Virus record (IMG/VR): IMGVR_UViG_3300001683_001688
Coordinates: 1-52,835 of that record
Length of the DNA: 52,835 nt
Source of the DNA: a virus
Lineage: Duplodnaviria > Caudoviricetes
Strand: one strand, 5' to 3'
The position numbers were made by a program, and so were the translations under genes. Below are positions 1 to 52,835 of the stretch, in pieces (position 1 is the stretch's first letter; the number at the start of each line of letters is the position of its first letter). The notes under the pieces are model-generated. The model made no database searches, was not told where the DNA came from, and was given only the letters and a program-made list of their open reading frames with translations.

Positions 1-2
1 AA

Positions 3-668
3 GATAATGACGGACAGCCCTTTAAGGAGCTTTGGTTCTATTATAATATTGGAAAGGAGCGAGGTCTTCTAACTCCGAATCAGTTTGGAAACCCAGATCC
101 GATTCAGGAGCTAATCAACACTCTTCGAGAAGAGGGCTCTAAGGAGTCTTATGAACTCTGCAAGAAGCTCTATCCAAAGATGAGAACATATGCACCAGTT
201 ATCATTCGTGGCGAGGAAGATAAGGGTGTCCAGATATGGGGCTTTGGAAAAACTGTTTATCAAAATCTTCTTGGTCTTATGCTTGATGAGGACTACGGTG
301 ATATCACTGATCCGCAAGATGGTCGAGATGTAAAGGTGGTGTGTTCAAAGCAACCTGGAAAGAAGTGGGCAATGACAGAGGTCAGACCCCGCGGAAAGCA
401 GTCTCCGCTCTCATCTGACTCATCCCAGGCTAAAGAGTGGCTTAGCAATATCCCAAATCTTGATGATGTCTATCAGTCTAAGACTTACGATGAGCTTAGC
501 AAAATTATTAATGACTGGCTTAATGACGGAGATGATGCTAGCACAGATAATGTTGGAACGCAGAGAGGAAAGACTACAGCTGCAAAAACAGCTAAAAGTA
601 CAAACTCTGAATCTAACTCATCTGGCTATAGCAGCTTAGACGATGCATTTAAAGATCTAATGGACTAG
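3..668 (+). CDS. single-stranded DNA-binding protein, T4 gp32-like (5' truncated by window edge)
   Basis: Frame is open from position 3 (DNDGQPFKELWFYYNIG...DPIQEL...) into the listed 180..668 ORF. GVQIWGFGKTVY and DYGDITDPQDGRD motifs, an acidic C-terminal tail (LDDAFKDLMD), and position upstream of the recombinase. Confidence 0.8.
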   Translation, partial: DNDGQPFKELWFYYNIGKERGLLTPNQFGNPDPIQELINTLREEGSKESYELCKKLYPKMRTYAPVIIRGEEDKGVQIWGFGKTVYQNLLGLMLDEDYGDITDPQDGRDVKVVCSKQPGKKWAMTEVRPRGKQSPLSSDSSQAKEWLSNIPNLDDVYQSKTYDELSKIINDWLNDGDDASTDNVGTQRGKTTAAKTAKSTNSESNSSGYSSLDDAFKDLMD

Positions 669-694
669 TATCTTTTTTAAGCTTTTTTAAATTT

Positions 695-726
695 ATCGGG
701 AGGCGTAATTGCCTCCCGATTTTTAT
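695..726 (+). terminator. Rho-independent terminator
   Basis: Perfect 10-bp stem ATCGGGAGGC / GCCTCCCGAT with a 6-nt loop followed by a T-rich tract, right after the SSB stop. Confidence 0.85.
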
Positions 727-733
727 TAGTTTC

Positions 734-762
734 ATGAACAATTCTCACTATGTGTGTAAAAT
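734..762 (+). promoter_or_regulatory. sigma70-like promoter
   Basis: ATGAAC-N17-TAAAAT upstream of the recA RBS (GAGGA); same architecture recurs elsewhere in the window. Confidence 0.5.
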
Positions 763-782
763 AATAATGGTAAGAGGATAAA

Positions 783-1955
783 ATGGCATCAAAAAAAGAC
801 AAGAAGACTACTGAAGATTTTACAGTTGATTTAATATCTGCTTTAAACAAAGAGCACGGATCAAGGGTGGCTTACAACTTAAGCCAAGATGAATCACCTA
901 CACATGTAAAGAGGTGGATTAGCACAGGGTCTAGACAGCTAGACTACATTATTTCAAATAGGTCTGATGGTGGCTTGCCAGAGGGTAGAATTGTAGAGAT
1001 ATTTGGCCCACCATCAATAGGAAAGTCTCACATAGCAATTCAAATAGCAAGATCAACGCAAAGAATGGGCGGTGTTGTAGTCTACATAGATACTGAGAAT
1101 GCAACTAGTGTTGATAATCTCAAGATGCTTGGTGTCAACATATCAAAGAGATTTGTCTATGTAGACACTCACTGTACTGAGGAGGTCTTATCAATTGCAG
1201 AGTCTACAATTCTTAAGGCAAGGGCGATGGAAAAGGATGTTCCGATAACAATTATATGGGATTCTGTTGCTGCTTCTTCTCCGAAAGCTGAGCTTCTCGG
1301 TGATTACGACAAGGAGTCAATAGGTCTCCAAGCAAGAGCTATTTCAAAAGGAATGAGAAAGATAACAGGAATAATCGGCCAGACAAACACTCTTTTTGTT
1401 ATTCTTAATCAGATAAGAATGAAGATAGGTGTAATGTACGGAGATCCGACAACAACTCCAGGTGGGAAGGCCATTCCGTTTCATTCGTCAGTACGGATTA
1501 AGCTCGGTGCAGGGCAAAAAATTGAAAACAAGGATAAAGAAGTCATTGGAATTCATGTATCAGCCAAGACAATTAAAAACAAGGTAGCCCCTCCCTTTCG
1601 CACAGCTAATTTTGAGATCCATTTTGGAAAGGGAATTTATGAACACGAACAGGTATTTGATCTTCTTAGAAAGCATGGATCAGAGATTATTGCTGGAAAA
1701 GAGATTTGTGTGAGCGGAACAGGAAGCTGGAAATCTCTAACAGTTGTTGATACTAGTAGTGGACAAGAGATAGTAGAAAAGAAATTCTACAAAAGTGATT
1801 TTGACAAGATAATGAATAATACTGAGTATTCTGAGTATATAGATCAGCTTCTTGAATGTGCTATGATTAGAAATCTAAGCGAGGATCCGGATATAGATCC
1901 AGAATCTTTCGTAGAGGTATCAGCTGTTAAGGATATGCTTGAAGAGGCACTATAG
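783..1955 (+). CDS. recA: RecA/UvsX-family recombinase
   Basis: GGLPEGRIVEIFGPPSIGKS Walker A, YIDTE, WDSVAA Walker B, NQIRMKIGVMYGDPTTTPGGKAIPF, KNKVAPPFR. Confidence 0.95.
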   Translation: MASKKDKKTTEDFTVDLISALNKEHGSRVAYNLSQDESPTHVKRWISTGSRQLDYIISNRSDGGLPEGRIVEIFGPPSIGKSHIAIQIARSTQRMGGVVVYIDTENATSVDNLKMLGVNISKRFVYVDTHCTEEVLSIAESTILKARAMEKDVPITIIWDSVAASSPKAELLGDYDKESIGLQARAISKGMRKITGIIGQTNTLFVILNQIRMKIGVMYGDPTTTPGGKAIPFHSSVRIKLGAGQKIENKDKEVIGIHVSAKTIKNKVAPPFRTANFEIHFGKGIYEHEQVFDLLRKHGSEIIAGKEICVSGTGSWKSLTVVDTSSGQEIVEKKFYKSDFDKIMNNTEYSEYIDQLLECAMIRNLSEDPDIDPESFVEVSAVKDMLEEAL

Positions 1956-2917
1956 TGGTAGAAAATGAAAAAGATGTCATACTGATAGTTGACGCTTTAA
2001 ATTTATTTACTCGTCACTTTATTGCTCATCCTGCAACTGGAGAAAATGGACAGCACGTAGGGGGAATTGTTGGATTTCTATATGCAGTAACAAACTTTGT
2101 TGAAAAATACAAAGCAAAGTCTGTAATCATTGTGTGGGAAGGCGGCGGATCTAAGAGAAAAAGAGACATATACAAGAACTATAAACAAAAGAGAAGGCCG
2201 GAAAAGTTAAATAGATTCTATGAAGGTGACATACCAGACACAGTCGAGAATAGAAATCATCAGATATCAACGTTAATATCAATTTTTTCAAACCTTCCAG
2301 TTATTCAAATGTATGTGCCTGAGTGTGAAGCTGACGATGTCATAGGGTATATCTCAAGATATACATTTAAGAGTAATAGAAAACTAATAGTCTCATCAGA
2401 TAAAGATTTCTATCAGCTTCTTGATAGCAAGACTATAATATACTCTCCAACATGGAAAAAACTAGTTACATCAAAAGAGGTGAATGAGAAATTTAAGATA
2501 TCTCCTGAGAATTTTTGTCTCGCAAAGGCAGTTTGCGGAGATCCCTCTGATAATATTAAAGGAGTAAAAGGTGCAGGATTTAAAAGCCTTTCAAAAAGAT
2601 TTCCTGAATTTAATCACTCTGATACTTTTCACATATCAGATCTTATTACAAGGTGTGATGAGATGATTAGAGAAGGAGTAAAATTAAAAATTGTTGAGAA
2701 TATACATTCCTCTGAAGATCTCATAAGAAGAAATTGGAGGCTAATGTATCTTGATACAGCAAATCTAGCTGGGTCTCAAATAATAAAAATTGAAAACATT
2801 ATTGATACTTTTAGCCCAAATAGAAATAAAATTAACATAATGCGGATCCTTCTAGGAGAGGGAATTCAGCAGTTTAATGTCGACAGGATGTTCCTGTCTT
2901 TCAAATTCGTCGGATAA
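1955..2917 (+). CDS. 5'-3' exonuclease / flap endonuclease (PolA N-terminal / T4 RNase H-like)
   Basis: LIVDALN, EADDVIG, SSDKDFYQL and GDPSDNIKGV (H3TH) motifs. Confidence 0.9.
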   Translation: MVENEKDVILIVDALNLFTRHFIAHPATGENGQHVGGIVGFLYAVTNFVEKYKAKSVIIVWEGGGSKRKRDIYKNYKQKRRPEKLNRFYEGDIPDTVENRNHQISTLISIFSNLPVIQMYVPECEADDVIGYISRYTFKSNRKLIVSSDKDFYQLLDSKTIIYSPTWKKLVTSKEVNEKFKISPENFCLAKAVCGDPSDNIKGVKGAGFKSLSKRFPEFNHSDTFHISDLITRCDEMIREGVKLKIVENIHSSEDLIRRNWRLMYLDTANLAGSQIIKIENIIDTFSPNRNKINIMRILLGEGIQQFNVDRMFLSFKFVG

Positions 2918-2922
2918 TATAA

Positions 2923-4299
2923 ATGAATGATAGTCACCCGCATTTCGGACAATACGGAAAGCAATTTCAAGAGAAGATATTTCAGGGATTTATCACAGAT
3001 CAAAAATGGGCAGCACAAATGATCGAAGTGATGACGCCTGCGTACTTTGAATCAAAATACTTAAAATATCTTATTGAGAAATATTTTAGCTACTATCAAA
3101 AATACAAGGCTTTTCCAACTCTACCTCTTTTAATAACAATAATAAGGGATGACCTAAGGGAGGGAAATGATATAATTCTAAGAGACCAGATTGTAGAGTT
3201 TCTTCATCGAATCAAGATGAATCCAGATATTGGAGATCTAGGGTTTGTCAAAGATAAGTCTCTTGAGTTTTGCAAGAAGCAGGCTCTTAAAGATGCTCTT
3301 GAGCGCGCAGTTGAACTAATAGCAACTGACAAGTATGAATCAGTTGTAGATCTCATGAAAAACGCAATACTGAAGGGTATGCCATCTTCAATTGGTCATA
3401 ATTTCTTTGAAGACTTTGATGCAAGATTTGCAAGAATATCAAGAGTCACATGTCCGCTTGGCTTAAAGCAGCTTGATAAGAAAGATGTTTTAAACGGAGG
3501 CTTAGGGCGAGGAGAGATAGGTGTTATCACAGCACCAACTGGTGTTGGAAAGTCTCACTTCTTAGTTCATGCTGGTGTTGAAGCTCTAAAGGTGGGAAAG
3601 AATGTTGTTCATTATACATTTGAACTCTCAGAAAATGCTGTAGGCTTAAGGTATGATAGTAATCTTTGTAGTATTCCTAGTAATGATGTCATTGATCATA
3701 AAGATGAGGTCATAGAAAAATATAATAATATGGATCTTGGAAGGCTAATAATCAAGGAGTATCCTACAGGGTCTGCAACGGTTCTTACTTTAAGAAATCA
3801 TATAGAGAAGCTTTTACTCAAATCATTCGTTCCTAGCTTAATAATTATTGATTATGCGGATATTATGAGATCTTCAAGAAGATTCGATTCTCTTCGCCAT
3901 GAGTTAAAGTTAATTTACGAAGAGTTGAGGAATCTTGCTATGGATCTAGGGCTGCCTATATGGACTGCTTCACAAGCAAATAGGGAGGCATCAAATGCAG
4001 ATATTGTGGGCTTAGAAAATATGGCAGAGGCATATGGAAAGGCAATGGTTGCAGATGTTGTCCTCTCTATGTCTAGAAAACCACTTGAAAAAGCCAGCGG
4101 TACAGGAAGATTATTTGTTGCAAAAAATAGAGCAGGCAGAGATGGCATATTATTTCCTATACACTTAGATTGCTCTATGTCAAAATTGAAAATCGTAAAT
4201 GATTCAGATGAGATGACACTCAACGAAGTGATGAAATCTGACTCTACATCTATGAAAAAATTGCTTAAGCAAAAGTGGAAAGAAGTTAACGGTGAGTGA
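2923..4299 (+). CDS. dnaB: replicative DNA helicase, DnaB/gp41 family
   Basis: APTGVGKS Walker A, YTFELS, IIDYAD Walker B, WTASQANR, AKNRAG. Confidence 0.92.
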   Translation: MNDSHPHFGQYGKQFQEKIFQGFITDQKWAAQMIEVMTPAYFESKYLKYLIEKYFSYYQKYKAFPTLPLLITIIRDDLREGNDIILRDQIVEFLHRIKMNPDIGDLGFVKDKSLEFCKKQALKDALERAVELIATDKYESVVDLMKNAILKGMPSSIGHNFFEDFDARFARISRVTCPLGLKQLDKKDVLNGGLGRGEIGVITAPTGVGKSHFLVHAGVEALKVGKNVVHYTFELSENAVGLRYDSNLCSIPSNDVIDHKDEVIEKYNNMDLGRLIIKEYPTGSATVLTLRNHIEKLLLKSFVPSLIIIDYADIMRSSRRFDSLRHELKLIYEELRNLAMDLGLPIWTASQANREASNADIVGLENMAEAYGKAMVADVVLSMSRKPLEKASGTGRLFVAKNRAGRDGILFPIHLDCSMSKLKIVNDSDEMTLNEVMKSDSTSMKKLLKQKWKEVNGE

Positions 4300-4332
4300 T
4301 ATTTGTTGTAAGAATTAATTCTAGGATTTAAA

Positions 4333-6864
4333 GTGAAATTAAAGTTTAATCAAGTTTTTGACAAGAGTGTAGAGTATTTTAATGGTGATACTTTACCTGC
4401 AAACGTGTTTACTACAAAGTATGCTCTAACTAATAGAGACGGAGAGTTTGTTGAATCTTGTCCCGATGATATGCATAAGCGATTAGCTAGTGAGTTTGCA
4501 AGAATAGAGGCAAATTACTCAAACCCACTTTCAGAGAAAGAGATATACAATCTTTTTAAAGATTTTAAGTACGTAGTTCCCCAAGGCAGTCCGATGGCTG
4601 GAATTGGAAATGACAATCAGATTCAATCAATATCAAACTGTTTTGTCATACAACAACCTCACGATTCATACGGTGGAATTTTAAAGACTGACCAGGAGCT
4701 TGTACAGATTGCAAAACGACGTGGAGGTGTAGGTTTTGATATTTCCATGCTTAGACCAAAAAGTATGCCAACTGGCAATGCAGCAAGGACAACTGACGGA
4801 ATAGAAATCTTTATGGATAGGTTCTCTAACTCTTGCAGAGAGGTGGCACAAGGCGGCAGAAGAGGAGCATTGATGATAACCATCTCTGTTCATCATCCTC
4901 AGATACGTGATTTTACAAAGATCAAAAGAGATATAAAGAGAGTAACTGGAGCAAACATATCAATTAAATTGACTGATGAGTTTATGAACGCTGTGAAAAG
5001 TGATTCAGATGTTCAGCTAAGATGGCCCGTTGATTCATTATCTCCAGAGGTCTCTGAGATGGTATCGTCTAGAGCACTTTGGCATGAGATAATAGAGTCA
5101 GCTCACTCTTCAGCAGAGCCAGGTTTGTTGTTTTGGGATACTGCAAAGAGAATGACTCCGTCAGACATATACTCAGATGAGGGGTTTGGATCAGTGTCTA
5201 CTAATCCGTGCGGAGAGATAATCTTGTCTCCTTACGATAGTTGTAGACTCATGCTTATTAATTTAACTTCTTTTGTAAAGAATCCGTGGTGTGATAATTC
5301 AGAATTTGATTATAAAAATTTTGGGAATATTGTCCAAAAGGCACAACGCTTAATGGATGATATGGTAGATCTTGAGATTGAGCAGGTTAATAAAATTTTA
5401 AGAAAGATAGATGAGGATCCTGAACCTGATGAAGTTAAGAGAATAGAGAGAGATCTCTGGACCAATATAGAGACTCAGGCTCAGCTAGGAAGAAGAACAG
5501 GCCTCGGAGTCACTGGCGTCGGAGATGCTTTGGCAATGTTAGGTCAAAGATACGGAAGCGAGAAGAGCATAGAGACTGTTGAAAAACTTTATAAGTCTTT
5601 GGCTTTAAATGCATATAGATCATCTTGTATTCTTGCAAAGGAGCGAGGAGCATTTGAAGTACATAATCATGATAAAGAAAGAGGCCATCCATTTCTTGAA
5701 AGAATATGGGAAGCAGCACCTGATGTATACGATATGTCAAAGAAATACGGTAGAAGAAACATTGCACTAACAACAACAGCACCTGCTGGGTCTGTTTCAA
5801 CATTAACCCAGACAACGTCTGGAATAGAGCCAGTATTTAAGCTTCACTATACTAGAAGAAAGAAGTTAACAGGGCAGGATGCTGATGGAAGAGTTGACTT
5901 TGTAGATGATAGCGGAGATAAGTGGCAAGAGTACACTGTGTATCACCACGGATTTAAGTCATGGATGTCATCATCTTCAGGCGGTATATGGTCAAAGGAA
6001 GATCTTTCAGATGCTAAGCTAGTAGAAGACAGTCCGTATTTTAAATCTACGTCAAGTGAAATAGATTGGGTTTCAAAAGTTAAAATGCAGGCAGCCGCAC
6101 AAAAGTGGGTTTGTCATGCAATATCAAATACAACAAATTTACCTGAAGATGTAGACATTGAAACAGTTAAAGATGTTTATATGACTGGGTGGCAGCTTGG
6201 ATGCAAAGGAGTTACAGTCTATAGAGAGGGATCTAGGACTGGGGTTTTAGTATCATCAAACACAACAAATAATGATGAAAAACCGTGTAAGAGAAATGGA
6301 AGTAAAATAGTATACAATGATGCACCAAAACGACCAAGAGAGCTTCCATGCTCTGTTCACACAGCTAATATTAAGGGTGAAAGCTGGACAATACTAGTAG
6401 GAATGATGGATGGAAATCCATATGAGGTTATTGGCGGTTTATCAAAATATGTAGAGATTCCAAAAAAGTATACTGAAGGTATTATAATAAAACACCCTAG
6501 AAAAACTATGAATTCAAAGTACGATCTTAAGTTTGGAGAAAATGGAGATGAGGTAGTAATAAAAGATATAGTCTCTGTGTTTGATAATCCAAACTACGCA
6601 GGTTTTACAAGGACGCTATCTTTAACAATGCGACATGGTGTCCCTATCAACTTTATAGTTGAGCAGCTTCAAAAAGATAGAGACGCTGATCTGTTTAGCT
6701 TTGCAAAGGTTGTCTCTAGAGTTCTTAAGAAGTATATCGAGGATGGAACAAAGCCAGGAAACGGATCTTTTGAGTGTTGGTGCAAGGCTGAAGAAGACAA
6801 AGAGATATCATATCAGGAAGGATGTGTTACATGTTTATCATGCGGTTTTGCAAAGTGTGGATAA
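4333..6864 (+). CDS. nrdJ: adenosylcobalamin-dependent (class II) ribonucleotide reductase
   Basis: SNCFV, RRGGVG, GGRRGA, TNPCGEI, RRTGLG, TTAPAGS, GCKGVTVYR, C-terminal domain ending CVTCLSCGFAKCG; no small-subunit gene adjacent. Confidence 0.9.
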   Translation: MKLKFNQVFDKSVEYFNGDTLPANVFTTKYALTNRDGEFVESCPDDMHKRLASEFARIEANYSNPLSEKEIYNLFKDFKYVVPQGSPMAGIGNDNQIQSISNCFVIQQPHDSYGGILKTDQELVQIAKRRGGVGFDISMLRPKSMPTGNAARTTDGIEIFMDRFSNSCREVAQGGRRGALMITISVHHPQIRDFTKIKRDIKRVTGANISIKLTDEFMNAVKSDSDVQLRWPVDSLSPEVSEMVSSRALWHEIIESAHSSAEPGLLFWDTAKRMTPSDIYSDEGFGSVSTNPCGEIILSPYDSCRLMLINLTSFVKNPWCDNSEFDYKNFGNIVQKAQRLMDDMVDLEIEQVNKILRKIDEDPEPDEVKRIERDLWTNIETQAQLGRRTGLGVTGVGDALAMLGQRYGSEKSIETVEKLYKSLALNAYRSSCILAKERGAFEVHNHDKERGHPFLERIWEAAPDVYDMSKKYGRRNIALTTTAPAGSVSTLTQTTSGIEPVFKLHYTRRKKLTGQDADGRVDFVDDSGDKWQEYTVYHHGFKSWMSSSSGGIWSKEDLSDAKLVEDSPYFKSTSSEIDWVSKVKMQAAAQKWVCHAISNTTNLPEDVDIETVKDVYMTGWQLGCKGVTVYREGSRTGVLVSSNTTNNDEKPCKRNGSKIVYNDAPKRPRELPCSVHTANIKGESWTILVGMMDGNPYEVIGGLSKYVEIPKKYTEGIIIKHPRKTMNSKYDLKFGENGDEVVIKDIVSVFDNPNYAGFTRTLSLTMRHGVPINFIVEQLQKDRDADLFSFAKVVSRVLKKYIEDGTKPGNGSFECWCKAEEDKEISYQEGCVTCLSCGFAKCG

Positions 6865-6867
6865 GCT

Positions 6868-7596
6868 ATGACAATAATATCACATTCACGAAAATTTATA
6901 TTTCTAAAATCAGAAAAGACTGCAGGGACAAGTCTTCTTCAATCTCTTGGAAAACATTGCGGTAATAAAGATATTGTTTGCGGCACAGGCAGAAAATATC
7001 ATAGTGAATATCCCGACTATAGTAAAAATAACGAAGGATTTATACAGCACATGACAAGTGAAAGAATTATTAGAGAGATACAGCCAAGATATAAAAACTG
7101 GAAAGAAATATGGAACTCTTATTTTAAATTTACATCTATAAGAAATCCCTGGGATCAGCATGTCTCAAACTATTGCTGGAACTATGCAAAGGCTGGTATT
7201 AACAATCCTATTGATAAAAAAAAAATAGCCATGCCAGGAGATAAAAATTTTAAAAATTTATTTAAGGAATCTATTAACTCTCAAGAATCATGCAATTGGG
7301 AAAAATATTACTTTTACAATAATCTTCCAGTAGCAGATTTTTACATAAGATTTGAATATCTAGAAGAGGATTTTAAACATGTGTGTAGAAAACTAGACAT
7401 CAAAGATGCTTCTCTTCCTATTATGAAACGCTACAAGGAAAGAGAAATAGGTAGATTTTCGTATAGAAAATTTTACGATAAAGAGACTAGACAGCTTGTT
7501 TATAATAAACATATAAATATAATTGAATCATTTGGCTATAAGTTTAATGATAGCTCCAATGTAAAAAATACAATTGAAAATGTGAATAAACTATGA
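6868..7596 (+). CDS. sulfotransferase family 2 protein (copy 1)
   Basis: 5'-PAPS-binding-like FLKSEKTAGTS, 3'-PB-like FTSIRNPWD, and DFYIRFEYLEEDF typical of Sulfotransfer_2 proteins. Confidence 0.8.
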   Translation: MTIISHSRKFIFLKSEKTAGTSLLQSLGKHCGNKDIVCGTGRKYHSEYPDYSKNNEGFIQHMTSERIIREIQPRYKNWKEIWNSYFKFTSIRNPWDQHVSNYCWNYAKAGINNPIDKKKIAMPGDKNFKNLFKESINSQESCNWEKYYFYNNLPVADFYIRFEYLEEDFKHVCRKLDIKDASLPIMKRYKEREIGRFSYRKFYDKETRQLVYNKHINIIESFGYKFNDSSNVKNTIENVNKL

Positions 7597-8345
7597 CAAT
7601 AATATCACATTCACGAAAATTTATATTTCTAAAATCAGAAAAGACTGCAGGGACAAGCATATTGCAATCACTAGGCAAACATTGTGCTGGTGAAGATATA
7701 GTTTGTGGAACATCTAGACGCTATCACAGAGATTATAAAGATTATAGTATGAACAATAGTGGATTCGATATTCACATGACTAGTGATGCTGCTGTAAGCG
7801 CAATGCAATCTAAGTACAAAAAATGCTGGAAAGAAATGTGGAACTCTTATTTTAAATTTACAAGTATAAGAAATCCCTGGGACCAATACGTTTCAAGCTA
7901 TTGCTGGACTATGGCAAAAAGGTGTATAATGGAGGGTCGATCCGCTCAGCACATTAGTAAAAGCATTATTATGCCAGACAGACCAGATTTTAAAGATCAC
8001 TTTGCTAGACATATTCAGCTCTCTAATTCTAACAACTGGGAAAAATATTATTTTTGTAACAATCTTCCAGTAGCAGATTTTTACATAAGATTTGAATATC
8101 TAGAAGAGGATTTTGAATTTATATGTAAAAAACTAGATATCAAATACAAGTCGCTTCCTTTTATGAAAAATTATCAAGAAAGAAGAAGAGATGAATATCA
8201 CTATGCTGACTTTTATAATGAAGAGACTAGACAGCTTGTTTACAACAAGCATATAAATATAATTGAATCATTTGGCTATAAGTTTAATGATAGCTCCAAT
8301 GTAAAAAACACATTGAAAAATATTTATAGACATAATGATAAATAA
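7593..8345 (+). CDS. sulfotransferase family 2 protein (copy 2, tandem paralog)
   Basis: Same motifs as copy 1; N- and C-terminal DNA nearly identical to 6868..7596. Confidence 0.8.
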   Translation: MTIISHSRKFIFLKSEKTAGTSILQSLGKHCAGEDIVCGTSRRYHRDYKDYSMNNSGFDIHMTSDAAVSAMQSKYKKCWKEMWNSYFKFTSIRNPWDQYVSSYCWTMAKRCIMEGRSAQHISKSIIMPDRPDFKDHFARHIQLSNSNNWEKYYFCNNLPVADFYIRFEYLEEDFEFICKKLDIKYKSLPFMKNYQERRRDEYHYADFYNEETRQLVYNKHINIIESFGYKFNDSSNVKNTLKNIYRHNDK

Positions 8346-8358
8346 GCTAAGGAGTGAA

Positions 8359-8745
8359 GTGGCATATTCAGAAAAAGTAATTGATCATTTTGATAATCCT
8401 AAGAATGTAGGATCACTTGACAAGAATGATCCTTCAGTGGGAACTGGGTTGGTCGGAGCACCAGCCTGCGGCGATGTGATGAAATTACAAATTAAGATTA
8501 GTGATGAAGGTATTATTGAAGACGCAAAATTTAAGACATTTGGTTGCGGCTCTGCAATAGCATCTAGCTCTTTAATTACAACCTGGGTTATGGGTAAATC
8601 AATTTATGATGCATCACTTATTAAGAATTCTGATATTGCAGAAGAGCTTAATTTACCTCCAGTGAAGATTCATTGCTCTGTGCTTGCAGAAGATGCAATA
8701 AAGGCAGCAATTAAGGACTACAGGAATAAAAATGAAAATAAGTGA
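8359..8745 (+). CDS. iscU: Fe-S cluster scaffold IscU
   Basis: MAYSEKVIDHF (GTG start after AAGGAG), GAPACGDVMKLQI, KTFGCGSAIASSS, LPPVKIHCSVLAEDA. Confidence 0.95.
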   Translation: MAYSEKVIDHFDNPKNVGSLDKNDPSVGTGLVGAPACGDVMKLQIKISDEGIIEDAKFKTFGCGSAIASSSLITTWVMGKSIYDASLIKNSDIAEELNLPPVKIHCSVLAEDAIKAAIKDYRNKNENK

Positions 8746-9028
8746 CATACAAGACTTAATAGATGAAGAAATTAACCCTGTACTTGAGTCACATGGCGGG
8801 TTTATATCGATTAAAGAACTTGATGAGTCTAATAAGATTTTGAAGCTTATTATGGGCGGCGGTTGTCAAGGTTGTGCATCTTCAAAGACGACAATGATAA
8901 ACGGCGTCAGAGGGCATATAATGGAAGCATTTCCAGAGATCATAGAAATCGAAGACGTGACAGATCACATTGCAGGTGAAAATCCATACTATGCTAACGG
9001 GGACACAGATGGCAATAACAATAACTAA
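8732..9028 (+). CDS. NifU C-terminal / NfuA-like Fe-S carrier
   Basis: INPVLESHGG, MGGGCQGCASS, DVTDHIAGENPYY. Confidence 0.88.
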   Translation: MKISDIQDLIDEEINPVLESHGGFISIKELDESNKILKLIMGGGCQGCASSKTTMINGVRGHIMEAFPEIIEIEDVTDHIAGENPYYANGDTDGNNNN

Positions 9029-9335
9029 TTTTGCTAAAGATAAAATAAGCACTATTCTTAAACAGCGACAGACACCTGATTACTATCTTAAAGTATCACT
9101 TCAAGGAGGCGGTTGCTCTGGCTTTATGTATAGCTATGATTTTATTAAATCTCCTGACGATAAAGATAAGGTATTTGACTTTCAAACAGTTAAGATTTGT
9201 ATAGATATCAAATCTTATCTTTTTTTAAATGGAATGGAAATTGATTATCAAGAAGATTTACTTAAGTCTGGTTTGGTGTTTAATAACCCCAAGGTCACAA
9301 GATCTTGCGGGTGCGGGGAATCAGTAACATTTTAA
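9009..9335 (+). CDS. iscA: A-type Fe-S carrier (IscA/HesB family)
   Basis: MAITIT start, GGGCSGFMY, IDIKSYLFLNG, FNNP, CGCGES. Confidence 0.92.
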   Translation: MAITITNFAKDKISTILKQRQTPDYYLKVSLQGGGCSGFMYSYDFIKSPDDKDKVFDFQTVKICIDIKSYLFLNGMEIDYQEDLLKSGLVFNNPKVTRSCGCGESVTF

Positions 9336-9352
9336 CAATTTTGAGGTTGTAA

Positions 9353-9955
9353 ATGAAGTGGGTAACGAAAATATCTCCTCTAATAAAGGAGATAGAGCTT
9401 AGAAAGAATCCCGTAATAGTAAGGGTAAATAAGTTTGATGAAGATTCAGCAAAGAAATTTGATCAAGAAGTAGCGCAAGCACACAATACAGGCCAAAAAG
9501 TAATACCTGTTGTGATTGACTCTTATGGCGGTCAAGTTTATAGTTTAATGTCTATGATTAGTGCAATAAAGAATGCAGAACTACCTGTTGCAACAATAGT
9601 AGAGGGAAAGGCGATGTCATGCGGTGCTATTCTCTTCTCTTTTGGAACAGACGGGTATAGATTTATGGACCCTAACGCAACAGTTATGATTCATGATGTC
9701 TCGTCTATGGATATGGGAAAGGTTGAGGAGCTTAAGGCTGGCGCAAAAGAAGCAGACAGATTAAACGAAATTGTTTATAAGATGATGGCACAAAATTGTG
9801 GAAAAAAAGACGATTATTTTATGAAGATTGTCGATAAAAAGAAACATGCAGATTGGTTTTTAGATGCTGAAGAGGCGAAAAAGCACGGTATGGCAAATCA
9901 TTTAAGGGTGCCAAAAATTAATATCTCTGTCGATGTTAGCATAGATTTTGAATAG
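9353..9955 (+). CDS. clpP: ClpP-like serine protease
   Basis: IDSYGG, GKAMSCGA (catalytic Ser), PNATVMIHD (catalytic His), DWFLDAEEAKKHG. Confidence 0.85.
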   Translation: MKWVTKISPLIKEIELRKNPVIVRVNKFDEDSAKKFDQEVAQAHNTGQKVIPVVIDSYGGQVYSLMSMISAIKNAELPVATIVEGKAMSCGAILFSFGTDGYRFMDPNATVMIHDVSSMDMGKVEELKAGAKEADRLNEIVYKMMAQNCGKKDDYFMKIVDKKKHADWFLDAEEAKKHGMANHLRVPKINISVDVSIDFE

Positions 9956-9962
9956 TGAAAAT

Positions 9963-10976
9963 ATGAAAAATATAATATTAGAATATGTGTGGCTTGACGG
10001 CTACTCCACGCAAAATTTAAGAAGCAAGATTAAGGTTTTGCATACTGATAATTTAAAGATCGACATTGAAGATGTTCCGGTTTGGAATTTTGACGGAAGC
10101 TCAACAAGACAGGCACCTGGATACGATTCAGAGTGCTTGCTTTCTCCCGTGAGGCTTTATGGTCTAACAGGAGGTTATCACTATGTGATGTGTGAGGTGC
10201 TGAATTCAGATGGCACTCCTCACGTTTCAAACTCAAGAGCTTTGCTTGCAGAGCTTGGGGATAATTTTAATGAAGCAGGGTTTTGGTGGGGATTCGAGCA
10301 GGAATATTTTATAACAAAAGATAAGAGTCCAATTGGTTTTCCGCAGACTGGGCATCCTGACTCACAAGGAAGATATTATTGCTCAGTTGGCGGAAGTAAT
10401 GCGATTGGTCGAGATATTGCTACCGCACATCTTTATAATTGCCTAAGGCTTGGAATAAAACTAACAGGTATAAATGCAGAAGTGGCTCCGTCACAGTGGG
10501 AGTATCAGTGCTTTGCTGAAGATACTCTTAAGGCTTGCGATGATCTCTGGATGAGCAGATATTTTCTGCTAAGAGCAGCAGAGAAAGAAGGACTAGATAT
10601 AGACTTTTCACCCAAACCAGTGAAGGGCGACTGGAATGGTTCCGGCTGCCACACAAATTTCTCAACTAGAGAGATGAGAAATATTGGTGGATATCCTCTT
10701 TTTAATGATGTACTAGAGAATTTTAGGGAATATCATAAAACTCACATGGGGCAATATGGTGAAAATAATGACCAAAGACTTACGGGAGACCACGAGACAC
10801 AAAAAATTAATATGTTCTCTTGGGGTATAGCTGATAGAGGCGCATCATTAAGGGTGCCATCATCTGTTCCTAATGATGACTGGAAGGGATATCTTGAGGA
10901 TAGAAGACCAGCATCAAATTGTGATCCATATAGTGTCGCATTAGAAATTGTTAAGTCAACTTTATTTCTTAGGTAA
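9963..10976 (+). CDS. glnII: glutamine synthetase type II
   Basis: EYVWLDG, WNFDGSST, GFEQEY, NAEVAPSQWEYQ, WNGSGCHTNFS, RLTGDHET, RGASLRVP, YLEDRRPASNCDPY; about 340 aa, the GSII size class. Confidence 0.92.
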   Translation: MKNIILEYVWLDGYSTQNLRSKIKVLHTDNLKIDIEDVPVWNFDGSSTRQAPGYDSECLLSPVRLYGLTGGYHYVMCEVLNSDGTPHVSNSRALLAELGDNFNEAGFWWGFEQEYFITKDKSPIGFPQTGHPDSQGRYYCSVGGSNAIGRDIATAHLYNCLRLGIKLTGINAEVAPSQWEYQCFAEDTLKACDDLWMSRYFLLRAAEKEGLDIDFSPKPVKGDWNGSGCHTNFSTREMRNIGGYPLFNDVLENFREYHKTHMGQYGENNDQRLTGDHETQKINMFSWGIADRGASLRVPSSVPNDDWKGYLEDRRPASNCDPYSVALEIVKSTLFLR

Positions 10977-10990
10977 GTTATAAAATAGTT

Positions 10991-11425
10991 ATGTCTATTA
11001 TGCTTATATCAACACACGTTTGTAAGACACAGAATATAGGTGTTTACGGAAGCCTCTTTGGTGGGACAATGCTTGGATGGCTAGACGAAGCTGGTGCTGC
11101 ATTTGCTGCTCAAATTTGTGGAAGCCCAAGGATGGTTACTAAGTCAATATCTGAAGTTGTATTTGAAAAGCCAGTGAGACCAGGCCAGATAATTAAGATA
11201 TATGGCGATGTCTTAGAGATCGGAAGATGCTCAATAACTATCAGTCTTCAGGCTAGAAGACATAGTGTATATAACGGTTCTCAAAGAAAGGTTTGTACGA
11301 TTGATATGGTTTTTGTTAGAATTGACGGCGACGGCGAGCCTGTTCCGATTAAAACCATAATGAAAGGGTACGAAGACAGAAGAAGAATCCAAGAAGATAA
11401 GGAAGGTGAGTGTGGCGATAGATAA
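10991..11425 (+). CDS. hot-dog fold acyl-CoA thioesterase (YciA-like)
   Basis: GSLFGGTMLGWLDEAG, VVFEKPV, VFVRID..GEPVP. Confidence 0.85.
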   Translation: MSIMLISTHVCKTQNIGVYGSLFGGTMLGWLDEAGAAFAAQICGSPRMVTKSISEVVFEKPVRPGQIIKIYGDVLEIGRCSITISLQARRHSVYNGSQRKVCTIDMVFVRIDGDGEPVPIKTIMKGYEDRRRIQEDKEGECGDR

Positions 11426-12326
11426 GATTTTTTACAATAAGAGCTCTGCAGATAGTTTAGGGTGGGATCCTACGTGGTTTGGAGAGAAAGAGTTTGATAA
11501 TAACTTAATTACTGCAATTAAAAAGTGGCAGAAAGAAAAAGGATTAGTTGCAGATGGACTTTGTGGACCATCTACTTACAGAAGAGTATGGACAGAGAGA
11601 GATGCAGAGATTGATGAGTACAGACCCTACGATCACAAGAAAAAGGATAAAAGTTATATTGTTCATAATGGTCATTTTATTCCTATAAAGTGGGATAAAG
11701 TAGTCTTGTGGTCTGACAACGGAGGATTTAAAGCCCGAGCGGGAGCATATACAAGCTATGCAGGAAAACCTGACAGAAAGCCTATCATGTTTGTTAATCA
11801 TTGGGACGTGTGTCTATCGTCAGAGTCTTGCGCAAAGGTCTTAAACAAGAGAGGAATATCTGTTCACTTTCTTATTGATAACGATGGGACAATCTATCAG
11901 ATGCTAGACACTCAGCACAAGGCATGGCATGCAGGAATTTCAAATGGTGTCGGAGGCAACGAGAGAGGTGTCGGTGTAGAGATATCAAACGCGTATTACA
12001 CAAAGTATCAGTCGTGGTATGAAAGGCACGGATTTGGGGAAAGGCCGATACAAGAGAACGGTGTTGTCCATGGATCAACTCTTTCTCCGTTTATGGATTT
12101 TTACCCTGTGCAAATTGATGCTCTAAAGGCTCTTTGGCAGTCGATGCATGATGGGCTTAATATTCCTCTTAAATACCCGGAGACATCTGATGGAGAGCTT
12201 AACACGAGTGTTCACAAGGACTGTGTGCGCGGAAAGTTTGAAGGAATATGCAATCACTATAACTTCACGAAAGGGAAGATTGATTGTGCAGGTCTAGAGA
12301 TAGACAAGATTTTAGAAGACATGTAG
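11406..12326 (+). CDS. N-acetylmuramoyl-L-alanine amidase (Amidase_2) with peptidoglycan-binding domain
   Basis: PG_binding_1-like AIKKWQKEKGLVADGLCGPST; amidase motifs FVNHWD, SVHFLIDNDG, AWHAG, GVEISN, ICNH...KIDC. Confidence 0.85.
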   Translation: MSVAIDKIFYNKSSADSLGWDPTWFGEKEFDNNLITAIKKWQKEKGLVADGLCGPSTYRRVWTERDAEIDEYRPYDHKKKDKSYIVHNGHFIPIKWDKVVLWSDNGGFKARAGAYTSYAGKPDRKPIMFVNHWDVCLSSESCAKVLNKRGISVHFLIDNDGTIYQMLDTQHKAWHAGISNGVGGNERGVGVEISNAYYTKYQSWYERHGFGERPIQENGVVHGSTLSPFMDFYPVQIDALKALWQSMHDGLNIPLKYPETSDGELNTSVHKDCVRGKFEGICNHYNFTKGKIDCAGLEIDKILEDM

Positions 12327-12340
12327 CCTCGGGGTATAAA

Positions 12341-13057
12341 TTGTCATATGAGCGAAGAATTGTACTATACAGCGACAATGTGGGATCAGTTGAGTATGTA
12401 TCACATATGGGGACCGATCTTAGTGTTGTTAATAGTGCTAGGGTGTCTTTTGGAAAGAATAAAGCCGTTTTAGACAATAAAGATAAAAAACTTATACAGT
12501 ATCTTATTAAGCATAAACACACAAGCACACTTGAGCATAATGTTGTCACATTCCGTTTTTGTGTGCCCCTATATATCCGTAGCCAGCATCATCGTCACAG
12601 AACCTGGTCATACAATGAAATCTCTAGAAGATATACCGATATTGACATACGGTTCTATGAGCCACAAGAGTTTCGCACTCAACACAAATCAAATCGACAA
12701 GCATCTAATACTGAAGAAATGATCAATCCAATAATGATTCCAGATCTTTCTGATTCTGACTATGGAACGCACGCAAATCAAAGAATTTCTGAACACCACA
12801 TAACGTCAGTTAATCTATATAACGACTTAATGGCAAAAGGTGTTTGCCGAGAACAAGCCCGCGGAGTTCTTCCTCAGAATCTTTATACCGAATACTACGG
12901 CACAGTCAATCTGTCTAACCTCTTGAAGTTTATTGATCTGCGCACTCACGAGGGAGCACAATGGGAAATCCAGAAACTTGCCGAAGCCTGCTTGGACATC
13001 GCCACCGATTTGTGGCCAGTCACTGTGAATGCATACCGTGAGATAAGAGTCAGATAA
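12341..13057 (+). CDS. thyX: flavin-dependent thymidylate synthase ThyX (canonical)
   Basis: VNSARVSF, HTSTLEH, signature RHRTWSYNEISRRY, REQARGVLP, AQWEI; likely TTG start at 12341 after GGGGT. Confidence 0.93.
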   Translation: MSYERRIVLYSDNVGSVEYVSHMGTDLSVVNSARVSFGKNKAVLDNKDKKLIQYLIKHKHTSTLEHNVVTFRFCVPLYIRSQHHRHRTWSYNEISRRYTDIDIRFYEPQEFRTQHKSNRQASNTEEMINPIMIPDLSDSDYGTHANQRISEHHITSVNLYNDLMAKGVCREQARGVLPQNLYTEYYGTVNLSNLLKFIDLRTHEGAQWEIQKLAEACLDIATDLWPVTVNAYREIRVR

Positions 13058-13102
13058 TAAACTAGCGAAGCAATTTCTTATCTATAGATTGGAGAAAAAA
13101 TA

Positions 13103-14065
13103 ATGCAGACTTTAGATAGACTAAGAATGCTTATTGAGAGGAACGGTGGCTTTGTGAATGCCCACGCTCATTTTGATAGAGCCTACACTGCTCAAACAAG
13201 CGACTTTGAGAATAACAATGTTAATGCTCATCTGTTTAAAAAGTGGGAGCTAGTCAATAAGTTTAAGTCCGAATCAAGTATAGAGAGATATTACAATCAC
13301 ATCTCAGAAGCCATCGCTATTCAGGTTAAGATGGGATGGAGTAACGCTGCCCTTAGTTTTATTGACTGCGATCAGATAAGTGAGAACAGAGCGCTCACAG
13401 CTGCCCTTAAAGCCAAGAGAGACTGGGAAGGCACATATGATCTTAAGATCGCATGTCAAACCTTACAAGGTGTTTTGGAACCAGAGCCTCGTAAATGGTT
13501 TGATAAATACGCTGGTGCTTTTGATGTTATCGGTGGATTGCCTCGTAAAGATGAAGGCCGAGAGGCCGAACATATTGATGTCTTGATGAAAACAGCAAAG
13601 TGTAATGGGCAAAGAGTTCATGTTCACGTAGATCAATTGAATTCTTCAGACGAGAAAGAGACTGAACTTCTTGCGCGCAAGACAATAGAGCACGGAATGG
13701 AGGGAAGGGTTACAGCAGTGCATAGTATTTCATTGGCATGCCATCCTGAGAAATATCGCAAAGAAGTTTATAAGATGTGCCTTGATGCTGACTTAAGTTT
13801 TATTTCTTGTCCTACTGCTTGGATCGATCATCGACGAAATGAAAGATTGACCGTCACTCACAATGCGATTACTCCTATTGATGAGATGGTCCCTCTCGGT
13901 CTCTGTGTAGCAATCGGCTCTGACAATATATGTGATGTTTATAAGCCATTTTCTGATGGCGATATGATGGCTGAGCTACGATTCCTTCTTGAGGCGACAC
14001 ATTTTTATGATATCGATTCACTAGTTAAGATCGCCACAGAGAATGGAAGAAAGATTATCTCTTAA
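13103..14065 (+). CDS. metal-dependent amidohydrolase, cytosine deaminase (CodA)-like
   Basis: FVNAHAHFD (HxH), VIGGLP, HVHVDQ, AVHSISL, AIGSDN; strong RBS GGAGA. Confidence 0.78.
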   Translation: MQTLDRLRMLIERNGGFVNAHAHFDRAYTAQTSDFENNNVNAHLFKKWELVNKFKSESSIERYYNHISEAIAIQVKMGWSNAALSFIDCDQISENRALTAALKAKRDWEGTYDLKIACQTLQGVLEPEPRKWFDKYAGAFDVIGGLPRKDEGREAEHIDVLMKTAKCNGQRVHVHVDQLNSSDEKETELLARKTIEHGMEGRVTAVHSISLACHPEKYRKEVYKMCLDADLSFISCPTAWIDHRRNERLTVTHNAITPIDEMVPLGLCVAIGSDNICDVYKPFSDGDMMAELRFLLEATHFYDIDSLVKIATENGRKIIS

Positions 14066-14105
14066 GGCAACATTTTATATCAAGAAAATTATTTTGAGGT
14101 GATAA

Positions 14106-14252
14106 ATGAAAATTATTGAAGTTATAGAAGATGCGATGGTCTCAGCAAAGCTAAGTGATGAGGAAAAGAAAGAATTGGCCAAGCTGATATCTGCAGCATT
14201 GCAAAAACAATTCCATATTGCAGCTTATGGAGAGCAGATAAATTTTGAGTAA
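14106..14252 (+). CDS. small helical hypothetical protein (48 aa), not in the ORF track
   Basis: MKIIEVIEDAMVSAKLSDEEKKELAKLISAALQKQFHIAAYGEQINFE*, preceded by GAGGTG RBS. Confidence 0.6.
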   Translation: MKIIEVIEDAMVSAKLSDEEKKELAKLISAALQKQFHIAAYGEQINFE

Positions 14253-14307
14253 TAATGATTATTTCTTAAGGAGCGAAGAATGAAATTTGTAACTTTCTTG
14301 GCATCAC

Positions 14308-14363
14308 AATAAACAACCGTTTATTATTGAAAATGATAAATAAACAACTGTTTATTGTTGAAA
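14308..14363. repeat. two tandem copies of an 18-bp interrupted palindrome (operator-like)
   Basis: AATAAAC-AACC-GTTTATT-attgaaa at 14308 and AATAAAC-AACT-GTTTATT-gttgaaa at 14339; 31-bp period. Confidence 0.8.
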
Positions 14364-14431
14364 TAATTTTGAACTGAAGATTTTTTTCTGAGTGTTATAC
14401 TTATTATAGAGTAGGTTTCTTTAGTAATGCC

Positions 14432-14758
14432 GTGAAAATTAAATCAGATAGACACTACCTTGTGAGTCTTATAGTTCTTCTATTGATGAATTTGTTCGAT
14501 TCTATTGCGACGGCCGTGTGGATTACATTGGGCGTAGCTGTAGAGCTGAATCCTCTTATGGATTACCTGTTGGATTTTGGTCCCGGTATCTTTATGTTGA
14601 CAAAGAACTTGCTGGTTGTACTTTGTGTCTTTCTCTTATGGAGGCTAAGACACTCAGCTTTAGCACGACCTATAGTTCTAGTAACATCTATTGCCTATCT
14701 CATAGTTACTATTATACACCTATACGGATTGAGCATGATAGTAACCTGCTTGAGGTGA
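14432..14758 (+). CDS. small membrane protein, DUF5658-like
   Basis: LMNLFDSIAT...AVELNPLM...FMLTK pattern with three hydrophobic segments. Confidence 0.65.
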   Translation: MKIKSDRHYLVSLIVLLLMNLFDSIATAVWITLGVAVELNPLMDYLLDFGPGIFMLTKNLLVVLCVFLLWRLRHSALARPIVLVTSIAYLIVTIIHLYGLSMIVTCLR

Positions 14759-14762
14759 ATAA

Positions 14763-15191
14763 GTGATAAGCATGCAAACATCAATTAATTTCTTATTAAT
14801 AGTTCTACTAATATGCGCTTTCTTTACGCTAGGGAGGTGGACAGGTTGGCAAGAAGAGAGGACTAGAGAGCATAAGATACAGCCAAAGTCAAAGCCAATA
14901 GTTAGAAAAATAGAGAAAAAAGTAGAGCTAAATAGAAAGAAGTTTAACTTTGAAAATCACCTTGAAGATAGAGCAATAATTGATGCAGAGTATGAGGATG
15001 TTGTTGATCTTCAAAAATATATTAAGAGAAGAGATAGCAGAAAAGAGCAGTCAGTAGATGAGACGTCTGAGTTCACGTTTATATACTCAAAGAGAGATGA
15101 TCGTCTAATACGTGTCCCTAGGGAGATATCTGATCTCCTAGATGAGATTAAAAATCTAAGAGATGACATAGACACAGACACATATCGCTAA
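14763..15191 (+). CDS. hypothetical protein with N-terminal membrane anchor
   Basis: Hydrophobic N-terminus followed by a charged domain; GAGGTG RBS. Confidence 0.6.
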   Translation: MISMQTSINFLLIVLLICAFFTLGRWTGWQEERTREHKIQPKSKPIVRKIEKKVELNRKKFNFENHLEDRAIIDAEYEDVVDLQKYIKRRDSRKEQSVDETSEFTFIYSKRDDRLIRVPREISDLLDEIKNLRDDIDTDTYR

Positions 15192-15206
15192 AATGATACA
15201 GTTGCT

Positions 15207-15381
15207 AGCGGTGTCTTAGAGACGCTCTAAGACACTCGTTCGAATATCTAAGGTATGTACACATGATAGCTGGCAAGAGGACCCCAGGGGGCTCTACAGC
15301 ATCGGAAAGTATGCTTCCGATGCCTACCAGATATTCTGCCTGGGAAACTGGAGAGATGTTCAACCAAAGGACCATACCTTA
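15207..15381. ncRNA. candidate structured non-coding RNA / cis element
   Basis: GC-richer intergenic region with an 11-bp hairpin (15211-15235) and nested helices 15249-57/15373-81, 15283-88/15339-44 and 15299-307/15315-23. Confidence 0.5.
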
Positions 15382-15469
15382 AATGACTACCACAGCTGAT
15401 TAAAGTCTCAACATCTGTAATATTTACTGTATAACGATATATTTAATATCATAATGCAGAGGCGAAATA

Positions 15470-15811
15470 ATGAAGATAAAACGTAGTCATCTTAGAAGAT
15501 TAATAAAAGAAGAGCTTGCAAGGGTGCTTAACGAAACTGAAACAGCAGCTGATGCTCTTCCACGTGAAATCCAGAAAAAGCTAACATCTCTTATGAGCCA
15601 AATACTTGAGTCAGGATCTGGGAGATTTCAAGCATCTTTCTCTGTAGTGCCTGGTGAGAGACTAGCCTCTGTTTCTGAGGTTGTCGTAGATGAAGCTACA
15701 ACGCATCCTGCTTCAGCTGACATTGAGAAATTTTTAACATCAGGAAGAGGCAGATTGACTTTGAATGATGTTCCTGAACCTGGCCAATATTATATTACAA
15801 TTATTGCATAA
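15470..15811 (+). CDS. hypothetical protein with N-terminal head-protein-like motif
   Basis: MKIKRSHLRRLIKEELARVLNE N-terminus; GAGG RBS. Confidence 0.7.
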   Translation: MKIKRSHLRRLIKEELARVLNETETAADALPREIQKKLTSLMSQILESGSGRFQASFSVVPGERLASVSEVVVDEATTHPASADIEKFLTSGRGRLTLNDVPEPGQYYITIIA

Positions 15812-15816
15812 GGCGA

Positions 15817-15845
15817 TTGTAAATTGAAGCTTGGTGATGTATAAT
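15817..15845 (+). promoter_or_regulatory. sigma70-like promoter
   Basis: TTGTAA-N17-TATAAT. Confidence 0.65.
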
Positions 15846-15878
15846 ACTAATATAACCAAGCACAGGATGGTTTTTCTA

Positions 15879-16208
15879 ATGACAAGTAAGTTGCTTTTGT
15901 TTTGTTCTATTTGTACCCTAGGTTGCTCTGATACAGATATCCTGATTGATTCTTATGGGCTAGATCATCAACCTTCACACTCGATATTCTGCGGCCCAAG
16001 TGAGCTCGAGTCGAACTCTCTATACGTGTCGTCTATCTTTACGAAGAGTTACGACTCAGGATATATAGCAGATGTTGCTGTTGTTGAGACAGATGAGATG
16101 GATTACCTTGTTAATATGCTGGAGACAGAAGATGGCGAGATCGAAGGATATGTTGAGATTCCATATTCAAGCTGTGAAGACGTCAAGGTTACATTTCTCT
16201 CTGAGTAG
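15879..16208 (+). CDS. putative lipoprotein
   Basis: MTSKLLLFCSICTLGC lipobox-like signal. Start moved to 15879 because the listed TTG at 15831 lies inside the promoter. Confidence 0.55.
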   Translation: MTSKLLLFCSICTLGCSDTDILIDSYGLDHQPSHSIFCGPSELESNSLYVSSIFTKSYDSGYIADVAVVETDEMDYLVNMLETEDGEIEGYVEIPYSSCEDVKVTFLSE

Positions 16209-16235
16209 TAGCACACAAGCAGCATATTTAATCAT

Positions 16236-17183
16236 ATGCTAATCACAGAGAAAAGACTTAGACGTCTAATAAGACGAGCGCTACTAGAGCAAGACTCAAC
16301 GGATAGCGACACTTTAGGTAATAACACATCTGTAGAAGATGATGAATCTGATACCGGTGTAGATACAGAAGATGAGACACTCACTGACAATATTATCAAT
16401 TCTCTATTTGAAAAGGCCAGAGAAGATATCAAGAGACTGTATCGAGCGGCTGACTATAAGCGAAGGGTAATGGATTCAGGAATTATGGCAAATGAGGAAA
16501 AGTTTGACCAATTTCTTGAGAATCTTATGTCAGAGATTGATGAGGCTGTATGGGAACGTAGGGATATACCGAAAGACCAAACACATCTGGGTGAGCTAGA
16601 ATATAGTCCTTCAACTTCAGATAGTCCGACATATGAGGATTATCTTAGAGAGATTCCTACTGTCATTATTAGTGCAAACAGAATAGCAGGCATTGATAAT
16701 CAAGAGATTAAGAATCTGCTCGTTCACGAGCTTTCGCACATAGAGAATCGTCTTTTAGATAGCTATTCAGTTCAGCATGGTAGCACCGGCCAAAGAGCAT
16801 TTAAGAGAGAGATAGGTGATATATTTGTTACACACTCTCAGCTTAGAGGTCTTGGGAATAGGTTTGATACCACTCAGGAGTTTCATGATGTCGTAACAAT
16901 GTGGACATTGGCTATGGGCCCCAGCCAGCCGAGTCATGAGATGGAGATGAGAGCTAGACTTGCTGAGTTAAGAATAAAGATGGGAAAAATCGGTGAGAGT
17001 ATGGAGGATGCTATTATATTTGCTAAGACTGCAAGCTTTAATGATCTTGTAAAGAAATACGGAGAAAATCCGGCACATTTTCTTATCTTTCTAGACTATG
17101 ACAAGGATCTTACTAAATTGACTAATATGGTTGATATGATTGCCAGCGCGTCTCCGCAATCGAAAGTTGATGCTTATGCTTGA
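16236..17183 (+). CDS. putative zincin metallopeptidase with N-terminal head-protein motif
   Basis: LVHELSHIE (HExxH) with downstream EMEMRAR; N-terminus MLITEKRLRRLIRRALLEQ followed by an acidic linker. Confidence 0.6.
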   Translation: MLITEKRLRRLIRRALLEQDSTDSDTLGNNTSVEDDESDTGVDTEDETLTDNIINSLFEKAREDIKRLYRAADYKRRVMDSGIMANEEKFDQFLENLMSEIDEAVWERRDIPKDQTHLGELEYSPSTSDSPTYEDYLREIPTVIISANRIAGIDNQEIKNLLVHELSHIENRLLDSYSVQHGSTGQRAFKREIGDIFVTHSQLRGLGNRFDTTQEFHDVVTMWTLAMGPSQPSHEMEMRARLAELRIKMGKIGESMEDAIIFAKTASFNDLVKKYGENPAHFLIFLDYDKDLTKLTNMVDMIASASPQSKVDAYA

Positions 17184-17193
17184 TAAAATAATT

Positions 17194-17223
17194 TTGTAAA
17201 CTTATGCTACTGTGGTATATAAT
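17194..17223 (+). promoter_or_regulatory. sigma70-like promoter for cglF-like gene
   Basis: TTGTAA-N18-TATAAT, followed by AAGGAG RBS. Confidence 0.55.
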
Positions 17224-17251
17224 AATAATGCAAACAAACAAGGAGTTTTAA

Positions 17252-17521
17252 ATGCAAATGGCTTTTATCTTTTTCACTTTCCTACTTTCTCCAGCAGCTT
17301 TTGCAGGGGATGACGACCATACTAGCTCAAATGGCAAGCAAACTGTAGTCTATAAGCAACGAACAGAGATTGACTTTGAAGGTCTTGAGATCGCAGGTCA
17401 GCTTGTAAAGCCTCAAGGCTCTTTTATCCTTGATAGGCGTCGTGCAAACTTTAATCCTCTTATTGAGCTTCGCGTTGATTTTAATCGTGAGATGGATCAG
17501 TCTGTAGACGAGATTAGGTAG
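17252..17521 (+). CDS. cglF: adventurous gliding motility protein CglF (GltF)-like secreted protein
   Basis: Signal peptide (..SPAAFA) then YKQRTEIDFEGLEIAGQLVKPQGSFI...FNPLIELRVDFNREMDQSVD, matching from recall the CglF pattern YKKKT.IDF....I.G.L.KP.G......F..LI..R..F..E...S.D; 89 aa. Confidence 0.75.
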   Translation: MQMAFIFFTFLLSPAAFAGDDDHTSSNGKQTVVYKQRTEIDFEGLEIAGQLVKPQGSFILDRRRANFNPLIELRVDFNREMDQSVDEIR

Positions 17522-17597
17522 ACAGTAAAATATGCACAAGCTGGCTTATATCTTAAACGAGACTAATTTAATAGTGTAAAATATTACCCGGTGAGTA

Positions 17598-18926
17598 ATG
17601 TCAGCTAGAGCAGTTTATCCTCCCTCTGGATCAAGCGGGGAGTTACAGTTTGTAAATAGTTCTGGGTTGCTAGATGCAGCCCAGGCGTTCTGGGACTCTG
17701 CTAACTCTAAGCTCTTCATATCTGGAAATCTTGAGGTGCTTGGCACAGAGACTGTCATAGACACTCTACATCTTCAGATTGAAGATCGAATAATTGGTCT
17801 TGCAACAGGGTCTGGAGGAGAGGGTGCAGCAGGAGATAGGGGGCTTATATTTCTTATTAGCGGAGAGACAAATCCTTCATTTTACTGGGATGAGTTAGCA
17901 GATGAGTTTAGATTTGCAAGACTAAATAGCACACCTGGTGACGCAACATTCGAAAACCCAGATGTTATACCAGCTGGCGGATATCAGGATGTAAGAGTGA
18001 AGACAATTCATTCAGTCTCTGGTGCAGCTATTGATACTAGCCAAAGAACATTGGCGTCCATAGGAGATGATGCATTTTTCTTTGTGTCAGGTTCTGGGGG
18101 ATCAAAAGGGACGTCTCTAAGATCTACTTCTGTTTTCGGAGGAGATGTTGTTATAAGTGGAACTCTTTACGGAGGGTCTCCTTTAAAAATTGGAGGAGAG
18201 CTAGAGTTTAGCTCCGCACCGGGAGCAACTACATCTATTCAAAATAAAGACGGCAGTGTCAAGATATTCGCATCTGAAGAGGTTAAAATCGGCTCTGATG
18301 CAGGTTCTATTAGACTTATTGATCTTGGCGGATCTACTGCTGGTAAAATTTTTGTTACTGGTTCTGCTAATCCCAAAACAAATAGGCGATTTAAATTTCT
18401 ATCAAAGGGGCAGATACACTTCCATGGTGAAAATCCTAATGCTGTTTCGCCTGGAAGTGACGTGTTTCTGTTTATGTCAGGAGCAATAGACTCAAAGAAA
18501 AATGAAAAAAGAGGGCTATCTTTGTTCGGAGGAGATCTTTTATCCTCTGGATCTTTAATATCTCTAGGTGGAATTTCCGGATCTTTAACAAGATTACATG
18601 ATAATACTTCATATCTAATTTCAGGAAATGATATAACAATAGCTTCATCCTCTAATGGATCAGTAAGTATTTCATCTAATGCACAAGATCAAAGAAATAA
18701 GTTTGTGTACGATGTTACTGGTTCACATAGCGCAGAGAACAATCTAGTTATACCGTCTCTTGATTTTTCTTTAGTTAGCTTTGATCCAAAAAGAGTCGAT
18801 GTGTTTGTTAATGGACAGCTTATGACTTCGGGATCTTCAAAAGACTATACTATACCAGATCTGACTGCTTTGAAATTTTATTTTCAGTTGCTGTCTGGCG
18901 ACATTGTATCAGTTAGAACTTACTAG
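17598..18926 (+). CDS. virion fibre/decoration-like structural protein
   Basis: Gly/Ser-rich beta-type repeats (SGS, FGGD.V.SG); shares two modules with 19394..22066. Confidence 0.6.
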   Translation: MSARAVYPPSGSSGELQFVNSSGLLDAAQAFWDSANSKLFISGNLEVLGTETVIDTLHLQIEDRIIGLATGSGGEGAAGDRGLIFLISGETNPSFYWDELADEFRFARLNSTPGDATFENPDVIPAGGYQDVRVKTIHSVSGAAIDTSQRTLASIGDDAFFFVSGSGGSKGTSLRSTSVFGGDVVISGTLYGGSPLKIGGELEFSSAPGATTSIQNKDGSVKIFASEEVKIGSDAGSIRLIDLGGSTAGKIFVTGSANPKTNRRFKFLSKGQIHFHGENPNAVSPGSDVFLFMSGAIDSKKNEKRGLSLFGGDLLSSGSLISLGGISGSLTRLHDNTSYLISGNDITIASSSNGSVSISSNAQDQRNKFVYDVTGSHSAENNLVIPSLDFSLVSFDPKRVDVFVNGQLMTSGSSKDYTIPDLTALKFYFQLLSGDIVSVRTY

Positions 18927-19020
18927 CGTGAAATAGGATTGATTTTTCATAGATTATTCAATTTTTATTTAGTAGATTTCCTAATATTTATAACTGAACA
19001 GTTTTAATAGATAGCATTAA

Positions 19021-19242
19021 ATGAAAGAGTATTCTACATCTGATTTGTCCCTAGCAGCATTTTTACTTATGCGAGGGCTTCAGTTAAAGAGTGCAGAAAA
19101 AACTTCATCTGGAAGATTTAATTTTGTATTCAGCGATCCTGACGGAAAGGGAAAATTACTATCCTTAGAGTTTTTAAACAGTGATTTCTCAAAGTATGAT
19201 AATCATGTCAGAAACCTGAAGAAGGTAATATATAATAAATGA
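19021..19242 (+). CDS. DUF5659-like small protein
   Basis: YSTSDLSLAAFLLMRG...RFNFVF pattern. Confidence 0.6.
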   Translation: MKEYSTSDLSLAAFLLMRGLQLKSAEKTSSGRFNFVFSDPDGKGKLLSLEFLNSDFSKYDNHVRNLKKVIYNK

Positions 19243-19297
19243 ACGGGCTCTTTGGGTCTCTTCAGTTTTAAAAAGTTAGCTATAGTTTAGACACTGT

Positions 19298-19376
19298 TAA
19301 GCATTAAGTTAGTAAGACGTTTGGTTCATGATGCTAAAGAGCACGTTGTGTGTCTCTTTGCAAGCTTAATGCCTAA
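19298..19376 (+). promoter_or_regulatory. structured 5' leader of the large fibre gene
   Basis: GCATTAAG (19301) pairs with CTTAATGC (19365), enclosing an AAAGAG-CAC / GTG-T-CTCTTT hairpin; ends just before the RBS. Confidence 0.45.
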
Positions 19377-19393
19377 ATAATAGGAAAACTATA

Positions 19394-22066
19394 ATGGCTC
19401 AGAAAACAAAAATTAGAGCGACTCAGATCTCGGCGTCAATGCCTACTGATACTGCAGCCGCCGCCGCTGCAAGCGGCTTGGTCGTATCTCACTTAAGCGG
19501 TACTCTTGCTCATATAGCATCTGCTATCAAGAGAGTTCACGGTGCTTCTTCGTTCACGAATTCAGCTGCCGGTGTCTTTGGACATACTCTTAAGTCTGAC
19601 ACATCAAATACGGATGCACTCGGTACATCATCTATAACATGGTCAGATCTCTTTCTCGGCGATGGTGCAGTTATCAATCTTGGTGAAGATCAGGATATCA
19701 CCTTGACTCACGTTGCTGATACTGGTGTCGAAGTCGGCGGTTCTAACGCAAATGGTACAAACCTTCGACTTAACAACTCAGCAGCTGACGGTGACGCAAG
19801 AGTTGAGTATCAGCTTGGCGGAACCACTGTCTGGTCAATGGGTGTTGAAGATGGCGACTCAGACAAGTTCGTTATCGAAGATGGTGCTGGTGCACTGGGA
19901 GCAGATCCCGCATTCGAGATCGCAGCTGACAAGTCAGCTAAGTTCTTTGGAACGTTAGAAGCTACCACATCAATCACAATCGGCTCTGCTGCTATGAGCG
20001 AGGCTGACCTGGAGCAACTTGACGGTATCACAGCTGGTACAGCTGCAGCTTCTAAGGCTCTTGTCTTGGACGCCAGCAAGGATATCGGAACAATTCGTAA
20101 CCTTACCATTGACGGCACATTCTCAGACGGTAATTACACCTTCGACACTAGCGGAAACGTGACTGGTCTTGGTTCTGTCGGTTCAGGTGCTATTACTTCA
20201 AGTGGTATCATTAAAACGGATGACGGAACTGAAGCTACTTCGACAACTGACGGTTCTTTACAGACCGACGGTGGTTTAAGTGTTGCTAAGAGCGCTGTTA
20301 TCGGTGACGATTTGGATCTCTTGTCTGACGGTGCAATTCTTAGCATTGGAAGCACTTCTAAGTTCGTCTTAACAGATCAGGGTGCAAACAACGCTGTGAT
20401 GGCAGCTTCTGGTGCCAGACTCGCATTTGGTAATGCTGGTGAGTATATTAGTGGCGACGGAACTGATTTAAAAGTTGTTTCAAGTGGAGATGTCGACATC
20501 ACAGCTACATTGGTTGATGTAACTGGTGCCGGTGCTTTCAGTGGAAACCTAACAGTTGGTGGAAACTTAGATATCAACGGTACAACAACAACAGTTGATT
20601 CAGTCAACCTGTCAGTTAAGGATTCAATCATAGCTCTCGGTGTCTCAGGATCAGACGGCGGATATTCAACAACTGGTGATAGAGGTATTTTATTCCCAAG
20701 AGGTACTGATGATTCTGAAGTTGCTGGTTTGTACTGGGATGGCAGCAGATTCAACATGACTGTTTCAAAAACTGGACCGCTATCTGGATCGTTTGGTTCG
20801 GCCAGCGGATATAACAAGTTGATGCTTGGAAGAGTTGAGTTTGATTCAGCAGCTGATTACATTAGAGTTAACACTCATATGGAACTTAAAGCTGCAGCAG
20901 ATATCATTCTCGACCCAGGCGGTAATAACGTTGTTCCAGGCAGCGACAATGCCGATGCTCTTGGTTCTTCTGGTACAGCTTGGGCTGATCTATTCCTTGG
21001 CGACGGTGCTGTTGTTAACTTCAATGCCGGTGATGTGACAGTGACACATGCATCAAATCTTCTAACGGTTGGTGGCGGACACTTGCGAGTTGATGGAAGT
21101 AACAAGATGCAGATTGGTGGTCCTAATGACTACCTTCAGCTTGACACTGATCTTAAGATCATTTCTTCTGCAGATGTTGTCATCGACCCTGTAGGCGGAG
21201 AGCTAAAGGTTGACGGTAATGTTGTTCCTAACTCTGACTCTGCTGACTCACTCGGTGCCTCTGGGACAGCGTGGGCCAAGCTTTGGGTTGATGATATTTC
21301 TCTAGCTGGTCAGGGTCGTATTGATCTTGATGCTGATGGTGATACATCAATTCGCTCTAATATTGATGACGTTATCAAATTTGAGATTGGCGGAGCTGAT
21401 AAGATTCAGATGACTACTACAGTGATTGCACCTGATACAGATGATGGAATGGCTCTTGGTAAGACGACAAACAGGTGGTCAGATCTCTTCCTTGCAGAAG
21501 GTGGTGTTATCAACTGGGATGACGGCGATGCTACATTGACTCAAGCTAGTGACATTGTAACTCTAGCTGGTGCAAAATTAGATGCTCAGCTAAGATATAG
21601 TGTTAATAACGTAGCTAATGGCGGTGTCTTAATGACAGCATACGACGGATCAGCTGCTGTTGCTGATCTTGCACTAGACCTTGATGGTATGAATGACATT
21701 GGTGCAGATCTTGCTGATGCTGATCTCATCGCAGTCGATGACGGTGCAGCCGGATCCAATAGAAAATGTGCAATGTCAAGAGTTGTAACATACATTCAGT
21801 CACAGCTTGTTCAGAAAACCACTCTTGAGATCTCTGCAGGAGTTGCATCAGACACTGATGTTGATCTCACGTTCGAAACTGATTCCGACTGGACCGACGC
21901 TGGCTCAACCCAGAAAGAAGTCTATGTCAACGGTCAGCTTATGCTTGAAGGCACTAATGCCGGAGCAAACAAGGACTTCTACCCTGGAGGATCAGCCGGA
22001 CGTATTAAGTTTGAGTTTGGCCTTGAGGCAGGTGACGTCATTCAGTCAATTCTTAGAGCAGGATAG
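19394..22066 (+). CDS. large virion fibre-like protein with internal repeats
   Basis: Ala/Gly/Asp/Thr-rich; four copies of a D.LG.S...W.DLFL.DG.V.N repeat; C-terminal EVYVNGQLM...F.F.L..GDVI module. Confidence 0.7.
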   Translation: MAQKTKIRATQISASMPTDTAAAAAASGLVVSHLSGTLAHIASAIKRVHGASSFTNSAAGVFGHTLKSDTSNTDALGTSSITWSDLFLGDGAVINLGEDQDITLTHVADTGVEVGGSNANGTNLRLNNSAADGDARVEYQLGGTTVWSMGVEDGDSDKFVIEDGAGALGADPAFEIAADKSAKFFGTLEATTSITIGSAAMSEADLEQLDGITAGTAAASKALVLDASKDIGTIRNLTIDGTFSDGNYTFDTSGNVTGLGSVGSGAITSSGIIKTDDGTEATSTTDGSLQTDGGLSVAKSAVIGDDLDLLSDGAILSIGSTSKFVLTDQGANNAVMAASGARLAFGNAGEYISGDGTDLKVVSSGDVDITATLVDVTGAGAFSGNLTVGGNLDINGTTTTVDSVNLSVKDSIIALGVSGSDGGYSTTGDRGILFPRGTDDSEVAGLYWDGSRFNMTVSKTGPLSGSFGSASGYNKLMLGRVEFDSAADYIRVNTHMELKAAADIILDPGGNNVVPGSDNADALGSSGTAWADLFLGDGAVVNFNAGDVTVTHASNLLTVGGGHLRVDGSNKMQIGGPNDYLQLDTDLKIISSADVVIDPVGGELKVDGNVVPNSDSADSLGASGTAWAKLWVDDISLAGQGRIDLDADGDTSIRSNIDDVIKFEIGGADKIQMTTTVIAPDTDDGMALGKTTNRWSDLFLAEGGVINWDDGDATLTQASDIVTLAGAKLDAQLRYSVNNVANGGVLMTAYDGSAAVADLALDLDGMNDIGADLADADLIAVDDGAAGSNRKCAMSRVVTYIQSQLVQKTTLEISAGVASDTDVDLTFETDSDWTDAGSTQKEVYVNGQLMLEGTNAGANKDFYPGGSAGRIKFEFGLEAGDVIQSILRAG

Positions 22067-22106
22067 CTAGACTTTAGACCTTAGGTCTAATACTTATAGT
22101 TTCCCA

Positions 22107-22144
22107 GTGGGGAGCCACATAATGTGGCTCCCCGCATTTGTTTA
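22107..22144 (+). terminator. Rho-independent terminator
   Basis: GGGGAGCCACA-TAA-TGTGGCTCCCC 11-bp stem followed by a T-rich tail. Confidence 0.8.
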
Positions 22145-22205
22145 TAAACGAGATACATATGTGATGTATAATTTGTGATAACAACAGAGAAAAAAAGGTG
22201 TTATT

Positions 22206-22661
22206 GTGAAAGAGATAGATTATTTAAATAGATTTGAAGAAGATCTGCAGAAAATTCTCACTAGGCAAAGCAGAGAGGATCCTGCACGGCAGACTGTATA
22301 TTCAAAAATTCACAGCCAGGTAAAGCTTGCTTGTGAGCGAGAGATATCTAGGGTAAAAAGTGAAAACTATGACCTAGCAGCATATCTTGAAAATTTTTCA
22401 AATGGATTGCTAGTAATGATATCAGATGTACAAAGGTCTGAGTTTATTGAGACCGTTAGAATATCTGCTAGAGAAGATCTTTTAAATGACATTCTAGAGA
22501 GTGTAAGAAAGGAAGCAGATAATTTGCAAGCTATTGAAGACAGAGATGGACAGGCTGAGAGAGAAAGTAGAGACCTAAGGTCTATAGGCGAAAGACCTGT
22601 CGGAATGAAAGAGAAGCGCTCTCTGTCTAAAGAGTCCTCTGATGATGCTGAACTAGATTAA
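22206..22661 (+). CDS. hypothetical coiled-coil protein
   Basis: 151-aa charged helical ORF preceded by TATAAT (22167) and AAGGTG RBS. Confidence 0.65.
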   Translation: MKEIDYLNRFEEDLQKILTRQSREDPARQTVYSKIHSQVKLACEREISRVKSENYDLAAYLENFSNGLLVMISDVQRSEFIETVRISAREDLLNDILESVRKEADNLQAIEDRDGQAERESRDLRSIGERPVGMKEKRSLSKESSDDAELD

Positions 22662-22673
22662 TAGTTATTAGAT

Positions 22674-23132
22674 ATGCCTATTAATTTAAAAAAGACAGTA
22701 AACTTTGGCTCATCTAAGTCTGGCCTATCTGCAGTTGGATACAGACTATATGACACAGATGGAACTCTAAGCGGAAGCAGAGTTGAAGGTTCAACAATTG
22801 GCGAAGTTTTAAGTGGCGCAGGAATATACTCTGGAAGTGTCCACATTGCTGATGGCTTTATAGGAAGCATCCTGTGGGACACCGGGGAAGCCACACCAAT
22901 ATACGCCTCAGATGATATTGATAATGTTATTCACACGCTATCAATGATATCTTCTAGTGTTGACTTTACAAGACACGTCACCGCCGGAAGATGGCACATA
23001 ACCTCTTCCGGAAATGACAAGCATATGGTATTCTACAAAGAGGATAATTCTACAGAAGTCATAAGATTTAATTTAACTGATGAAGATGGAGATGCAACTG
23101 TGGCATCAGTGTTTCAGAGAACTAAGGTGTAA
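22674..23132 (+). CDS. hypothetical (probable virion) protein
   Basis: Beta-rich 152-aa ORF directly after an ATAGTTA motif. Confidence 0.6.
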   Translation: MPINLKKTVNFGSSKSGLSAVGYRLYDTDGTLSGSRVEGSTIGEVLSGAGIYSGSVHIADGFIGSILWDTGEATPIYASDDIDNVIHTLSMISSSVDFTRHVTAGRWHITSSGNDKHMVFYKEDNSTEVIRFNLTDEDGDATVASVFQRTKV

Positions 23133-23494
23133 TGTCTTTAGTACTAAGAGGAATGGGACCTTGTGACGCTGGGCATGCAAGGCTTGTATCAATGGGATTT
23201 GGTACAACTTGTGAAGTGTCTGTTGAGACTGAGACTTTATTGCCAGCAAAGGGAAGAAGCTCTAGAAGATATGATGGATACCAGAGGTATATTCCAGATG
23301 TATATACTATTACTGCCAGGCTTACAGAGATCAACGGCATTAGTCTTCTACATCCGATAACAGAAAGCACTCGTGGCGAGATTGACTTATCTGGAGATTT
23401 TGTTATAAGACTGATTGATAAGATTAGAATTGCAAAGACAACTCCAAAGAAGACCATATTTATTAAAGTTATAGACATCTTTAAAAGAGAGTGA
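23132..23494 (+). CDS. hypothetical protein
   Basis: TAATG translational coupling to the upstream gene. Confidence 0.6.
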   Translation: MSLVLRGMGPCDAGHARLVSMGFGTTCEVSVETETLLPAKGRSSRRYDGYQRYIPDVYTITARLTEINGISLLHPITESTRGEIDLSGDFVIRLIDKIRIAKTTPKKTIFIKVIDIFKRE

Positions 23495-23497
23495 AAA

Positions 23498-24076
23498 ATG
23501 CAACAGATTGATCTAGATTTAGACAAAGAGAATGAGCTAGTTTTTAAGCTTTCAATAGAGGGGACAAAGCCCGCTTCAACAAAAACACGTTTTTTGCTTG
23601 AGTCAAGTGAATACTCACTTGTTTTTCCAGCTTCAAACTCTGCCGACGGCGAGGTTTCCGTCTTGATTCCCCCTCTTGAGAATATTATACAAGAGGGTTT
23701 TCACACTGGAACACTAGAAGTGATTGTTGATGACAGAGTTTTTACTCCGATAAAAATTGATACAAATTTTGAGAAATCAGTTAGTGTTGTAGCAGAGGCT
23801 GTTGTTGCAAGAAGAAAAGAGACTAAAGTGATGGCTTCTCATCCAGTTGTTGTATCTAGAAAAAAAGAAGCCAAGCCAGATAGGCCCAGACCTGAGCAAA
23901 GAAATAGAAAAAGACCAGGCCAGAGAGAGATGGTATCTGAGTCTCGTAATCAAAAAAGTGAAAAGTCTTTAGAGACCTGGATCAAGACTCTAGCAGAGAG
24001 AAAAAATATAAAACTAACACATTCTCAAATAGCAGAAATAACAAAAAAATATAATACTTTAAAGAAAAAGAGGTAA
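23498..24076 (+). CDS. hypothetical protein (beta-sandwich N-terminus, basic C-terminus)
   Basis: 192-aa ORF in operon arrangement. Confidence 0.65.
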   Translation: MQQIDLDLDKENELVFKLSIEGTKPASTKTRFLLESSEYSLVFPASNSADGEVSVLIPPLENIIQEGFHTGTLEVIVDDRVFTPIKIDTNFEKSVSVVAEAVVARRKETKVMASHPVVVSRKKEAKPDRPRPEQRNRKRPGQREMVSESRNQKSEKSLETWIKTLAERKNIKLTHSQIAEITKKYNTLKKKR

Positions 24077-24079
24077 AAA

Positions 24080-24319
24080 ATGATTCATGCGCTTCTAGAG
24101 ATTTATCTATCTGGAGTTTGTCTTTTTCTTGCTATATCATTATTGAGAATAGAGACATGTCATCTAGACACGAAGATTAGCAGATCAAGAGAGACAAAGG
24201 CGCTCCTTAAGCAAAAGATTCGTAGATACAAAAGAGATATCAGAATGTCTTTTGTGTGGCCAGCTCTTTTATATAGATTGTTAAAATCTTATTTTGAAGA
24301 GATAAAGAAATCTGAATAA
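24080..24319 (+). CDS. small membrane protein
   Basis: N-terminal hydrophobic helix and SFVWP motif; GAGGT RBS. Confidence 0.55.
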   Translation: MIHALLEIYLSGVCLFLAISLLRIETCHLDTKISRSRETKALLKQKIRRYKRDIRMSFVWPALLYRLLKSYFEEIKKSE

Positions 24320-24326
24320 GAACAAG

Positions 24327-25013
24327 ATGATAAATCTAAAAAAAGTTCTACTCAAGATAAGGTATCTACAAGAAGAACATAATGATTGCTTAGATTTATA
24401 CAATAAAGCAAAATATGAACTTGAATCTATCATTAGGCAAACCCATTCAGATCTTAATGTGTTTGATAAAGATATAGATAGAAAATTTTTAAAATCTGGT
24501 ATAGAAGATATAACTTCTACAGCAGAGTGTGAAAGTCAAAGCATAGATAGTCAACAGTGGGCAAAAAAACTATTTAGAAAAATAGCAATGATCACACATC
24601 CTGATAAGATTCCAGATGAGCTGAGTCAATCAGTTAAGGATAAATTTTTAATATTATATCAAAAATCTAATATTCTAATCGATGAATGCGATTATGTTGG
24701 TCTTGTAATGATAGCTGATGAGCTTAATATAGATCTAGCACAGCTAAGCGTTCATGATTGGAAAATATTTAAAGAAAAGCAAATAGAAATTGAGAAAAAA
24801 ATAATAAAATTAAAACAGTCTATCTACTGGGTGTGGTTACACTCATCTGATGATAAAAAAAATAATATCATAAAGGAGTTTATCAATCAGCGTGGGTGGA
24901 CATCAAAAAATGCTGTAAGGAATAAGTCTAGAACCGGCCCTGGAAAGCATCCAGGAAAGTCTATATCCTGGGCGCGATCAAAGATAAACATCACCAATAA
25001 GAAAGATGACTAA
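24327..25013 (+). CDS. protein with internal J-domain-like segment
   Basis: AKKLFRKIAMITHPDK (HPD motif in J-domain helical context). Confidence 0.6.
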   Translation: MINLKKVLLKIRYLQEEHNDCLDLYNKAKYELESIIRQTHSDLNVFDKDIDRKFLKSGIEDITSTAECESQSIDSQQWAKKLFRKIAMITHPDKIPDELSQSVKDKFLILYQKSNILIDECDYVGLVMIADELNIDLAQLSVHDWKIFKEKQIEIEKKIIKLKQSIYWVWLHSSDDKKNNIIKEFINQRGWTSKNAVRNKSRTGPGKHPGKSISWARSKINITNKKDD

Positions 25014-25669
25014 GATTTAAACTTGCTCAATCGTGCAACACCGTTAGACACAGTGACATATGTCTGATGAGAGACCCAATCACCGGCATTTATATACGTT
25101 TTAATATGCTCGTTTTCATCAATCCAGATAAGTGCTTCAGGATTGTGAGTGTGCCCCATGATAAACACATCAACGTCTTCATTTTCTCTTAGTATATGAA
25201 TAACACTTCTTAGCTTGTGACGCTTTATCTGAATTCTTGTCCACCAGTCCGTGAAGTCAAAATTAAACGTGAACTCTAGCACATTCTGAAGAACGGACAG
25301 AAATTTAATAAAAATCTTATTGTGTATTACACCTTTGTCATATTCATCACCATGCTCTATTCTAAATTTTCTTCCGTTTTCTTCAAACTCATATCTTTTC
25401 ATAAAGATTATTCTAAAGAATTGTTCCCCTATTAGATTTACAAAGCTTTCGTCGTGATTTCCAACCACATAGATTATTTTCTTATTATAGTCTATTGCGT
25501 TAACTATCTCCATACACCTCTTTGTAAATACAGGTATTTTTATGAAGTCAACTATGTCGCCAGCAAGTATCAGCTCATCATATTCGCAAGATTGAATAAA
25601 CTTAAGAAGCTCATCAGATTTATAGAATTTTGTACCAATGTGAGTGTCAGATATGATAACTCTTTTCAT
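25010..25669 (-). CDS. calcineurin-like metallophosphoesterase, LpxH (UDP-2,3-diacylglucosamine hydrolase)-like
   Basis: IISDTHIG, LAGDIVD, VVGNHD, EHGDEYD, MGHTH, YINAGDW. Confidence 0.8.
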   Translation of the reverse strand: MKRVIISDTHIGTKFYKSDELLKFIQSCEYDELILAGDIVDFIKIPVFTKRCMEIVNAIDYNKKIIYVVGNHDESFVNLIGEQFFRIIFMKRYEFEENGRKFRIEHGDEYDKGVIHNKIFIKFLSVLQNVLEFTFNFDFTDWWTRIQIKRHKLRSVIHILRENEDVDVFIMGHTHNPEALIWIDENEHIKTYINAGDWVSHQTYVTVSNGVARLSKFKS

Positions 25670-25833
25670 TTGAACAAACCTGTGTTGTATAATAATATTA
25701 TATTAATCAAATGAAATGTGTTTTGCAATATTTTAATAATTAATCAAAAATAATGCTAATACAATAATGTCTATGATGTATATAATTGAAAATAATCTTA
25801 GATGAAACAAGCTAAAAACGTAGAGAGGTAAAA

Positions 25834-26064
25834 GTGGAATCATTGAAATTTTCAGACGAAGTTATTGCACAAGTTGCAAGACTTGTGCAGCTTGCTATAC
25901 TTACAGGAACCGATATAGTAGACAATCTTAGAATGCTGTCTGTGACAGAGTCTGAGTCAGAAAAGGGAGTCTTGGTTTTGACAGATGAGTATAGGAATAT
26001 TGCAGAAGATCAGCTTGCAAAACTTATGGGCGAGCTTGAAGACTCTGTTACAGAAATGACATAA
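25834..26064 (+). CDS. hypothetical protein
   Basis: GAGGT RBS; first gene of the nucleotide-metabolism run. Confidence 0.65.
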   Translation: MESLKFSDEVIAQVARLVQLAILTGTDIVDNLRMLSVTESESEKGVLVLTDEYRNIAEDQLAKLMGELEDSVTEMT

Positions 26065-26072
26065 ACAATAGA

Positions 26073-26447
26073 ATGCAAGACAAGCTTAAAATAATGTTTG
26101 GACTAAGAGAGCAATTTATGAATTCTCTTAGCGAGAAATTACCAGACACAAATCCGTCGTTTCCTCTTGACTTGTCAGAAAAAGTCAACCAGCAATATGT
26201 TAGAGATATTGCGCTAAGAGGAGTCGAAGAGATGTTTGAAGCTTTACAACATCTTAAAAACTGGAAGCCCCATAGAGAAACTGAAAATAAAGATTTCAAT
26301 AGAGATGAGTTTCTTGAAGAGATTGTAGATTCATTTAATTATTTTTTCTCACTTCTAATATTATCAGGATTTGACTCAGAGGATCTTTTCCAAGCATATA
26401 TCAAAAAGGATCAGGTTATTCATGAGAGACTCAAAGACGGATACTAG
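26073..26447 (+). CDS. all-alpha NTP pyrophosphatase (MazG / dimeric dUTPase / T4 gp56 dCTPase-like)
   Basis: EEMFEA...LKNWKPHR...EEIVDSFNYF: ExxE and ExxD metal motifs plus a WKP loop. Confidence 0.75.
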   Translation: MQDKLKIMFGLREQFMNSLSEKLPDTNPSFPLDLSEKVNQQYVRDIALRGVEEMFEALQHLKNWKPHRETENKDFNRDEFLEEIVDSFNYFFSLLILSGFDSEDLFQAYIKKDQVIHERLKDGY

Positions 26448-26664
26448 ATCTGGAACGTTTATCAGCATAACATCTGGAAAGACATATAAGTTTAACTCTT
26501 TAGATGACCTGGAGTCTGTGCTTATTTTACTTGATGATTGTAAACACACTGGAGATATTTTATTTGATAATAGTAATACATCATTCACATTTTCTTTAAT
26601 GGAAAAAAGTATTGTTATAGGACTTTTAGACTATATGCGTCAATGCAAAGATTTCGACATATAA
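26422..26664 (+). CDS. hypothetical protein (start uncertain)
   Basis: Fills the gap between the two pyrophosphatase genes; no motif recognised. Confidence 0.4.
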   Translation: MRDSKTDTRSGTFISITSGKTYKFNSLDDLESVLILLDDCKHTGDILFDNSNTSFTFSLMEKSIVIGLLDYMRQCKDFDI

Positions 26665-26686
26665 GAGACGGTAAGGGAGAAAGTTA

Positions 26687-27625
26687 ATGTCAAGTAGAAT
26701 AAAAAATCTTTTTGAAATTCAGAGATTATTCAATAAAGAGATCTATGGGTCCAATCTAAGTGATGAAGATCTTGATAGGTTTACACAGGATCTTGCACTC
26801 TGTGCACATTCAGAGATTAGCTCCTTAATATCAGCAACGCAATACAAGAAACATCACTCATTTAAGGAGCCTGCTGGTCTCAATGAGTCTCGAATAGTTT
26901 ATGAGTCTGTTGATGTTATAAGATATATCATGGCCATTCTTAATCTTTGGGATGTTGATTTCGCTAGATTTGAAGAAGCGTTCTATAAAAAAGATATCTA
27001 TCTACATGCTAGAAGAGATATTGATAATAGCAGATGGATGAGACAGCCTGTTGTAATAGTTGATATTGATGATGTTCTAGCAGAGTTTAGAGAGGGTTTT
27101 GCTCATTGGCTTGAAAAGACATACTCTCTTGATGTTGATATAGAGAGCCCAGAGTATTATTTTATAGATGCACTAAAAGACAAAGGACTTAATCCAGAAA
27201 AAACATTTCTTGACTTTGTTGATCAAGGCGGATTTTTCAATATTAAGCCAATAGCTGGTGCGATTAATTTTCTAAAAAATTTACAAGACCAGGGATACTG
27301 GATTCACTTGTTAACAGCTAGGCCTGAAGATAATTTAACTTGTCTATATGACACATACGCGTGGTTAGCTAAGTACGATATTCCTTTTAATGACATCTCG
27401 TTCTCTGCTGAAAAATTTAGATGGTGTGCGCAGTCAAAGTATTATGATACAGGGTCAATTATTATGACAATTGATGATTCACCAAAGCATGCAACTGAGT
27501 ATGCAATCCATGGATTACCATGCCTAGTCCCTGAAAAATCTTATAATAGAAAAATATGGAATACAGACAATGTTTTCGCGTATAGAGATTTTGACTTCGC
27601 TTTTGATCTTATTAAATCTTTATAA
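26687..27625 (+). CDS. MazG-like domain fused to HAD 5'(3')-deoxyribonucleotidase
   Basis: N-terminal HSEISSL...YESVDVIRY (degenerate MazG); C-terminal IVDIDDVLAEF, LLTARP, EK, IDDSPK (HAD motifs I-IV). Confidence 0.75.
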   Translation: MSSRIKNLFEIQRLFNKEIYGSNLSDEDLDRFTQDLALCAHSEISSLISATQYKKHHSFKEPAGLNESRIVYESVDVIRYIMAILNLWDVDFARFEEAFYKKDIYLHARRDIDNSRWMRQPVVIVDIDDVLAEFREGFAHWLEKTYSLDVDIESPEYYFIDALKDKGLNPEKTFLDFVDQGGFFNIKPIAGAINFLKNLQDQGYWIHLLTARPEDNLTCLYDTYAWLAKYDIPFNDISFSAEKFRWCAQSKYYDTGSIIMTIDDSPKHATEYAIHGLPCLVPEKSYNRKIWNTDNVFAYRDFDFAFDLIKSL

Positions 27626-27696
27626 GATTTGAAATTTATGTTATAAAACAGCAGCAACGTTTAGTATATTAAACATGTAAATCGCAAGGAGAAACA

Positions 27697-28680
27697 ATGC
27701 CGCGTAATAATAACTTAGAGCCTATTGTATTGCCAATGGATCTAAAGTTTGACGAGCCTTCAATAACAACATTTAAGAATAATCTAGAAGCTTTGAAGGT
27801 AGAGCTTATAGATTGTCCTACTACAGAGCAGGCAAGAAATGTCGCGTGGCACTACGTTAAGGCAACCTGGGCAGATACGCCAGAAGAGATCACAGCAGAA
27901 GGTGTACCTGACTCTCTAAAAAGTAAGAATCTTCTTGATGTGCTTCAGTTTAGAGCTTTACCAACTCCTATGGAATGCCTAAGCTTTACATTTAGATTGT
28001 CTGGTCTTTCTTTTCAGGAAGTGACCCATATTATTAGACACAGGGCGGGATCATTTGCAGCTCAGTGCACTGGAGATAGAGATCTAAGAAATGATGATGC
28101 TGTTATTCCAGAGTCTATTGAAAATTCTCCTGAGTTTTTAGAGAGATATAAGGAAATTGTCTGTCTTTCTAAAGAGCTCTACTCTGATATGACTGATTCA
28201 AAAACTGTATCAATGATGGACGCTAGAATGATAATGCCTAAGTGCTTAACTTCATTCTATTATATGCGTCTAAATCTCAAGGATCTTATCGGATTTATCA
28301 GACAGCGACAAGATGTGCAAATTCAACCAGCTGCTGATAACATCCTAGCAGTCAGGATGGCGATAGAGGCATGCAAGGCTGTCCCAGAGCTAACTCAAGT
28401 ACTTAACTTTAATGCACCAGATATGCACTATATCAAGACATTCAGAGTCAAAGAGGGAGACAAATGGATTAGCAGAGGTACTAATTTGTACTGGCCAGAA
28501 CCGAAGAATGATACTTTTGATTATCATCCAGCAGACACAATCTATCAGTGTAAGAGAGAGGATTTAAATGGAACTCACGGAACTGGAGAGAAGATTTTTA
28601 CAACAATGTGGAGAGATCTCATGATTGACTTTGAATATCTCAAAGAAAATTACAATAATTCTTTCAACAGGGGGAACTAA
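27697..28680 (+). CDS. divergent ThyX-fold flavoprotein (second paralog)
   Basis: PTPMECLSFTF, HIIRHRAGSFAAQCTGDRD, MMDARMIMP, NLKDLIGFIRQR, plus a C-terminal extension; AAGGAG RBS. Confidence 0.8.
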   Translation: MPRNNNLEPIVLPMDLKFDEPSITTFKNNLEALKVELIDCPTTEQARNVAWHYVKATWADTPEEITAEGVPDSLKSKNLLDVLQFRALPTPMECLSFTFRLSGLSFQEVTHIIRHRAGSFAAQCTGDRDLRNDDAVIPESIENSPEFLERYKEIVCLSKELYSDMTDSKTVSMMDARMIMPKCLTSFYYMRLNLKDLIGFIRQRQDVQIQPAADNILAVRMAIEACKAVPELTQVLNFNAPDMHYIKTFRVKEGDKWISRGTNLYWPEPKNDTFDYHPADTIYQCKREDLNGTHGTGEKIFTTMWRDLMIDFEYLKENYNNSFNRGN

Positions 28681-29126
28681 TGAGAAAGATTTATCTGGCA
28701 TCTGGGTGGTTTAATTCTACACAGGCAGAAGAGCTTACGAGACTTGAGAAAATTTGTGACGATAGAGACTGGATTGATCTTGCATCACCAAGAAGAATAT
28801 TTGTTTGTCCGCCAGGTGCACCTAAAAAGGCACAAGATGAAACTTTCTCAGGAAATTTGCATCATATTAAGACTGCAGATTTTTTAATTGTTAACACTAG
28901 GGATAAAGACATAGGGACAATCTGGGAAGCAGGTTATGCATATGCAAATAATATCCCTATTGTCTACTTTTGTCAAGGACTTCCTGCTGGAGCTAAGTTT
29001 AATCTTATGCTTGCACGAAGCGGAGTGAAAGTATGCACATCTTTTAAGCAGCTTGAAGACTACCTAGATAGATGCTTTGAGTCAAAGATGCTTATAGCAG
29101 AAATGTATGATAAGGAGATTGAATAG
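28680..29126 (+). CDS. nucleoside 2-deoxyribosyltransferase / dNMP N-glycosidase family
   Basis: KIYLASGWF, DIGTIWEAGYAYA (nucleophile Glu), FNLML. Confidence 0.85.
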   Translation: MRKIYLASGWFNSTQAEELTRLEKICDDRDWIDLASPRRIFVCPPGAPKKAQDETFSGNLHHIKTADFLIVNTRDKDIGTIWEAGYAYANNIPIVYFCQGLPAGAKFNLMLARSGVKVCTSFKQLEDYLDRCFESKMLIAEMYDKEIE

Positions 29127-29131
29127 GCACA

Positions 29132-29608
29132 GTGGAATATGAAATAATCTTATTGCAGATATTGTTAACGTGGATTTACGGTCACGTAGCTGAATACTCT
29201 TTACATAGGTGGGCTCTTCATAAGATAGGCGCAAAGAGAGGACACCCATTCTCATTTCATTTTTATTCACATCATAAAAACTCTAGATTAAATAGCTATA
29301 AAGATAGTGCGTATCAAGGTTTTCCATTGCGGTGGGATGCTGCTGGAAAAGAATTGCTATCTCTTTTAGGTCTATTATTATTACACTCACCGTTATATTT
29401 TTATTTCCCGTGGGTATTTCTTACCATAGTATTCTCTATGTGTAGCTATTACTATACACATAGCAGATCACATAGAGATCCAGAGTGGGCAAAGAAAAAT
29501 ATTCCATGGCATTTTGATCATCATATGGCATTAAATCAGAATATGAACTACGGTGTTAGAAGTGACATAATAGATAGAATAATGGGTACTAGAGAAAAAA
29601 TGGCCTAA
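29132..29608 (+). CDS. fatty acid hydroxylase / sterol desaturase family membrane protein
   Basis: His boxes EYSLHRWALH, HFYSHH, YYTHSRSH, WHFDHH and NYGV...DRIMGT. Confidence 0.8.
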   Translation: MEYEIILLQILLTWIYGHVAEYSLHRWALHKIGAKRGHPFSFHFYSHHKNSRLNSYKDSAYQGFPLRWDAAGKELLSLLGLLLLHSPLYFYFPWVFLTIVFSMCSYYYTHSRSHRDPEWAKKNIPWHFDHHMALNQNMNYGVRSDIIDRIMGTREKMA

Positions 29609-29620
29609 GGCAAAGATCAA

Positions 29621-30706
29621 ATGTCAGATCACTATAAAATTCTTGGTATTGAAAGAGATACTTCTCAAGAAAATATAAAAAAAGCATATAGAAAACTAGC
29701 ATTAAAATATCACCCAGATAGAAATCCAGAAAATCCTGACGCCGAGCGAAGATTTAAGGAAATATCTGAATCATATTCTATACTATCAGATGAAGAAAAA
29801 AGAAGAAATTACGATAACTTTGGTGACCCAAATAGTCAACAATTTTCGGAATTTAATCGTGGCAATTTTCATGGATTTGAAGATATATTTGCCGGAATGC
29901 CTTTTGCTGAGGAGATGTTTGGTGATAGAATGGGGAGAGACTCTGCGTCAAGGAGATCTTCAAGTCGTAAAAACACATCAAGCGGAGTAAGATCGTCTGA
30001 TATAAAGAAGTCAGTATCTATAAGTCTTAATGAAGTTCTTCTTGGATGTGAAAAAAGAATAGAGTACGATATGGGAATACCGTGTAGTAAGTGTGTCGGA
30101 AATGGATATTGCGACACAGCTGACTTATCAAAATGCGATCACTGCCTGGGGTCAGGATCAATTACTCACGGAACATCGTTTATGAGATTAAGCACAACTT
30201 GCTCTAACTGTAATGGTCAAGGAAGAGTAATTTCAAAACCTTGCAGAGGTTGCGCTGGAAGAGGATTGAACAAGGAGCTAAGATCTATAAATGTGACAAT
30301 ACCCTCAGGAATCAGAGACGGAATGCAAATGAGAGTAGCAGGCGCAGGCAACGTTGGATCTGTAAAGGGAGATGTTGGAAATTTATACCTTGATGTAAAT
30401 GTAATAAAACAAAAATCAATAGAGAGAAATGGTCCGCATCTATATATCGATAAAAGCATATCATTTTCTCAGGCTGCCCTTGGAGATAAAATTAGAGTTG
30501 ATCTACTCGACGGCAGTGTTAATCTAAGTGTTCCTCCTGGGACCCAACCTGGCTCAATGATGTCAATTGATGGAAGGGGATTGCCTGAAGATGTTGGTAG
30601 TGACGATAGGGGGAACTTTTACGTAAAACTGAATATCAAAGTTCCCAAATCAATGTCAGAAAAACAGAGACAATTAGTTGAAAAATTGAAAAACTCTGGC
30701 ATGTAA
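29621..30706 (+). CDS. dnaJ: chaperone DnaJ
   Basis: J-domain with HPD, G/F region, four CxxCxGxG repeats, C-terminal domain. Confidence 0.95.
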
Positions 30707-30729
30707 ATTGTGCGCATGGTGTGTATAAT
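30701..30729 (+). promoter_or_regulatory. sigma70-like promoter for dnaE
   Basis: ATGTAA-N17-TATAAT. Confidence 0.55.
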
Positions 30730-30759
30730 AGCTATAATAACATTATAACAGGCTAGTGT

Positions 30760-33700
30760 ATGTCAATTATTATTCCAAAGAGATTCGTTGGTCTCCATGC
30801 TCACTGCGGGACTGGTTCACCTTATGATGGATTAGGTTACCCAAATCAACATATAGATTTTGTTCTTTCAAATGATATGAATGCTTGGGCATTAACTGAC
30901 CACGGTAATGGAAACGGTCTAGCTCACGCTCATACTTATGCAAAGCAGCTAAAGAAAAAAGGTGTAGGCTATAGACAGATCTACGGCGTTGAATTTTACT
31001 TTGTTCCATCTTTAAATGAGTGGAGAGTCCAGTATGAGGATCATAGAGAGTCAGTTCGGCTAGCAAGAGAAGAGAAAAAGCTAAAAGAGATTACGGATAT
31101 CAACTCTGAAGATGAGGTCTCTGGAGGTCTTATCATTGAAAATGAGGAGGAGACAAAGTCTGATTTTGATACAAATAACTGGAAGCGTAGATATCATCTA
31201 GTTGTTTTGGCTAAAAACAAGAAAGGTCTTGAGAATCTTTTCACACTTGTAAAGAAATCATACACAGATGGGTTTTATAGATTTCCAAGAATTGATTTTG
31301 ATCTTTTAAAGCTTCACAATGAAGGGCTTATTGTTAGCACTGCATGTATTGGTGGCTACCCTGCATCTCTAATAGCAAGGGGTGAATCATCTGGAAAGTC
31401 AGATAAAAATATTGTTCTCGATCTAGAGAACATGTCTGATAGATTTGTAGATGCAGTGGGTGAGGAAAATTTTAATCTAGAGATTCAATTTAACTCTTTG
31501 TCAATGCAACACAAGACAAACAAGCATCTAATTGCGCTTCATGAGAAGACTGGTATTCCACTTGTAGCTACTGCTGATAGTCATTATTATAGCAGGGACA
31601 TGTGGGAAGCAAGAGAGCTTTATAGAAAACTTGGAAGAATGGGATCTAGAGGTGATGCAATGCCATCTCTTCCTGCGTTTGAAGATTTAAAATGTGAACT
31701 CTACCCGAAGAATGCAACGCAGATGTGGAACGAGTTTAACGAGCATGTTTCTGAGTATCCTTTCTATAAGGGGAAAGAGCAGATAATATGCGATGCAATT
31801 GAAAGAACATACGACATTGCATGGGATCAGTGTGAAGAAGTCTGGTTTGATGAAGAGGCAAAGCTTCCTAACTTTGATACACCGGGAAATCCTGCCTTTA
31901 ATCAACTTGTAACTAGAGTGAAAAAGGGTCTTGCTGACGAAGGTCTTGATAAGAAGCAAGAATATGTTGATCGTGCAAAGATGGAGCTTGAAGATATAAA
32001 GTATCTTGGCTTTGAGAATTACTTTCTTACAATGACAAAGGTATTTGATCTCGCATCACAGAGTACTATTATTGGACCAGGAAGAGGTTCTGGAGCAGGG
32101 TCTTTAGTAAACTATCTACTCGGGATTACAACGACTGATCCGATCAAGTATGGTCTTCTTTGGGAGAGGTTTCTTCACAGAAAGAAAGCTGGATGGCCAG
32201 ACATCGACACAGATGCGGGCGATAGAGATGTTTTAATCAACGCTTCTAGAGAGTTATTCGGAGAAGAATCTGTTGTTCCTGTATCTAATTTTAACACTCT
32301 GAAGCTTAAATCTCTAATCAAAGATGTCTCAAAATTCTACGGAATTGACTTTGGTGAAGTCAATGCTATGACAAATAAACTTGAGAAAGAGGTAATGCAC
32401 AAGGCTATGGGAGATCATGAAGAGAAGTCAACATACATTTTGACTCATGAGGATTGCATGAAATACTCTTCTGGATATTCAAACTTTATGGAGAAATATC
32501 CAAAGCTCTGTGAGCATGTTCAAAATCTCTTTATGGAATCACGCTCTATTGGGCGACATGCTGGCGGAGTTCTAATCTGCCCAAATCTTGAGAAGTATAT
32601 GCCGGTTATTAAGGTAAGAGGCGAACTTCAAACTCCGTGGTCTGAAGGTATGAATTTTAGACACTTGGAGCCAAACGGATTTCTAAAGTTTGATTTCCTC
32701 GGGCTTACAACACTCAAGATGGTTGAGGACTGTATACGATTAGTTTTAAGAAAGCAAGGCGCTGAAAATCCAACATTTTCTGATATAAGCAAGTACTTCG
32801 ACGATAATATTAATTGCAGGTATAATGATCTAGATGACCAAAAGGTGTGGGAGCATGTATACCACAAGGGCAGGTTTGTACAGATATTCCAATTCACTCA
32901 GCAGGGTGCTAGAAAGTTTTGCAAGCGAGCAAAGCCAAAAACGATTGAAGAGCTGGCTACTATCACAGCAATCTATAGACCAGGACCTCTTGCAGCTCAT
33001 GTAGATAAGAAGTATGTTAAGACTAAAAAATCAGTTGAGGCTGGCAACCCAATAGAGTATGATCATCCGGTAATTGAAGAGATTCTTAGTGAGACATATG
33101 GCTTCATATCATTCCAGGAGCAGTTTATGTTGCTAGGTCAAAAGCTTGCTGGGTTCGACAAGGGAGCATCTGATAAGATGAGAAAGACTCTGGTTAAGAA
33201 GTCTCTAGACTCTAATGCAGCAAAAGTTCAAGAGAGAATTGATCTTAGGAAGAAGTTTGTTGACGGAGCAGTTAATCTGTCTGGCATGGATAGATCTAAG
33301 GCTGAAAAGCTATATGAGACTATTGAGTTCTTCTCTGGGTATGGATTTAATAAGTCGCATGCAGTATCTTATGCAATTGACTCATATTACTCTGCGTGGC
33401 TTCACACTTACTTTGAAAAGGAGTGGCTTGCAACTTGTTTGCAGACCATGAACGGGTCTAGCAAGTTTGGAAAGATTATCGCAGAGATCAAAGCATTAAG
33501 GTACAAGATATTGCCGCCAGATATTAACTCCTCTTCTGATGTGTGGGTGTACAGTGAAGATAGAGGAGGATTTGTACCTCCTTTGACTGCTATCAAAGGA
33601 GTAGGATCTGCTGCTGTACGTGAGATGATGTCAAGGCGTCCATTTAAAAACCTTGATGAGATAATGTTTTCAGAGACTGGATCATGGGTTCCGTCTAAGA

Positions 33701-34314
33701 TGAACAAGACTTGCTTTGACTCTCTTTGTAAGGTTGAGGCATTTGGATCTCTTGAAGAGTTTACCTCTGGAATTGTTAAAAATCACAATCAGCTTCACGA
33801 GACAATTGTTGGAAACTATGACTTAATCAAAAAAGGTAGACACGGAATGACAAAGACAGCAGCAAAGAGGATGATGAAAGAGAGAGGAAAGGTTCCTGAC
33901 TTTATACCTGAGAAGCTTAGGGAAAATCAAGATATTGAAGACTGGTCAAGGACAGCTAAGATTGGTCATAGCGTAGAGCTGATGGCCACGGCTGATGAGA
34001 CTCTAGTTTTTCCTCAAGCTATCATGTCCAAGATAGAAAAGTCAAATCTTCGCGCTGCAACAAAGCTATCAGGAAAAGAGAGGGATGTTGTCTGGTTTTG
34101 CATATCTTCAATCGAAGAGAGAACAACAAAGAACAACAAACTTTTCTATAGGATGAAGGTCATAGATAATAACTCTCAGAGTTGCTGGATTCGTGTCTGG
34201 GGATCCTTCAAGCAGATACCTGAGTTGTATACCATATGGCTGGCAGAGGTGGCCTCTACTGACTCCTGGGGATGCTCAACATCATCGTATAAGATGAAGA
34301 AGATAGAACTTTAA
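30760..34314 (+). CDS. dnaE: DNA polymerase III alpha subunit (family C)
   Basis: PHP domain (LHAH, LTDHG, ATADSHY), GPGRGSGAGS, catalytic PDIDTD, GRHAGG, KFDFLGL, YGFNKSHA, HhH IKGVG. Confidence 0.95.
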   Translation: MSIIIPKRFVGLHAHCGTGSPYDGLGYPNQHIDFVLSNDMNAWALTDHGNGNGLAHAHTYAKQLKKKGVGYRQIYGVEFYFVPSLNEWRVQYEDHRESVRLAREEKKLKEITDINSEDEVSGGLIIENEEETKSDFDTNNWKRRYHLVVLAKNKKGLENLFTLVKKSYTDGFYRFPRIDFDLLKLHNEGLIVSTACIGGYPASLIARGESSGKSDKNIVLDLENMSDRFVDAVGEENFNLEIQFNSLSMQHKTNKHLIALHEKTGIPLVATADSHYYSRDMWEARELYRKLGRMGSRGDAMPSLPAFEDLKCELYPKNATQMWNEFNEHVSEYPFYKGKEQIICDAIERTYDIAWDQCEEVWFDEEAKLPNFDTPGNPAFNQLVTRVKKGLADEGLDKKQEYVDRAKMELEDIKYLGFENYFLTMTKVFDLASQSTIIGPGRGSGAGSLVNYLLGITTTDPIKYGLLWERFLHRKKAGWPDIDTDAGDRDVLINASRELFGEESVVPVSNFNTLKLKSLIKDVSKFYGIDFGEVNAMTNKLEKEVMHKAMGDHEEKSTYILTHEDCMKYSSGYSNFMEKYPKLCEHVQNLFMESRSIGRHAGGVLICPNLEKYMPVIKVRGELQTPWSEGMNFRHLEPNGFLKFDFLGLTTLKMVEDCIRLVLRKQGAENPTFSDISKYFDDNINCRYNDLDDQKVWEHVYHKGRFVQIFQFTQQGARKFCKRAKPKTIEELATITAIYRPGPLAAHVDKKYVKTKKSVEAGNPIEYDHPVIEEILSETYGFISFQEQFMLLGQKLAGFDKGASDKMRKTLVKKSLDSNAAKVQERIDLRKKFVDGAVNLSGMDRSKAEKLYETIEFFSGYGFNKSHAVSYAIDSYYSAWLHTYFEKEWLATCLQTMNGSSKFGKIIAEIKALRYKILPPDINSSSDVWVYSEDRGGFVPPLTAIKGVGSAAVREMMSRRPFKNLDEIMFSETGSWVPSKMNKTCFDSLCKVEAFGSLEEFTSGIVKNHNQLHETIVGNYDLIKKGRHGMTKTAAKRMMKERGKVPDFIPEKLRENQDIEDWSRTAKIGHSVELMATADETLVFPQAIMSKIEKSNLRAATKLSGKERDVVWFCISSIEERTTKNNKLFYRMKVIDNNSQSCWIRVWGSFKQIPELYTIWLAEVASTDSWGCSTSSYKMKKIEL

Positions 34315-34385
34315 AATAAATTTATTCAAGTATCTATTCATTGGTTAATATAAAAGATATAAAAAGGCAGCATAATGAGGTATAG

Positions 34386-35291
34386 GTGATAACTTTTCCA
34401 ATTAGAAATCTATTCATAGAGGGTCCAGATTGCTCTGGAAAAACAACTCTCGTAAGAGACATACATAATTCGACAGACTTTAGGCTTCATATTCATGACA
34501 GATCACAAATTTCAAGAAAGATATTTAGTGATCTATATAATAGAGACTTAGATTTTATTGATGATGATCTTCATGCAGAGCTATCAAATCTAAATAATAG
34601 ATTTATATTTCTTCTTCCTCCTTTTAATATAATAAGAGAGAGATATATTCAAAGAGGCGATGATTTTCATAGTGACATATCTTCAATAAGAAAAGTATAC
34701 GATGCTTTTCTAGATTCAGAATCAAAGTTTAGTGGATACCCGAACGTAAGATACTACATAACACCTGATACTAAAAACCTTGTTTACGGAATAATGTTTC
34801 AGTTAAACGTGATGAGAGAGAAAAATATCCTTGACATTGCTGAAGAGGTGAATCAGTTTGTTAATTTTTCAGGAGGGGAATCTTACCCGCTATCTTTTAC
34901 AATCTATGATAATGGAAAATTTGAAAATGCTGATTCTAACATATTAAAATATGAACCAGAGGCTAAATACTATGAAAAGATATTTACATCATTTCACGAA
35001 AAGATCACAAATGAACTTAATGGAAAAAATGAGTACAATAGGAGAGAGGATTATTCTTCAAGACGCTTTGTGCACACTAACGATAGCTGTATATCATTTA
35101 TACAGGCATCTGTAAGAAATAATATACTTGACTTTCATGTAGTTATAAGGTCATCAGATGTAAAGAGGGTTTTTCAATACGATATGATATTCCTCTACTA
35201 TCTTGCTAGCACGTGCTTTGAAAGGTTTAGCGATCATTGTAGCTCAGTAAGATTAAGATTTAACTTAAACTCTGCTCATATCATAGAGTAA
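34386..35291 (+). CDS. dNMP-kinase-like P-loop domain fused to minimal thymidylate-synthase-fold domain
   Basis: N-terminal FIEGPDCSGKTT and HDRS; C-terminal SSRRF...DSCISFIQ...LDFHVVIRSSDV..VFQYD...NSAHI, matching TS core motifs. Confidence 0.75.
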   Translation: MITFPIRNLFIEGPDCSGKTTLVRDIHNSTDFRLHIHDRSQISRKIFSDLYNRDLDFIDDDLHAELSNLNNRFIFLLPPFNIIRERYIQRGDDFHSDISSIRKVYDAFLDSESKFSGYPNVRYYITPDTKNLVYGIMFQLNVMREKNILDIAEEVNQFVNFSGGESYPLSFTIYDNGKFENADSNILKYEPEAKYYEKIFTSFHEKITNELNGKNEYNRREDYSSRRFVHTNDSCISFIQASVRNNILDFHVVIRSSDVKRVFQYDMIFLYYLASTCFERFSDHCSSVRLRFNLNSAHIIE

Positions 35292-35315
35292 AATAAACTA
35301 CAAAATGGAGATATA

Positions 35316-36326
35316 ATGAGAAAAGCGCTAGTTACTGGAGGATGTGGTTTCATAGGGTCAAACTTGACACACGAACTTGTGAAACAAGGTTGGCAGGTTG
35401 ATATAGTAGATGATATGTCAAATGGTCATCTTGAGCTACTTGAAGGTCTAAAGATAAGGGTTATTCCTGTTGACTTACTAGAATCATTCTATGATATGAT
35501 CAACACAACGAATAGAGTCTCAGAAACAGTTCATGTAATACAAGGTGATTTTGCTCACGAGGGCATATGCAAAAATATATCTGAAAAGATGTATGACATA
35601 GTTTTTCACCAAGCAGCTATTCCAAGAGTACTATTCTCAGTTGAAAACCCTTCTTTAACAACTAATGTAAATATAGGTGCAACAACAAGACTATTTGAAG
35701 CATGCATTGGAAATGTTGACAGGGTCGTATTCGCATCATCATCTTCAGTATACGGAGGTGCATCAATTCTTCCAACACTAGAGACTACAGAGAAGAGTCC
35801 AAAATCACCTTATGCTTGGCAAAAGCATTCAATAGAGGATCTTGCAAAGATATTTTGCAACTTGTATGATATTGATATTGTTTGCTTGAGATATTTTAAT
35901 GTTTTCGGTCCAGGTCAATATGGAGACTCTCCGTACTCTACAGCAGTATCTGCATGGTGTCATTCGATTAAAAATAGCTTACCAATGAGAAGCGATGGCG
36001 ATGGAACGCAGTCTAGAGATCTCTGCTATGTTGACAATACAGTTCAAGCAAATATCCTAGCAGCGACATCAGATCAGTCAAGTCATGGAGGCTTCAATGG
36101 AAGATGTTATAATATAGCTTGCGGCGATAGAACTACAAATAATGAAATTTTAGATTTCTTTACAGAGAGATATACGCATGCTATTGTAAAAAATGCACCG
36201 TGGAGGGCTGGAGATGTTATGCATACCCAGGCTGATGTCTCTAGTGCAAAGGAAGATTTTGGGTATGAGCCAGCTGTTAGATTCTGGGATGGGCTTAATA
36301 GAACAATAGAGTGGTGGAATATCTAG
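35316..36326 (+). CDS. NAD-dependent nucleotide-sugar epimerase/dehydratase
   Basis: VTGGCGFIG, FASSSSVYG, YAWQK (YxxxK), LRYFNVFGP, GDGTQSRD. Confidence 0.92.
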   Translation: MRKALVTGGCGFIGSNLTHELVKQGWQVDIVDDMSNGHLELLEGLKIRVIPVDLLESFYDMINTTNRVSETVHVIQGDFAHEGICKNISEKMYDIVFHQAAIPRVLFSVENPSLTTNVNIGATTRLFEACIGNVDRVVFASSSSVYGGASILPTLETTEKSPKSPYAWQKHSIEDLAKIFCNLYDIDIVCLRYFNVFGPGQYGDSPYSTAVSAWCHSIKNSLPMRSDGDGTQSRDLCYVDNTVQANILAATSDQSSHGGFNGRCYNIACGDRTTNNEILDFFTERYTHAIVKNAPWRAGDVMHTQADVSSAKEDFGYEPAVRFWDGLNRTIEWWNI

Positions 36327-36743
36327 ATGCCAGATTTATATGATAAGAAACACGTAAAAACTTCGTGGATTTCAAGAAAAGCAAAAAAAGTTGAAAAGCC
36401 ATGGGGGCATGAATTATCATGGACAGCATTTAGCGGAATCTTTGGAAAAACACTTTTCATAAGAAAAGGATGCAGAACAAGCTTGAAATATCACAATATT
36501 AAATCAGAAGCTTTGTTTTTAAGATCTGGGTCTGCAATGATTATTCACGGAGATGAGTTATTTGTTACATTGCCATTGATATACCCACTTGAAGAATCTT
36601 TGTTTTCACAAGGTGATACTCTGCATGTTCAATCAGGGTCTCCTTATAGAATAATAGCGCTAGAAGATTGCGAAATAGTTGAGATAGGAAATCAAGTAGA
36701 TAGTTCACCAGTAAGATTAGAGGATGACTATGGCAGAGCGTAA
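36327..36743 (+). CDS. cupin, mannose-6-phosphate isomerase-like
   Basis: VEKPWGHE, TSLKYHNIKSE, VRLEDDYGR. Confidence 0.75.
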   Translation: MPDLYDKKHVKTSWISRKAKKVEKPWGHELSWTAFSGIFGKTLFIRKGCRTSLKYHNIKSEALFLRSGSAMIIHGDELFVTLPLIYPLEESLFSQGDTLHVQSGSPYRIIALEDCEIVEIGNQVDSSPVRLEDDYGRA

Positions 36744-37308
36744 TGAGTATATAAGAATACCAGAGTTTATCATATATACTGGTCCAATGTTTGGATCAAA
36801 GACAACAAAGTTAATAGCAGCTGTTGATAGATTTAGGTATCAAGATAGAAATATTTTAGCATTTAAGCCATCTCTAGACGAAAGATATTCAAGTTCAGAA
36901 ATTTGTACTCACAATGGTGCAAGAGTTGATGCTTTTGTTGTTAAGTCAGGTGGCGATATAATTAGAATAGTTAATGATACCAGCGACGTTGATGTCGTTG
37001 CAGTTGATGAGGCTTTTATGATAGATGGTGTAGCAGAATCTCTTCTTACTCTATTTAGAGAGGGAAAAACAATAGTAGTTTCATCTCTTCAACTGTCTGC
37101 ATCTGGAAATGTATTTGAAGAGATAAAAGATATGATGCCCTGGGCTACAAAGATAGAGGTGTGCCCTGCAGTTTGCACAGTAAGCGGTTTAGATGCGTAT
37201 TATACACATAGAAAATTTGAAAATATGAAAGAGATAACTGTTGGCGGTTCAGATCTCTACGAGCCTAGATGCTGGTTTTATCACGGATTTATGAATCAGC
37301 ATTCTTAA
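36730..37308 (+). CDS. tdk: thymidine kinase
   Basis: GPMFGSKTT, DERY, THNG, VAVDEAF, VGGSDLYEPRC. Confidence 0.9.
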   Translation: MAERNEYIRIPEFIIYTGPMFGSKTTKLIAAVDRFRYQDRNILAFKPSLDERYSSSEICTHNGARVDAFVVKSGGDIIRIVNDTSDVDVVAVDEAFMIDGVAESLLTLFREGKTIVVSSLQLSASGNVFEEIKDMMPWATKIEVCPAVCTVSGLDAYYTHRKFENMKEITVGGSDLYEPRCWFYHGFMNQHS

Positions 37309-37323
37309 TTTAAGAGGTATTTT

Positions 37324-38328
37324 ATGATTGAACCTAACAGTGTTAATTGTGTGATATATCACGCAGACTGTACTGATGGTTTTGGTGCAGCATACTCAGC
37401 GTGGAAGCTACTGGGAAATCGTGCTGAGTACTACCCTTGTAAACATGGATCACATCCCCCAAATGTTATCGGAAAGCGAGTAGTTATACTTGATTTTTCA
37501 TTTGGAAATCAAACAATAAAGAATATGATTAATGAAGCTGAAAGTCTTCTTGTAATAGACCATCACAAGTCTGCAATGGTTGAGCTTCATGACATTTCAA
37601 ATACTCATTTTGATATGACAAAAAGCGGAGCAATGCTTACATGGGAATATTTCCATCCAGGAAAAGAGCCGCCCAAATTTATCAAGTACATACAAGATAG
37701 AGATTTATGGAAGTGGGAGCTTGAATATTCAAAAGAATTCAGCGCGGCATTTGATATGGTTCCGTTTGAATTTGAGGAATTTGAAAAGTTTGAAGATGAC
37801 TCTGTCTTTGACGATGCAGTAAGAAGAGGCTCATATATTCTTGCCTACTCTAAGACTGTTATTAAAAAAGTGTGCGAGAAAGCATCTAGAAGAAGGTACA
37901 GCGGAATGGATGTTCTTGTTGTTAATTCTTCTCACTGGATGTCAGAGATCGGTGCAAGACTTTCACCAGATTGTGATTTTGCAGTGATATGGTACTATGA
38001 TCACGAAGATAGAATGATTAAGGTTAGCCTAAGATCTTTTCATGATAGAATAGACGTATCAGAGATAGCAAAGAGGTTTGGCGGCGGCGGACACAAAAAA
38101 GCTTCTGGGTTTCAATTGTCTGGAGAGCTTATCGTAGATGATATCTTTGATGTATTCGACGGAGAAGATCATCAGGTCGACGCTAGCAAAGTTGAAGAGA
38201 TTCGAGTTGATCTTGAAAATTTGACAAAAAAAGCTTCAGAGGCAGGTGTATCTGTTGTATCAGACATAGATGGACACACAGCTGTAGTCGTACAAGGTGT
38301 ATCAAGTGGATCGTCCGAAGTGGGATGA
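37324..38328 (+). CDS. DHH/DHHA1 phosphoesterase
   Basis: YHADCTDG, ILDFS, IDHH, DRDLW, SLRS, GGGGHKKASG. Confidence 0.88.
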   Translation: MIEPNSVNCVIYHADCTDGFGAAYSAWKLLGNRAEYYPCKHGSHPPNVIGKRVVILDFSFGNQTIKNMINEAESLLVIDHHKSAMVELHDISNTHFDMTKSGAMLTWEYFHPGKEPPKFIKYIQDRDLWKWELEYSKEFSAAFDMVPFEFEEFEKFEDDSVFDDAVRRGSYILAYSKTVIKKVCEKASRRRYSGMDVLVVNSSHWMSEIGARLSPDCDFAVIWYYDHEDRMIKVSLRSFHDRIDVSEIAKRFGGGGHKKASGFQLSGELIVDDIFDVFDGEDHQVDASKVEEIRVDLENLTKKASEAGVSVVSDIDGHTAVVVQGVSSGSSEVG

Positions 38329-38716
38329 AATATGGATGTCTTTTGCTCACAACATCTCTAGAAGATCTTGTGACAATAGGCACAAAGTAGGTGCAATAGT
38401 TGTAACAGGTGACAATACTCAAGTATTGTCAGTAGGGTATAATGGAAACTATACCGGTGGGCCAAATATTGTTGAATCTGATATTCCAGGAGAGTCTGGA
38501 ATGATACACGCTGAGATCAACTCTCTTTTAAAAATGGATTATAATAATCCTAAAATAAAAAATATGTATGTGACTTTATCTCCTTGCAGAATGTGCGCAA
38601 AGGCTATTGTAAATGCAGGAATTGATGCTATCATTTACGATGAAGAGTACAGAGATTCATCAGGAATTGATATTTTACGCGATGCTGGTGTTAAAGTTAA
38701 AAAATGGAACAAGTAA
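38297..38716 (+). CDS. dCMP deaminase
   Basis: RPKWDEIW, VGAIVV, GYNG, IHAEINS, SPCRMC. Confidence 0.9.
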   Translation: MYQVDRPKWDEIWMSFAHNISRRSCDNRHKVGAIVVTGDNTQVLSVGYNGNYTGGPNIVESDIPGESGMIHAEINSLLKMDYNNPKIKNMYVTLSPCRMCAKAIVNAGIDAIIYDEEYRDSSGIDILRDAGVKVKKWNK

Positions 38717-38743
38717 TGAATATTTAGATATGAGGGAGAACAT

Positions 38744-39019
38744 ATGCAGACACTTGATGCAAAGGATGTTCAATATATTATTGATATGATTCTATTAAAA
38801 AATGAAAATCTTGGTCAAGATATATTTGCCGGAAGTGGAAAAAATAAAAAAATCGTTGTAAAAGATGGATTAAAAGTTCGCCATATTCCAACGGGTCTTG
38901 TATATACAGTAATAGAGTATATTAATGATGATTCTTCTGGGCCAGCTATTAGATGCTCTCGCCCAGGAAAAGAAATTGTGATTCCTAGCAATGAATTTAA
39001 CAAGTATGTGAGGCACTAA
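38744..39019 (+). CDS. hypothetical protein (SH3/KOW-like C-terminus)
   Basis: GLKVRHIPTGLVYTV beta-barrel pattern; GGGAG RBS. Confidence 0.6.
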   Translation: MQTLDAKDVQYIIDMILLKNENLGQDIFAGSGKNKKIVVKDGLKVRHIPTGLVYTVIEYINDDSSGPAIRCSRPGKEIVIPSNEFNKYVRH

Positions 39020-39720
39020 TGTCAAAATTTACAAACAATGACCTTAAAAAGTCGATAAAAAATAGTCTAAACTTAGACACAAAAGAAGAAAATCGATTAG
39101 ATGAATCTTATGTTGTCCAAGATAAACAGTTTAATTTATCAACTGAGCTATTAAGTGAGGCAAATAAAAATAACCATATAGAACTCTATAATAAATATGT
39201 CAAAAATTTCAATAGAATAAGTGCTGAGCTTGATACGGTTGATAGAAAATCTGCTTCATCAAACTTTTCTAATTATAGGTCGCTTAAGATTGATGAAACA
39301 TATAACCTAAACGGTGTATATCTTCACGAGCTTTACTTTGCAAATATATCAGATTTGCAAAGTCAGATATCTATGGACTCTATTTCATATATGCGCCTTG
39401 CTAGGGATTTTGGATCTTTTGACGCTTGGCAGGATGATTTTATAGCTTGTTGCTTGTCCAATCAATGTGGATGGGCAGTAACATATTACAATACTTACTT
39501 AAAGAGTTATGTCAATTGCTTCATAGATCTTCATAGTATAAATGTTCCATTTGGAACATACCCTGTTATAGTTATGGACACGTGGCAGCATGCATACTAT
39601 AGGGACTACTTAAAAGATGTAAAGACGTATACTTATGGAATGATGAAACAGTTAAACTGGAATATCATTGAGAAAAGATTTAACAAAGCTGAAAAGATAG
39701 CTACAGCTCTAAGAGGATAG
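39019..39720 (+). CDS. Fe/Mn superoxide dismutase-like protein
   Basis: HIELYNKYV, YLHELYFANI, FGSFDAW, GWAV, VMDTWQHAYYRDY, LNW. Confidence 0.8.
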   Translation: MSKFTNNDLKKSIKNSLNLDTKEENRLDESYVVQDKQFNLSTELLSEANKNNHIELYNKYVKNFNRISAELDTVDRKSASSNFSNYRSLKIDETYNLNGVYLHELYFANISDLQSQISMDSISYMRLARDFGSFDAWQDDFIACCLSNQCGWAVTYYNTYLKSYVNCFIDLHSINVPFGTYPVIVMDTWQHAYYRDYLKDVKTYTYGMMKQLNWNIIEKRFNKAEKIATALRG

Positions 39721-39721
39721 A

Positions 39722-40369
39722 ATGAGATCTTTAAGAAATGAAATAAGAAAAATAATTCTTGAGCAAGTAGATGAGCTATTTTCAGACGTAGAAGACGTTA
39801 CAAGACTTTCTAGAGACTCTATTGATGATCAGATAGATTCATTTTTTATAAAGTTTGAAAATGACTCTGTGAAAGATGAAGGTCAAGAAGACGATATGTT
39901 GAGATCTCTATCTGAAATGTCGCTTAGAGCGCTTATAAGTGAACAAGACGCGCCTGAGGGAGCACCAGATGTAGAAGATGATCCTGAAGAAGACGAACTT
40001 GCTGACGAAGAAGTTGTTGATGAAGAAGAGGAAGTAATTAGTGATCCTGCAGGCAGCGAAGATGTAGATGTAACTGAGCCGGCTGAATTACCCAAGCTTC
40101 CGATAGATGTAGATGCTTTTATAAAAAGAGTTGCAAGACTTGCTCTCAACGCAGACACTTTGCTTGATGTAAAAACAGTTATAGTAAATAGAGCATTAAA
40201 CTTCCTTCGGGATAATTATGATGAAAATCACGCTGAGCAAGCATCTCAAATACTAGACACTCAATTTGATTTTAATATAGGCGGTAAAAAAGATCCACCT
40301 GCTGCACCCGATGCTGTAGGTGCATGGGCTGGAGGAACTGGAGGACTCGGCGGCGGCGGCGGCGGATGA
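39722..40369 (+). CDS. acidic hypothetical (probable head/scaffold-associated) protein with poly-Gly C-terminus
   Basis: MRSLRNEIRKIILEQ N-terminus, D/E-rich linker, ends GGTGGLGGGGGG. Confidence 0.7.
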   Translation: MRSLRNEIRKIILEQVDELFSDVEDVTRLSRDSIDDQIDSFFIKFENDSVKDEGQEDDMLRSLSEMSLRALISEQDAPEGAPDVEDDPEEDELADEEVVDEEEEVISDPAGSEDVDVTEPAELPKLPIDVDAFIKRVARLALNADTLLDVKTVIVNRALNFLRDNYDENHAEQASQILDTQFDFNIGGKKDPPAAPDAVGAWAGGTGGLGGGGGG

Positions 40370-40656
40370 TGCCTAAGACCTACAAGGATTTTGAGACAAA
40401 GAAGACAATTCACTTTACTATAACTAGAGAATCTCATTCAAAGCTAAGAATAGCGTGCTTTAATAAAAGATTATCCATGCAGGAAATATTTGAAGAGATC
40501 GCGCAGAGAATAGCATCAGATTCTCCTGATATGATTAGACTTTTGGATGACTTAAGTAAAAATAAGAGAGACAAAGTTATAAAGAAGTTATCAAAAACAG
40601 ACGCAGAGTCACTATTTAATCTAATAGAAGAAGAGAATCCTCTAAGTGAGAAATAG
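40366..40656 (+). CDS. ribbon-helix-helix-like DNA-binding protein
   Basis: KKTIHFTITRESHSKLRIAC...LSMQEIFEEI strand-helix-helix pattern; ATGA overlap with the upstream stop. Confidence 0.55.
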   Translation: MMPKTYKDFETKKTIHFTITRESHSKLRIACFNKRLSMQEIFEEIAQRIASDSPDMIRLLDDLSKNKRDKVIKKLSKTDAESLFNLIEEENPLSEK

Positions 40657-40671
40657 TTATAATAGGGCACT

Positions 40672-41388
40672 GTGAGACTTTTACTAATAATAGCTGCTTT
40701 ATTTATACCTTTATCATCTTTTGCAACTGATGATAATTCTTCTCAGTATAGAACAATTGAAGTAAGATCTTCTAGAATATCTAGTGTTGAAAGAAATGTT
40801 AGAGATGCTGCTGTTTATATTTTAATAGGATTAGGACACGGGTCTGGGTCTTTGATAAAATACAAGGGTACTCAGTTCATTATCACAGCACAGCATGTTG
40901 CTAGTGGAGAGATAGGATCTAGCTATATTGTTAAAAAGGAGAAAGAGGTGCAATCTGCATCTTTAATCTATTCTGATTTAACAAATGACATAGCTGTTTT
41001 ATGGTTAAAAAATGAGTTTGAATCAGTTGATCCTATGAGATTTTCTACAGAAAAAACAGTTCCAGATATAGGAGATGAAATAACCTATTCTGGGTATCCG
41101 TCAAGTCACGATATAATGACGTATAGGGGACGAGTTGCAGGATTTGAAAGTATTCCTAGTGCAGGAAATCAAATTCTTTTACATACGTTCGGATGGTTCG
41201 GATGTTCAGGATCTGTTGTGTTTGACACAGGCGGAAATATTGTTGGAGTTCTATGGGGAATAGATGTTTTAAATGGAGTCCCAGTTGAATCAATGATATG
41301 GGTAAGCCCAATTCAAAATCTAGACATAGACGAAGCACTTTCAGAGTTTTGTAACTCTACAGCAGAAGAAGTGAGAGCTTGTAGGTGA
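40672..41388 (+). CDS. secreted trypsin-like serine protease
   Basis: Signal peptide; ITAQHV (His), DIAVL (Asp), GWFGCSGS (Ser). Confidence 0.8.
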   Translation: MRLLLIIAALFIPLSSFATDDNSSQYRTIEVRSSRISSVERNVRDAAVYILIGLGHGSGSLIKYKGTQFIITAQHVASGEIGSSYIVKKEKEVQSASLIYSDLTNDIAVLWLKNEFESVDPMRFSTEKTVPDIGDEITYSGYPSSHDIMTYRGRVAGFESIPSAGNQILLHTFGWFGCSGSVVFDTGGNIVGVLWGIDVLNGVPVESMIWVSPIQNLDIDEALSEFCNSTAEEVRACR

Positions 41389-41391
41389 TTT

Positions 41392-41694
41392 ATGAAAAAA
41401 CTTATTGAGTCTTTTTTTCACAAATTTATGATTTTAAAAAGAATTAAAGATCTTGAAAATCTAAATAGTGAAAGACAAAAAGAGATAGATCAGCTAAAGT
41501 TAATAACATTAAGTCAGACTACTGTTATTTCGAATCTAGCAAAAGTATATCATGATATGTATGAAACATTGGAAAAACTCTCTTATACACGTACGCGAGA
41601 TATAAATGATATGTCATATACTGATGCAGATATTGATCAAATATATAAAAATTTTATATCTAGCTGCACCTCAGATGATGATCTCTTAAACTAG
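41392..41694 (+). CDS. hypothetical coiled-coil protein
   Basis: AGGTG RBS, 100 aa. Confidence 0.55.
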   Translation: MKKLIESFFHKFMILKRIKDLENLNSERQKEIDQLKLITLSQTTVISNLAKVYHDMYETLEKLSYTRTRDINDMSYTDADIDQIYKNFISSCTSDDDLLN

Positions 41695-41722
41695 CATAAT
41701 AGTTATTGCTATAGGGGATATT

Positions 41723-41914
41723 ATGAAAAAAGGAATATTAGATAAAGTAACAGAGAAAGTTATATCACGAAAGCTTCTTGTATTCTTAACTGCAACAGGA
41801 TTAATGATGTGGTCAACACTCGACTCAGAGACATGGGGCCTTATTGCTATTTGCTATATCGGTGGTCAATCTGTGATTGATGCAGCTAAGATGTGGAGAC
41901 ATGGTGCAGACTAG
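41723..41914 (+). CDS. small two-TM membrane protein (holin-like)
   Basis: SRKLLVFL...WGLIAICYIGGQSVID; GGGGA RBS. Confidence 0.5.
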   Translation: MKKGILDKVTEKVISRKLLVFLTATGLMMWSTLDSETWGLIAICYIGGQSVIDAAKMWRHGAD

Positions 41915-42314
41915 CCTGTGGCTTGTGTCTGTTAAGAGATTTTTAAAGCGTGCTTATGCGTGGTTTAAGAAAAATTGGCAGCTTGTAGTTGGATTTTGTC
42001 TTGCTGTTGTTCTCTTTGTTTTAGCAAGGGGTAAGTTTGACATATCTGCCTATCTAGAAAAAATTAGAGAGGGCTATGGCAGAGAGATAGACGCCATAGA
42101 TAAATCTCATAAGATAGAGCTTAAGAAGAGAGAAGAGGCTCTTAGGATACGAGATGAGAGTATTCGAGAAGCTGAGAAAAATCTTGATAAAAATATAATC
42201 AATCTTGAAGAGAGAAAGAGAAAGATCGCAGATGATCTCTTAAGAGATGAAAATTCAAATGATAAGATAGCAGAGGGATTGTCAGATATAACTGGAATTG
42301 ATATTCACGATTAA
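41901..42314 (+). CDS. membrane-anchored coiled-coil protein (i-spanin-like)
   Basis: One TM (WQLVVGFCLAVVLFVL) followed by a long charged coiled coil; ATG at 41901 after GGAG. Confidence 0.5.
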   Translation: MVQTSLWLVSVKRFLKRAYAWFKKNWQLVVGFCLAVVLFVLARGKFDISAYLEKIREGYGREIDAIDKSHKIELKKREEALRIRDESIREAEKNLDKNIINLEERKRKIADDLLRDENSNDKIAEGLSDITGIDIHD

Positions 42315-42339
42315 TTCTCTATAGAATATAATTCTTATT

Positions 42340-42831
42340 ATGAGACAATCACTTAAAACAATATTAGCTTTAACACTCTTGAGCTTTCTATCTTTTATTT
42401 TATGTTCTCCGTCATACGCTCAGGATTCTGATGTTGATGTAGAGGGGCTTGAGAGAATTGCATCAATTAGCACTGGAGACACTGCTCCGTTTTCTGGAAC
42501 TCTATTTAGCACAGCCGCTGCAGCTAGACTTCTTGCCGATCTAGAGACAGCAAATGAACTTTGTAGTATAAAATGTGATGAAGCAGTCGAGATTTCAAGA
42601 GCTGAGATGCAATACCAGCTTGATATTCTTCAAGCGTCAAAGGATGCAATTCAGGAGAGGTTTGATGCCACACTTGATATAAGGGATGATCAAATTGAAT
42701 TTTTAGAAAAGCACACTATGAAATCAGGAATTTCCCGAGAGATGTATTTTGGTGTAGGAGTTTTGGGAGGTGTTGCCTTGACCATAGGGTCTGCGTATGT
42801 TATTCATCTATCTATTAATGATAATCAATAA
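42340..42831 (+). CDS. secreted coiled-coil protein with C-terminal TM anchor
   Basis: Signal peptide ending SPSYA, GDTAPFSGTLF, coiled coil, C-terminal GVGVLGGVALTIG TM. Confidence 0.6.
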   Translation: MRQSLKTILALTLLSFLSFILCSPSYAQDSDVDVEGLERIASISTGDTAPFSGTLFSTAAAARLLADLETANELCSIKCDEAVEISRAEMQYQLDILQASKDAIQERFDATLDIRDDQIEFLEKHTMKSGISREMYFGVGVLGGVALTIGSAYVIHLSINDNQ

Positions 42832-42875
42832 ATCTTTACATCAGTGTGGAATAATTATTAGTATGGAGTATTGGC

Positions 42876-44780
42876 ATGCAAGTCGTTGTTAAAAGATCAG
42901 CGCTTTTTACAGCGCTTAAAAATATTATAAGTGAAAATAGAACTGGTGAATCTGGAAGAATAGATGATATAATGAGAGATGCTGCTATGGGCGAAGAGCC
43001 CATAGAGGCAACCGAGCAAATGGCGACACAGCTATCAGTTGACATGCCAGATGTCTCCGACGTTGATTTTGTTCCTGCAACTATTGAACAGCTGTCAAGA
43101 TCAGCTTATGTAATTGCGAATGCAGTTCCGCCCGATGAAGTAGAGTGGTTCTATAGAATGCTTCATGATATGCTAGACCAATCTCTAGATAGAGATTCTA
43201 AAGTATCTGAAGAAGAGGTAGAAGAGATCGAGGTAGAAATAAATGAGTCTATTGTTAACAAGGTTATATCACTTCTTCTTGAGCAGGATGATGAGTGGAC
43301 TGATGATGAGCTTGATAGGATTGAAGTTGCTAAACATCAGGTTGAAGAATATCTAGAGTCAATTAATTTTGGACACTCAGAAAAAGAGATGCCATCTGGA
43401 AAAGTACTCAATCTTCCCTTTTGGCAAGCTATTATGAAACTATCTCTTGATGACACAATCGGGCCTAAAAGCCTAGACCCGAAGATTGCAGAAATTATAC
43501 TTGACTTATCATCAGAAGAGGCAGAAAGAGTTTTAGATATTATAAGAGAAACGTGGATGGGATATGCACGAATACCAGTTCCTAAGCAAGATCCAAATCA
43601 GATCGCAGTCAGACAGGTTCTTGCAAAAGAGCTAGATGTGCTACTCACACAATACACGTATTGGGATATAATAGACATATATGAAAAAAGATTATCAGAC
43701 GAGTCTACATCACCCGAGTGGTTTCAAGATCGTCTAAAACACAAAGATGGAGAGATGTGGAGAGTCGGAACAAGAGGTATGATTGACACTGTAAAGACTA
43801 GAATAAGATCTCCTGAAAAGAGAGAGAGAACTGACTTCACTGTTAAGTCAGGTCACTATAGAGAAGACACTGGTGATGATGAAGATATAGCGACGTCGAG
43901 CGGAATGTCTGAGGAAGAACGGCTTAAGACTCTAGATTCTCTTGCGCCGCTCTTTGGATTTAGAAATGCAAGCGGTCTTCGCCAATGGAGAATGAAATTT
44001 CCAGAAGCAATCTTTAAATCTGTAATAGGGTCAGAGGGCGGAATCAAAGCATATGAAGGATATTCCGACGTAGTATTTGATTACCTTTCAGCCCTTTTAG
44101 ACAATCTATCTGATGCGGTCGCACAAGTTTCTGAAAATCTAGAAGATGCAGCTGAGAAAGATCCTGATAACGAAGATATTTCTGAAACGCTAAAAGCACT
44201 CCAGCAAATTGATATAGATCTTGTGGAGATAAAAGAGAAGAGGGATAATGATCCAGAAGAGGCTCTTGATACAACAATGCTATTGACCACACTCGGAGGC
44301 AAGGTTCTTAGACAGGTGTTTAGTACTTATTTTTACAGAAATGAGTTTATAGATTATGCCAGGGAGATGATGAAACATATGACCGCATCTATAGCTGGTA
44401 TGGGAGTTAATTCTAAAACAGCAAAAGGCTTTGCAAAGATGTTTAACGGAGAGGTTGCTCTTCAGCTGTTTAACTCTGGTGCAAGGCAGATGGAGAAGTT
44501 GAAAGCAGGCGGTATAACATCTGAGATATATACACAATCACTTTCAGTTGCGGAGAGATTTAATAAAGATTTTTTTGGAGGCAAGCGTCTTAAAGATGTC
44601 AAGGCGACATTTATGAAGCTGCTTAAAGATGATGCCAAGTTGCAAAAAGCATTACTACATGCAATTCCAGACGCTCTATCTTGGGGAAAGATAGAAAGAG
44701 AGAACCCGCAGCTTAAAGTACAATCTCCAGAAGACTTAGCTGAGCAAAAAATTAGAAAGTTAATCTCAGGAATGATTTAA
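42876..44780 (+). CDS. large acidic hypothetical protein (probable internal head protein)
   Basis: 634 aa; LKNIISE, VISLLLEQ and KIRKLISG motifs. Confidence 0.7.
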   Translation: MQVVVKRSALFTALKNIISENRTGESGRIDDIMRDAAMGEEPIEATEQMATQLSVDMPDVSDVDFVPATIEQLSRSAYVIANAVPPDEVEWFYRMLHDMLDQSLDRDSKVSEEEVEEIEVEINESIVNKVISLLLEQDDEWTDDELDRIEVAKHQVEEYLESINFGHSEKEMPSGKVLNLPFWQAIMKLSLDDTIGPKSLDPKIAEIILDLSSEEAERVLDIIRETWMGYARIPVPKQDPNQIAVRQVLAKELDVLLTQYTYWDIIDIYEKRLSDESTSPEWFQDRLKHKDGEMWRVGTRGMIDTVKTRIRSPEKRERTDFTVKSGHYREDTGDDEDIATSSGMSEEERLKTLDSLAPLFGFRNASGLRQWRMKFPEAIFKSVIGSEGGIKAYEGYSDVVFDYLSALLDNLSDAVAQVSENLEDAAEKDPDNEDISETLKALQQIDIDLVEIKEKRDNDPEEALDTTMLLTTLGGKVLRQVFSTYFYRNEFIDYAREMMKHMTASIAGMGVNSKTAKGFAKMFNGEVALQLFNSGARQMEKLKAGGITSEIYTQSLSVAERFNKDFFGGKRLKDVKATFMKLLKDDAKLQKALLHAIPDALSWGKIERENPQLKVQSPEDLAEQKIRKLISGMI

Positions 44781-45187
44781 TGAGATTGTTAGAGTTCTTA
44801 AACAAGACTGGTGAAGCTTCTCTTCCAACAGGATCAGTCGAGATAGTGTTAGGGGCTCTAAGAACAACTGTTCCTGACCCCAGTCTGCCCATCGATGCAA
44901 ACATTTCAGATTGGATAACAGCCTCTGACCCAGAGAGACTCATAAAGACTTTTGTATTCGACACACCTGCACACGTGGCATATTTTGTAAGTGAATTAAT
45001 GCTATATCAAGAAGAGACTCATCATCATGCCAAGATCATTATAGATTTTAGAGATGTAACAGTAGAGACATATACACATGATATTAACTCAGTTACTAGA
45101 CAAGATATTGTACTAACAGAATTTTGTGATGAAATATATAATGATATCTCTTTTTTAGACTATGCGAGAAATAATGTCAGTAGATAA
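44780..45187 (+). CDS. pterin-4-alpha-carbinolamine dehydratase-like protein
   Basis: LIKTFVF...EETHHHAKI...ETYTHD...VTRQDI. Confidence 0.8.
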   Translation: MRLLEFLNKTGEASLPTGSVEIVLGALRTTVPDPSLPIDANISDWITASDPERLIKTFVFDTPAHVAYFVSELMLYQEETHHHAKIIIDFRDVTVETYTHDINSVTRQDIVLTEFCDEIYNDISFLDYARNNVSR

Positions 45188-45557
45188 TGTTACAGTTTTT
45201 GTAAGTGAGTCAATATCAGATAAAATTGCCATGGACCAGTTTTACGATAATATCGAAACACAAGACGTAAATGTTACAATTAATACTGGCACGACTACAG
45301 TATCTGGAAGAATGATATCACTTAGAGTTGATAGTTCTTGGAATTCATCTCTTAGCGTAAAGTTTGTAACAAGCGCAGACGATGTTTCAAAAATGATGTT
45401 TTCTAAGTCTATAGAGTCAATAGATTTCACATCTGGAACAGATAGAAAAGATATTAAATCTTTTAATAACGTCGCCTTGATATCTCAGCAATTTGATATA
45501 GATTACAAAAACAATCAGTGCATATACGAGTTTATATTTGAGATGCATAATATTTAA
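45174..45557 (+). CDS. hypothetical protein
   Basis: Beta-rich ORF in operon arrangement. Confidence 0.55.
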   Translation: MSVDNVTVFVSESISDKIAMDQFYDNIETQDVNVTINTGTTTVSGRMISLRVDSSWNSSLSVKFVTSADDVSKMMFSKSIESIDFTSGTDRKDIKSFNNVALISQQFDIDYKNNQCIYEFIFEMHNI

Positions 45558-45574
45558 CATTAACGGAGAACACC

Positions 45575-45763
45575 ATGGCTTCAGGCAAAAACGAAAAATT
45601 TAAGTTTGACAAGTTTATAAAAAATATTGTTGAAAGAGAAGAAAGCGGTAGACAAAGAGTGGCAGATCATTTTGAAGGACAGGAAGAGCTTCCTCAAAGA
45701 AAATATAATAAGCTATACAGAGAGCTCTGGCAGAATTCAACAAGATTTAGGAGAAAAAAGTGA
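45575..45763 (+). CDS. small basic hypothetical protein
   Basis: GGAG RBS after an ATATTTA motif. Confidence 0.6.
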   Translation: MASGKNEKFKFDKFIKNIVEREESGRQRVADHFEGQEELPQRKYNKLYRELWQNSTRFRRKK

Positions 45764-46410
45764 GCAGAATAGATTTAAATACTCCTGATGATATTATTTC
45801 ATTTTTGAGAATTCTCGCAGAAGAGAGTGTAGATCATGCGCAAGAAATGCTTTCTAACAAATTGAAGAAAGATGAAAAGGTGTATGGCAAGCTCGACGAG
45901 GTCGATCCCCCTGAGGATGATGAATCAGCGGGTGATGCACCAGCTGAAGATGAGGAAGATGAGGTTATAACAACAGAAGATGAGACAGCTAGTCTAGAAG
46001 TCTCTATGGATAGTATATCTGACGCTATTAAGCAACTAAGAAGTGGAAGATCTGTTGATGACAGCGCAATGAAGACACAGCTTAGGACATATTTTAATAG
46101 ACTAGAAGAGACAGAGAGAGAGGCGCTTTTAGCATTTTTAACAGCATTCTCTGGGATACTAACTGGTGTTGCATCTGGCGAGAATGCTCCTGACCCTAGC
46201 GACTCTCCATATAATATTACGATGACTCACACAGGCGAAGAAGAGACTGTTAATATCTCTGAGCCAGTAACTGATGAAGAGGATATTGAAGTAGATGAGG
46301 AAGAAGATACTTCTAGCGAGCCTGCAGATAAGCCACCTATAAAGGCTGGAGCTAAAAGGCAGTCTCTTCAAGAAATTAGAAAGAAAGTTAGAGAATTAAT
46401 GACATCCTGA
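45760..46410 (+). CDS. acidic hypothetical (probable head-associated) protein
   Basis: FLRILAEE N-terminal and LQEIRKKVRELM C-terminal motifs; D/E-rich linkers around a LRSGRS helical core. Confidence 0.7.
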   Translation: MSRIDLNTPDDIISFLRILAEESVDHAQEMLSNKLKKDEKVYGKLDEVDPPEDDESAGDAPAEDEEDEVITTEDETASLEVSMDSISDAIKQLRSGRSVDDSAMKTQLRTYFNRLEETEREALLAFLTAFSGILTGVASGENAPDPSDSPYNITMTHTGEEETVNISEPVTDEEDIEVDEEEDTSSEPADKPPIKAGAKRQSLQEIRKKVRELMTS

Positions 46411-46413
46411 TAG

Positions 46414-46442
46414 TTGTACATTTTAAAATTAAATGTTATAAT
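46414..46442 (+). promoter_or_regulatory. sigma70-like promoter with extended -10
   Basis: TTGTAC-N17-TATAAT with TGn; ATG 5 nt downstream, suggesting a leaderless transcript. Confidence 0.6.
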
Positions 46443-46447
46443 AATTT

Positions 46448-46633
46448 ATGGAAAAAATAAATGTAAGTTTGCCGCAAGGTGGAGATCTTGAGGTTCATAT
46501 TACTCCTGACTTTATTGCAAAAATTAAAGAACACTTCAATCTTGACTCCACTGAAAGTGTGAGTCATGATCATATAAGAATGTTTATATACGGAAGTGTT
46601 AAAAATGCTGTTGACAAAGCTGAGAAACACTAA
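46448..46633 (+). CDS. small hypothetical protein
   Basis: 61 aa, directly after the promoter. Confidence 0.6.
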   Translation: MEKINVSLPQGGDLEVHITPDFIAKIKEHFNLDSTESVSHDHIRMFIYGSVKNAVDKAEKH

Positions 46634-46675
46634 GTCAATAGAGAGAAGCGACATAATTATATCCAGGTAGGAATT

Positions 46676-47986
46676 ATGAATTCTTCTGAGAGACTTTTAG
46701 TAGAGGCTATAAATCAAAGTATATGTGTGCTAGACGAGAAGAGACAACACGAGTATGGTTCCCAAAAGCACCTCGATGAACTTGATAATCTAATAGGGGA
46801 TATTAGAGATCTTAAAGATTCATTAAGGAAAGGTCCAGACAGATTTAAGCATAGAAAAGAGATGCACAGGCTTCAAGATGCTATCGGAGCGATTCGCTAT
46901 CTCAAAAGTGTAGCAAAGAGATCTGGAATTAATAACGGTCTACTTGCTGAGGGTGGATTAAAGGCACCAGAGCTAACTGGAGATGTGATACTTGATCCTC
47001 AAACTGCAGAGGCGGCAGTTGACTCATACATTAGCGTAATTGAAATGTGGAATTCTCAACATCTTTCTCAGGCTGGTTTAGATCCAGTAACGCCGGTTAG
47101 GGCAGTTGGATCAACGTCGTATTATGACATCGACTCTCCTGAAGAAGTTTACGGCGATGTCGATTATCTTGTCTCGTTTCCAGTTGAAGTAGAAGAAAAC
47201 TCAACAGAGAAAGAGATTAGGGACGCAGAGAATAGAGTTAAAAGAGAATACGAGAAGGAATTTGTAAAATTTTTGAGAACATCGCGAGAGGTTCAACAAT
47301 ATGCAAATGTTGATGCGACGCTTAGAAGCTCTCCTCTTCTTGTTATAGTAAAGCTACCTGATGGTGGATACGTCCAGGTTGATACAATTGTTACGTTCTC
47401 TAGGTTTATACCCAACGAAAGCGGCGAAGAATGGATGCCAGCAAGGTGGACACCAGAGAGAGGCAGAAAGGGATATACTATTGGACATCTATATACAGCT
47501 TTGGGCGGCTATTTTAATATGTCTATTGGTGATAGAGGCGTGCTAGCAAAGACACGAGACGGTAAAAGAGTCCCCTTCTCTCAGAGAAAAGGAACATCTT
47601 TATCTTCTATAAGCAGGAATATTCGCACATTTTTACGAGATATAGCTATTGAGATTGCTGGTGATGATGTTGTTGAGAATGAGTTGCTATTGAGATACCC
47701 TGGAGTTGATCCTGATAATATCACAATAGCAGATCTAGCAAAAGGGATACGCGGTCTGGCTTTAACTCTTGGGGGAGCCGGAGCTATCTCATCTTCTGAC
47801 GAGATGCTAGGGTCAATTCTTAATCTATATGCTGCTGGATTAAAGAAAAATATTGACAGTAAGCTTTCAAGAGGTCTTGATCAAAAGTCCTATGATAAGC
47901 TTAATAAACTTAACAGCACTGTATATACCATCGTAAGTGATGTGTTTTCAGGAGGAGACGTAGATAGTGGATTACTTCATATCTGA
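46676..47986 (+). CDS. Pol-beta-superfamily nucleotidyltransferase with N-terminal helical domain
   Basis: AVGSTSYY...YGDVDYLV (GS..DxD) and third Asp in YVQVDT; domain begins after LLAEGG. Confidence 0.7.
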   Translation: MNSSERLLVEAINQSICVLDEKRQHEYGSQKHLDELDNLIGDIRDLKDSLRKGPDRFKHRKEMHRLQDAIGAIRYLKSVAKRSGINNGLLAEGGLKAPELTGDVILDPQTAEAAVDSYISVIEMWNSQHLSQAGLDPVTPVRAVGSTSYYDIDSPEEVYGDVDYLVSFPVEVEENSTEKEIRDAENRVKREYEKEFVKFLRTSREVQQYANVDATLRSSPLLVIVKLPDGGYVQVDTIVTFSRFIPNESGEEWMPARWTPERGRKGYTIGHLYTALGGYFNMSIGDRGVLAKTRDGKRVPFSQRKGTSLSSISRNIRTFLRDIAIEIAGDDVVENELLLRYPGVDPDNITIADLAKGIRGLALTLGGAGAISSSDEMLGSILNLYAAGLKKNIDSKLSRGLDQKSYDKLNKLNSTVYTIVSDVFSGGDVDSGLLHI

Positions 47987-48620
47987 TATGCACTTTGGCC
48001 ACAAGAAGATTATAGGATATTGTAATCGACCGTGGAAAACTGTTCAGGAGATGAACGATGGTATCGTTAGGAGGTGGAATCATAGCATAACAGACGGAGA
48101 TAGAGTGTTCGTTGTGGGTGATGTTTTCCTCATGGATCCAAAAGATGCCACACCTATCGTCAATTCTCTTAACGGCTATAAGATTTTAATAGCTGGAAAT
48201 CACGATAGAAGCGAAAAGACAATGCTGGCTTGCGGGTTTGATGAGTATCACAGGGAGTATGACTATATGCTTGAAGGATTTGGCCCAGGCCTGCTTAATC
48301 ACTATCCCCTCCCTGACACTGTTATAGTAGATAGAGGCTACAGCTTTATGGTTCACGGTCACATTCACGATCCTCCAATGATAAGAGGATTAAAGATAAA
48401 TGTCGCTGTAGACGTTAATGATTTTAAGCCTGTGTCAGAGTTGAATCTAATGGAGGTGATGCCCCTGCTCACGAATAAGTCTGAACAAGAGGTGTTTGAC
48501 GTTAGCATAGTTGACGGAAGAGTAGAAGCAAAGATACTTATTGATTCAGCTGACTTCTCCGGTGTATCTGATACTGTATACAGAATGCTTAAGCAATATT
48601 ATAAGAAGGGAAAACGATGA
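47967..48620 (+). CDS. calcineurin-like metallophosphoesterase
   Basis: FISDMHFGH, VVGDVF, IAGNHD, NHYP, HGHIH, NVAVD. Confidence 0.88.
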   Translation: MDYFISDMHFGHKKIIGYCNRPWKTVQEMNDGIVRRWNHSITDGDRVFVVGDVFLMDPKDATPIVNSLNGYKILIAGNHDRSEKTMLACGFDEYHREYDYMLEGFGPGLLNHYPLPDTVIVDRGYSFMVHGHIHDPPMIRGLKINVAVDVNDFKPVSELNLMEVMPLLTNKSEQEVFDVSIVDGRVEAKILIDSADFSGVSDTVYRMLKQYYKKGKR

Positions 48621-51472
48621 AGTTAGGATTATACGGCGGAGGATTTAAACCTTTTACAACTGGTCACTTCTCTAAGCTAGCTAACGCTATTAGGGATAAT
48701 GATAAAGTGATTCTCTTTTATGGTCTTCAGGAGAGAAAACTTCCAAAGCTATCTAAGAGAACAGGGAAGCCCCTTAAGTCACAGCAGAAGTTTAGAAAGA
48801 TTGGAGGCTCTGAAAGACTATACACCCCAGAGATCTCTAAGGAGATCTTTGACATCTATGAGTCTGCTATTGAGAGAGAGATCCCGTCTATTGAGATTGA
48901 GTCCACAATGGGAACAACTCCTATGAGAAGGATATTTGAGATCCTAGAGTCATTCGCTGCAGACCCAACATTATATGAGAAGGTTACAGTCTACGGTGGC
49001 TCTGATATGCCAGCACCCTATCTTAGAGAGCTTCATAGATTTGATGATCTTGTTCGCAGTGGAAAAATTCAGTTTGGCGCTGTTGCTCCGGAGTCTATTG
49101 ATGACTATCTTGACGAAGAGAGACTTGCAGCTCTTGTGGGTAGATCAGAGGAAGAGGCAGCAAAGTCACTTGCGAAATACTACTATCCAGACTTTGACCC
49201 AGAGATTGACGAGGTTTCTCAAGACATCTTAGACATGGCAAGAGTTCGAGGGACAGCTGTTCGAGGGCATGCCTCTGGTGAGGCTGGTATCGAAGAAGCA
49301 AAGAGATTTCTACCTCCATTTCTTAACGACGATGAGAAGCAGAGAGTTGTTGACATACTACTTGGGCACACAGAAAATCCAGTAACAGAGTCACGCATAC
49401 GCAGAGCATTAATAAGAGCTTCAGCTAGATTTGCTAGAGAGAGACTCTTGAGGGAGCAGGGAGATAAGATTCAGTCAGTGCCTCCAGGGAGAGAGGCACA
49501 CATATACAATCTCTACGAGGATCTAGCGATGCCATTATCTGACATAGTAGAGATAGCAAGGCTAGCGCTAGATGGAAAGCTTGAGAACTTCCAGGAGAAG
49601 GTTGACGGTCAGAATGTAACTTTCACTGTTCGGGACGGAGTTCTTAGATTCTTCACCAAGATGAGTCTTGTCTCTGATAGAGATCTAGGGAATGCTAGAA
49701 GAAAGATCGGTGAGGGAATGGGGATGGACTTAGCTGTCATCAACGACAAGTATGGGGATAGACCTGGTGTCGCTGCTGCGTTCTCTCTTGGGTATGAGGC
49801 GCTTGAGCCAGTAGCATTACAGTTTCAGGATTCTCTATTTAAAAATGGTGATGTCGTAGTTGTATCAGGCTTGATGACATCTGTGAACCCAAACACTATC
49901 ATCTATGATGCAGACACCTTTAGGTTTATAACGCCAGTCTCTTTAACTGATGACCCAGTAGACCAGGGAGCTTATGATCAGTTCTTGCAGCAGGCAAGAG
50001 CAGCAACGACAGATGCATTCTCAATGGACTCAGTTCCAACAGCAAAGCTTGTTGAGGACCTTGAGACTGATGACGCTGAGATTGAGAGCTTGATGTCACA
50101 GCTTGACTCAGTTGTTAGCGACGTTGGGCTATCAGTTGGGTCTTCTACTGTTGGTGAGTATGTTATTGCAAGTGTTGAAAAGCTTCTTAGAGAAAAGTAC
50201 ACCTTTATCCCGGAGGATCTTGTTCCAGCAGTTGCAAATAGGTTTGCAACCAAGAGGGGTGCAATTGCAAATGCTTTTAAGAAGCACTCTGACACCACGC
50301 CTGAGGATTACGAGCAGCTCAAGAGAATTGACGGAATCAAGGCAGACGTTGTTGCAGAGGCAATAGTTCCTCTTGAGGCAGTGATTCAGAGGCTTGGTGT
50401 CATGGTGATCGATAAGCTTGATCTAGCGCTCACAGCGAGTAATCAGAATGAGCTAAGCATATTTGTGAAAAATGCACGAAGACAATTTGAAAGTGGTGGC
50501 ATCATAGCAGATGAGAAGACTCTTGAGAGAATTAGGATATCGCTAGCGAGGCTCGAGGCTAATGAGGATCTATTCACAAAGGCTACAGAGGGGATAGTGT
50601 TCACCTTCAATGGAAATACTTACAAGCTAACCGGTCTATTCACTCCAATCAACAGGTTGCGTGGTTTCTTTGAATACGGATCAGCCAGGCTGCCCCAGAT
50701 GTACAGTGATGAGATGAATGAGGTTATAATAAGGGCGGCAAGAAGGTTCCTCCAGGAGGGAGGAGACGTCTTTAAAGACAGCTCTGGCGCTCCACTTACA
50801 GTAGAGATTGAGCTAGCTAACGTAGAGCCAACACTTAGAGATTTCTCATCTAAGTTTCTTGAGCCTCTAGACTTGGGAGACTATGGTGCAATAGGTAGCA
50901 CAGGAAAAGCATCGAGATCTGGAGACTTAGATCTTGCAGTTCCAGTCTCAAAGGATGTGTATGACGACAGGAACAAGCTTAAGCTTTATAAGAGGGAGCT
51001 TGTGTCTAATCTGATATCACTGGGTGCACCCGACGCAAAGATCACAGCCTCGAACATATATGTTCTCTTTCCTATATCCGGAGAGACTCAGGCTGGAGAG
51101 TTCGTTCAGATAGATTTAATGCCCACTCCGTGTGTTGGAGACACGTGCTGGCTCATGTCAGGTGTCGGAGACGTTGGTGTTAAGGGAACATATAGAAATC
51201 AGCTACTCAATCTTATAGCTCGAGAGAGAGGTCTTGAGGGTAACCCTCGTGAGAAGGTGACGATAGCTTACCCGGGCGGTCTTCAGATAAAGACACTTCC
51301 TGAGCGAGATAATCGGGGCAATCCCATCGATCCGTCTGATCCAAAGAGCAAGAGGAAGTGGAAGAACGTCGGCCCAAAGATATCTGATCCCGCAACCATA
51401 CTAGGGATGCTAGGTGTTCCCGCTGCACCTGAAGATGTCGAGACGTTTGAAGAGCTTGTTGACGTAATGTGA
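48617..51472 (+). CDS. three-domain protein: HxGH cytidylyltransferase-like + KxDG ligase-like (DUF6267-type) + Pol-beta nucleotidyltransferase
   Basis: YGGGFKPFTTGHF; QEKVDGQN...EGIVF...YKLTGLFTPIN; AIGSTGK...SGDLDLAV...FVQIDLM. Confidence 0.75.
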   Translation: MKLGLYGGGFKPFTTGHFSKLANAIRDNDKVILFYGLQERKLPKLSKRTGKPLKSQQKFRKIGGSERLYTPEISKEIFDIYESAIEREIPSIEIESTMGTTPMRRIFEILESFAADPTLYEKVTVYGGSDMPAPYLRELHRFDDLVRSGKIQFGAVAPESIDDYLDEERLAALVGRSEEEAAKSLAKYYYPDFDPEIDEVSQDILDMARVRGTAVRGHASGEAGIEEAKRFLPPFLNDDEKQRVVDILLGHTENPVTESRIRRALIRASARFARERLLREQGDKIQSVPPGREAHIYNLYEDLAMPLSDIVEIARLALDGKLENFQEKVDGQNVTFTVRDGVLRFFTKMSLVSDRDLGNARRKIGEGMGMDLAVINDKYGDRPGVAAAFSLGYEALEPVALQFQDSLFKNGDVVVVSGLMTSVNPNTIIYDADTFRFITPVSLTDDPVDQGAYDQFLQQARAATTDAFSMDSVPTAKLVEDLETDDAEIESLMSQLDSVVSDVGLSVGSSTVGEYVIASVEKLLREKYTFIPEDLVPAVANRFATKRGAIANAFKKHSDTTPEDYEQLKRIDGIKADVVAEAIVPLEAVIQRLGVMVIDKLDLALTASNQNELSIFVKNARRQFESGGIIADEKTLERIRISLARLEANEDLFTKATEGIVFTFNGNTYKLTGLFTPINRLRGFFEYGSARLPQMYSDEMNEVIIRAARRFLQEGGDVFKDSSGAPLTVEIELANVEPTLRDFSSKFLEPLDLGDYGAIGSTGKASRSGDLDLAVPVSKDVYDDRNKLKLYKRELVSNLISLGAPDAKITASNIYVLFPISGETQAGEFVQIDLMPTPCVGDTCWLMSGVGDVGVKGTYRNQLLNLIARERGLEGNPREKVTIAYPGGLQIKTLPERDNRGNPIDPSDPKSKRKWKNVGPKISDPATILGMLGVPAAPEDVETFEELVDVM

Positions 51473-52806
51473 TTACAGATCCCGATCTCAGCGGATATCT
51501 TCCAAAGTTTGAGGGATATATGCTTCGGCACCTCTCATCTGAAAAGAGTGCAGCCTCTGCACAGAGGGCTGTTGACCACGTCAATGCTGCTATTGCTGGA
51601 AGAAAGGATGGGATTTTAGCAGAGGTTCATCTTAGAAGGGCAGTGAGACAGATATTAGAGGAGTCTCTTGGAAGGTCTGGGTCACAACAAGCTTCAGGCA
51701 TCACAAGAGTCAATTTTACAAATATTGAAACAGAATATTTCTCCAACGCAGCTTCATTTGGGGATGGAAAAGGAGAAGTCTCCGTCGCAATGTCAATTCT
51801 TGGTCTGGGGTTACCCGAAGAAGGAAGACATCCAAACGTCAGGGATCAGATACGCGATGTAAAAGCTCAAAAATCTACTGCTGGTACAATTTTTGGTTCT
51901 CCAGAAGGAGAGGCCGCAGATAAATCTCTTGTGGGAGGATCTACTAGAAGCTATGATCTATTGTTTTCCCAGACGATAGTTGATAATGTCTCAAGAATTC
52001 TTGATATTCCTATTGAATTACATCATGGAGTACCAGTAGGAGCTAGAGTAGAGGTAAAAGAGATAAAAACTGCATTTACACCAACGAAGTCCAGCAAAAA
52101 ATTTAGGCTTGGAACAGAGTCAAGGGCAGCAGTCTTTGGAAGCGCAGCACAAACAGAAGTTACGATTATTTCAAAAGTTTGGCATTGCATAATAAAAGAG
52201 CTGGAGAGGCTTGAAGGGCAAGAAGCAGAAAAAGTAGAACAAGACAATGCTTACCAACAGTTTCCGTATAGAGAAAAATTGAATCAATATGCAATTAGAA
52301 AAGGACTAAGTCAGTCAGATATAGATTTCTTTTTCTCAGGCAATGCACGATATGCAATGATTAAAAATTTGGGGGCCGAAGGTGCGGGCGGCTTGACAGA
52401 AAGAGGTGGAGACATATCTAGAACTGAAAAGACATTGAAGATTTTTAATTTTCTTAAAAGCGTAGATGGCAATCAATCAACGCGCCATTTTTGGTGGCAG
52501 CCAATTATAAGAAGTAGAAGCATGGAATGCGGGCGCTTTCGCGATGTCGTCATAGCATCCCAAGGGCCCAGCGGATTAACATTTCCAAATTATTTGGCAA
52601 GTCTTGATGTATCTAATATTTTGAAAGGGTTTGACTATCTTGCTCTTGTAGACTCCTTAGGGTTCTTTATTTTAAAAGCAGATACAACACTATTTAGTAA
52701 AGCCACTGTTGATGCAGTAACTGATGGCGGAAGGGTTAGAATACAAATTGATCTTTCTGATTATTTTAGCGGAGGGGCTCGAGTTGCGGAGCTAGATAAT
52801 GATTGA
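51469..52806 (+). CDS. hypothetical protein, possible PD-(D/E)xK nuclease
   Basis: GKGEVSV...SYDLLF...RVEVKE pattern after a HLRRAVRQILEE linker. Confidence 0.5.
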   Translation: MITDPDLSGYLPKFEGYMLRHLSSEKSAASAQRAVDHVNAAIAGRKDGILAEVHLRRAVRQILEESLGRSGSQQASGITRVNFTNIETEYFSNAASFGDGKGEVSVAMSILGLGLPEEGRHPNVRDQIRDVKAQKSTAGTIFGSPEGEAADKSLVGGSTRSYDLLFSQTIVDNVSRILDIPIELHHGVPVGARVEVKEIKTAFTPTKSSKKFRLGTESRAAVFGSAAQTEVTIISKVWHCIIKELERLEGQEAEKVEQDNAYQQFPYREKLNQYAIRKGLSQSDIDFFFSGNARYAMIKNLGAEGAGGLTERGGDISRTEKTLKIFNFLKSVDGNQSTRHFWWQPIIRSRSMECGRFRDVVIASQGPSGLTFPNYLASLDVSNILKGFDYLALVDSLGFFILKADTTLFSKATVDAVTDGGRVRIQIDLSDYFSGGARVAELDND

Positions 52807-52835
52807 AGATATAGATCTCTCTATTCCAGAGAGAG

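Follow-up and report, generated by a model that had tools for sequence, protein, structure and literature searches.

A divergent second ThyX gene in a nucleotide-metabolism locus

The window, by which we mean the whole 52,835-nt viral stretch analyzed, comes from an uncultured deep-sea jumbo phage and carries two genes of the ThyX family: a canonical copy with the motif RHRTWSYNEISRRY, read at 12593 within ORF 12284..13057, and a copy with the altered motif RHRAGSFAAQCTGD, read at 28036. A sequence-only reading of this DNA had distinguished the same two copies. The following genes and features, all on the plus strand, bear on the altered copy, referred to below as the variant:

12284..13057, +, canonical ThyX (RHRTWSYNEISRRY), assigned by TIGR02170, phrog_85 and the tree
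26073..26447, +, MazG/dUTPase_2-type all-alpha NTP pyrophosphohydrolase (PF08761, E 2.6e-5; phrog_12184, E 2.9e-19)
26687..27625, +, MazG-like N terminus joined to an NT5C-type 5'-deoxynucleotidase (HAD) domain (PF06941, phrog_173)
27686..27692, +, Shine-Dalgarno-like AAGGAGA, four bases upstream of the ATG at 27697, read in the DNA
27697..28680, +, ThyX-variant gene, 327 aa (ORF list, Pfam, HMMER alignment, AF2, Foldseek)
28680..29126, +, nucleoside 2-deoxyribosyltransferase-family gene (Nuc_deoxyrib_tr PF05014, E 1.1e-13; PDB 6evs, E 6.9e-9)
29132..29608, +, small fatty-acid-hydroxylase-superfamily (di-iron) protein (PF04116, E 4.9e-10)
30760..34314, +, DnaE-type DNA polymerase III alpha (tblastn to phage DnaE genes)
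34386..35291, +, fusion of a Tmk-like P-loop kinase (FIEGPDCSGKTT) and a mini thymidylate-synthase domain of the ThyA superfamily, here mini-ThyA
35316..36326, +, NAD-dependent sugar-nucleotide epimerase/dehydratase (PF01370, E 1.2e-46)
36724..37308, +, thymidine kinase (PF00265, E 8e-34)

The variant protein comprises an N-terminal lead of 43 aa, a Thy1 domain at residues 44–230 (PF02511, E 1.1e-18, 68.1 bits, cut-off 24.8) and a conserved C-terminal extension at residues 235–327; by the Pfam boundaries, about 95 residues lie beyond the Thy1 domain, in agreement with the extension of some 90 aa described in the sequence-only reading. Its MPRN start recurs in distant family members. The AF2 model (pLDDT 96.7, pTM 0.92) retrieved ThyX structures as top Foldseek matches with probability 1.00, the best PDB folds being ThyX and the polyoxin enzyme PolB at E values of about 2e-10 to 2e-8 and 15–20% identity. 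Against TIGR02170, the NCBIfam thyX equivalog, the variant scored 40.4 bits, below the cut-off of 87.9; the canonical copy scored 169.9 bits and matched phrog_85 at E 1.4e-62. The two copies align at 31% identity across 78 residues only. Also borne out were the variant's own strong ribosome-binding site, the AAGGAGA listed above, and its TAATG coupling to a deoxyribosyltransferase: the last A of its TAA is the first base of the ATG of the downstream PF05014 gene.

We compared this neighborhood with that of 31 close loci. The pyrophosphohydrolase family of 26073..26447 is present in 29 of them and the MazG-like/5'-deoxynucleotidase fusion (phrog_173 at residues 4–106; PF06941 at residues 121–293, E 2.4e-10) in 28, and a deoxyribosyltransferase-family gene lies at most 2.1 kb downstream of the variant in 30; the window's copy keeps the Glu of the "E-L-G" motif of solved NDTs (WEAGYA). 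DnaE falls within the fetched flank in 21/31 loci, the epimerase/dehydratase after the kinase fusion is conserved in close loci, and homologues of the di-iron protein occur in only two (L002 and L032). The window was also searched for a Rossmann-type (GGGISGL) domain that is fused to MazG in other lineages, without success; the domain itself has no Pfam match.

The variant family has a rebuilt ThyX active site

In a HMMER alignment to T. maritima ThyX, residues C124, G126 and D127 of the variant fall at Ser88, Arg90 and Tyr91, the same Ser-to-Cys and Arg-Tyr-to-Gly-Asp exchanges that had been read from the letters; L88 takes the place of His53, and A121/A122 that of Asn85/Glu86. The RHR and first Ser of the ThyX motif RHRxxSxxxxSxRY are kept, whereas Ser88, Arg90 and Tyr91 are replaced; the 86–97 loop of ThyX is rebuilt to C-T-G-D-R-D-L-R, within the Thy1-domain segment RHRAGSFAAQCTGDRDLR.

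To place these exchanges in the family, we counted residues in 46 variant-clade members and 26 canonical ThyX proteins. His53, Ser88, Arg90 and Tyr91 are invariant in all 26 canonical sequences. At the His53 position the variants have Leu (43) or Met (3) and never His (0/46), at Arg90 they have Gly in 37/46 and Arg in two, and at Tyr91 they have Asp in 37/46 and Tyr in none; the part of the loop that is constant across the family is G-D-x-D-x-R. Kept in the variants are Arg78 (46/46), Arg80 (45/46), Arg147 (46/46), Arg174 (46/46) and Glu58 (43/46), corresponding to R114, R116, R177, R204 and E93 of the query; in ThyX these contact the nucleotide and the flavin, with Arg78, Arg147 and Arg174 holding the nucleotide. 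The Ser-to-Cys exchange, presented in the sequence-only reading as a key change, is no family constant: Cys occupies the Ser88 position in 33/46 variants (58/89 in another count), and G, S, T or A are found in the others. Cys124 as an obligatory, ThyA-like nucleophile was therefore rejected as a general mechanism, and covalent catalysis of that kind is unlikely to apply across the family.

PMC11940539 describes Tyr91 and Ser88 as critical in ThyX, with mutation of Tyr91 slowing flavin oxidation 1000-fold, and His53 as stacking on the folate pteridine and hydrogen-bonding Tyr91 and Asn85. With His53 lost, the variant may use no folate at all. One reading along these lines makes it a flavin monooxygenase that uses O2, and no folate, to hydroxylate dCMP or dUMP at C5, with methylation or glycosylation of the new hydroxyl to follow; it would fit the absence of His53 from every variant counted and has a precedent in a thymidylate-synthase-superfamily enzyme switched to flavin/O2 hydroxylation, as reported in PMC13326640. 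The Leu or Met that replaces His53 could nevertheless still pack on a pterin, and no residue pattern specific to C4a-hydroperoxide chemistry was identified in the variant.

The variant belongs to a deep clade spread over phages and Patescibacteria

The variant is a member of a deep, distinct clade. Relatives at E ≤ 1e-3 number 1,012 in 90% clusters, the best 120 of these being 78–91% identical, and 534 representatives at 50% clustering. In the tree, the variant clade is set apart from canonical ThyX by a branch of length 0.74 with an SH-aLRT of 100, and the window's canonical copy clusters with canonical ThyX. We considered whether the phage had recently duplicated its own ThyX and rejected this, given the branch between the copies and their low, partial identity. 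Against 31 close homologues, dN is 0.13–0.39 and dS is saturated in 29 pairs, leaving two pairs only with a finite dN/dS, 0.07 and 0.11; as judged from these comparisons, the variant is under purifying selection.

Carriers fall into 12 lineages and comprise jumbo phages, 36–45 kb phages, the cultured Geobacillus phage GR1 and Patescibacteria, the jumbo phages of about 290 kb coming from vents and oceans. GR1 (host G. stearothermophilus ATCC 10149) is the sole cultured carrier. Among 19 sequencing runs listed for the window, four contain half or more of the sequence words sampled from it; these are hydrothermal vent metagenomes, one of them possibly the source, and no RNA run is listed as containing the sequence. 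PHROGs, NCBIfam and the Atlas currently label the family "thymidylate synthase" only, and the cluster annotations of 10 diverse members give one generic name only. Our literature search found no description of the variant ThyX clade or of phage GR1, although supplements might list such genes.

A conserved module links the variant to pyrophosphatases, kinases and DNA polymerases

Surveying 52 loci in the 12 lineages, we found a conserved gene module around the variant. A MazG-type pyrophosphatase lies by the variant in 9/12 lineages, as does a Tmk-like kinase cluster (lineages 0, 1 and 11 have kinases by other evidence), and the module is positioned directly upstream of PolA, PolB or DnaE. In the window, the linked trio is made up of two MazG-type genes (26073 and 26687), the variant (27697) and the kinase fusion (34386). 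Marine phage genome papers mention both MazG and ThyX, which does not imply adjacency.

The accessory genes of the module include SAM methyltransferases, UDG-family domains, radical SAM proteins, an FAD-synthetase-like gene (lineage 2) and epimerases. The TylF O-methyltransferase and other SAM methyltransferases adjoin the variant in lineages 2, 3, 4 and 7, sugar-nucleotide enzymes or a glycosyltransferase occur in lineages 0, 2 and 11, and GR1 has an annotated glycosyltransferase and, upstream of its variant, a nitroreductase-type gene. Such accessory genes are typical of hypermodification, and the module resembles pre-replicative base-modification pathways already known. The methyltransferases and sugar enzymes are also what the folate-free monooxygenase would call for, but they fit a hydroxymethyl product equally well, and we regard that monooxygenase as distinctly improbable. 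PMC13697223 reports UDG-family partners in phages whose genomes are T-modified, so that their presence in the module points to uracil-derived rather than cytosine chemistry in some lineages.

A competing explanation of the module takes the variant for a true, if divergent, flavin-dependent thymidylate synthase, in which other loop residues replace Arg90 and Tyr91 and the module boosts dTTP for the adjoining polymerase. MazG, ThyX and thymidylate kinase are the composition of an ordinary dTTP-supply module, and the module's kinases match the thymidylate kinase family at 28–33 bits. The nucleotide-binding arginines are intact, a conserved Arg131 (34/46), 2–5 residues further on, could replace Arg90, and the databases call the protein a thymidylate synthase. 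The variant is, moreover, the only thymidylate-synthase-like gene in four of the five complete phage genomes checked (G010, G011, G014 and GR1), and for those phages a divergent genuine dTMP synthase is therefore possible. An ordinary thymidylate synthase co-occurs with the variant, however, in 9/21 carrier genomes or records checked: this window, G006, G008, the complete 95.9 kb genome G019 and the cellular genomes G001–G005, that is, 5/5 of the cellular carriers. The sequence-only reading would be refuted if such variants were commonly the sole thymidylate synthase of a genome, and the four complete phage genomes take the evidence half of the way there. Also weighing against a genuine synthase are the loss of His53, Arg90 and Tyr91 in 46, 44 and 46 of the 46 variants, the 1000-fold cost to flavin oxidation of mutating Tyr91 (PMC11940539), a TIGR02170 score less than half of the cut-off, and the methyltransferases, UDG-like domains, radical SAM proteins and cytosine-type mini-ThyA, for which dTTP supply offers no role. 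Taken with its merits, we consider this explanation unlikely.

A kinase-fused mini-ThyA domain resembles dCMP-modifying enzymes

The ThyA-like part of the kinase fusion is cut to about 150 residues and has Cys235, Arg255-Ser256, Asp258, Asp266 and His298, of which Cys235 and Asp266 are invariant. Asp266 aligns with Asp179 of T4 dCMP hydroxymethylase (E. coli ThyA position 177); in the ThyA family, the change of Asn177 to Asp puts a hydrogen-bond acceptor where a donor had been. The best structural match of the domain is the dCMP hydroxylase AfhB with dCMP (9iqu, E 1e-6), a flavin-dependent enzyme; also among its best matches is 9iqc, in which a riboflavin-dependent monooxygenase is seen together with dCMP and FAD. 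At the ThyA-169 position it has Asp258, invariant in nine lineage-0 sequences, and Asn appears in this column only in L126, L118 and L001; Asn there (D169N) is given as diagnostic of 5hodCMP synthases in PMC13326640. Of the features of AfhB-type enzymes, then, the domain has the fold, the catalytic Cys and the cytosine-specifying Asp, and it lacks Asn169.

Mini-ThyA genes adjoin the variant in 6/12 lineages, and where both occur, the AfhB-like mini-ThyA, not the ThyX variant, could be the true base-modifying enzyme. The variant would in that case be a flavin reductase or deliverer, oxidizing NAD(P)H and passing reduced flavin to mini-ThyA, which would hydroxylate dCMP at C5. Such a division of labor is consistent with the two structural matches, the loss of the folate-stacking His53, the nitroreductase-type gene before the GR1 variant and the FAD-synthetase-like gene of lineage 2, as well as with the loose flavin binding of the RB69 and DLP3 5hodCMP synthases (PMC13326640). 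We find it rather unlikely, because the mini-ThyA profile had no match in three of four complete variant-carrying phage genomes (G010, G011 and G019), indicating that the variant also works without mini-ThyA, because the invariant, dNMP-binding Arg147 and Arg174 and the new conserved G-D-x-D-x-R loop would be superfluous in a simple reductase, and because the window's own mini-ThyA has Asp258 in place of the diagnostic Asn. A complex prediction for the variant and the mini-ThyA domain scored 0.00, which we count neither for nor against this division of labor.

Discussion

We give an even chance to the reading that the variant is a neofunctionalised ThyX-fold flavoprotein that would modify C5 of a pyrimidine dNMP instead of making dTMP, and would thereby commit the nucleotide to a pre-replicative base-modification pathway. 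The proposal from sequence that a ThyX fold had been repurposed away from dTMP synthesis thus retains comparative support from residue loss, equivalog score, tree, co-occurrence and module; its emphasis on Ser-to-Cys did not survive, and the genomes in which the variant is the only thymidylate-synthase-like gene limit that support.

As we envisage the pathway, a MazG-type pyrophosphatase would convert canonical dNTP to dNMP, and the variant would hold the dNMP against reduced FAD while a one-carbon unit (or oxygen) is transferred to C5. An Asp-rich loop would stand in place of the Tyr91/Ser88/Arg90 acid system and His53. The ThyX reaction runs via an exocyclic methylene that is then reduced by FADH2 (PMC8989533). 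Because Tyr91, Ser88, Arg90 and His53 are replaced, the exocyclic-methylene (or flavin-adduct) intermediate of the variant would be resolved by a route other than hydride reduction, of which hydration to 5-hydroxymethyl is the simplest. The product would then be phosphorylated by the Tmk-like kinase for the phage's own polymerase.

In this phage, dCMP is the more likely substrate than dUMP, since the Arg-Tyr-to-Gly-Asp exchange puts a hydrogen-bond acceptor in place of a donor, like the Asn177-to-Asp change of the ThyA family, since the kinase carries a fused mini-ThyA domain of the cytosine type, and since the phage retains its canonical ThyX, together with thymidine kinase, for dTTP supply. 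We hold more tentatively that this would be the first ThyX-based base-modification system, in which a C5-modified deoxycytidylate (5-hydroxymethyl, 5-hydroxy or a derivative) reaches DNA via a kinase of its own and the polymerase of the phage, paired in some lineages with a stripped-down cytosine-type ThyA domain, so that enzymes of both thymidylate-synthase superfamilies, which are unrelated, would work side by side.

Three known systems frame the neofunctionalised reading. The variant shares its fold (Foldseek E about 2e-10) and Pfam family with ThyX/FDTS (EC 2.1.1.148; T. maritima TM0449, M. tuberculosis ThyX), along with Arg78, Arg80, Arg147, Arg174 and Glu58, but differs in the replacement of His53, Asn85/Glu86, Ser88, Arg90 and Tyr91, in about 43 N-terminal and 95 C-terminal extra, family-conserved residues, and in lying below the equivalog cut-off on a separate deep branch and coexisting with canonical ThyX. 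PolB of polyoxin biosynthesis, a UMP/dUMP methylase (4p5a/4p5b), has a similar fold (Foldseek rank 7, E 7.8e-10) and provides an earlier case of a second ThyX that became neofunctionalised, with an altered substrate range (PMC5954106). PolB, however, still methylates uracil nucleotides and matches the variant in sequence only at E 0.37, and it serves a nucleoside-antibiotic cluster, whereas the variant sits in a polymerase-linked phage module. In both logic and gene set, that module is like T4-type cytosine replacement (gp56 dCTPase, gp42 dCMP hydroxymethylase, gp1 dNMP kinase) and like the 5-hydroxy-dCMP pathway of RB69, DLP3 and HY126 (AfhB-type synthase): each combines an NTP pyrophosphatase, a dNMP-modifying enzyme (putative in the variant module) and a dNMP kinase beside replication genes. 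The fused mini-ThyA resembles gp42 and AfhB and has their cytosine-specifying Asp. The described modifying enzymes of T4/RB69-type pathways are all of the ThyA superfamily (PMC13326640), whereas here a ThyX-fold protein takes the conserved core position and the ThyA-like part is reduced in size and missing from several lineages.

If the neofunctionalised reading is correct, a ThyX-fold enzyme would provide a second, independent route to hypermodified DNA and would give flavin-mediated transfer of a one-carbon unit (or oxygen) a further, new product. Because the variant family is annotated everywhere as "thymidylate synthase", metabolic interpretations of many genomes of viruses and Patescibacteria probably err at this gene. 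The cultured carrier GR1 makes the question open to direct testing, and modified DNA of such a kind would affect escape from restriction and CRISPR as well as the sequencing of environmental viruses.

A second ThyX-fold protein with a rebuilt active-site loop

The window encodes two ThyX-fold proteins, and a six-frame scan located their motifs, RHRTWSYNEISRRY at 12593 within the canonical ORF and RHRAGSFAAQCTGD at 28036 for the variant.

12284..13057, canonical ThyX
27697..28680, plus strand, ThyX variant gene, ORF of 327 residues
28680..29126, directly after the variant, nucleoside 2-deoxyribosyltransferase-family (NDT-like) gene (Pfam Nuc_deoxyrib_tr, E 1.1e-13)
34386..35291, directly after DnaE, kinase/mini-ThyA fusion with a Walker-A kinase N-terminus and a ~150-aa C-terminal domain

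The sequence-only reading had described this motif pair, a ribosome site, TAATG coupling to a deoxyribosyltransferase gene and a C-terminal extension, and all of these details were borne out: AAGGAGA lies at 27686-27692, 4 bases upstream of the variant ATG; the variant stop TAA and the ATG of ORF 28680..29126 share one A; and ~95 residues follow the Thy1 domain (residues 44-230, E 1.1e-18, Pfam). The two copies are 31% identical over 78 residues. NCBIfam, with a cut-off of 87.9 bits, classifies the 12284 copy as a true thyX equivalog (169.9 bits), whereas that at 27697 falls below the cut-off (40.4 bits).

Using AlphaFold2 on an 83-row alignment, we obtained a very confident model (pLDDT 96.7, pTM 0.92) whose top solved-structure matches belong without exception to ThyX or its paralogue PolB (E 1.9e-10 to ~2e-8, 15-20% identity, TM 0.63-0.76 by target length). 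We aligned the variant with T. maritima ThyX (HMMER, E ~5e-5) and counted residues across 82 sequences aligned with L-INS-i, 26 canonical ThyX and 46 variants among them.

Residues of T. maritima ThyX, their equivalents in the variant, and counts at these positions in the 46 variants
His53: L88; Leu 43, Met 3
Thr55: T90
Glu58: E93; kept in 43/46
Arg78-His79-Arg80: R114-H115-R116; Arg78 kept in 46/46, Arg80 in 45/46
Asn85/Glu86: A121/A122
Ser88: C124; Cys 33, Gly 5, Ser 4, Thr 2
Arg90: G126; Gly 37, Arg 2
Tyr91: D127; Asp 37, Tyr 0
Arg147: R177; kept in 46/46
Arg174: R204; kept in 46/46

The available text of PMC11940539 describes Tyr91 and Ser88 of ThyX as strictly conserved and critical, with flavin oxidation 1000-fold slower on Tyr91 mutation; Arg90 is thought to tune Tyr91, and His53, which stacks against the pteridine of folate, hydrogen-bonds Tyr91 and Asn85. 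This entire Tyr91/Ser88/Arg90/His53/Asn85 network is substituted in the variant. The lost folate-stacking His would also suit a folate-independent hydroxylase, a reading that we consider quite unlikely.

The variant defines a separate clade

Searching 1.84 billion cluster representatives returned 534 matches at E<=1e-3, of which 41 reached E<=1e-30, and 90% clusters held 1012 relatives, the best 120 of which are 78-91% identical to the variant. His53, Ser88, Arg90 and Tyr91 are kept in 26/26 canonical ThyX; the variant family carries the signature R-x-R-x(3-5)-[FY]-S-[QA]-Q-C-[TS]-G-D-x-D-x-R. What stays constant in it is the G-D-x-D-x-R loop, together with the absence of the canonical His, Arg and Tyr. 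The proposed Arg-Tyr loss thus extends family-wide, whereas the Ser-to-Cys change holds for the query but is not a family constant, since Cys occupies the Ser88 position in 33/46 variants. Distant members keep the C-terminal extension, with the motif P-[DE]-x-x-H-D-x(3)-W-N-P-x-x-F-x-Y (WPEPKNDTFDYHPADTIY in the window), and likewise the MPRN start at the N-terminus.

In a quick ML tree (LG+G4, 82 rows, canonical loci sequences thinned to every third of 70), a branch with SH-aLRT 100 and length 0.74 split a 56-row clade, comprising the 46 variants and 10 intermediate forms with Ser88 but without Tyr91, from canonical ThyX, the window's own included. Recent duplication of the window's ThyX is ruled out, because the two copies lie on opposite sides of this branch. 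Compared with 31 close homologues, the variant shows dN of 0.13-0.39; dS is saturated in 29 pairs, and the remaining two pairs give finite dN/dS ratios of 0.07 and 0.11. Full-text searches of the literature gave no description of this clade, although supplementary gene lists could hold relevant entries, and PolB is the only neofunctionalised ThyX mentioned in the available portions of PMC5954106, PMC7824862, PMC8989533 and PMC13326640.

Distribution and coexistence with ordinary thymidylate synthases

The window, an entire virus contig record of 52.8 kb, also encodes a UvsX-like recombinase, DnaB, ribonucleotide reductase, prohead protease and endolysin. Adjoining the ribonucleotide reductase are tandem ORFs (6868-7596, 7593-8345) that match phrog_3347 (galactose-3-O-sulfotransferase; E 2e-12 and 1e-14) and no Pfam family, for which a sugar- or DNA-decorating function is possible. 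An amidohydrolase-family ORF (13103-14065; PF07969/PF01979) directly follows canonical ThyX, and the protein at 39019-39720 has only the C-terminal domain of Fe/Mn superoxide dismutase.

Close relatives of the variant (58-83% identity) occur on 31 IMG/VR contigs; a 32nd locus, a partial match at 35%, was left out. The longest contig, 202 kb, is 70% complete (CheckV), so its genome should be near 290 kb. Of 50,697 GenBank phage records, just one, that of the cultured Geobacillus phage GR1, has a close relative at full length (44.8% identity across 96% of the query), while the other 40 matching records give partial matches at 24-32% identity. A profile built from distant members (A2), run against prokaryotes at one genome for each species, gave 80 loci, five of them with the C-[TS]-G-D loop: three in Patescibacteria MAGs and one each on Gammaproteobacteria and Sphingobacterium MAG contigs.

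In one Patescibacteria MAG (locus L036) the variant gene is found on a contig of 454 kb, within a few kb of ychF, rpsF and ssb. Its cluster (6620-10913) comprises two overlapping ORFs, one Rossmann (GGGISGL) and one MazG-like, together with the variant, a Tmk-like kinase, mini-ThyA, and UDG-family and Nudix proteins; those three genes follow it, and L034 has the same gene set. The chromosomal cluster could be what is left of a prophage, or a cellular system for DNA modification.

The question of whether the variant serves as a sole thymidylate synthase received a divided answer. It is not the only one in the window, and 5/5 cellular genomes with the variant also hold canonical ThyX, a tandem double-Thy1 ORF or ThyA. 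The tandem Thy1 domains are in Patescibacteria (G003:C9:1524-2882 and G004:C13:8208-9542, open frames of 721 and 557 aa). Both ThyX copies are present in the complete 95.9 kb genome G019 and in 2/4 large jumbo-phage fragments, the other two being 54% and 37% complete. By contrast, GR1 and three complete genomes of 36-45 kb with terminal repeats (G010, G011 and G014) carry the variant alone, without ThyA, and a search for Thy1 only gave a single match in each of the incomplete genomes G012, G013, G015, G016 and G018. Because phages can use host dTMP, the variant as a lone synthase-like gene neither proves nor excludes thymidylate-synthase activity; with these lone copies on one side and the substituted Tyr91 network on the other, we judge it unlikely that the variant is a divergent genuine thymidylate synthase.

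A conserved nucleotide-metabolism module

The 31 close loci share the order MazG (29/31), MazG-NT5C (28/31), variant, NDT-like (30/31, the exception, L028, ending inside the variant) and DnaE (21/31, many flanks being truncated). Single-linkage clustering at 55% identity sorted all 52 loci with the variant loop, window included, into 12 lineages, and we counted genes lying up to 6 kb from the variant. Of these lineages, 9/12 (46/52 loci) have a MazG/dUTPase_2-type pyrophosphatase cluster, 9/12 a Tmk-like P-loop kinase cluster and 4/12 an NDT-like gene. Lineages 0, 1 and 11 also have kinases that BLAST did not join to the cluster (window 34386; L036:8864, Thymidylate_kin, 32.7 bits; an annotated P-loop NTPase in GR1). 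Most lineages have a DNA polymerase directly after the module, belonging to family A, family B or the DnaE type.

Accessory genes vary between lineages and include SAM methyltransferases (Methyltransf_23, TylF O-methyltransferase, FkbM), a radical-SAM protein, an FAD-synthetase/cytidylyltransferase-like protein, sugar-nucleotide epimerases and, as annotated in GR1, a glycosyltransferase, an HD protein and a nitroreductase. UDG-superfamily domains, free or kinase-fused, also occur, two of four scoring above the Pfam cut-off and two below. In small PolA phages (lineages 3-7; L117:8415-9299, L116:4564-5544) the Tmk-like kinase is fused to such a domain, at 21-23 bits for Pfam UDG, slightly below cut-off, in the two examples scanned.

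Upstream of the variant, some lineages encode a 319-449 aa pyrophosphatase (L125:5407-6753, L118:2603-3814, L144:5382-6728, L040:3703-4659; by cluster membership also lineages 1, 2, 4 and 7-10). It begins with a GxGxxG Rossmann-type motif (IIGGGISGL) in a part without a Pfam match, and a C-terminal dUTPase_2 domain scored in two of these four; this is an undescribed fusion. In the window, a 158-aa fatty-acid-hydroxylase-superfamily (di-iron) protein (29132-29608) lies between the NDT-like gene and DnaJ; homologues were seen at two loci only, adjacent in L032 and after DnaE in L002.

A mini-ThyA partner domain

The kinase fusion combines a Tmk-like Walker-A part, FIEGPDCSGKTT, with 150 C-terminal residues matching 170-188 aa proteins encoded, in other lineages, after the variant or after its kinase. 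Patescibacteria encode the two halves as separate neighbouring genes. Jackhmmer placed this mini-ThyA domain in lineages 0, 1, 2, 4, 7 and 11. Two of the proteins match PF00303 thymidylate synthase (30.9 and 25.9 bits, profile positions 101-210), and a Cys, an Arg-Ser, an Asp and a His are invariant. Profile matches to the PDB were weak and confined to thymidylate-synthase relatives (9iqu/9iqc, E 0.009; T4 dCMP hydroxymethylase, E 0.014), with T4 Asp179 aligned to the invariant Asp. The AF2 model of the fusion (pLDDT 92.0) best matched 9iqu, phage HY126 dCMP hydroxylase AfhB with dCMP (E 1e-6), then 9iqc and, lower, T4 dCMP hydroxymethylase and MilA; a deoxynucleoside kinase matched its N-terminal half. 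Asn at ThyA-169 is diagnostic of 5-hydroxy-dCMP synthases in the available text of PMC13326640, whereas the window's mini-ThyA has Asp258 there. Beyond the fusion, 35316-38328 encodes a sugar-nucleotide epimerase/dehydratase, a 138-aa protein of unknown function, thymidine kinase and a DHH/DHHA1 phosphoesterase.

This partnership raises the reading that the variant is a flavin reductase serving an AfhB-like domain, which we regard as quite unlikely. The mini-ThyA profile (A4) detected no such domain in the complete variant-bearing genomes G010, G011 and G019, nor in G012 (80% complete), and found one in G014, itself a row of that model; because G010, G011 and G019 carry the variant without detectable mini-ThyA, the variant is not merely its accessory.

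Implications for pyrimidine modification

We propose instead, at about even odds, that the variant modifies C5 of a pyrimidine dNMP. Its gene keeps a fixed position beside the polymerase, with an NTP pyrophosphatase on one side and a dNMP kinase on the other. Together with the retained nucleotide and flavin contacts, rebuilt loop, lost folate-stacking His and coexisting normal enzyme, this is the arrangement that the T4 and RB69 pathways show, except that they use a ThyA homologue where the variant module has a ThyX-fold protein. ThyX chemistry proceeds through an exocyclic methylene normally reduced by FADH2, according to the available text of PMC8989533; a loop no longer supporting this reduction could give a hydroxymethyl product. 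A uracil-derived product is also possible, because UDG-family partners, reported for phages with T-modified genomes in the available part of PMC13697223, occur in other lineages. For the window phage we favour a cytosine substrate, because the Arg-Tyr to Gly-Asp substitution is a donor-to-acceptor change, the mini-ThyA partner domain is of cytosine type, and canonical ThyX and thymidine kinase (36724..37308) are kept.

Follow-up and report, generated by a model that had tools for sequence, protein, structure and literature searches.

What does a phage gain from a run of overlapping genes that encode two polymerase-like nucleotidyltransferases (NTases), a phosphoesterase, an HxGH nucleotidyltransferase, and a ligase-like enzyme, and are these enzymes used where they are made or carried in the phage head to the next host? 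We analyzed a viral DNA of 52,835 nucleotides (hereafter, the window), a fragment that is 20% complete and has no head genes. Four ORFs on the + strand span positions 46676–52806, with successive overlaps of 20, 4, and 4 nt (Table 1). On re-inspection, the ORF positions, domain motifs, and linker coordinates reported in an earlier note on this DNA were borne out. We interpret the cluster as a conserved operon from a marine (vent-associated), uncultured jumbo phage of the T4 type. Its products are a Pol X-like protein (g436), a metallophosphoesterase (g217), and probably one long modular protein of ~1395 aa (g951 plus g445), in which a PPAT/NMNAT-like HxGH domain, an RNA-ligase-like KxDG domain that contains a helical insert, a Pol X-like NTase, a connector, and a swappable cargo follow one another.

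Table 1. Features of the enzyme cluster, in coordinates of the window.
Feature	Position	Strand	Length or residues	Basis
g436: leader-like helix, ~80-aa module, second helix, Pol X-like NTase, C-terminal domain	46676..47986	+	436 aa	
g217: calcineurin-like metallophosphoesterase, no leader helix	47967..48620	+	217 aa	Pfam, phrog, PDB
g951	48617..51472	+	951 aa	
Module 1, HxGH (PPAT/NMNAT-like) nucleotidyltransferase	48617..49381	+	g951 1-255	
Leader/linker 1, basic amphipathic helix ending L-R-E280, then Q	49382..49456	+	g951 256-280	
Module 2, RNA-ligase-like covalent nucleotidyltransferase	49457..50710	+	g951 281-698	
Leader/linker 2, helix ending L-Q-E714, then G-G	50711..50758	+	g951 699-714	
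Module 3, Pol X-like palm-thumb NTase	50759..51469	+	g951 715-951	
TGTG run, 2 nt extra in the window relative to every crossing public contig	51468..51471	+		
g445	51469..52806	+	445 aa	
Connector and leader 3, ending L-E-E65, then S	51469..51663	+	g445 1-65	
Module 4, variable cargo	51664..52806	+	g445 66-445	

The window does contain four ORFs, as had been noted, but there are probably only three genes, since public contigs join g951 and g445. All contigs crossing 51468–51471, which came from four of four public runs, had 2 nt fewer there than the window, and the depths of these gapped contigs summed to the full depth at this position; without the 2 nt, g951 and g445 share one frame. In P0002 (90% identical) and P0129, the equivalents of the two ORFs are fused in frame. 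Furthermore, residues 1–68 of g445 aligned with the stretch that follows the NTase in relatives (hhalign probability 94.5%, E = 7.7e-8), and BLAST matched the region of the connector and leader 3 to P0002, P0003, and P0005. The two ORFs are probably one gene, and the 2-nt gap is probably an assembly difference.

The cargo in g445, in the earlier note a possible PD-(D/E)xK nuclease, carries a PD-(D/E)xK-like motif pattern (GE..., Y-D-L-L-F, and V-E-V-K), the last two elements of which are also kept in the fragment P0128. It had no match in Pfam or PDB, its AF2 model had a pLDDT of 38.6, and its relatives are only three in number and fragmentary. An Atlas search gave a score of 0.81 and no family; the nearest named Atlas clusters were four PD-(D/E)xK-type families at 0.77, which is the chance level. 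Among 41 tails that follow leader 3, at least six BLAST-unrelated groups were found, and the cargo of g445 stood apart from the five others. Judged by these comparisons, the fourth module is exchangeable, and at least six unrelated families occupy its place.

The boundaries between the modules are marked by basic amphipathic helices of 15–25 residues with a terminal [LIVM]-x-E; the next residues are G-G, Q, or S. Linker 1 (VTESRIRRALIR...LLREQ, 49382–49459) and linker 2 ((E)MNEVIIRAARRFLQEGG, 50711–50764) were modeled by AF2 as helices with a pLDDT <50, compared with 80–95 for the domains. Because the helices between the enzymes end in the motif of a head-maturation protease, the enzymes are probably taken up by the capsid, separated by cleavage, and passed on together with the DNA. 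The main competing explanation, which we consider a plausible but less probable one, is that the products act in the cytoplasm as ordinary repair or modification enzymes of several domains, neither cut nor packaged, in which the helices act as flexible linkers or docking elements and E-G-G is simply where the NTase fold starts.

The conservation of the boundaries bears on both explanations. As had been claimed, both NTase domains start at LxEGG (L-A-E92 GG in g436, with E92 at 46949–46951, at the end of the second helix, and L-Q-E714 GG in g951). At the start of the g951 NTase, a P1 Glu and a P3 [LIVM] were present, as [LIVM]-x-E-G-G, in all 29 homologues that have the NTase, and the same two residues occurred at the NTase start in 31 of 31 g436-family sequences. 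At the start of the ligase, Glu was found in 28 of 29 sequences and a P3 [LIVM] in 25 of 29; E280 is nearly invariant among the aligned homologues. The linkers also separate the domains of g951 in the manner proposed earlier, with the conserved [LIVM]-x-E exactly at the points of module splitting or fusion in relatives. A leader preceding the ligase forms the start of 37 of 63 homologues. In stand-alone ligase-NTase relatives, the leader Glu lies at the protein's own residue 20–25 (20 of 21), and in eight short g436-family proteins it lies at residue 13–26; short relatives of g436 begin either 13–26 aa ahead of the Glu or at M-G-G. In L010 and L011, all three modules are on separate ORFs, and the NTase ORFs have M-G-G as their first residues, preceded by a stop codon either directly or at a distance of four codons. 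P0089, P0090, and P0108 also begin M-G-G. These natural N-termini coincide with the predicted P1' residue, which argues against uncut cytoplasmic enzymes, as does the occurrence of an identical h-x-E ending ahead of three unrelated domain types (ligase, NTase, and variable cargo). In the long + strand frames of the window, h-x-EGG occurred only four times, and two of these were the NTase starts. Basic helices of a like type open unrelated proteins of the window at 16236 (MLITEKRLRRLIRRALLEQ) and 39722 (MRSLRNEIRKIILEQ), in agreement with the resemblance to stand-alone N-termini that had been described for the linkers.

Several features of the helices fit uncut enzymes. Leader-like helices were also found at C-termini, namely in the window proteins at 42876 and 45760 and on the upstream HxGH and NTase ORFs of the split genes in L010 and L011, so a docking or linker role fits these equally as well as a propeptide role. 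The L-x-E motif is short and frequent by chance. Directly after the Glu that starts the NTase, G-G-x-K/F is nearly invariant; the G-G is conserved beyond the need of a protease site, and this stretch may belong to the NTase fold. Neither g217 nor the stand-alone HxGH domains of relatives have a leader, and packaging is therefore not predicted for every enzyme of the cluster. An HMM of the leaders built from the junctions had no matches outside its own families.

The window contained no head gene and no gp21 homologue. The gene order upstream of the cluster is common to seven of ten close loci, including G001, whose 118-kb contig encodes a Peptidase_S77 (E = 2.6e-26) with 31% identity to T4 gp21 (E = 1e-20). 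According to PMC9026906, gp21 of T4 cleaves after L/I-X-E, in agreement with the specificity cited in the earlier note; the lineage has a protease of the matching specificity class. G001 also encodes a gp23 homologue (E = 6e-32) with L-L-E52 and L-R-E61 at the position of the T4 E65 site, and the h-x-E endings of the linkers resemble this predicted capsid-protein site. Peptidase_S77 was detected in 4 of 10 fragmentary related records and in none of 14 control genomes; no protease was found in the other six of the ten records searched, all of which are 24–50% complete. In favor of packaging, TerL, portal, and protease genes follow the HxGH-ligase gene of G006 at a distance of 2.2 kb downstream, and the layout is similar in Microcystis phage Mel-JY01, the sole isolate with a relative. 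On the side of cytoplasmic enzymes, the cluster of G001 lies ~70 kb from the head genes, amid metabolic genes. Additionally, the internal-protein-like paralogues of G001 have a different N-terminal peptide (...QTIVE), and no T4 late-promoter motif was found upstream of the cluster.

We favor the packaged precursor, which has a close precedent in the T4 internal proteins IPI–III and Alt. These have short N-terminal amphipathic propeptides with a terminal L/I-x-E, which target them into the head (PMC9026906; PMC5694885). The capsid-targeting sequence (CTS) of the IPs, which directs them into the T4 head, is given as 10 residues in the former and as 10–20 in the latter. According to PMC3012670, the T-even internal proteins are diverse defense proteins with only the CTS in common. 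The exchange of diverse cargo behind a conserved targeting peptide, together with a gp21-family protease in the lineage, is shared with our cluster, and the exchange of the fourth module in this manner argues further against cytoplasmic enzymes. Alt is also an enzyme that is delivered along with the DNA (PMC9026906; PMC5694885; PMC3012670). By analogy, the helices would be T4-like capsid-targeting propeptides that bring the precursor into the prohead core, a gp21-type prohead protease would cleave after every boundary Glu, and the released enzymes would enter the next host together with the DNA, where they would trim, extend, and seal broken nucleic-acid ends. The leaderless g217 and stand-alone HxGH domains would possibly act in the cytoplasm. 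We put packaging, cleavage, and injection of the modules at even odds. The full reading, in which the marine T4-type jumbo clade encodes a true polyprotein that is cut in the prohead and injected as a ready-made end-repair or counter-defense kit, with the last module as an arms-race cassette, has a probability of roughly 0.45. If it holds, one precursor of ~1100–1660 residues combines three or four distinct nucleic-acid enzymes with reiterated capsid-targeting helices, and its last module is exchanged between phages, with at least six unrelated families.

The cluster also differs from its precedents. Unlike T4 IPI–III and Alt, it would have several enzymes per precursor and internal leaders, i.e., a polyprotein, as seen here from sequence alone; its leaders are longer (15–25 aa) and basic, and its cargo consists of enzymes for nucleotidyl transfer, not of an ADP-ribosyltransferase or nuclease inhibitors. 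In phiKZ, 201phi2-1, and SPN3US, many head-internal proteins, including enzymes, are cut after Glu at short motifs by a diverged gp21 homologue, and the propeptides are thought to target these proteins (PMC5694885). The motifs in these phages are A/S/G-x-E, with propeptides that often exceed 100 residues, in contrast to the short leaders with [LIVM]-x-E here, and the available part of the same source mentions no multi-enzyme polyprotein among the ejection proteins.

Profile and structure comparisons of the enzymes backed the earlier domain calls (metallophosphoesterase, HxGH, KxDG ligase-like, and two Pol-beta-type NTases). g217 matched Pfam Metallophos with 27.8 bits (cut-off 21.5), phrog_547 (E = 2.3e-41), and PDB 1xm7 (E = 8.6e-10), and its match to PdeM was weak (E = 0.004). 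Module 1 contains GGFKPFTTGH and VRGTAVR, which we take to be the (H/T)-x-G-H and T-x-x-R signatures of the HxGH family; the former was conserved as G-G-F-K-P-F-T/H-T/A-G-H in 8 of 8 close sequences and as T-G-A-H in 12 of 12 distant ones, and R-G-T-x-V-R was present in 7 of 8 close sequences. Profile A1 matched PPAT 3nd5 in PDB across 75 residues (E = 3e-5), and 10 of 42 members matched Pfam CTP_transf_like at E ≤ 0.1, all below the cut-off (best E = 0.0019).

In module 2, the EKVDG motif was confirmed at 49595. Its lysine, K328 (49598–49600), lies inside an invariant E-K-x-D-G-Q; E327, K328, D330, G331, and Q332 showed no variation in either set of aligned homologues (42 of 42 and 31 of 31). 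T-E658-G-I-V-F and Y-K670-L-T-G are also invariant, with a single lysine at the motif V position, and E658-G-I-V-F and K670 are candidates for ligase motifs IV and V, respectively. Among the 50 VIA-align matches listed, all nine that covered model residues 17–440 were RNA ligases (Z 6.5–7.9, 168–208 aligned residues), where a Z <8 can reflect a common arrangement and the domain was present only in a larger model; the RNA ligases among the listed matches were NgrRnl, T4 Rnl2, T4 Rnl1, Trl1, REL1, and Rnl3. Eight of 42 members matched Pfam RNA_ligase (PF09414) at E ≤ 0.1, the best with E = 0.0034 and 18 bits against a cut-off of 27, and g951 itself did not match this family.

For the NTase of g951, structure prediction followed by Foldseek, as the earlier note had proposed, identified Pol beta/lambda (E = 3.7e-6, approximately 4e-6, with the AF2 model). 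In VIA-align, the match to Pol beta (3k75_D) had Z 12.2, an rmsd of 3.8, and 184 aligned residues, followed by TdT (Z 10.6), Pol lambda (Z 10.5), Thermus PolX (Z 10.4), and ASFV Pol X (Z 10.2). G760, D770, D772, and D833 are invariant (alignment A3 positions 496, 506, 508, and 569), and the three conserved carboxylates are a likeness to family X polymerases. The 8-kDa and fingers (helix-hairpin-helix) domains are absent, and the matches cover only residues 139–338 of Pol beta. The likeness in sequence is marginal: the profile matched Pol lambda with E = 0.056, and only 1 of 42 members matched Pfam DNA_pol_B_palm (E = 0.028), so that a family-level sequence match with Pol X was not reached. In the NTase of g436, G145, D161, and D236 are kept by all aligned homologues and D163 by nearly all; by profile alignment with the g951 NTase (hhalign probability 90%, E = 1.6e-6), it is a paralogue of the latter.

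These results also bear on a further explanation, that small nucleotides are the main substrates, whether or not the enzymes are packaged, with the HxGH domain rebuilding NAD+ or an adenylylated cofactor and the NTases making or destroying nucleotide signals so as to weaken host immunity. The HxGH domain is indeed nearest to PPAT/NMNAT, with a match to phrog_3462 NMNAT (E = 0.0014), one source labels the relative P0011 an NMN adenylyltransferase, and CD-NTases and OAS were among the palm matches of the g951 NTase (Z 6.3–7.8). However, Pol X aligned over both palm and thumb (Z 10–12, 160–200 residues), whereas CD-NTases and TUTases aligned over the palm only (~100 residues, Z 6.3–9.1). With the better match to Pol X (Z 12.2 over 184 residues, against ~7 over ~100 for CD-NTases), the nucleotide signals suggested earlier have less support. 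The HxGH domain and an RNA-ligase-like domain are coupled in at least 580 viral stretches, which suggests a polynucleotide substrate, and no NAD-salvage partner was found within the cluster. We therefore regard small nucleotides as improbable main substrates.

Cleavage of the junctions by another protease is very improbable: the window encodes a trypsin-like serine protease (40672–41388; Pfam Trypsin_2, E = 9.3e-14, and, faintly, an arterivirus peptidase family that cleaves E|G, E = 0.003) and a ClpP-like protease (9353–9955; CLP_protease, E = 1.6e-25), and a host enzyme that cuts Glu-Gly or after Gly-Gly could be imagined, but the trypsin-like gene was missing from 10 of 10 close loci that retain the enzyme cluster, its product has by eye a hydrophobic, signal-peptide-like N-terminus, and to our knowledge ClpP-type proteases do not serve as site-specific maturases in this way.

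From the domain content, the role of the cluster is likely to be the repair of broken nucleic-acid ends. The resemblance of the sealing domain to RNA ligases makes RNA a somewhat likelier substrate than DNA. RNA heal-and-seal systems are known from T4 (Pnk with Rnl1 or Rnl2) and from bacteria (Pnkp, which combines a kinase, a metallophosphoesterase, and a ligase, with Hen1). The RNA-repair reading of the earlier note stands insofar as a calcineurin-type phosphoesterase adjoins an RNA-ligase-like KxDG adenylyltransferase; unlike in those systems, neither a 5'-kinase nor a methyltransferase was found in the cluster, and with no kinase a complete heal-and-seal pathway is not evident. The ligase-like domain further differs in its all-helical insert of ~170 aa (AF2 model), in having no known C-terminal ligase domain, in not reaching the Pfam RNA_ligase cut-off, and in its coupling to an HxGH nucleotidyltransferase and Pol X-like NTases. 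The joint occurrence of a polymerase, a ligase, and a phosphoesterase is also a likeness to break-repair sets encoded by viruses or bacteria, such as ASFV Pol X with its ligase. Bacterial LigD combines these three activities, with a polymerase that is primase-like and not Pol X. ASFV Pol X, like the g951 NTase, is a palm-thumb enzyme without 8-kDa and fingers domains (162 of 176 residues aligned); the differences from the ASFV set are the marginal sequence likeness, the two paralogous NTases, and a sealing domain that is RNA- and not DNA-ligase-like.

The feature is real: at the 3' end of the window, a set of enzymatic domains is arranged in a modular architecture, with a conserved helix ending in Glu at every module boundary. 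The window, an IMG/VR virus record of 52,835 nt (CheckV completeness, 20%; G+C content, approximately 38%), carries almost all its genes on the + strand. The open reading frames (ORFs) of the cluster, named by their lengths in amino acids, are listed in the table below. The landmarks given in the earlier note were recovered by translation, i.e., FQEKVDGQN around 49595, VTESRIRRALIRASARFARERLLREQ at 49382–49459 (linker 1), and EMNEVIIRAARRFLQEGG at 50711–50764 (linker 2).

ORFs of the cluster in the window
ORF	Coordinates	Strand
g436	46676–47986	+
g217	47967–48620	+
g951	48617–51472	+
g445	51469–52806	+

The earlier note had counted four overlapping genes. The ORFs are as it described, with overlaps of 20, 4, and 4 nt for g436/g217, g217/g951, and g951/g445, respectively, but g951 and g445 are given as one frame by both public contigs and relatives. 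Residues 1–83 of g445 match the stretch that follows the nucleotidyltransferase (NTase) of relatives in the same polypeptide, and hhalign aligned residues 1–68 with the family's post-NTase connector (probability 94.5%, E = 7.7e-8). P0002, a homologue with 90% identity to g951, runs ...FEELVEVMLSDPDLSGYLPKF... without a stop, and the fragment P0129 contains, in a single chain, the NTase end, the connector, the leader, and the first 90 residues of a g445-type cargo. We aligned window positions 50900–52100 with contigs from the four best public runs, which belong to four studies labeled hydrothermal vent metagenome and contain 0.65–0.97 of the sampled window words; one of these runs may be the window's sample of origin. 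At 51468–51471, where the window has TGTG, every crossing contig has TG, two bases fewer, in 4 of the 4 runs. This shortfall was seen alike in window-identical and variant-strain contigs, and the summed depth of the contigs carrying the gap equals the whole depth there. The window reads ...GTA ATG TGA TTA CAG... at the junction, and its extra 2 nt produces the stop–start overlap; with one TG fewer, the translation is V-M-I-T-D, so that g951 and g445 form a single frame of approximately 1,395 residues. An assembly difference is the most likely explanation of the split, and the cluster most likely has three genes rather than four. Since contigs show presence and not absence, a rare TGTG variant may exist.

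The metallophosphoesterase proposed for g217 was identified by Pfam as calcineurin-like (27.8 bits against a cut-off of 21.5) and also by matches to phrog_547 (E = 2.3e-41) and PDB 1xm7 (E = 8.6e-10); g217 weakly matches the ligase-associated PdeM (E = 0.004), far under that family's cut-off. For g951, 63 relatives were found at E ≤ 0.001 among the candidates scored. The HxGH nucleotidyltransferase proposed at its N-terminus (residues 1–255) is supported by a 42-member profile that matches PPAT 3nd5 (E = 3e-5), and Pfam CTP_transf_like matches 10 of the 42 members at E ≤ 0.1, every one under the cut-off. This domain has the conserved motifs GGFKPFTTGH and RGTxVR, and tblastn confirmed its coupling with the ligase-like domain for at least 580 viral stretches. 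When the HxGH domain alone was searched against isolate phages, tblastn gave no match below E 0.5, so the "cytidylyltransferase" detected in virions of cyanophage S-CREM2 (PMC10665884) could not be linked to the family. In PMC12801897, the only such enzyme mentioned is of the TagD type.

In the ligase-like region of g951 (residues 281–698), the KxDG motif that had prompted its assignment is part of an invariant E327-K328-x-D330-G331-Q332, and E658-G659 and K670 are likewise invariant. A model of residues 265–951, folded from a 31-row alignment (mean pLDDT 83.3), was searched against 48,161 representative chains. Among the best 50 matches listed, nine covered the ligase region, and all nine were RNA ligases with middling Z values: NgrRnl (5cot, 7.9), T4 Rnl2 (2hvq, 7.5; 1s68, 7.2), Trl1 (9r3w, 7.0; 6n0t, 7.0; 9qw7, 6.7), REL1 (1xdn, 7.0), T4 Rnl1 (9do4, 6.7), and archaeal Rnl3 (5d1o, 6.5). 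Pfam RNA_ligase matches 8 of the 42 family members at E ≤ 0.1, under the cut-off, and approximately 170 residues of helices (model 222–383) interrupt the fold. The region is filed as RNA-ligase-like, outside any named ligase family.

The C-terminal domain of g951 (residues 715–951), which had been called a Pol-beta-type NTase, matched family X polymerases across the palm and thumb: Pol beta (Z 12.2, rmsd 3.8, 184 residues aligned), TdT (Z 10.6), Pol lambda (Z 10.5), Thermus PolX (Z 10.4), and ASFV Pol X (Z 10.2), with a Foldseek E of 3.7e-6. TUTases, poly(A) polymerases, and CD-NTases matched the palm only (approximately 100 residues, Z 6.3–9.1). G760, D770, D772, and D833 are invariant, and the domain, like ASFV Pol X, is without the 8-kDa and fingers domains. 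A second such domain was found, as predicted, in g436, which has 48 relatives: its residues 85–267 align with g951 residues 707–858 (hhalign probability 90%, E = 1.6e-6), and because the aligned region contains h-x-E-G-G, G-S, G-D-h-D, and Q-V-D, the two NTases are paralogues. In g436, no fold is assigned to the N-terminal ~90 and C-terminal ~170 residues. The g436 profile gave no match in the PDB, and single-sequence PDB searches with g436, g951, and g445 gave none below E 0.3.

The modules are bounded by leaders: every boundary has a basic amphipathic helix whose last three residues are a hydrophobic residue, any residue, and Glu. The long + frames of the window contain four instances of the motif [LIVMF]-x-E-G-G; two of these are the NTase starts, in agreement with the earlier note, and the others are in an exonuclease and an 890-aa protein. 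The NTase start of g951 is [LIVM]-x-E-G-G in all 29 homologues with the domain, and that of the g436 family is h-x-E in 31 of 31, with G-G directly after it in 30. At the ligase start, close relatives have Glu in 28 of 29 cases and [LIVM] at P3 in 25 of 29, and this junction is I-K-E-G-G in 12 of 13 members of a distant 674-aa family. In the g951 model, the leaders are the sole long stretches with pLDDT < 50 (model 1–7, 12–21, and 432–451).

The gene boundaries of relatives coincide with these leader points. The pre-ligase leader is where 37 of 63 homologues begin, seven have the HxGH domain in front, and Glu is residue 20–25 in 20 of 21 aligned stand-alone forms. Of the ten closest loci, two have a fused HxGH domain and five encode it as its own ORF, which stops immediately ahead of the leader. 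Two of the ten, L010 and L011, have all three modules as separate ORFs: the ligase ORF starts with MMIRQLIREMLMLE-NG, and the NTase ORF starts with M-G-G, a stop codon lying directly or four codons upstream. Three g436-family proteins also start with M-G-G.

A resemblance of the linkers to the N-termini of unrelated window proteins was also confirmed. The protein at 16236–17183, which has a faint phage-metallopeptidase match (E = 6e-4), opens with the basic helix MLITEKRLRRLIRRALLEQ, and that at 39722–40369 opens with MRSLRNEIRKIILEQ; these helices end in L-L-E-Q or I-L-E-Q, making the two proteins candidates for the same targeting or processing. Unrelated proteins of the relatives also begin with leader-like helices. 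Just upstream of the cluster are two conserved proteins with no family match, at 42876–44780 (634 aa) and 45760–46410 (216 aa). Leader-like helices are found at the C-termini of these two (...QKIRKLISGMI and ...IRKKVRELMTS, respectively) and of the HxGH and NTase ORFs that are split in L010 and L011. A leader HMM (21 columns, 89 segments), searched in 328 ORFs from the window and eight loci, was rejected as a detector, as it found its own families only (three domains with ≥ 8 bits vs none in reversed sequences). A post-hoc basic-helix regex gave 31 matches, 11 of which start within the first 25 residues, vs 8 in reversed ORFs, an excess that is suggestive only.

The cargo after the third leader varies. 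When 40 homologue tails and g445 were grouped by single-linkage BLAST (E < 1e-4, ≥ 80 residues aligned), groups of 25, 8, 3, 2, 1, and 1 were obtained. Residues 66–445 of g445 have three relatives, all fragmentary, among 1.84 billion representatives, and a homologue search within 244–779 aa found none. Its AF2 model from seven rows has a pLDDT of 38.6. In the Atlas it scored 0.81 with no family, the nearest named families being four of PD-(D/E)xK type (0.77, within chance), and the nuclease suggested for g445 is a possible lead at the motif level. The profile of the eight-member group had no match in the PDB, so a weak Pfam match to ADP-ribosyltransferase in one member (P0009, E = 0.004, under the cut-off) was discarded.

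A gp21/gp23-type head system is present in the lineage. Upstream of the cluster, as far as the superoxide dismutase gene, seven of the ten closest loci have their genes in the same order; the g436-type NTase is retained in five loci and g217 in four. The 118-kb contig of G001, a related virus record with a syntenic locus, encodes a Peptidase_S77 (E = 2.6e-26) with 31% identity to T4 gp21 (E = 1e-20), together with TerL, portal, and scaffold-like proteins and a gp23 homologue (E = 6e-32). When the latter was anchored to T4 gp23 at the conserved VRR segment (residue 88 in G001 and 98 in T4), its L-L-E52 and L-R-E61 appeared to sit at the position of L-T-E65 in T4, the propeptide of which is 65 residues (PMC5694885); the second site, ...QLLRE-Q, resembles the g951 junction ...RLLRE-Q. 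Of 10 related records (fragments with 24–78% completeness), four gave a Peptidase_S77 match, vs 0 of 14 control genomes. In three records of the 674-aa family, this protease is separated by 7–9 kb from the HxGH-ligase gene, and in the related record G006 the latter gene lies upstream of TerL, portal, and protease at a distance of 2.2 kb, a neighborhood shared with Microcystis phage Mel-JY01. The T4 late-promoter word TATAAATA was found upstream of neither the cluster nor the G001 head genes, which is uninformative. Two proteases of the window were rejected: the trypsin-like protein at 40672–41388 (Trypsin_2, E = 9e-14; hydrophobic N-terminus) as the maturase, because it is missing from 10 of 10 close syntenic loci, and the PHROG "head maturation protease" at 9353–9955 as the prohead protease, as it has a ClpP fold and lies among metabolic genes. 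Three small paralogues in G001 (locus L084, 12916–14653), located between its protease and capsid genes, have N-termini ending in ...QTIVE, ...QTMVE, or ...QTIVQ, one exactly at residue 10; these look like T4-style internal proteins with a capsid-targeting sequence (CTS) unlike the basic leaders.

In T4, gp21 cleaves after L/I-X-E, and residues 1–10 of IPIII are enough for packaging (PMC9026906); the internal proteins of T-even phages are diverse defence proteins with the CTS as their only common part (PMC3012670). From the sequences and models, we propose a system like this CTS/gp21 route of the internal proteins and Alt. The leader helices would target the precursor to the prohead core, gp21 would cleave after E280 and E714 of g951, E65 of g445, and E92 of g436, and the freed enzymes would be injected. 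The phosphoesterase could clean 3' ends, the two minimal Pol X-like transferases could fill or tail, and the RNA-ligase-like domain would be the sealer; this enzyme set, in which no kinase was found, points to a role in early infection, namely the repair of broken ends in RNA or DNA. We assign the whole chain, from targeting to end repair, a probability of about 0.5. The main rival, an uncut cytoplasmic enzyme whose helices are linkers or docking elements, is rather unlikely, and it draws on the leader-like helices at C-termini, the conservation of G-G after Glu beyond the needs of a cleavage site, and the absence of the leader from g217 and stand-alone HxGH domains. The proposed delivery system differs from the T4 route in having several enzymes on one precursor, with the leaders reiterated internally. 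As a set, its enzymes are reminiscent of T4 Pnk/Rnl, bacterial Pnkp, ASFV Pol X with ligase, and LigD; the cluster is a member of none of these. A full-text literature search found no description of such a multi-enzyme, leader-linked architecture.

If the proposal is correct, natural phages have extended the ten-residue loading and delivery peptide of T4 to multi-enzyme polyproteins with a swappable last module, which would be relevant to the way phages forestall host nucleases during the first seconds of infection. It would also provide a sequence rule to predict the injected proteins of uncultured T4-type phages, natural leader and cleavage cassettes usable to package foreign proteins, and compact enzymes to characterize, namely a minimal Pol X and an HxGH-coupled RNA-ligase-like domain with a new insert.

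Elsewhere in the window, nucleotide- and DNA-modification-type genes are densely packed at 6868–14065 and 26687–38716, a set that suggests a hypermodified base and includes two thymidylate-synthase-like genes, dCMP deaminase, nucleoside deoxyribosyltransferase, thymidine and thymidylate kinases, a glutamine-synthetase-like protein, a thioesterase, an amidohydrolase, two sulfotransferase paralogues, and a DHH phosphoesterase. A DnaE-like replicative polymerase (Pol III alpha; phrog_405, E = 7e-226) is encoded at 30760–34314, in a lineage with T4-type head genes. Homologues of Fe/Mn superoxide dismutase (39019–39720) and pterin-4a-carbinolamine dehydratase (44780–45187) are kept in syntenic relatives. 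Downstream of the cluster in the related locus L003 are a GroEL-like chaperonin (16707–18317) and a sigma-70-like factor (19380–20237), with equivalents in L005, L006, L007, L009, and L012. In L012, the g436-type NTase and phosphoesterase genes are separated by an inserted 536-aa helicase-like ORF (7728–9338).
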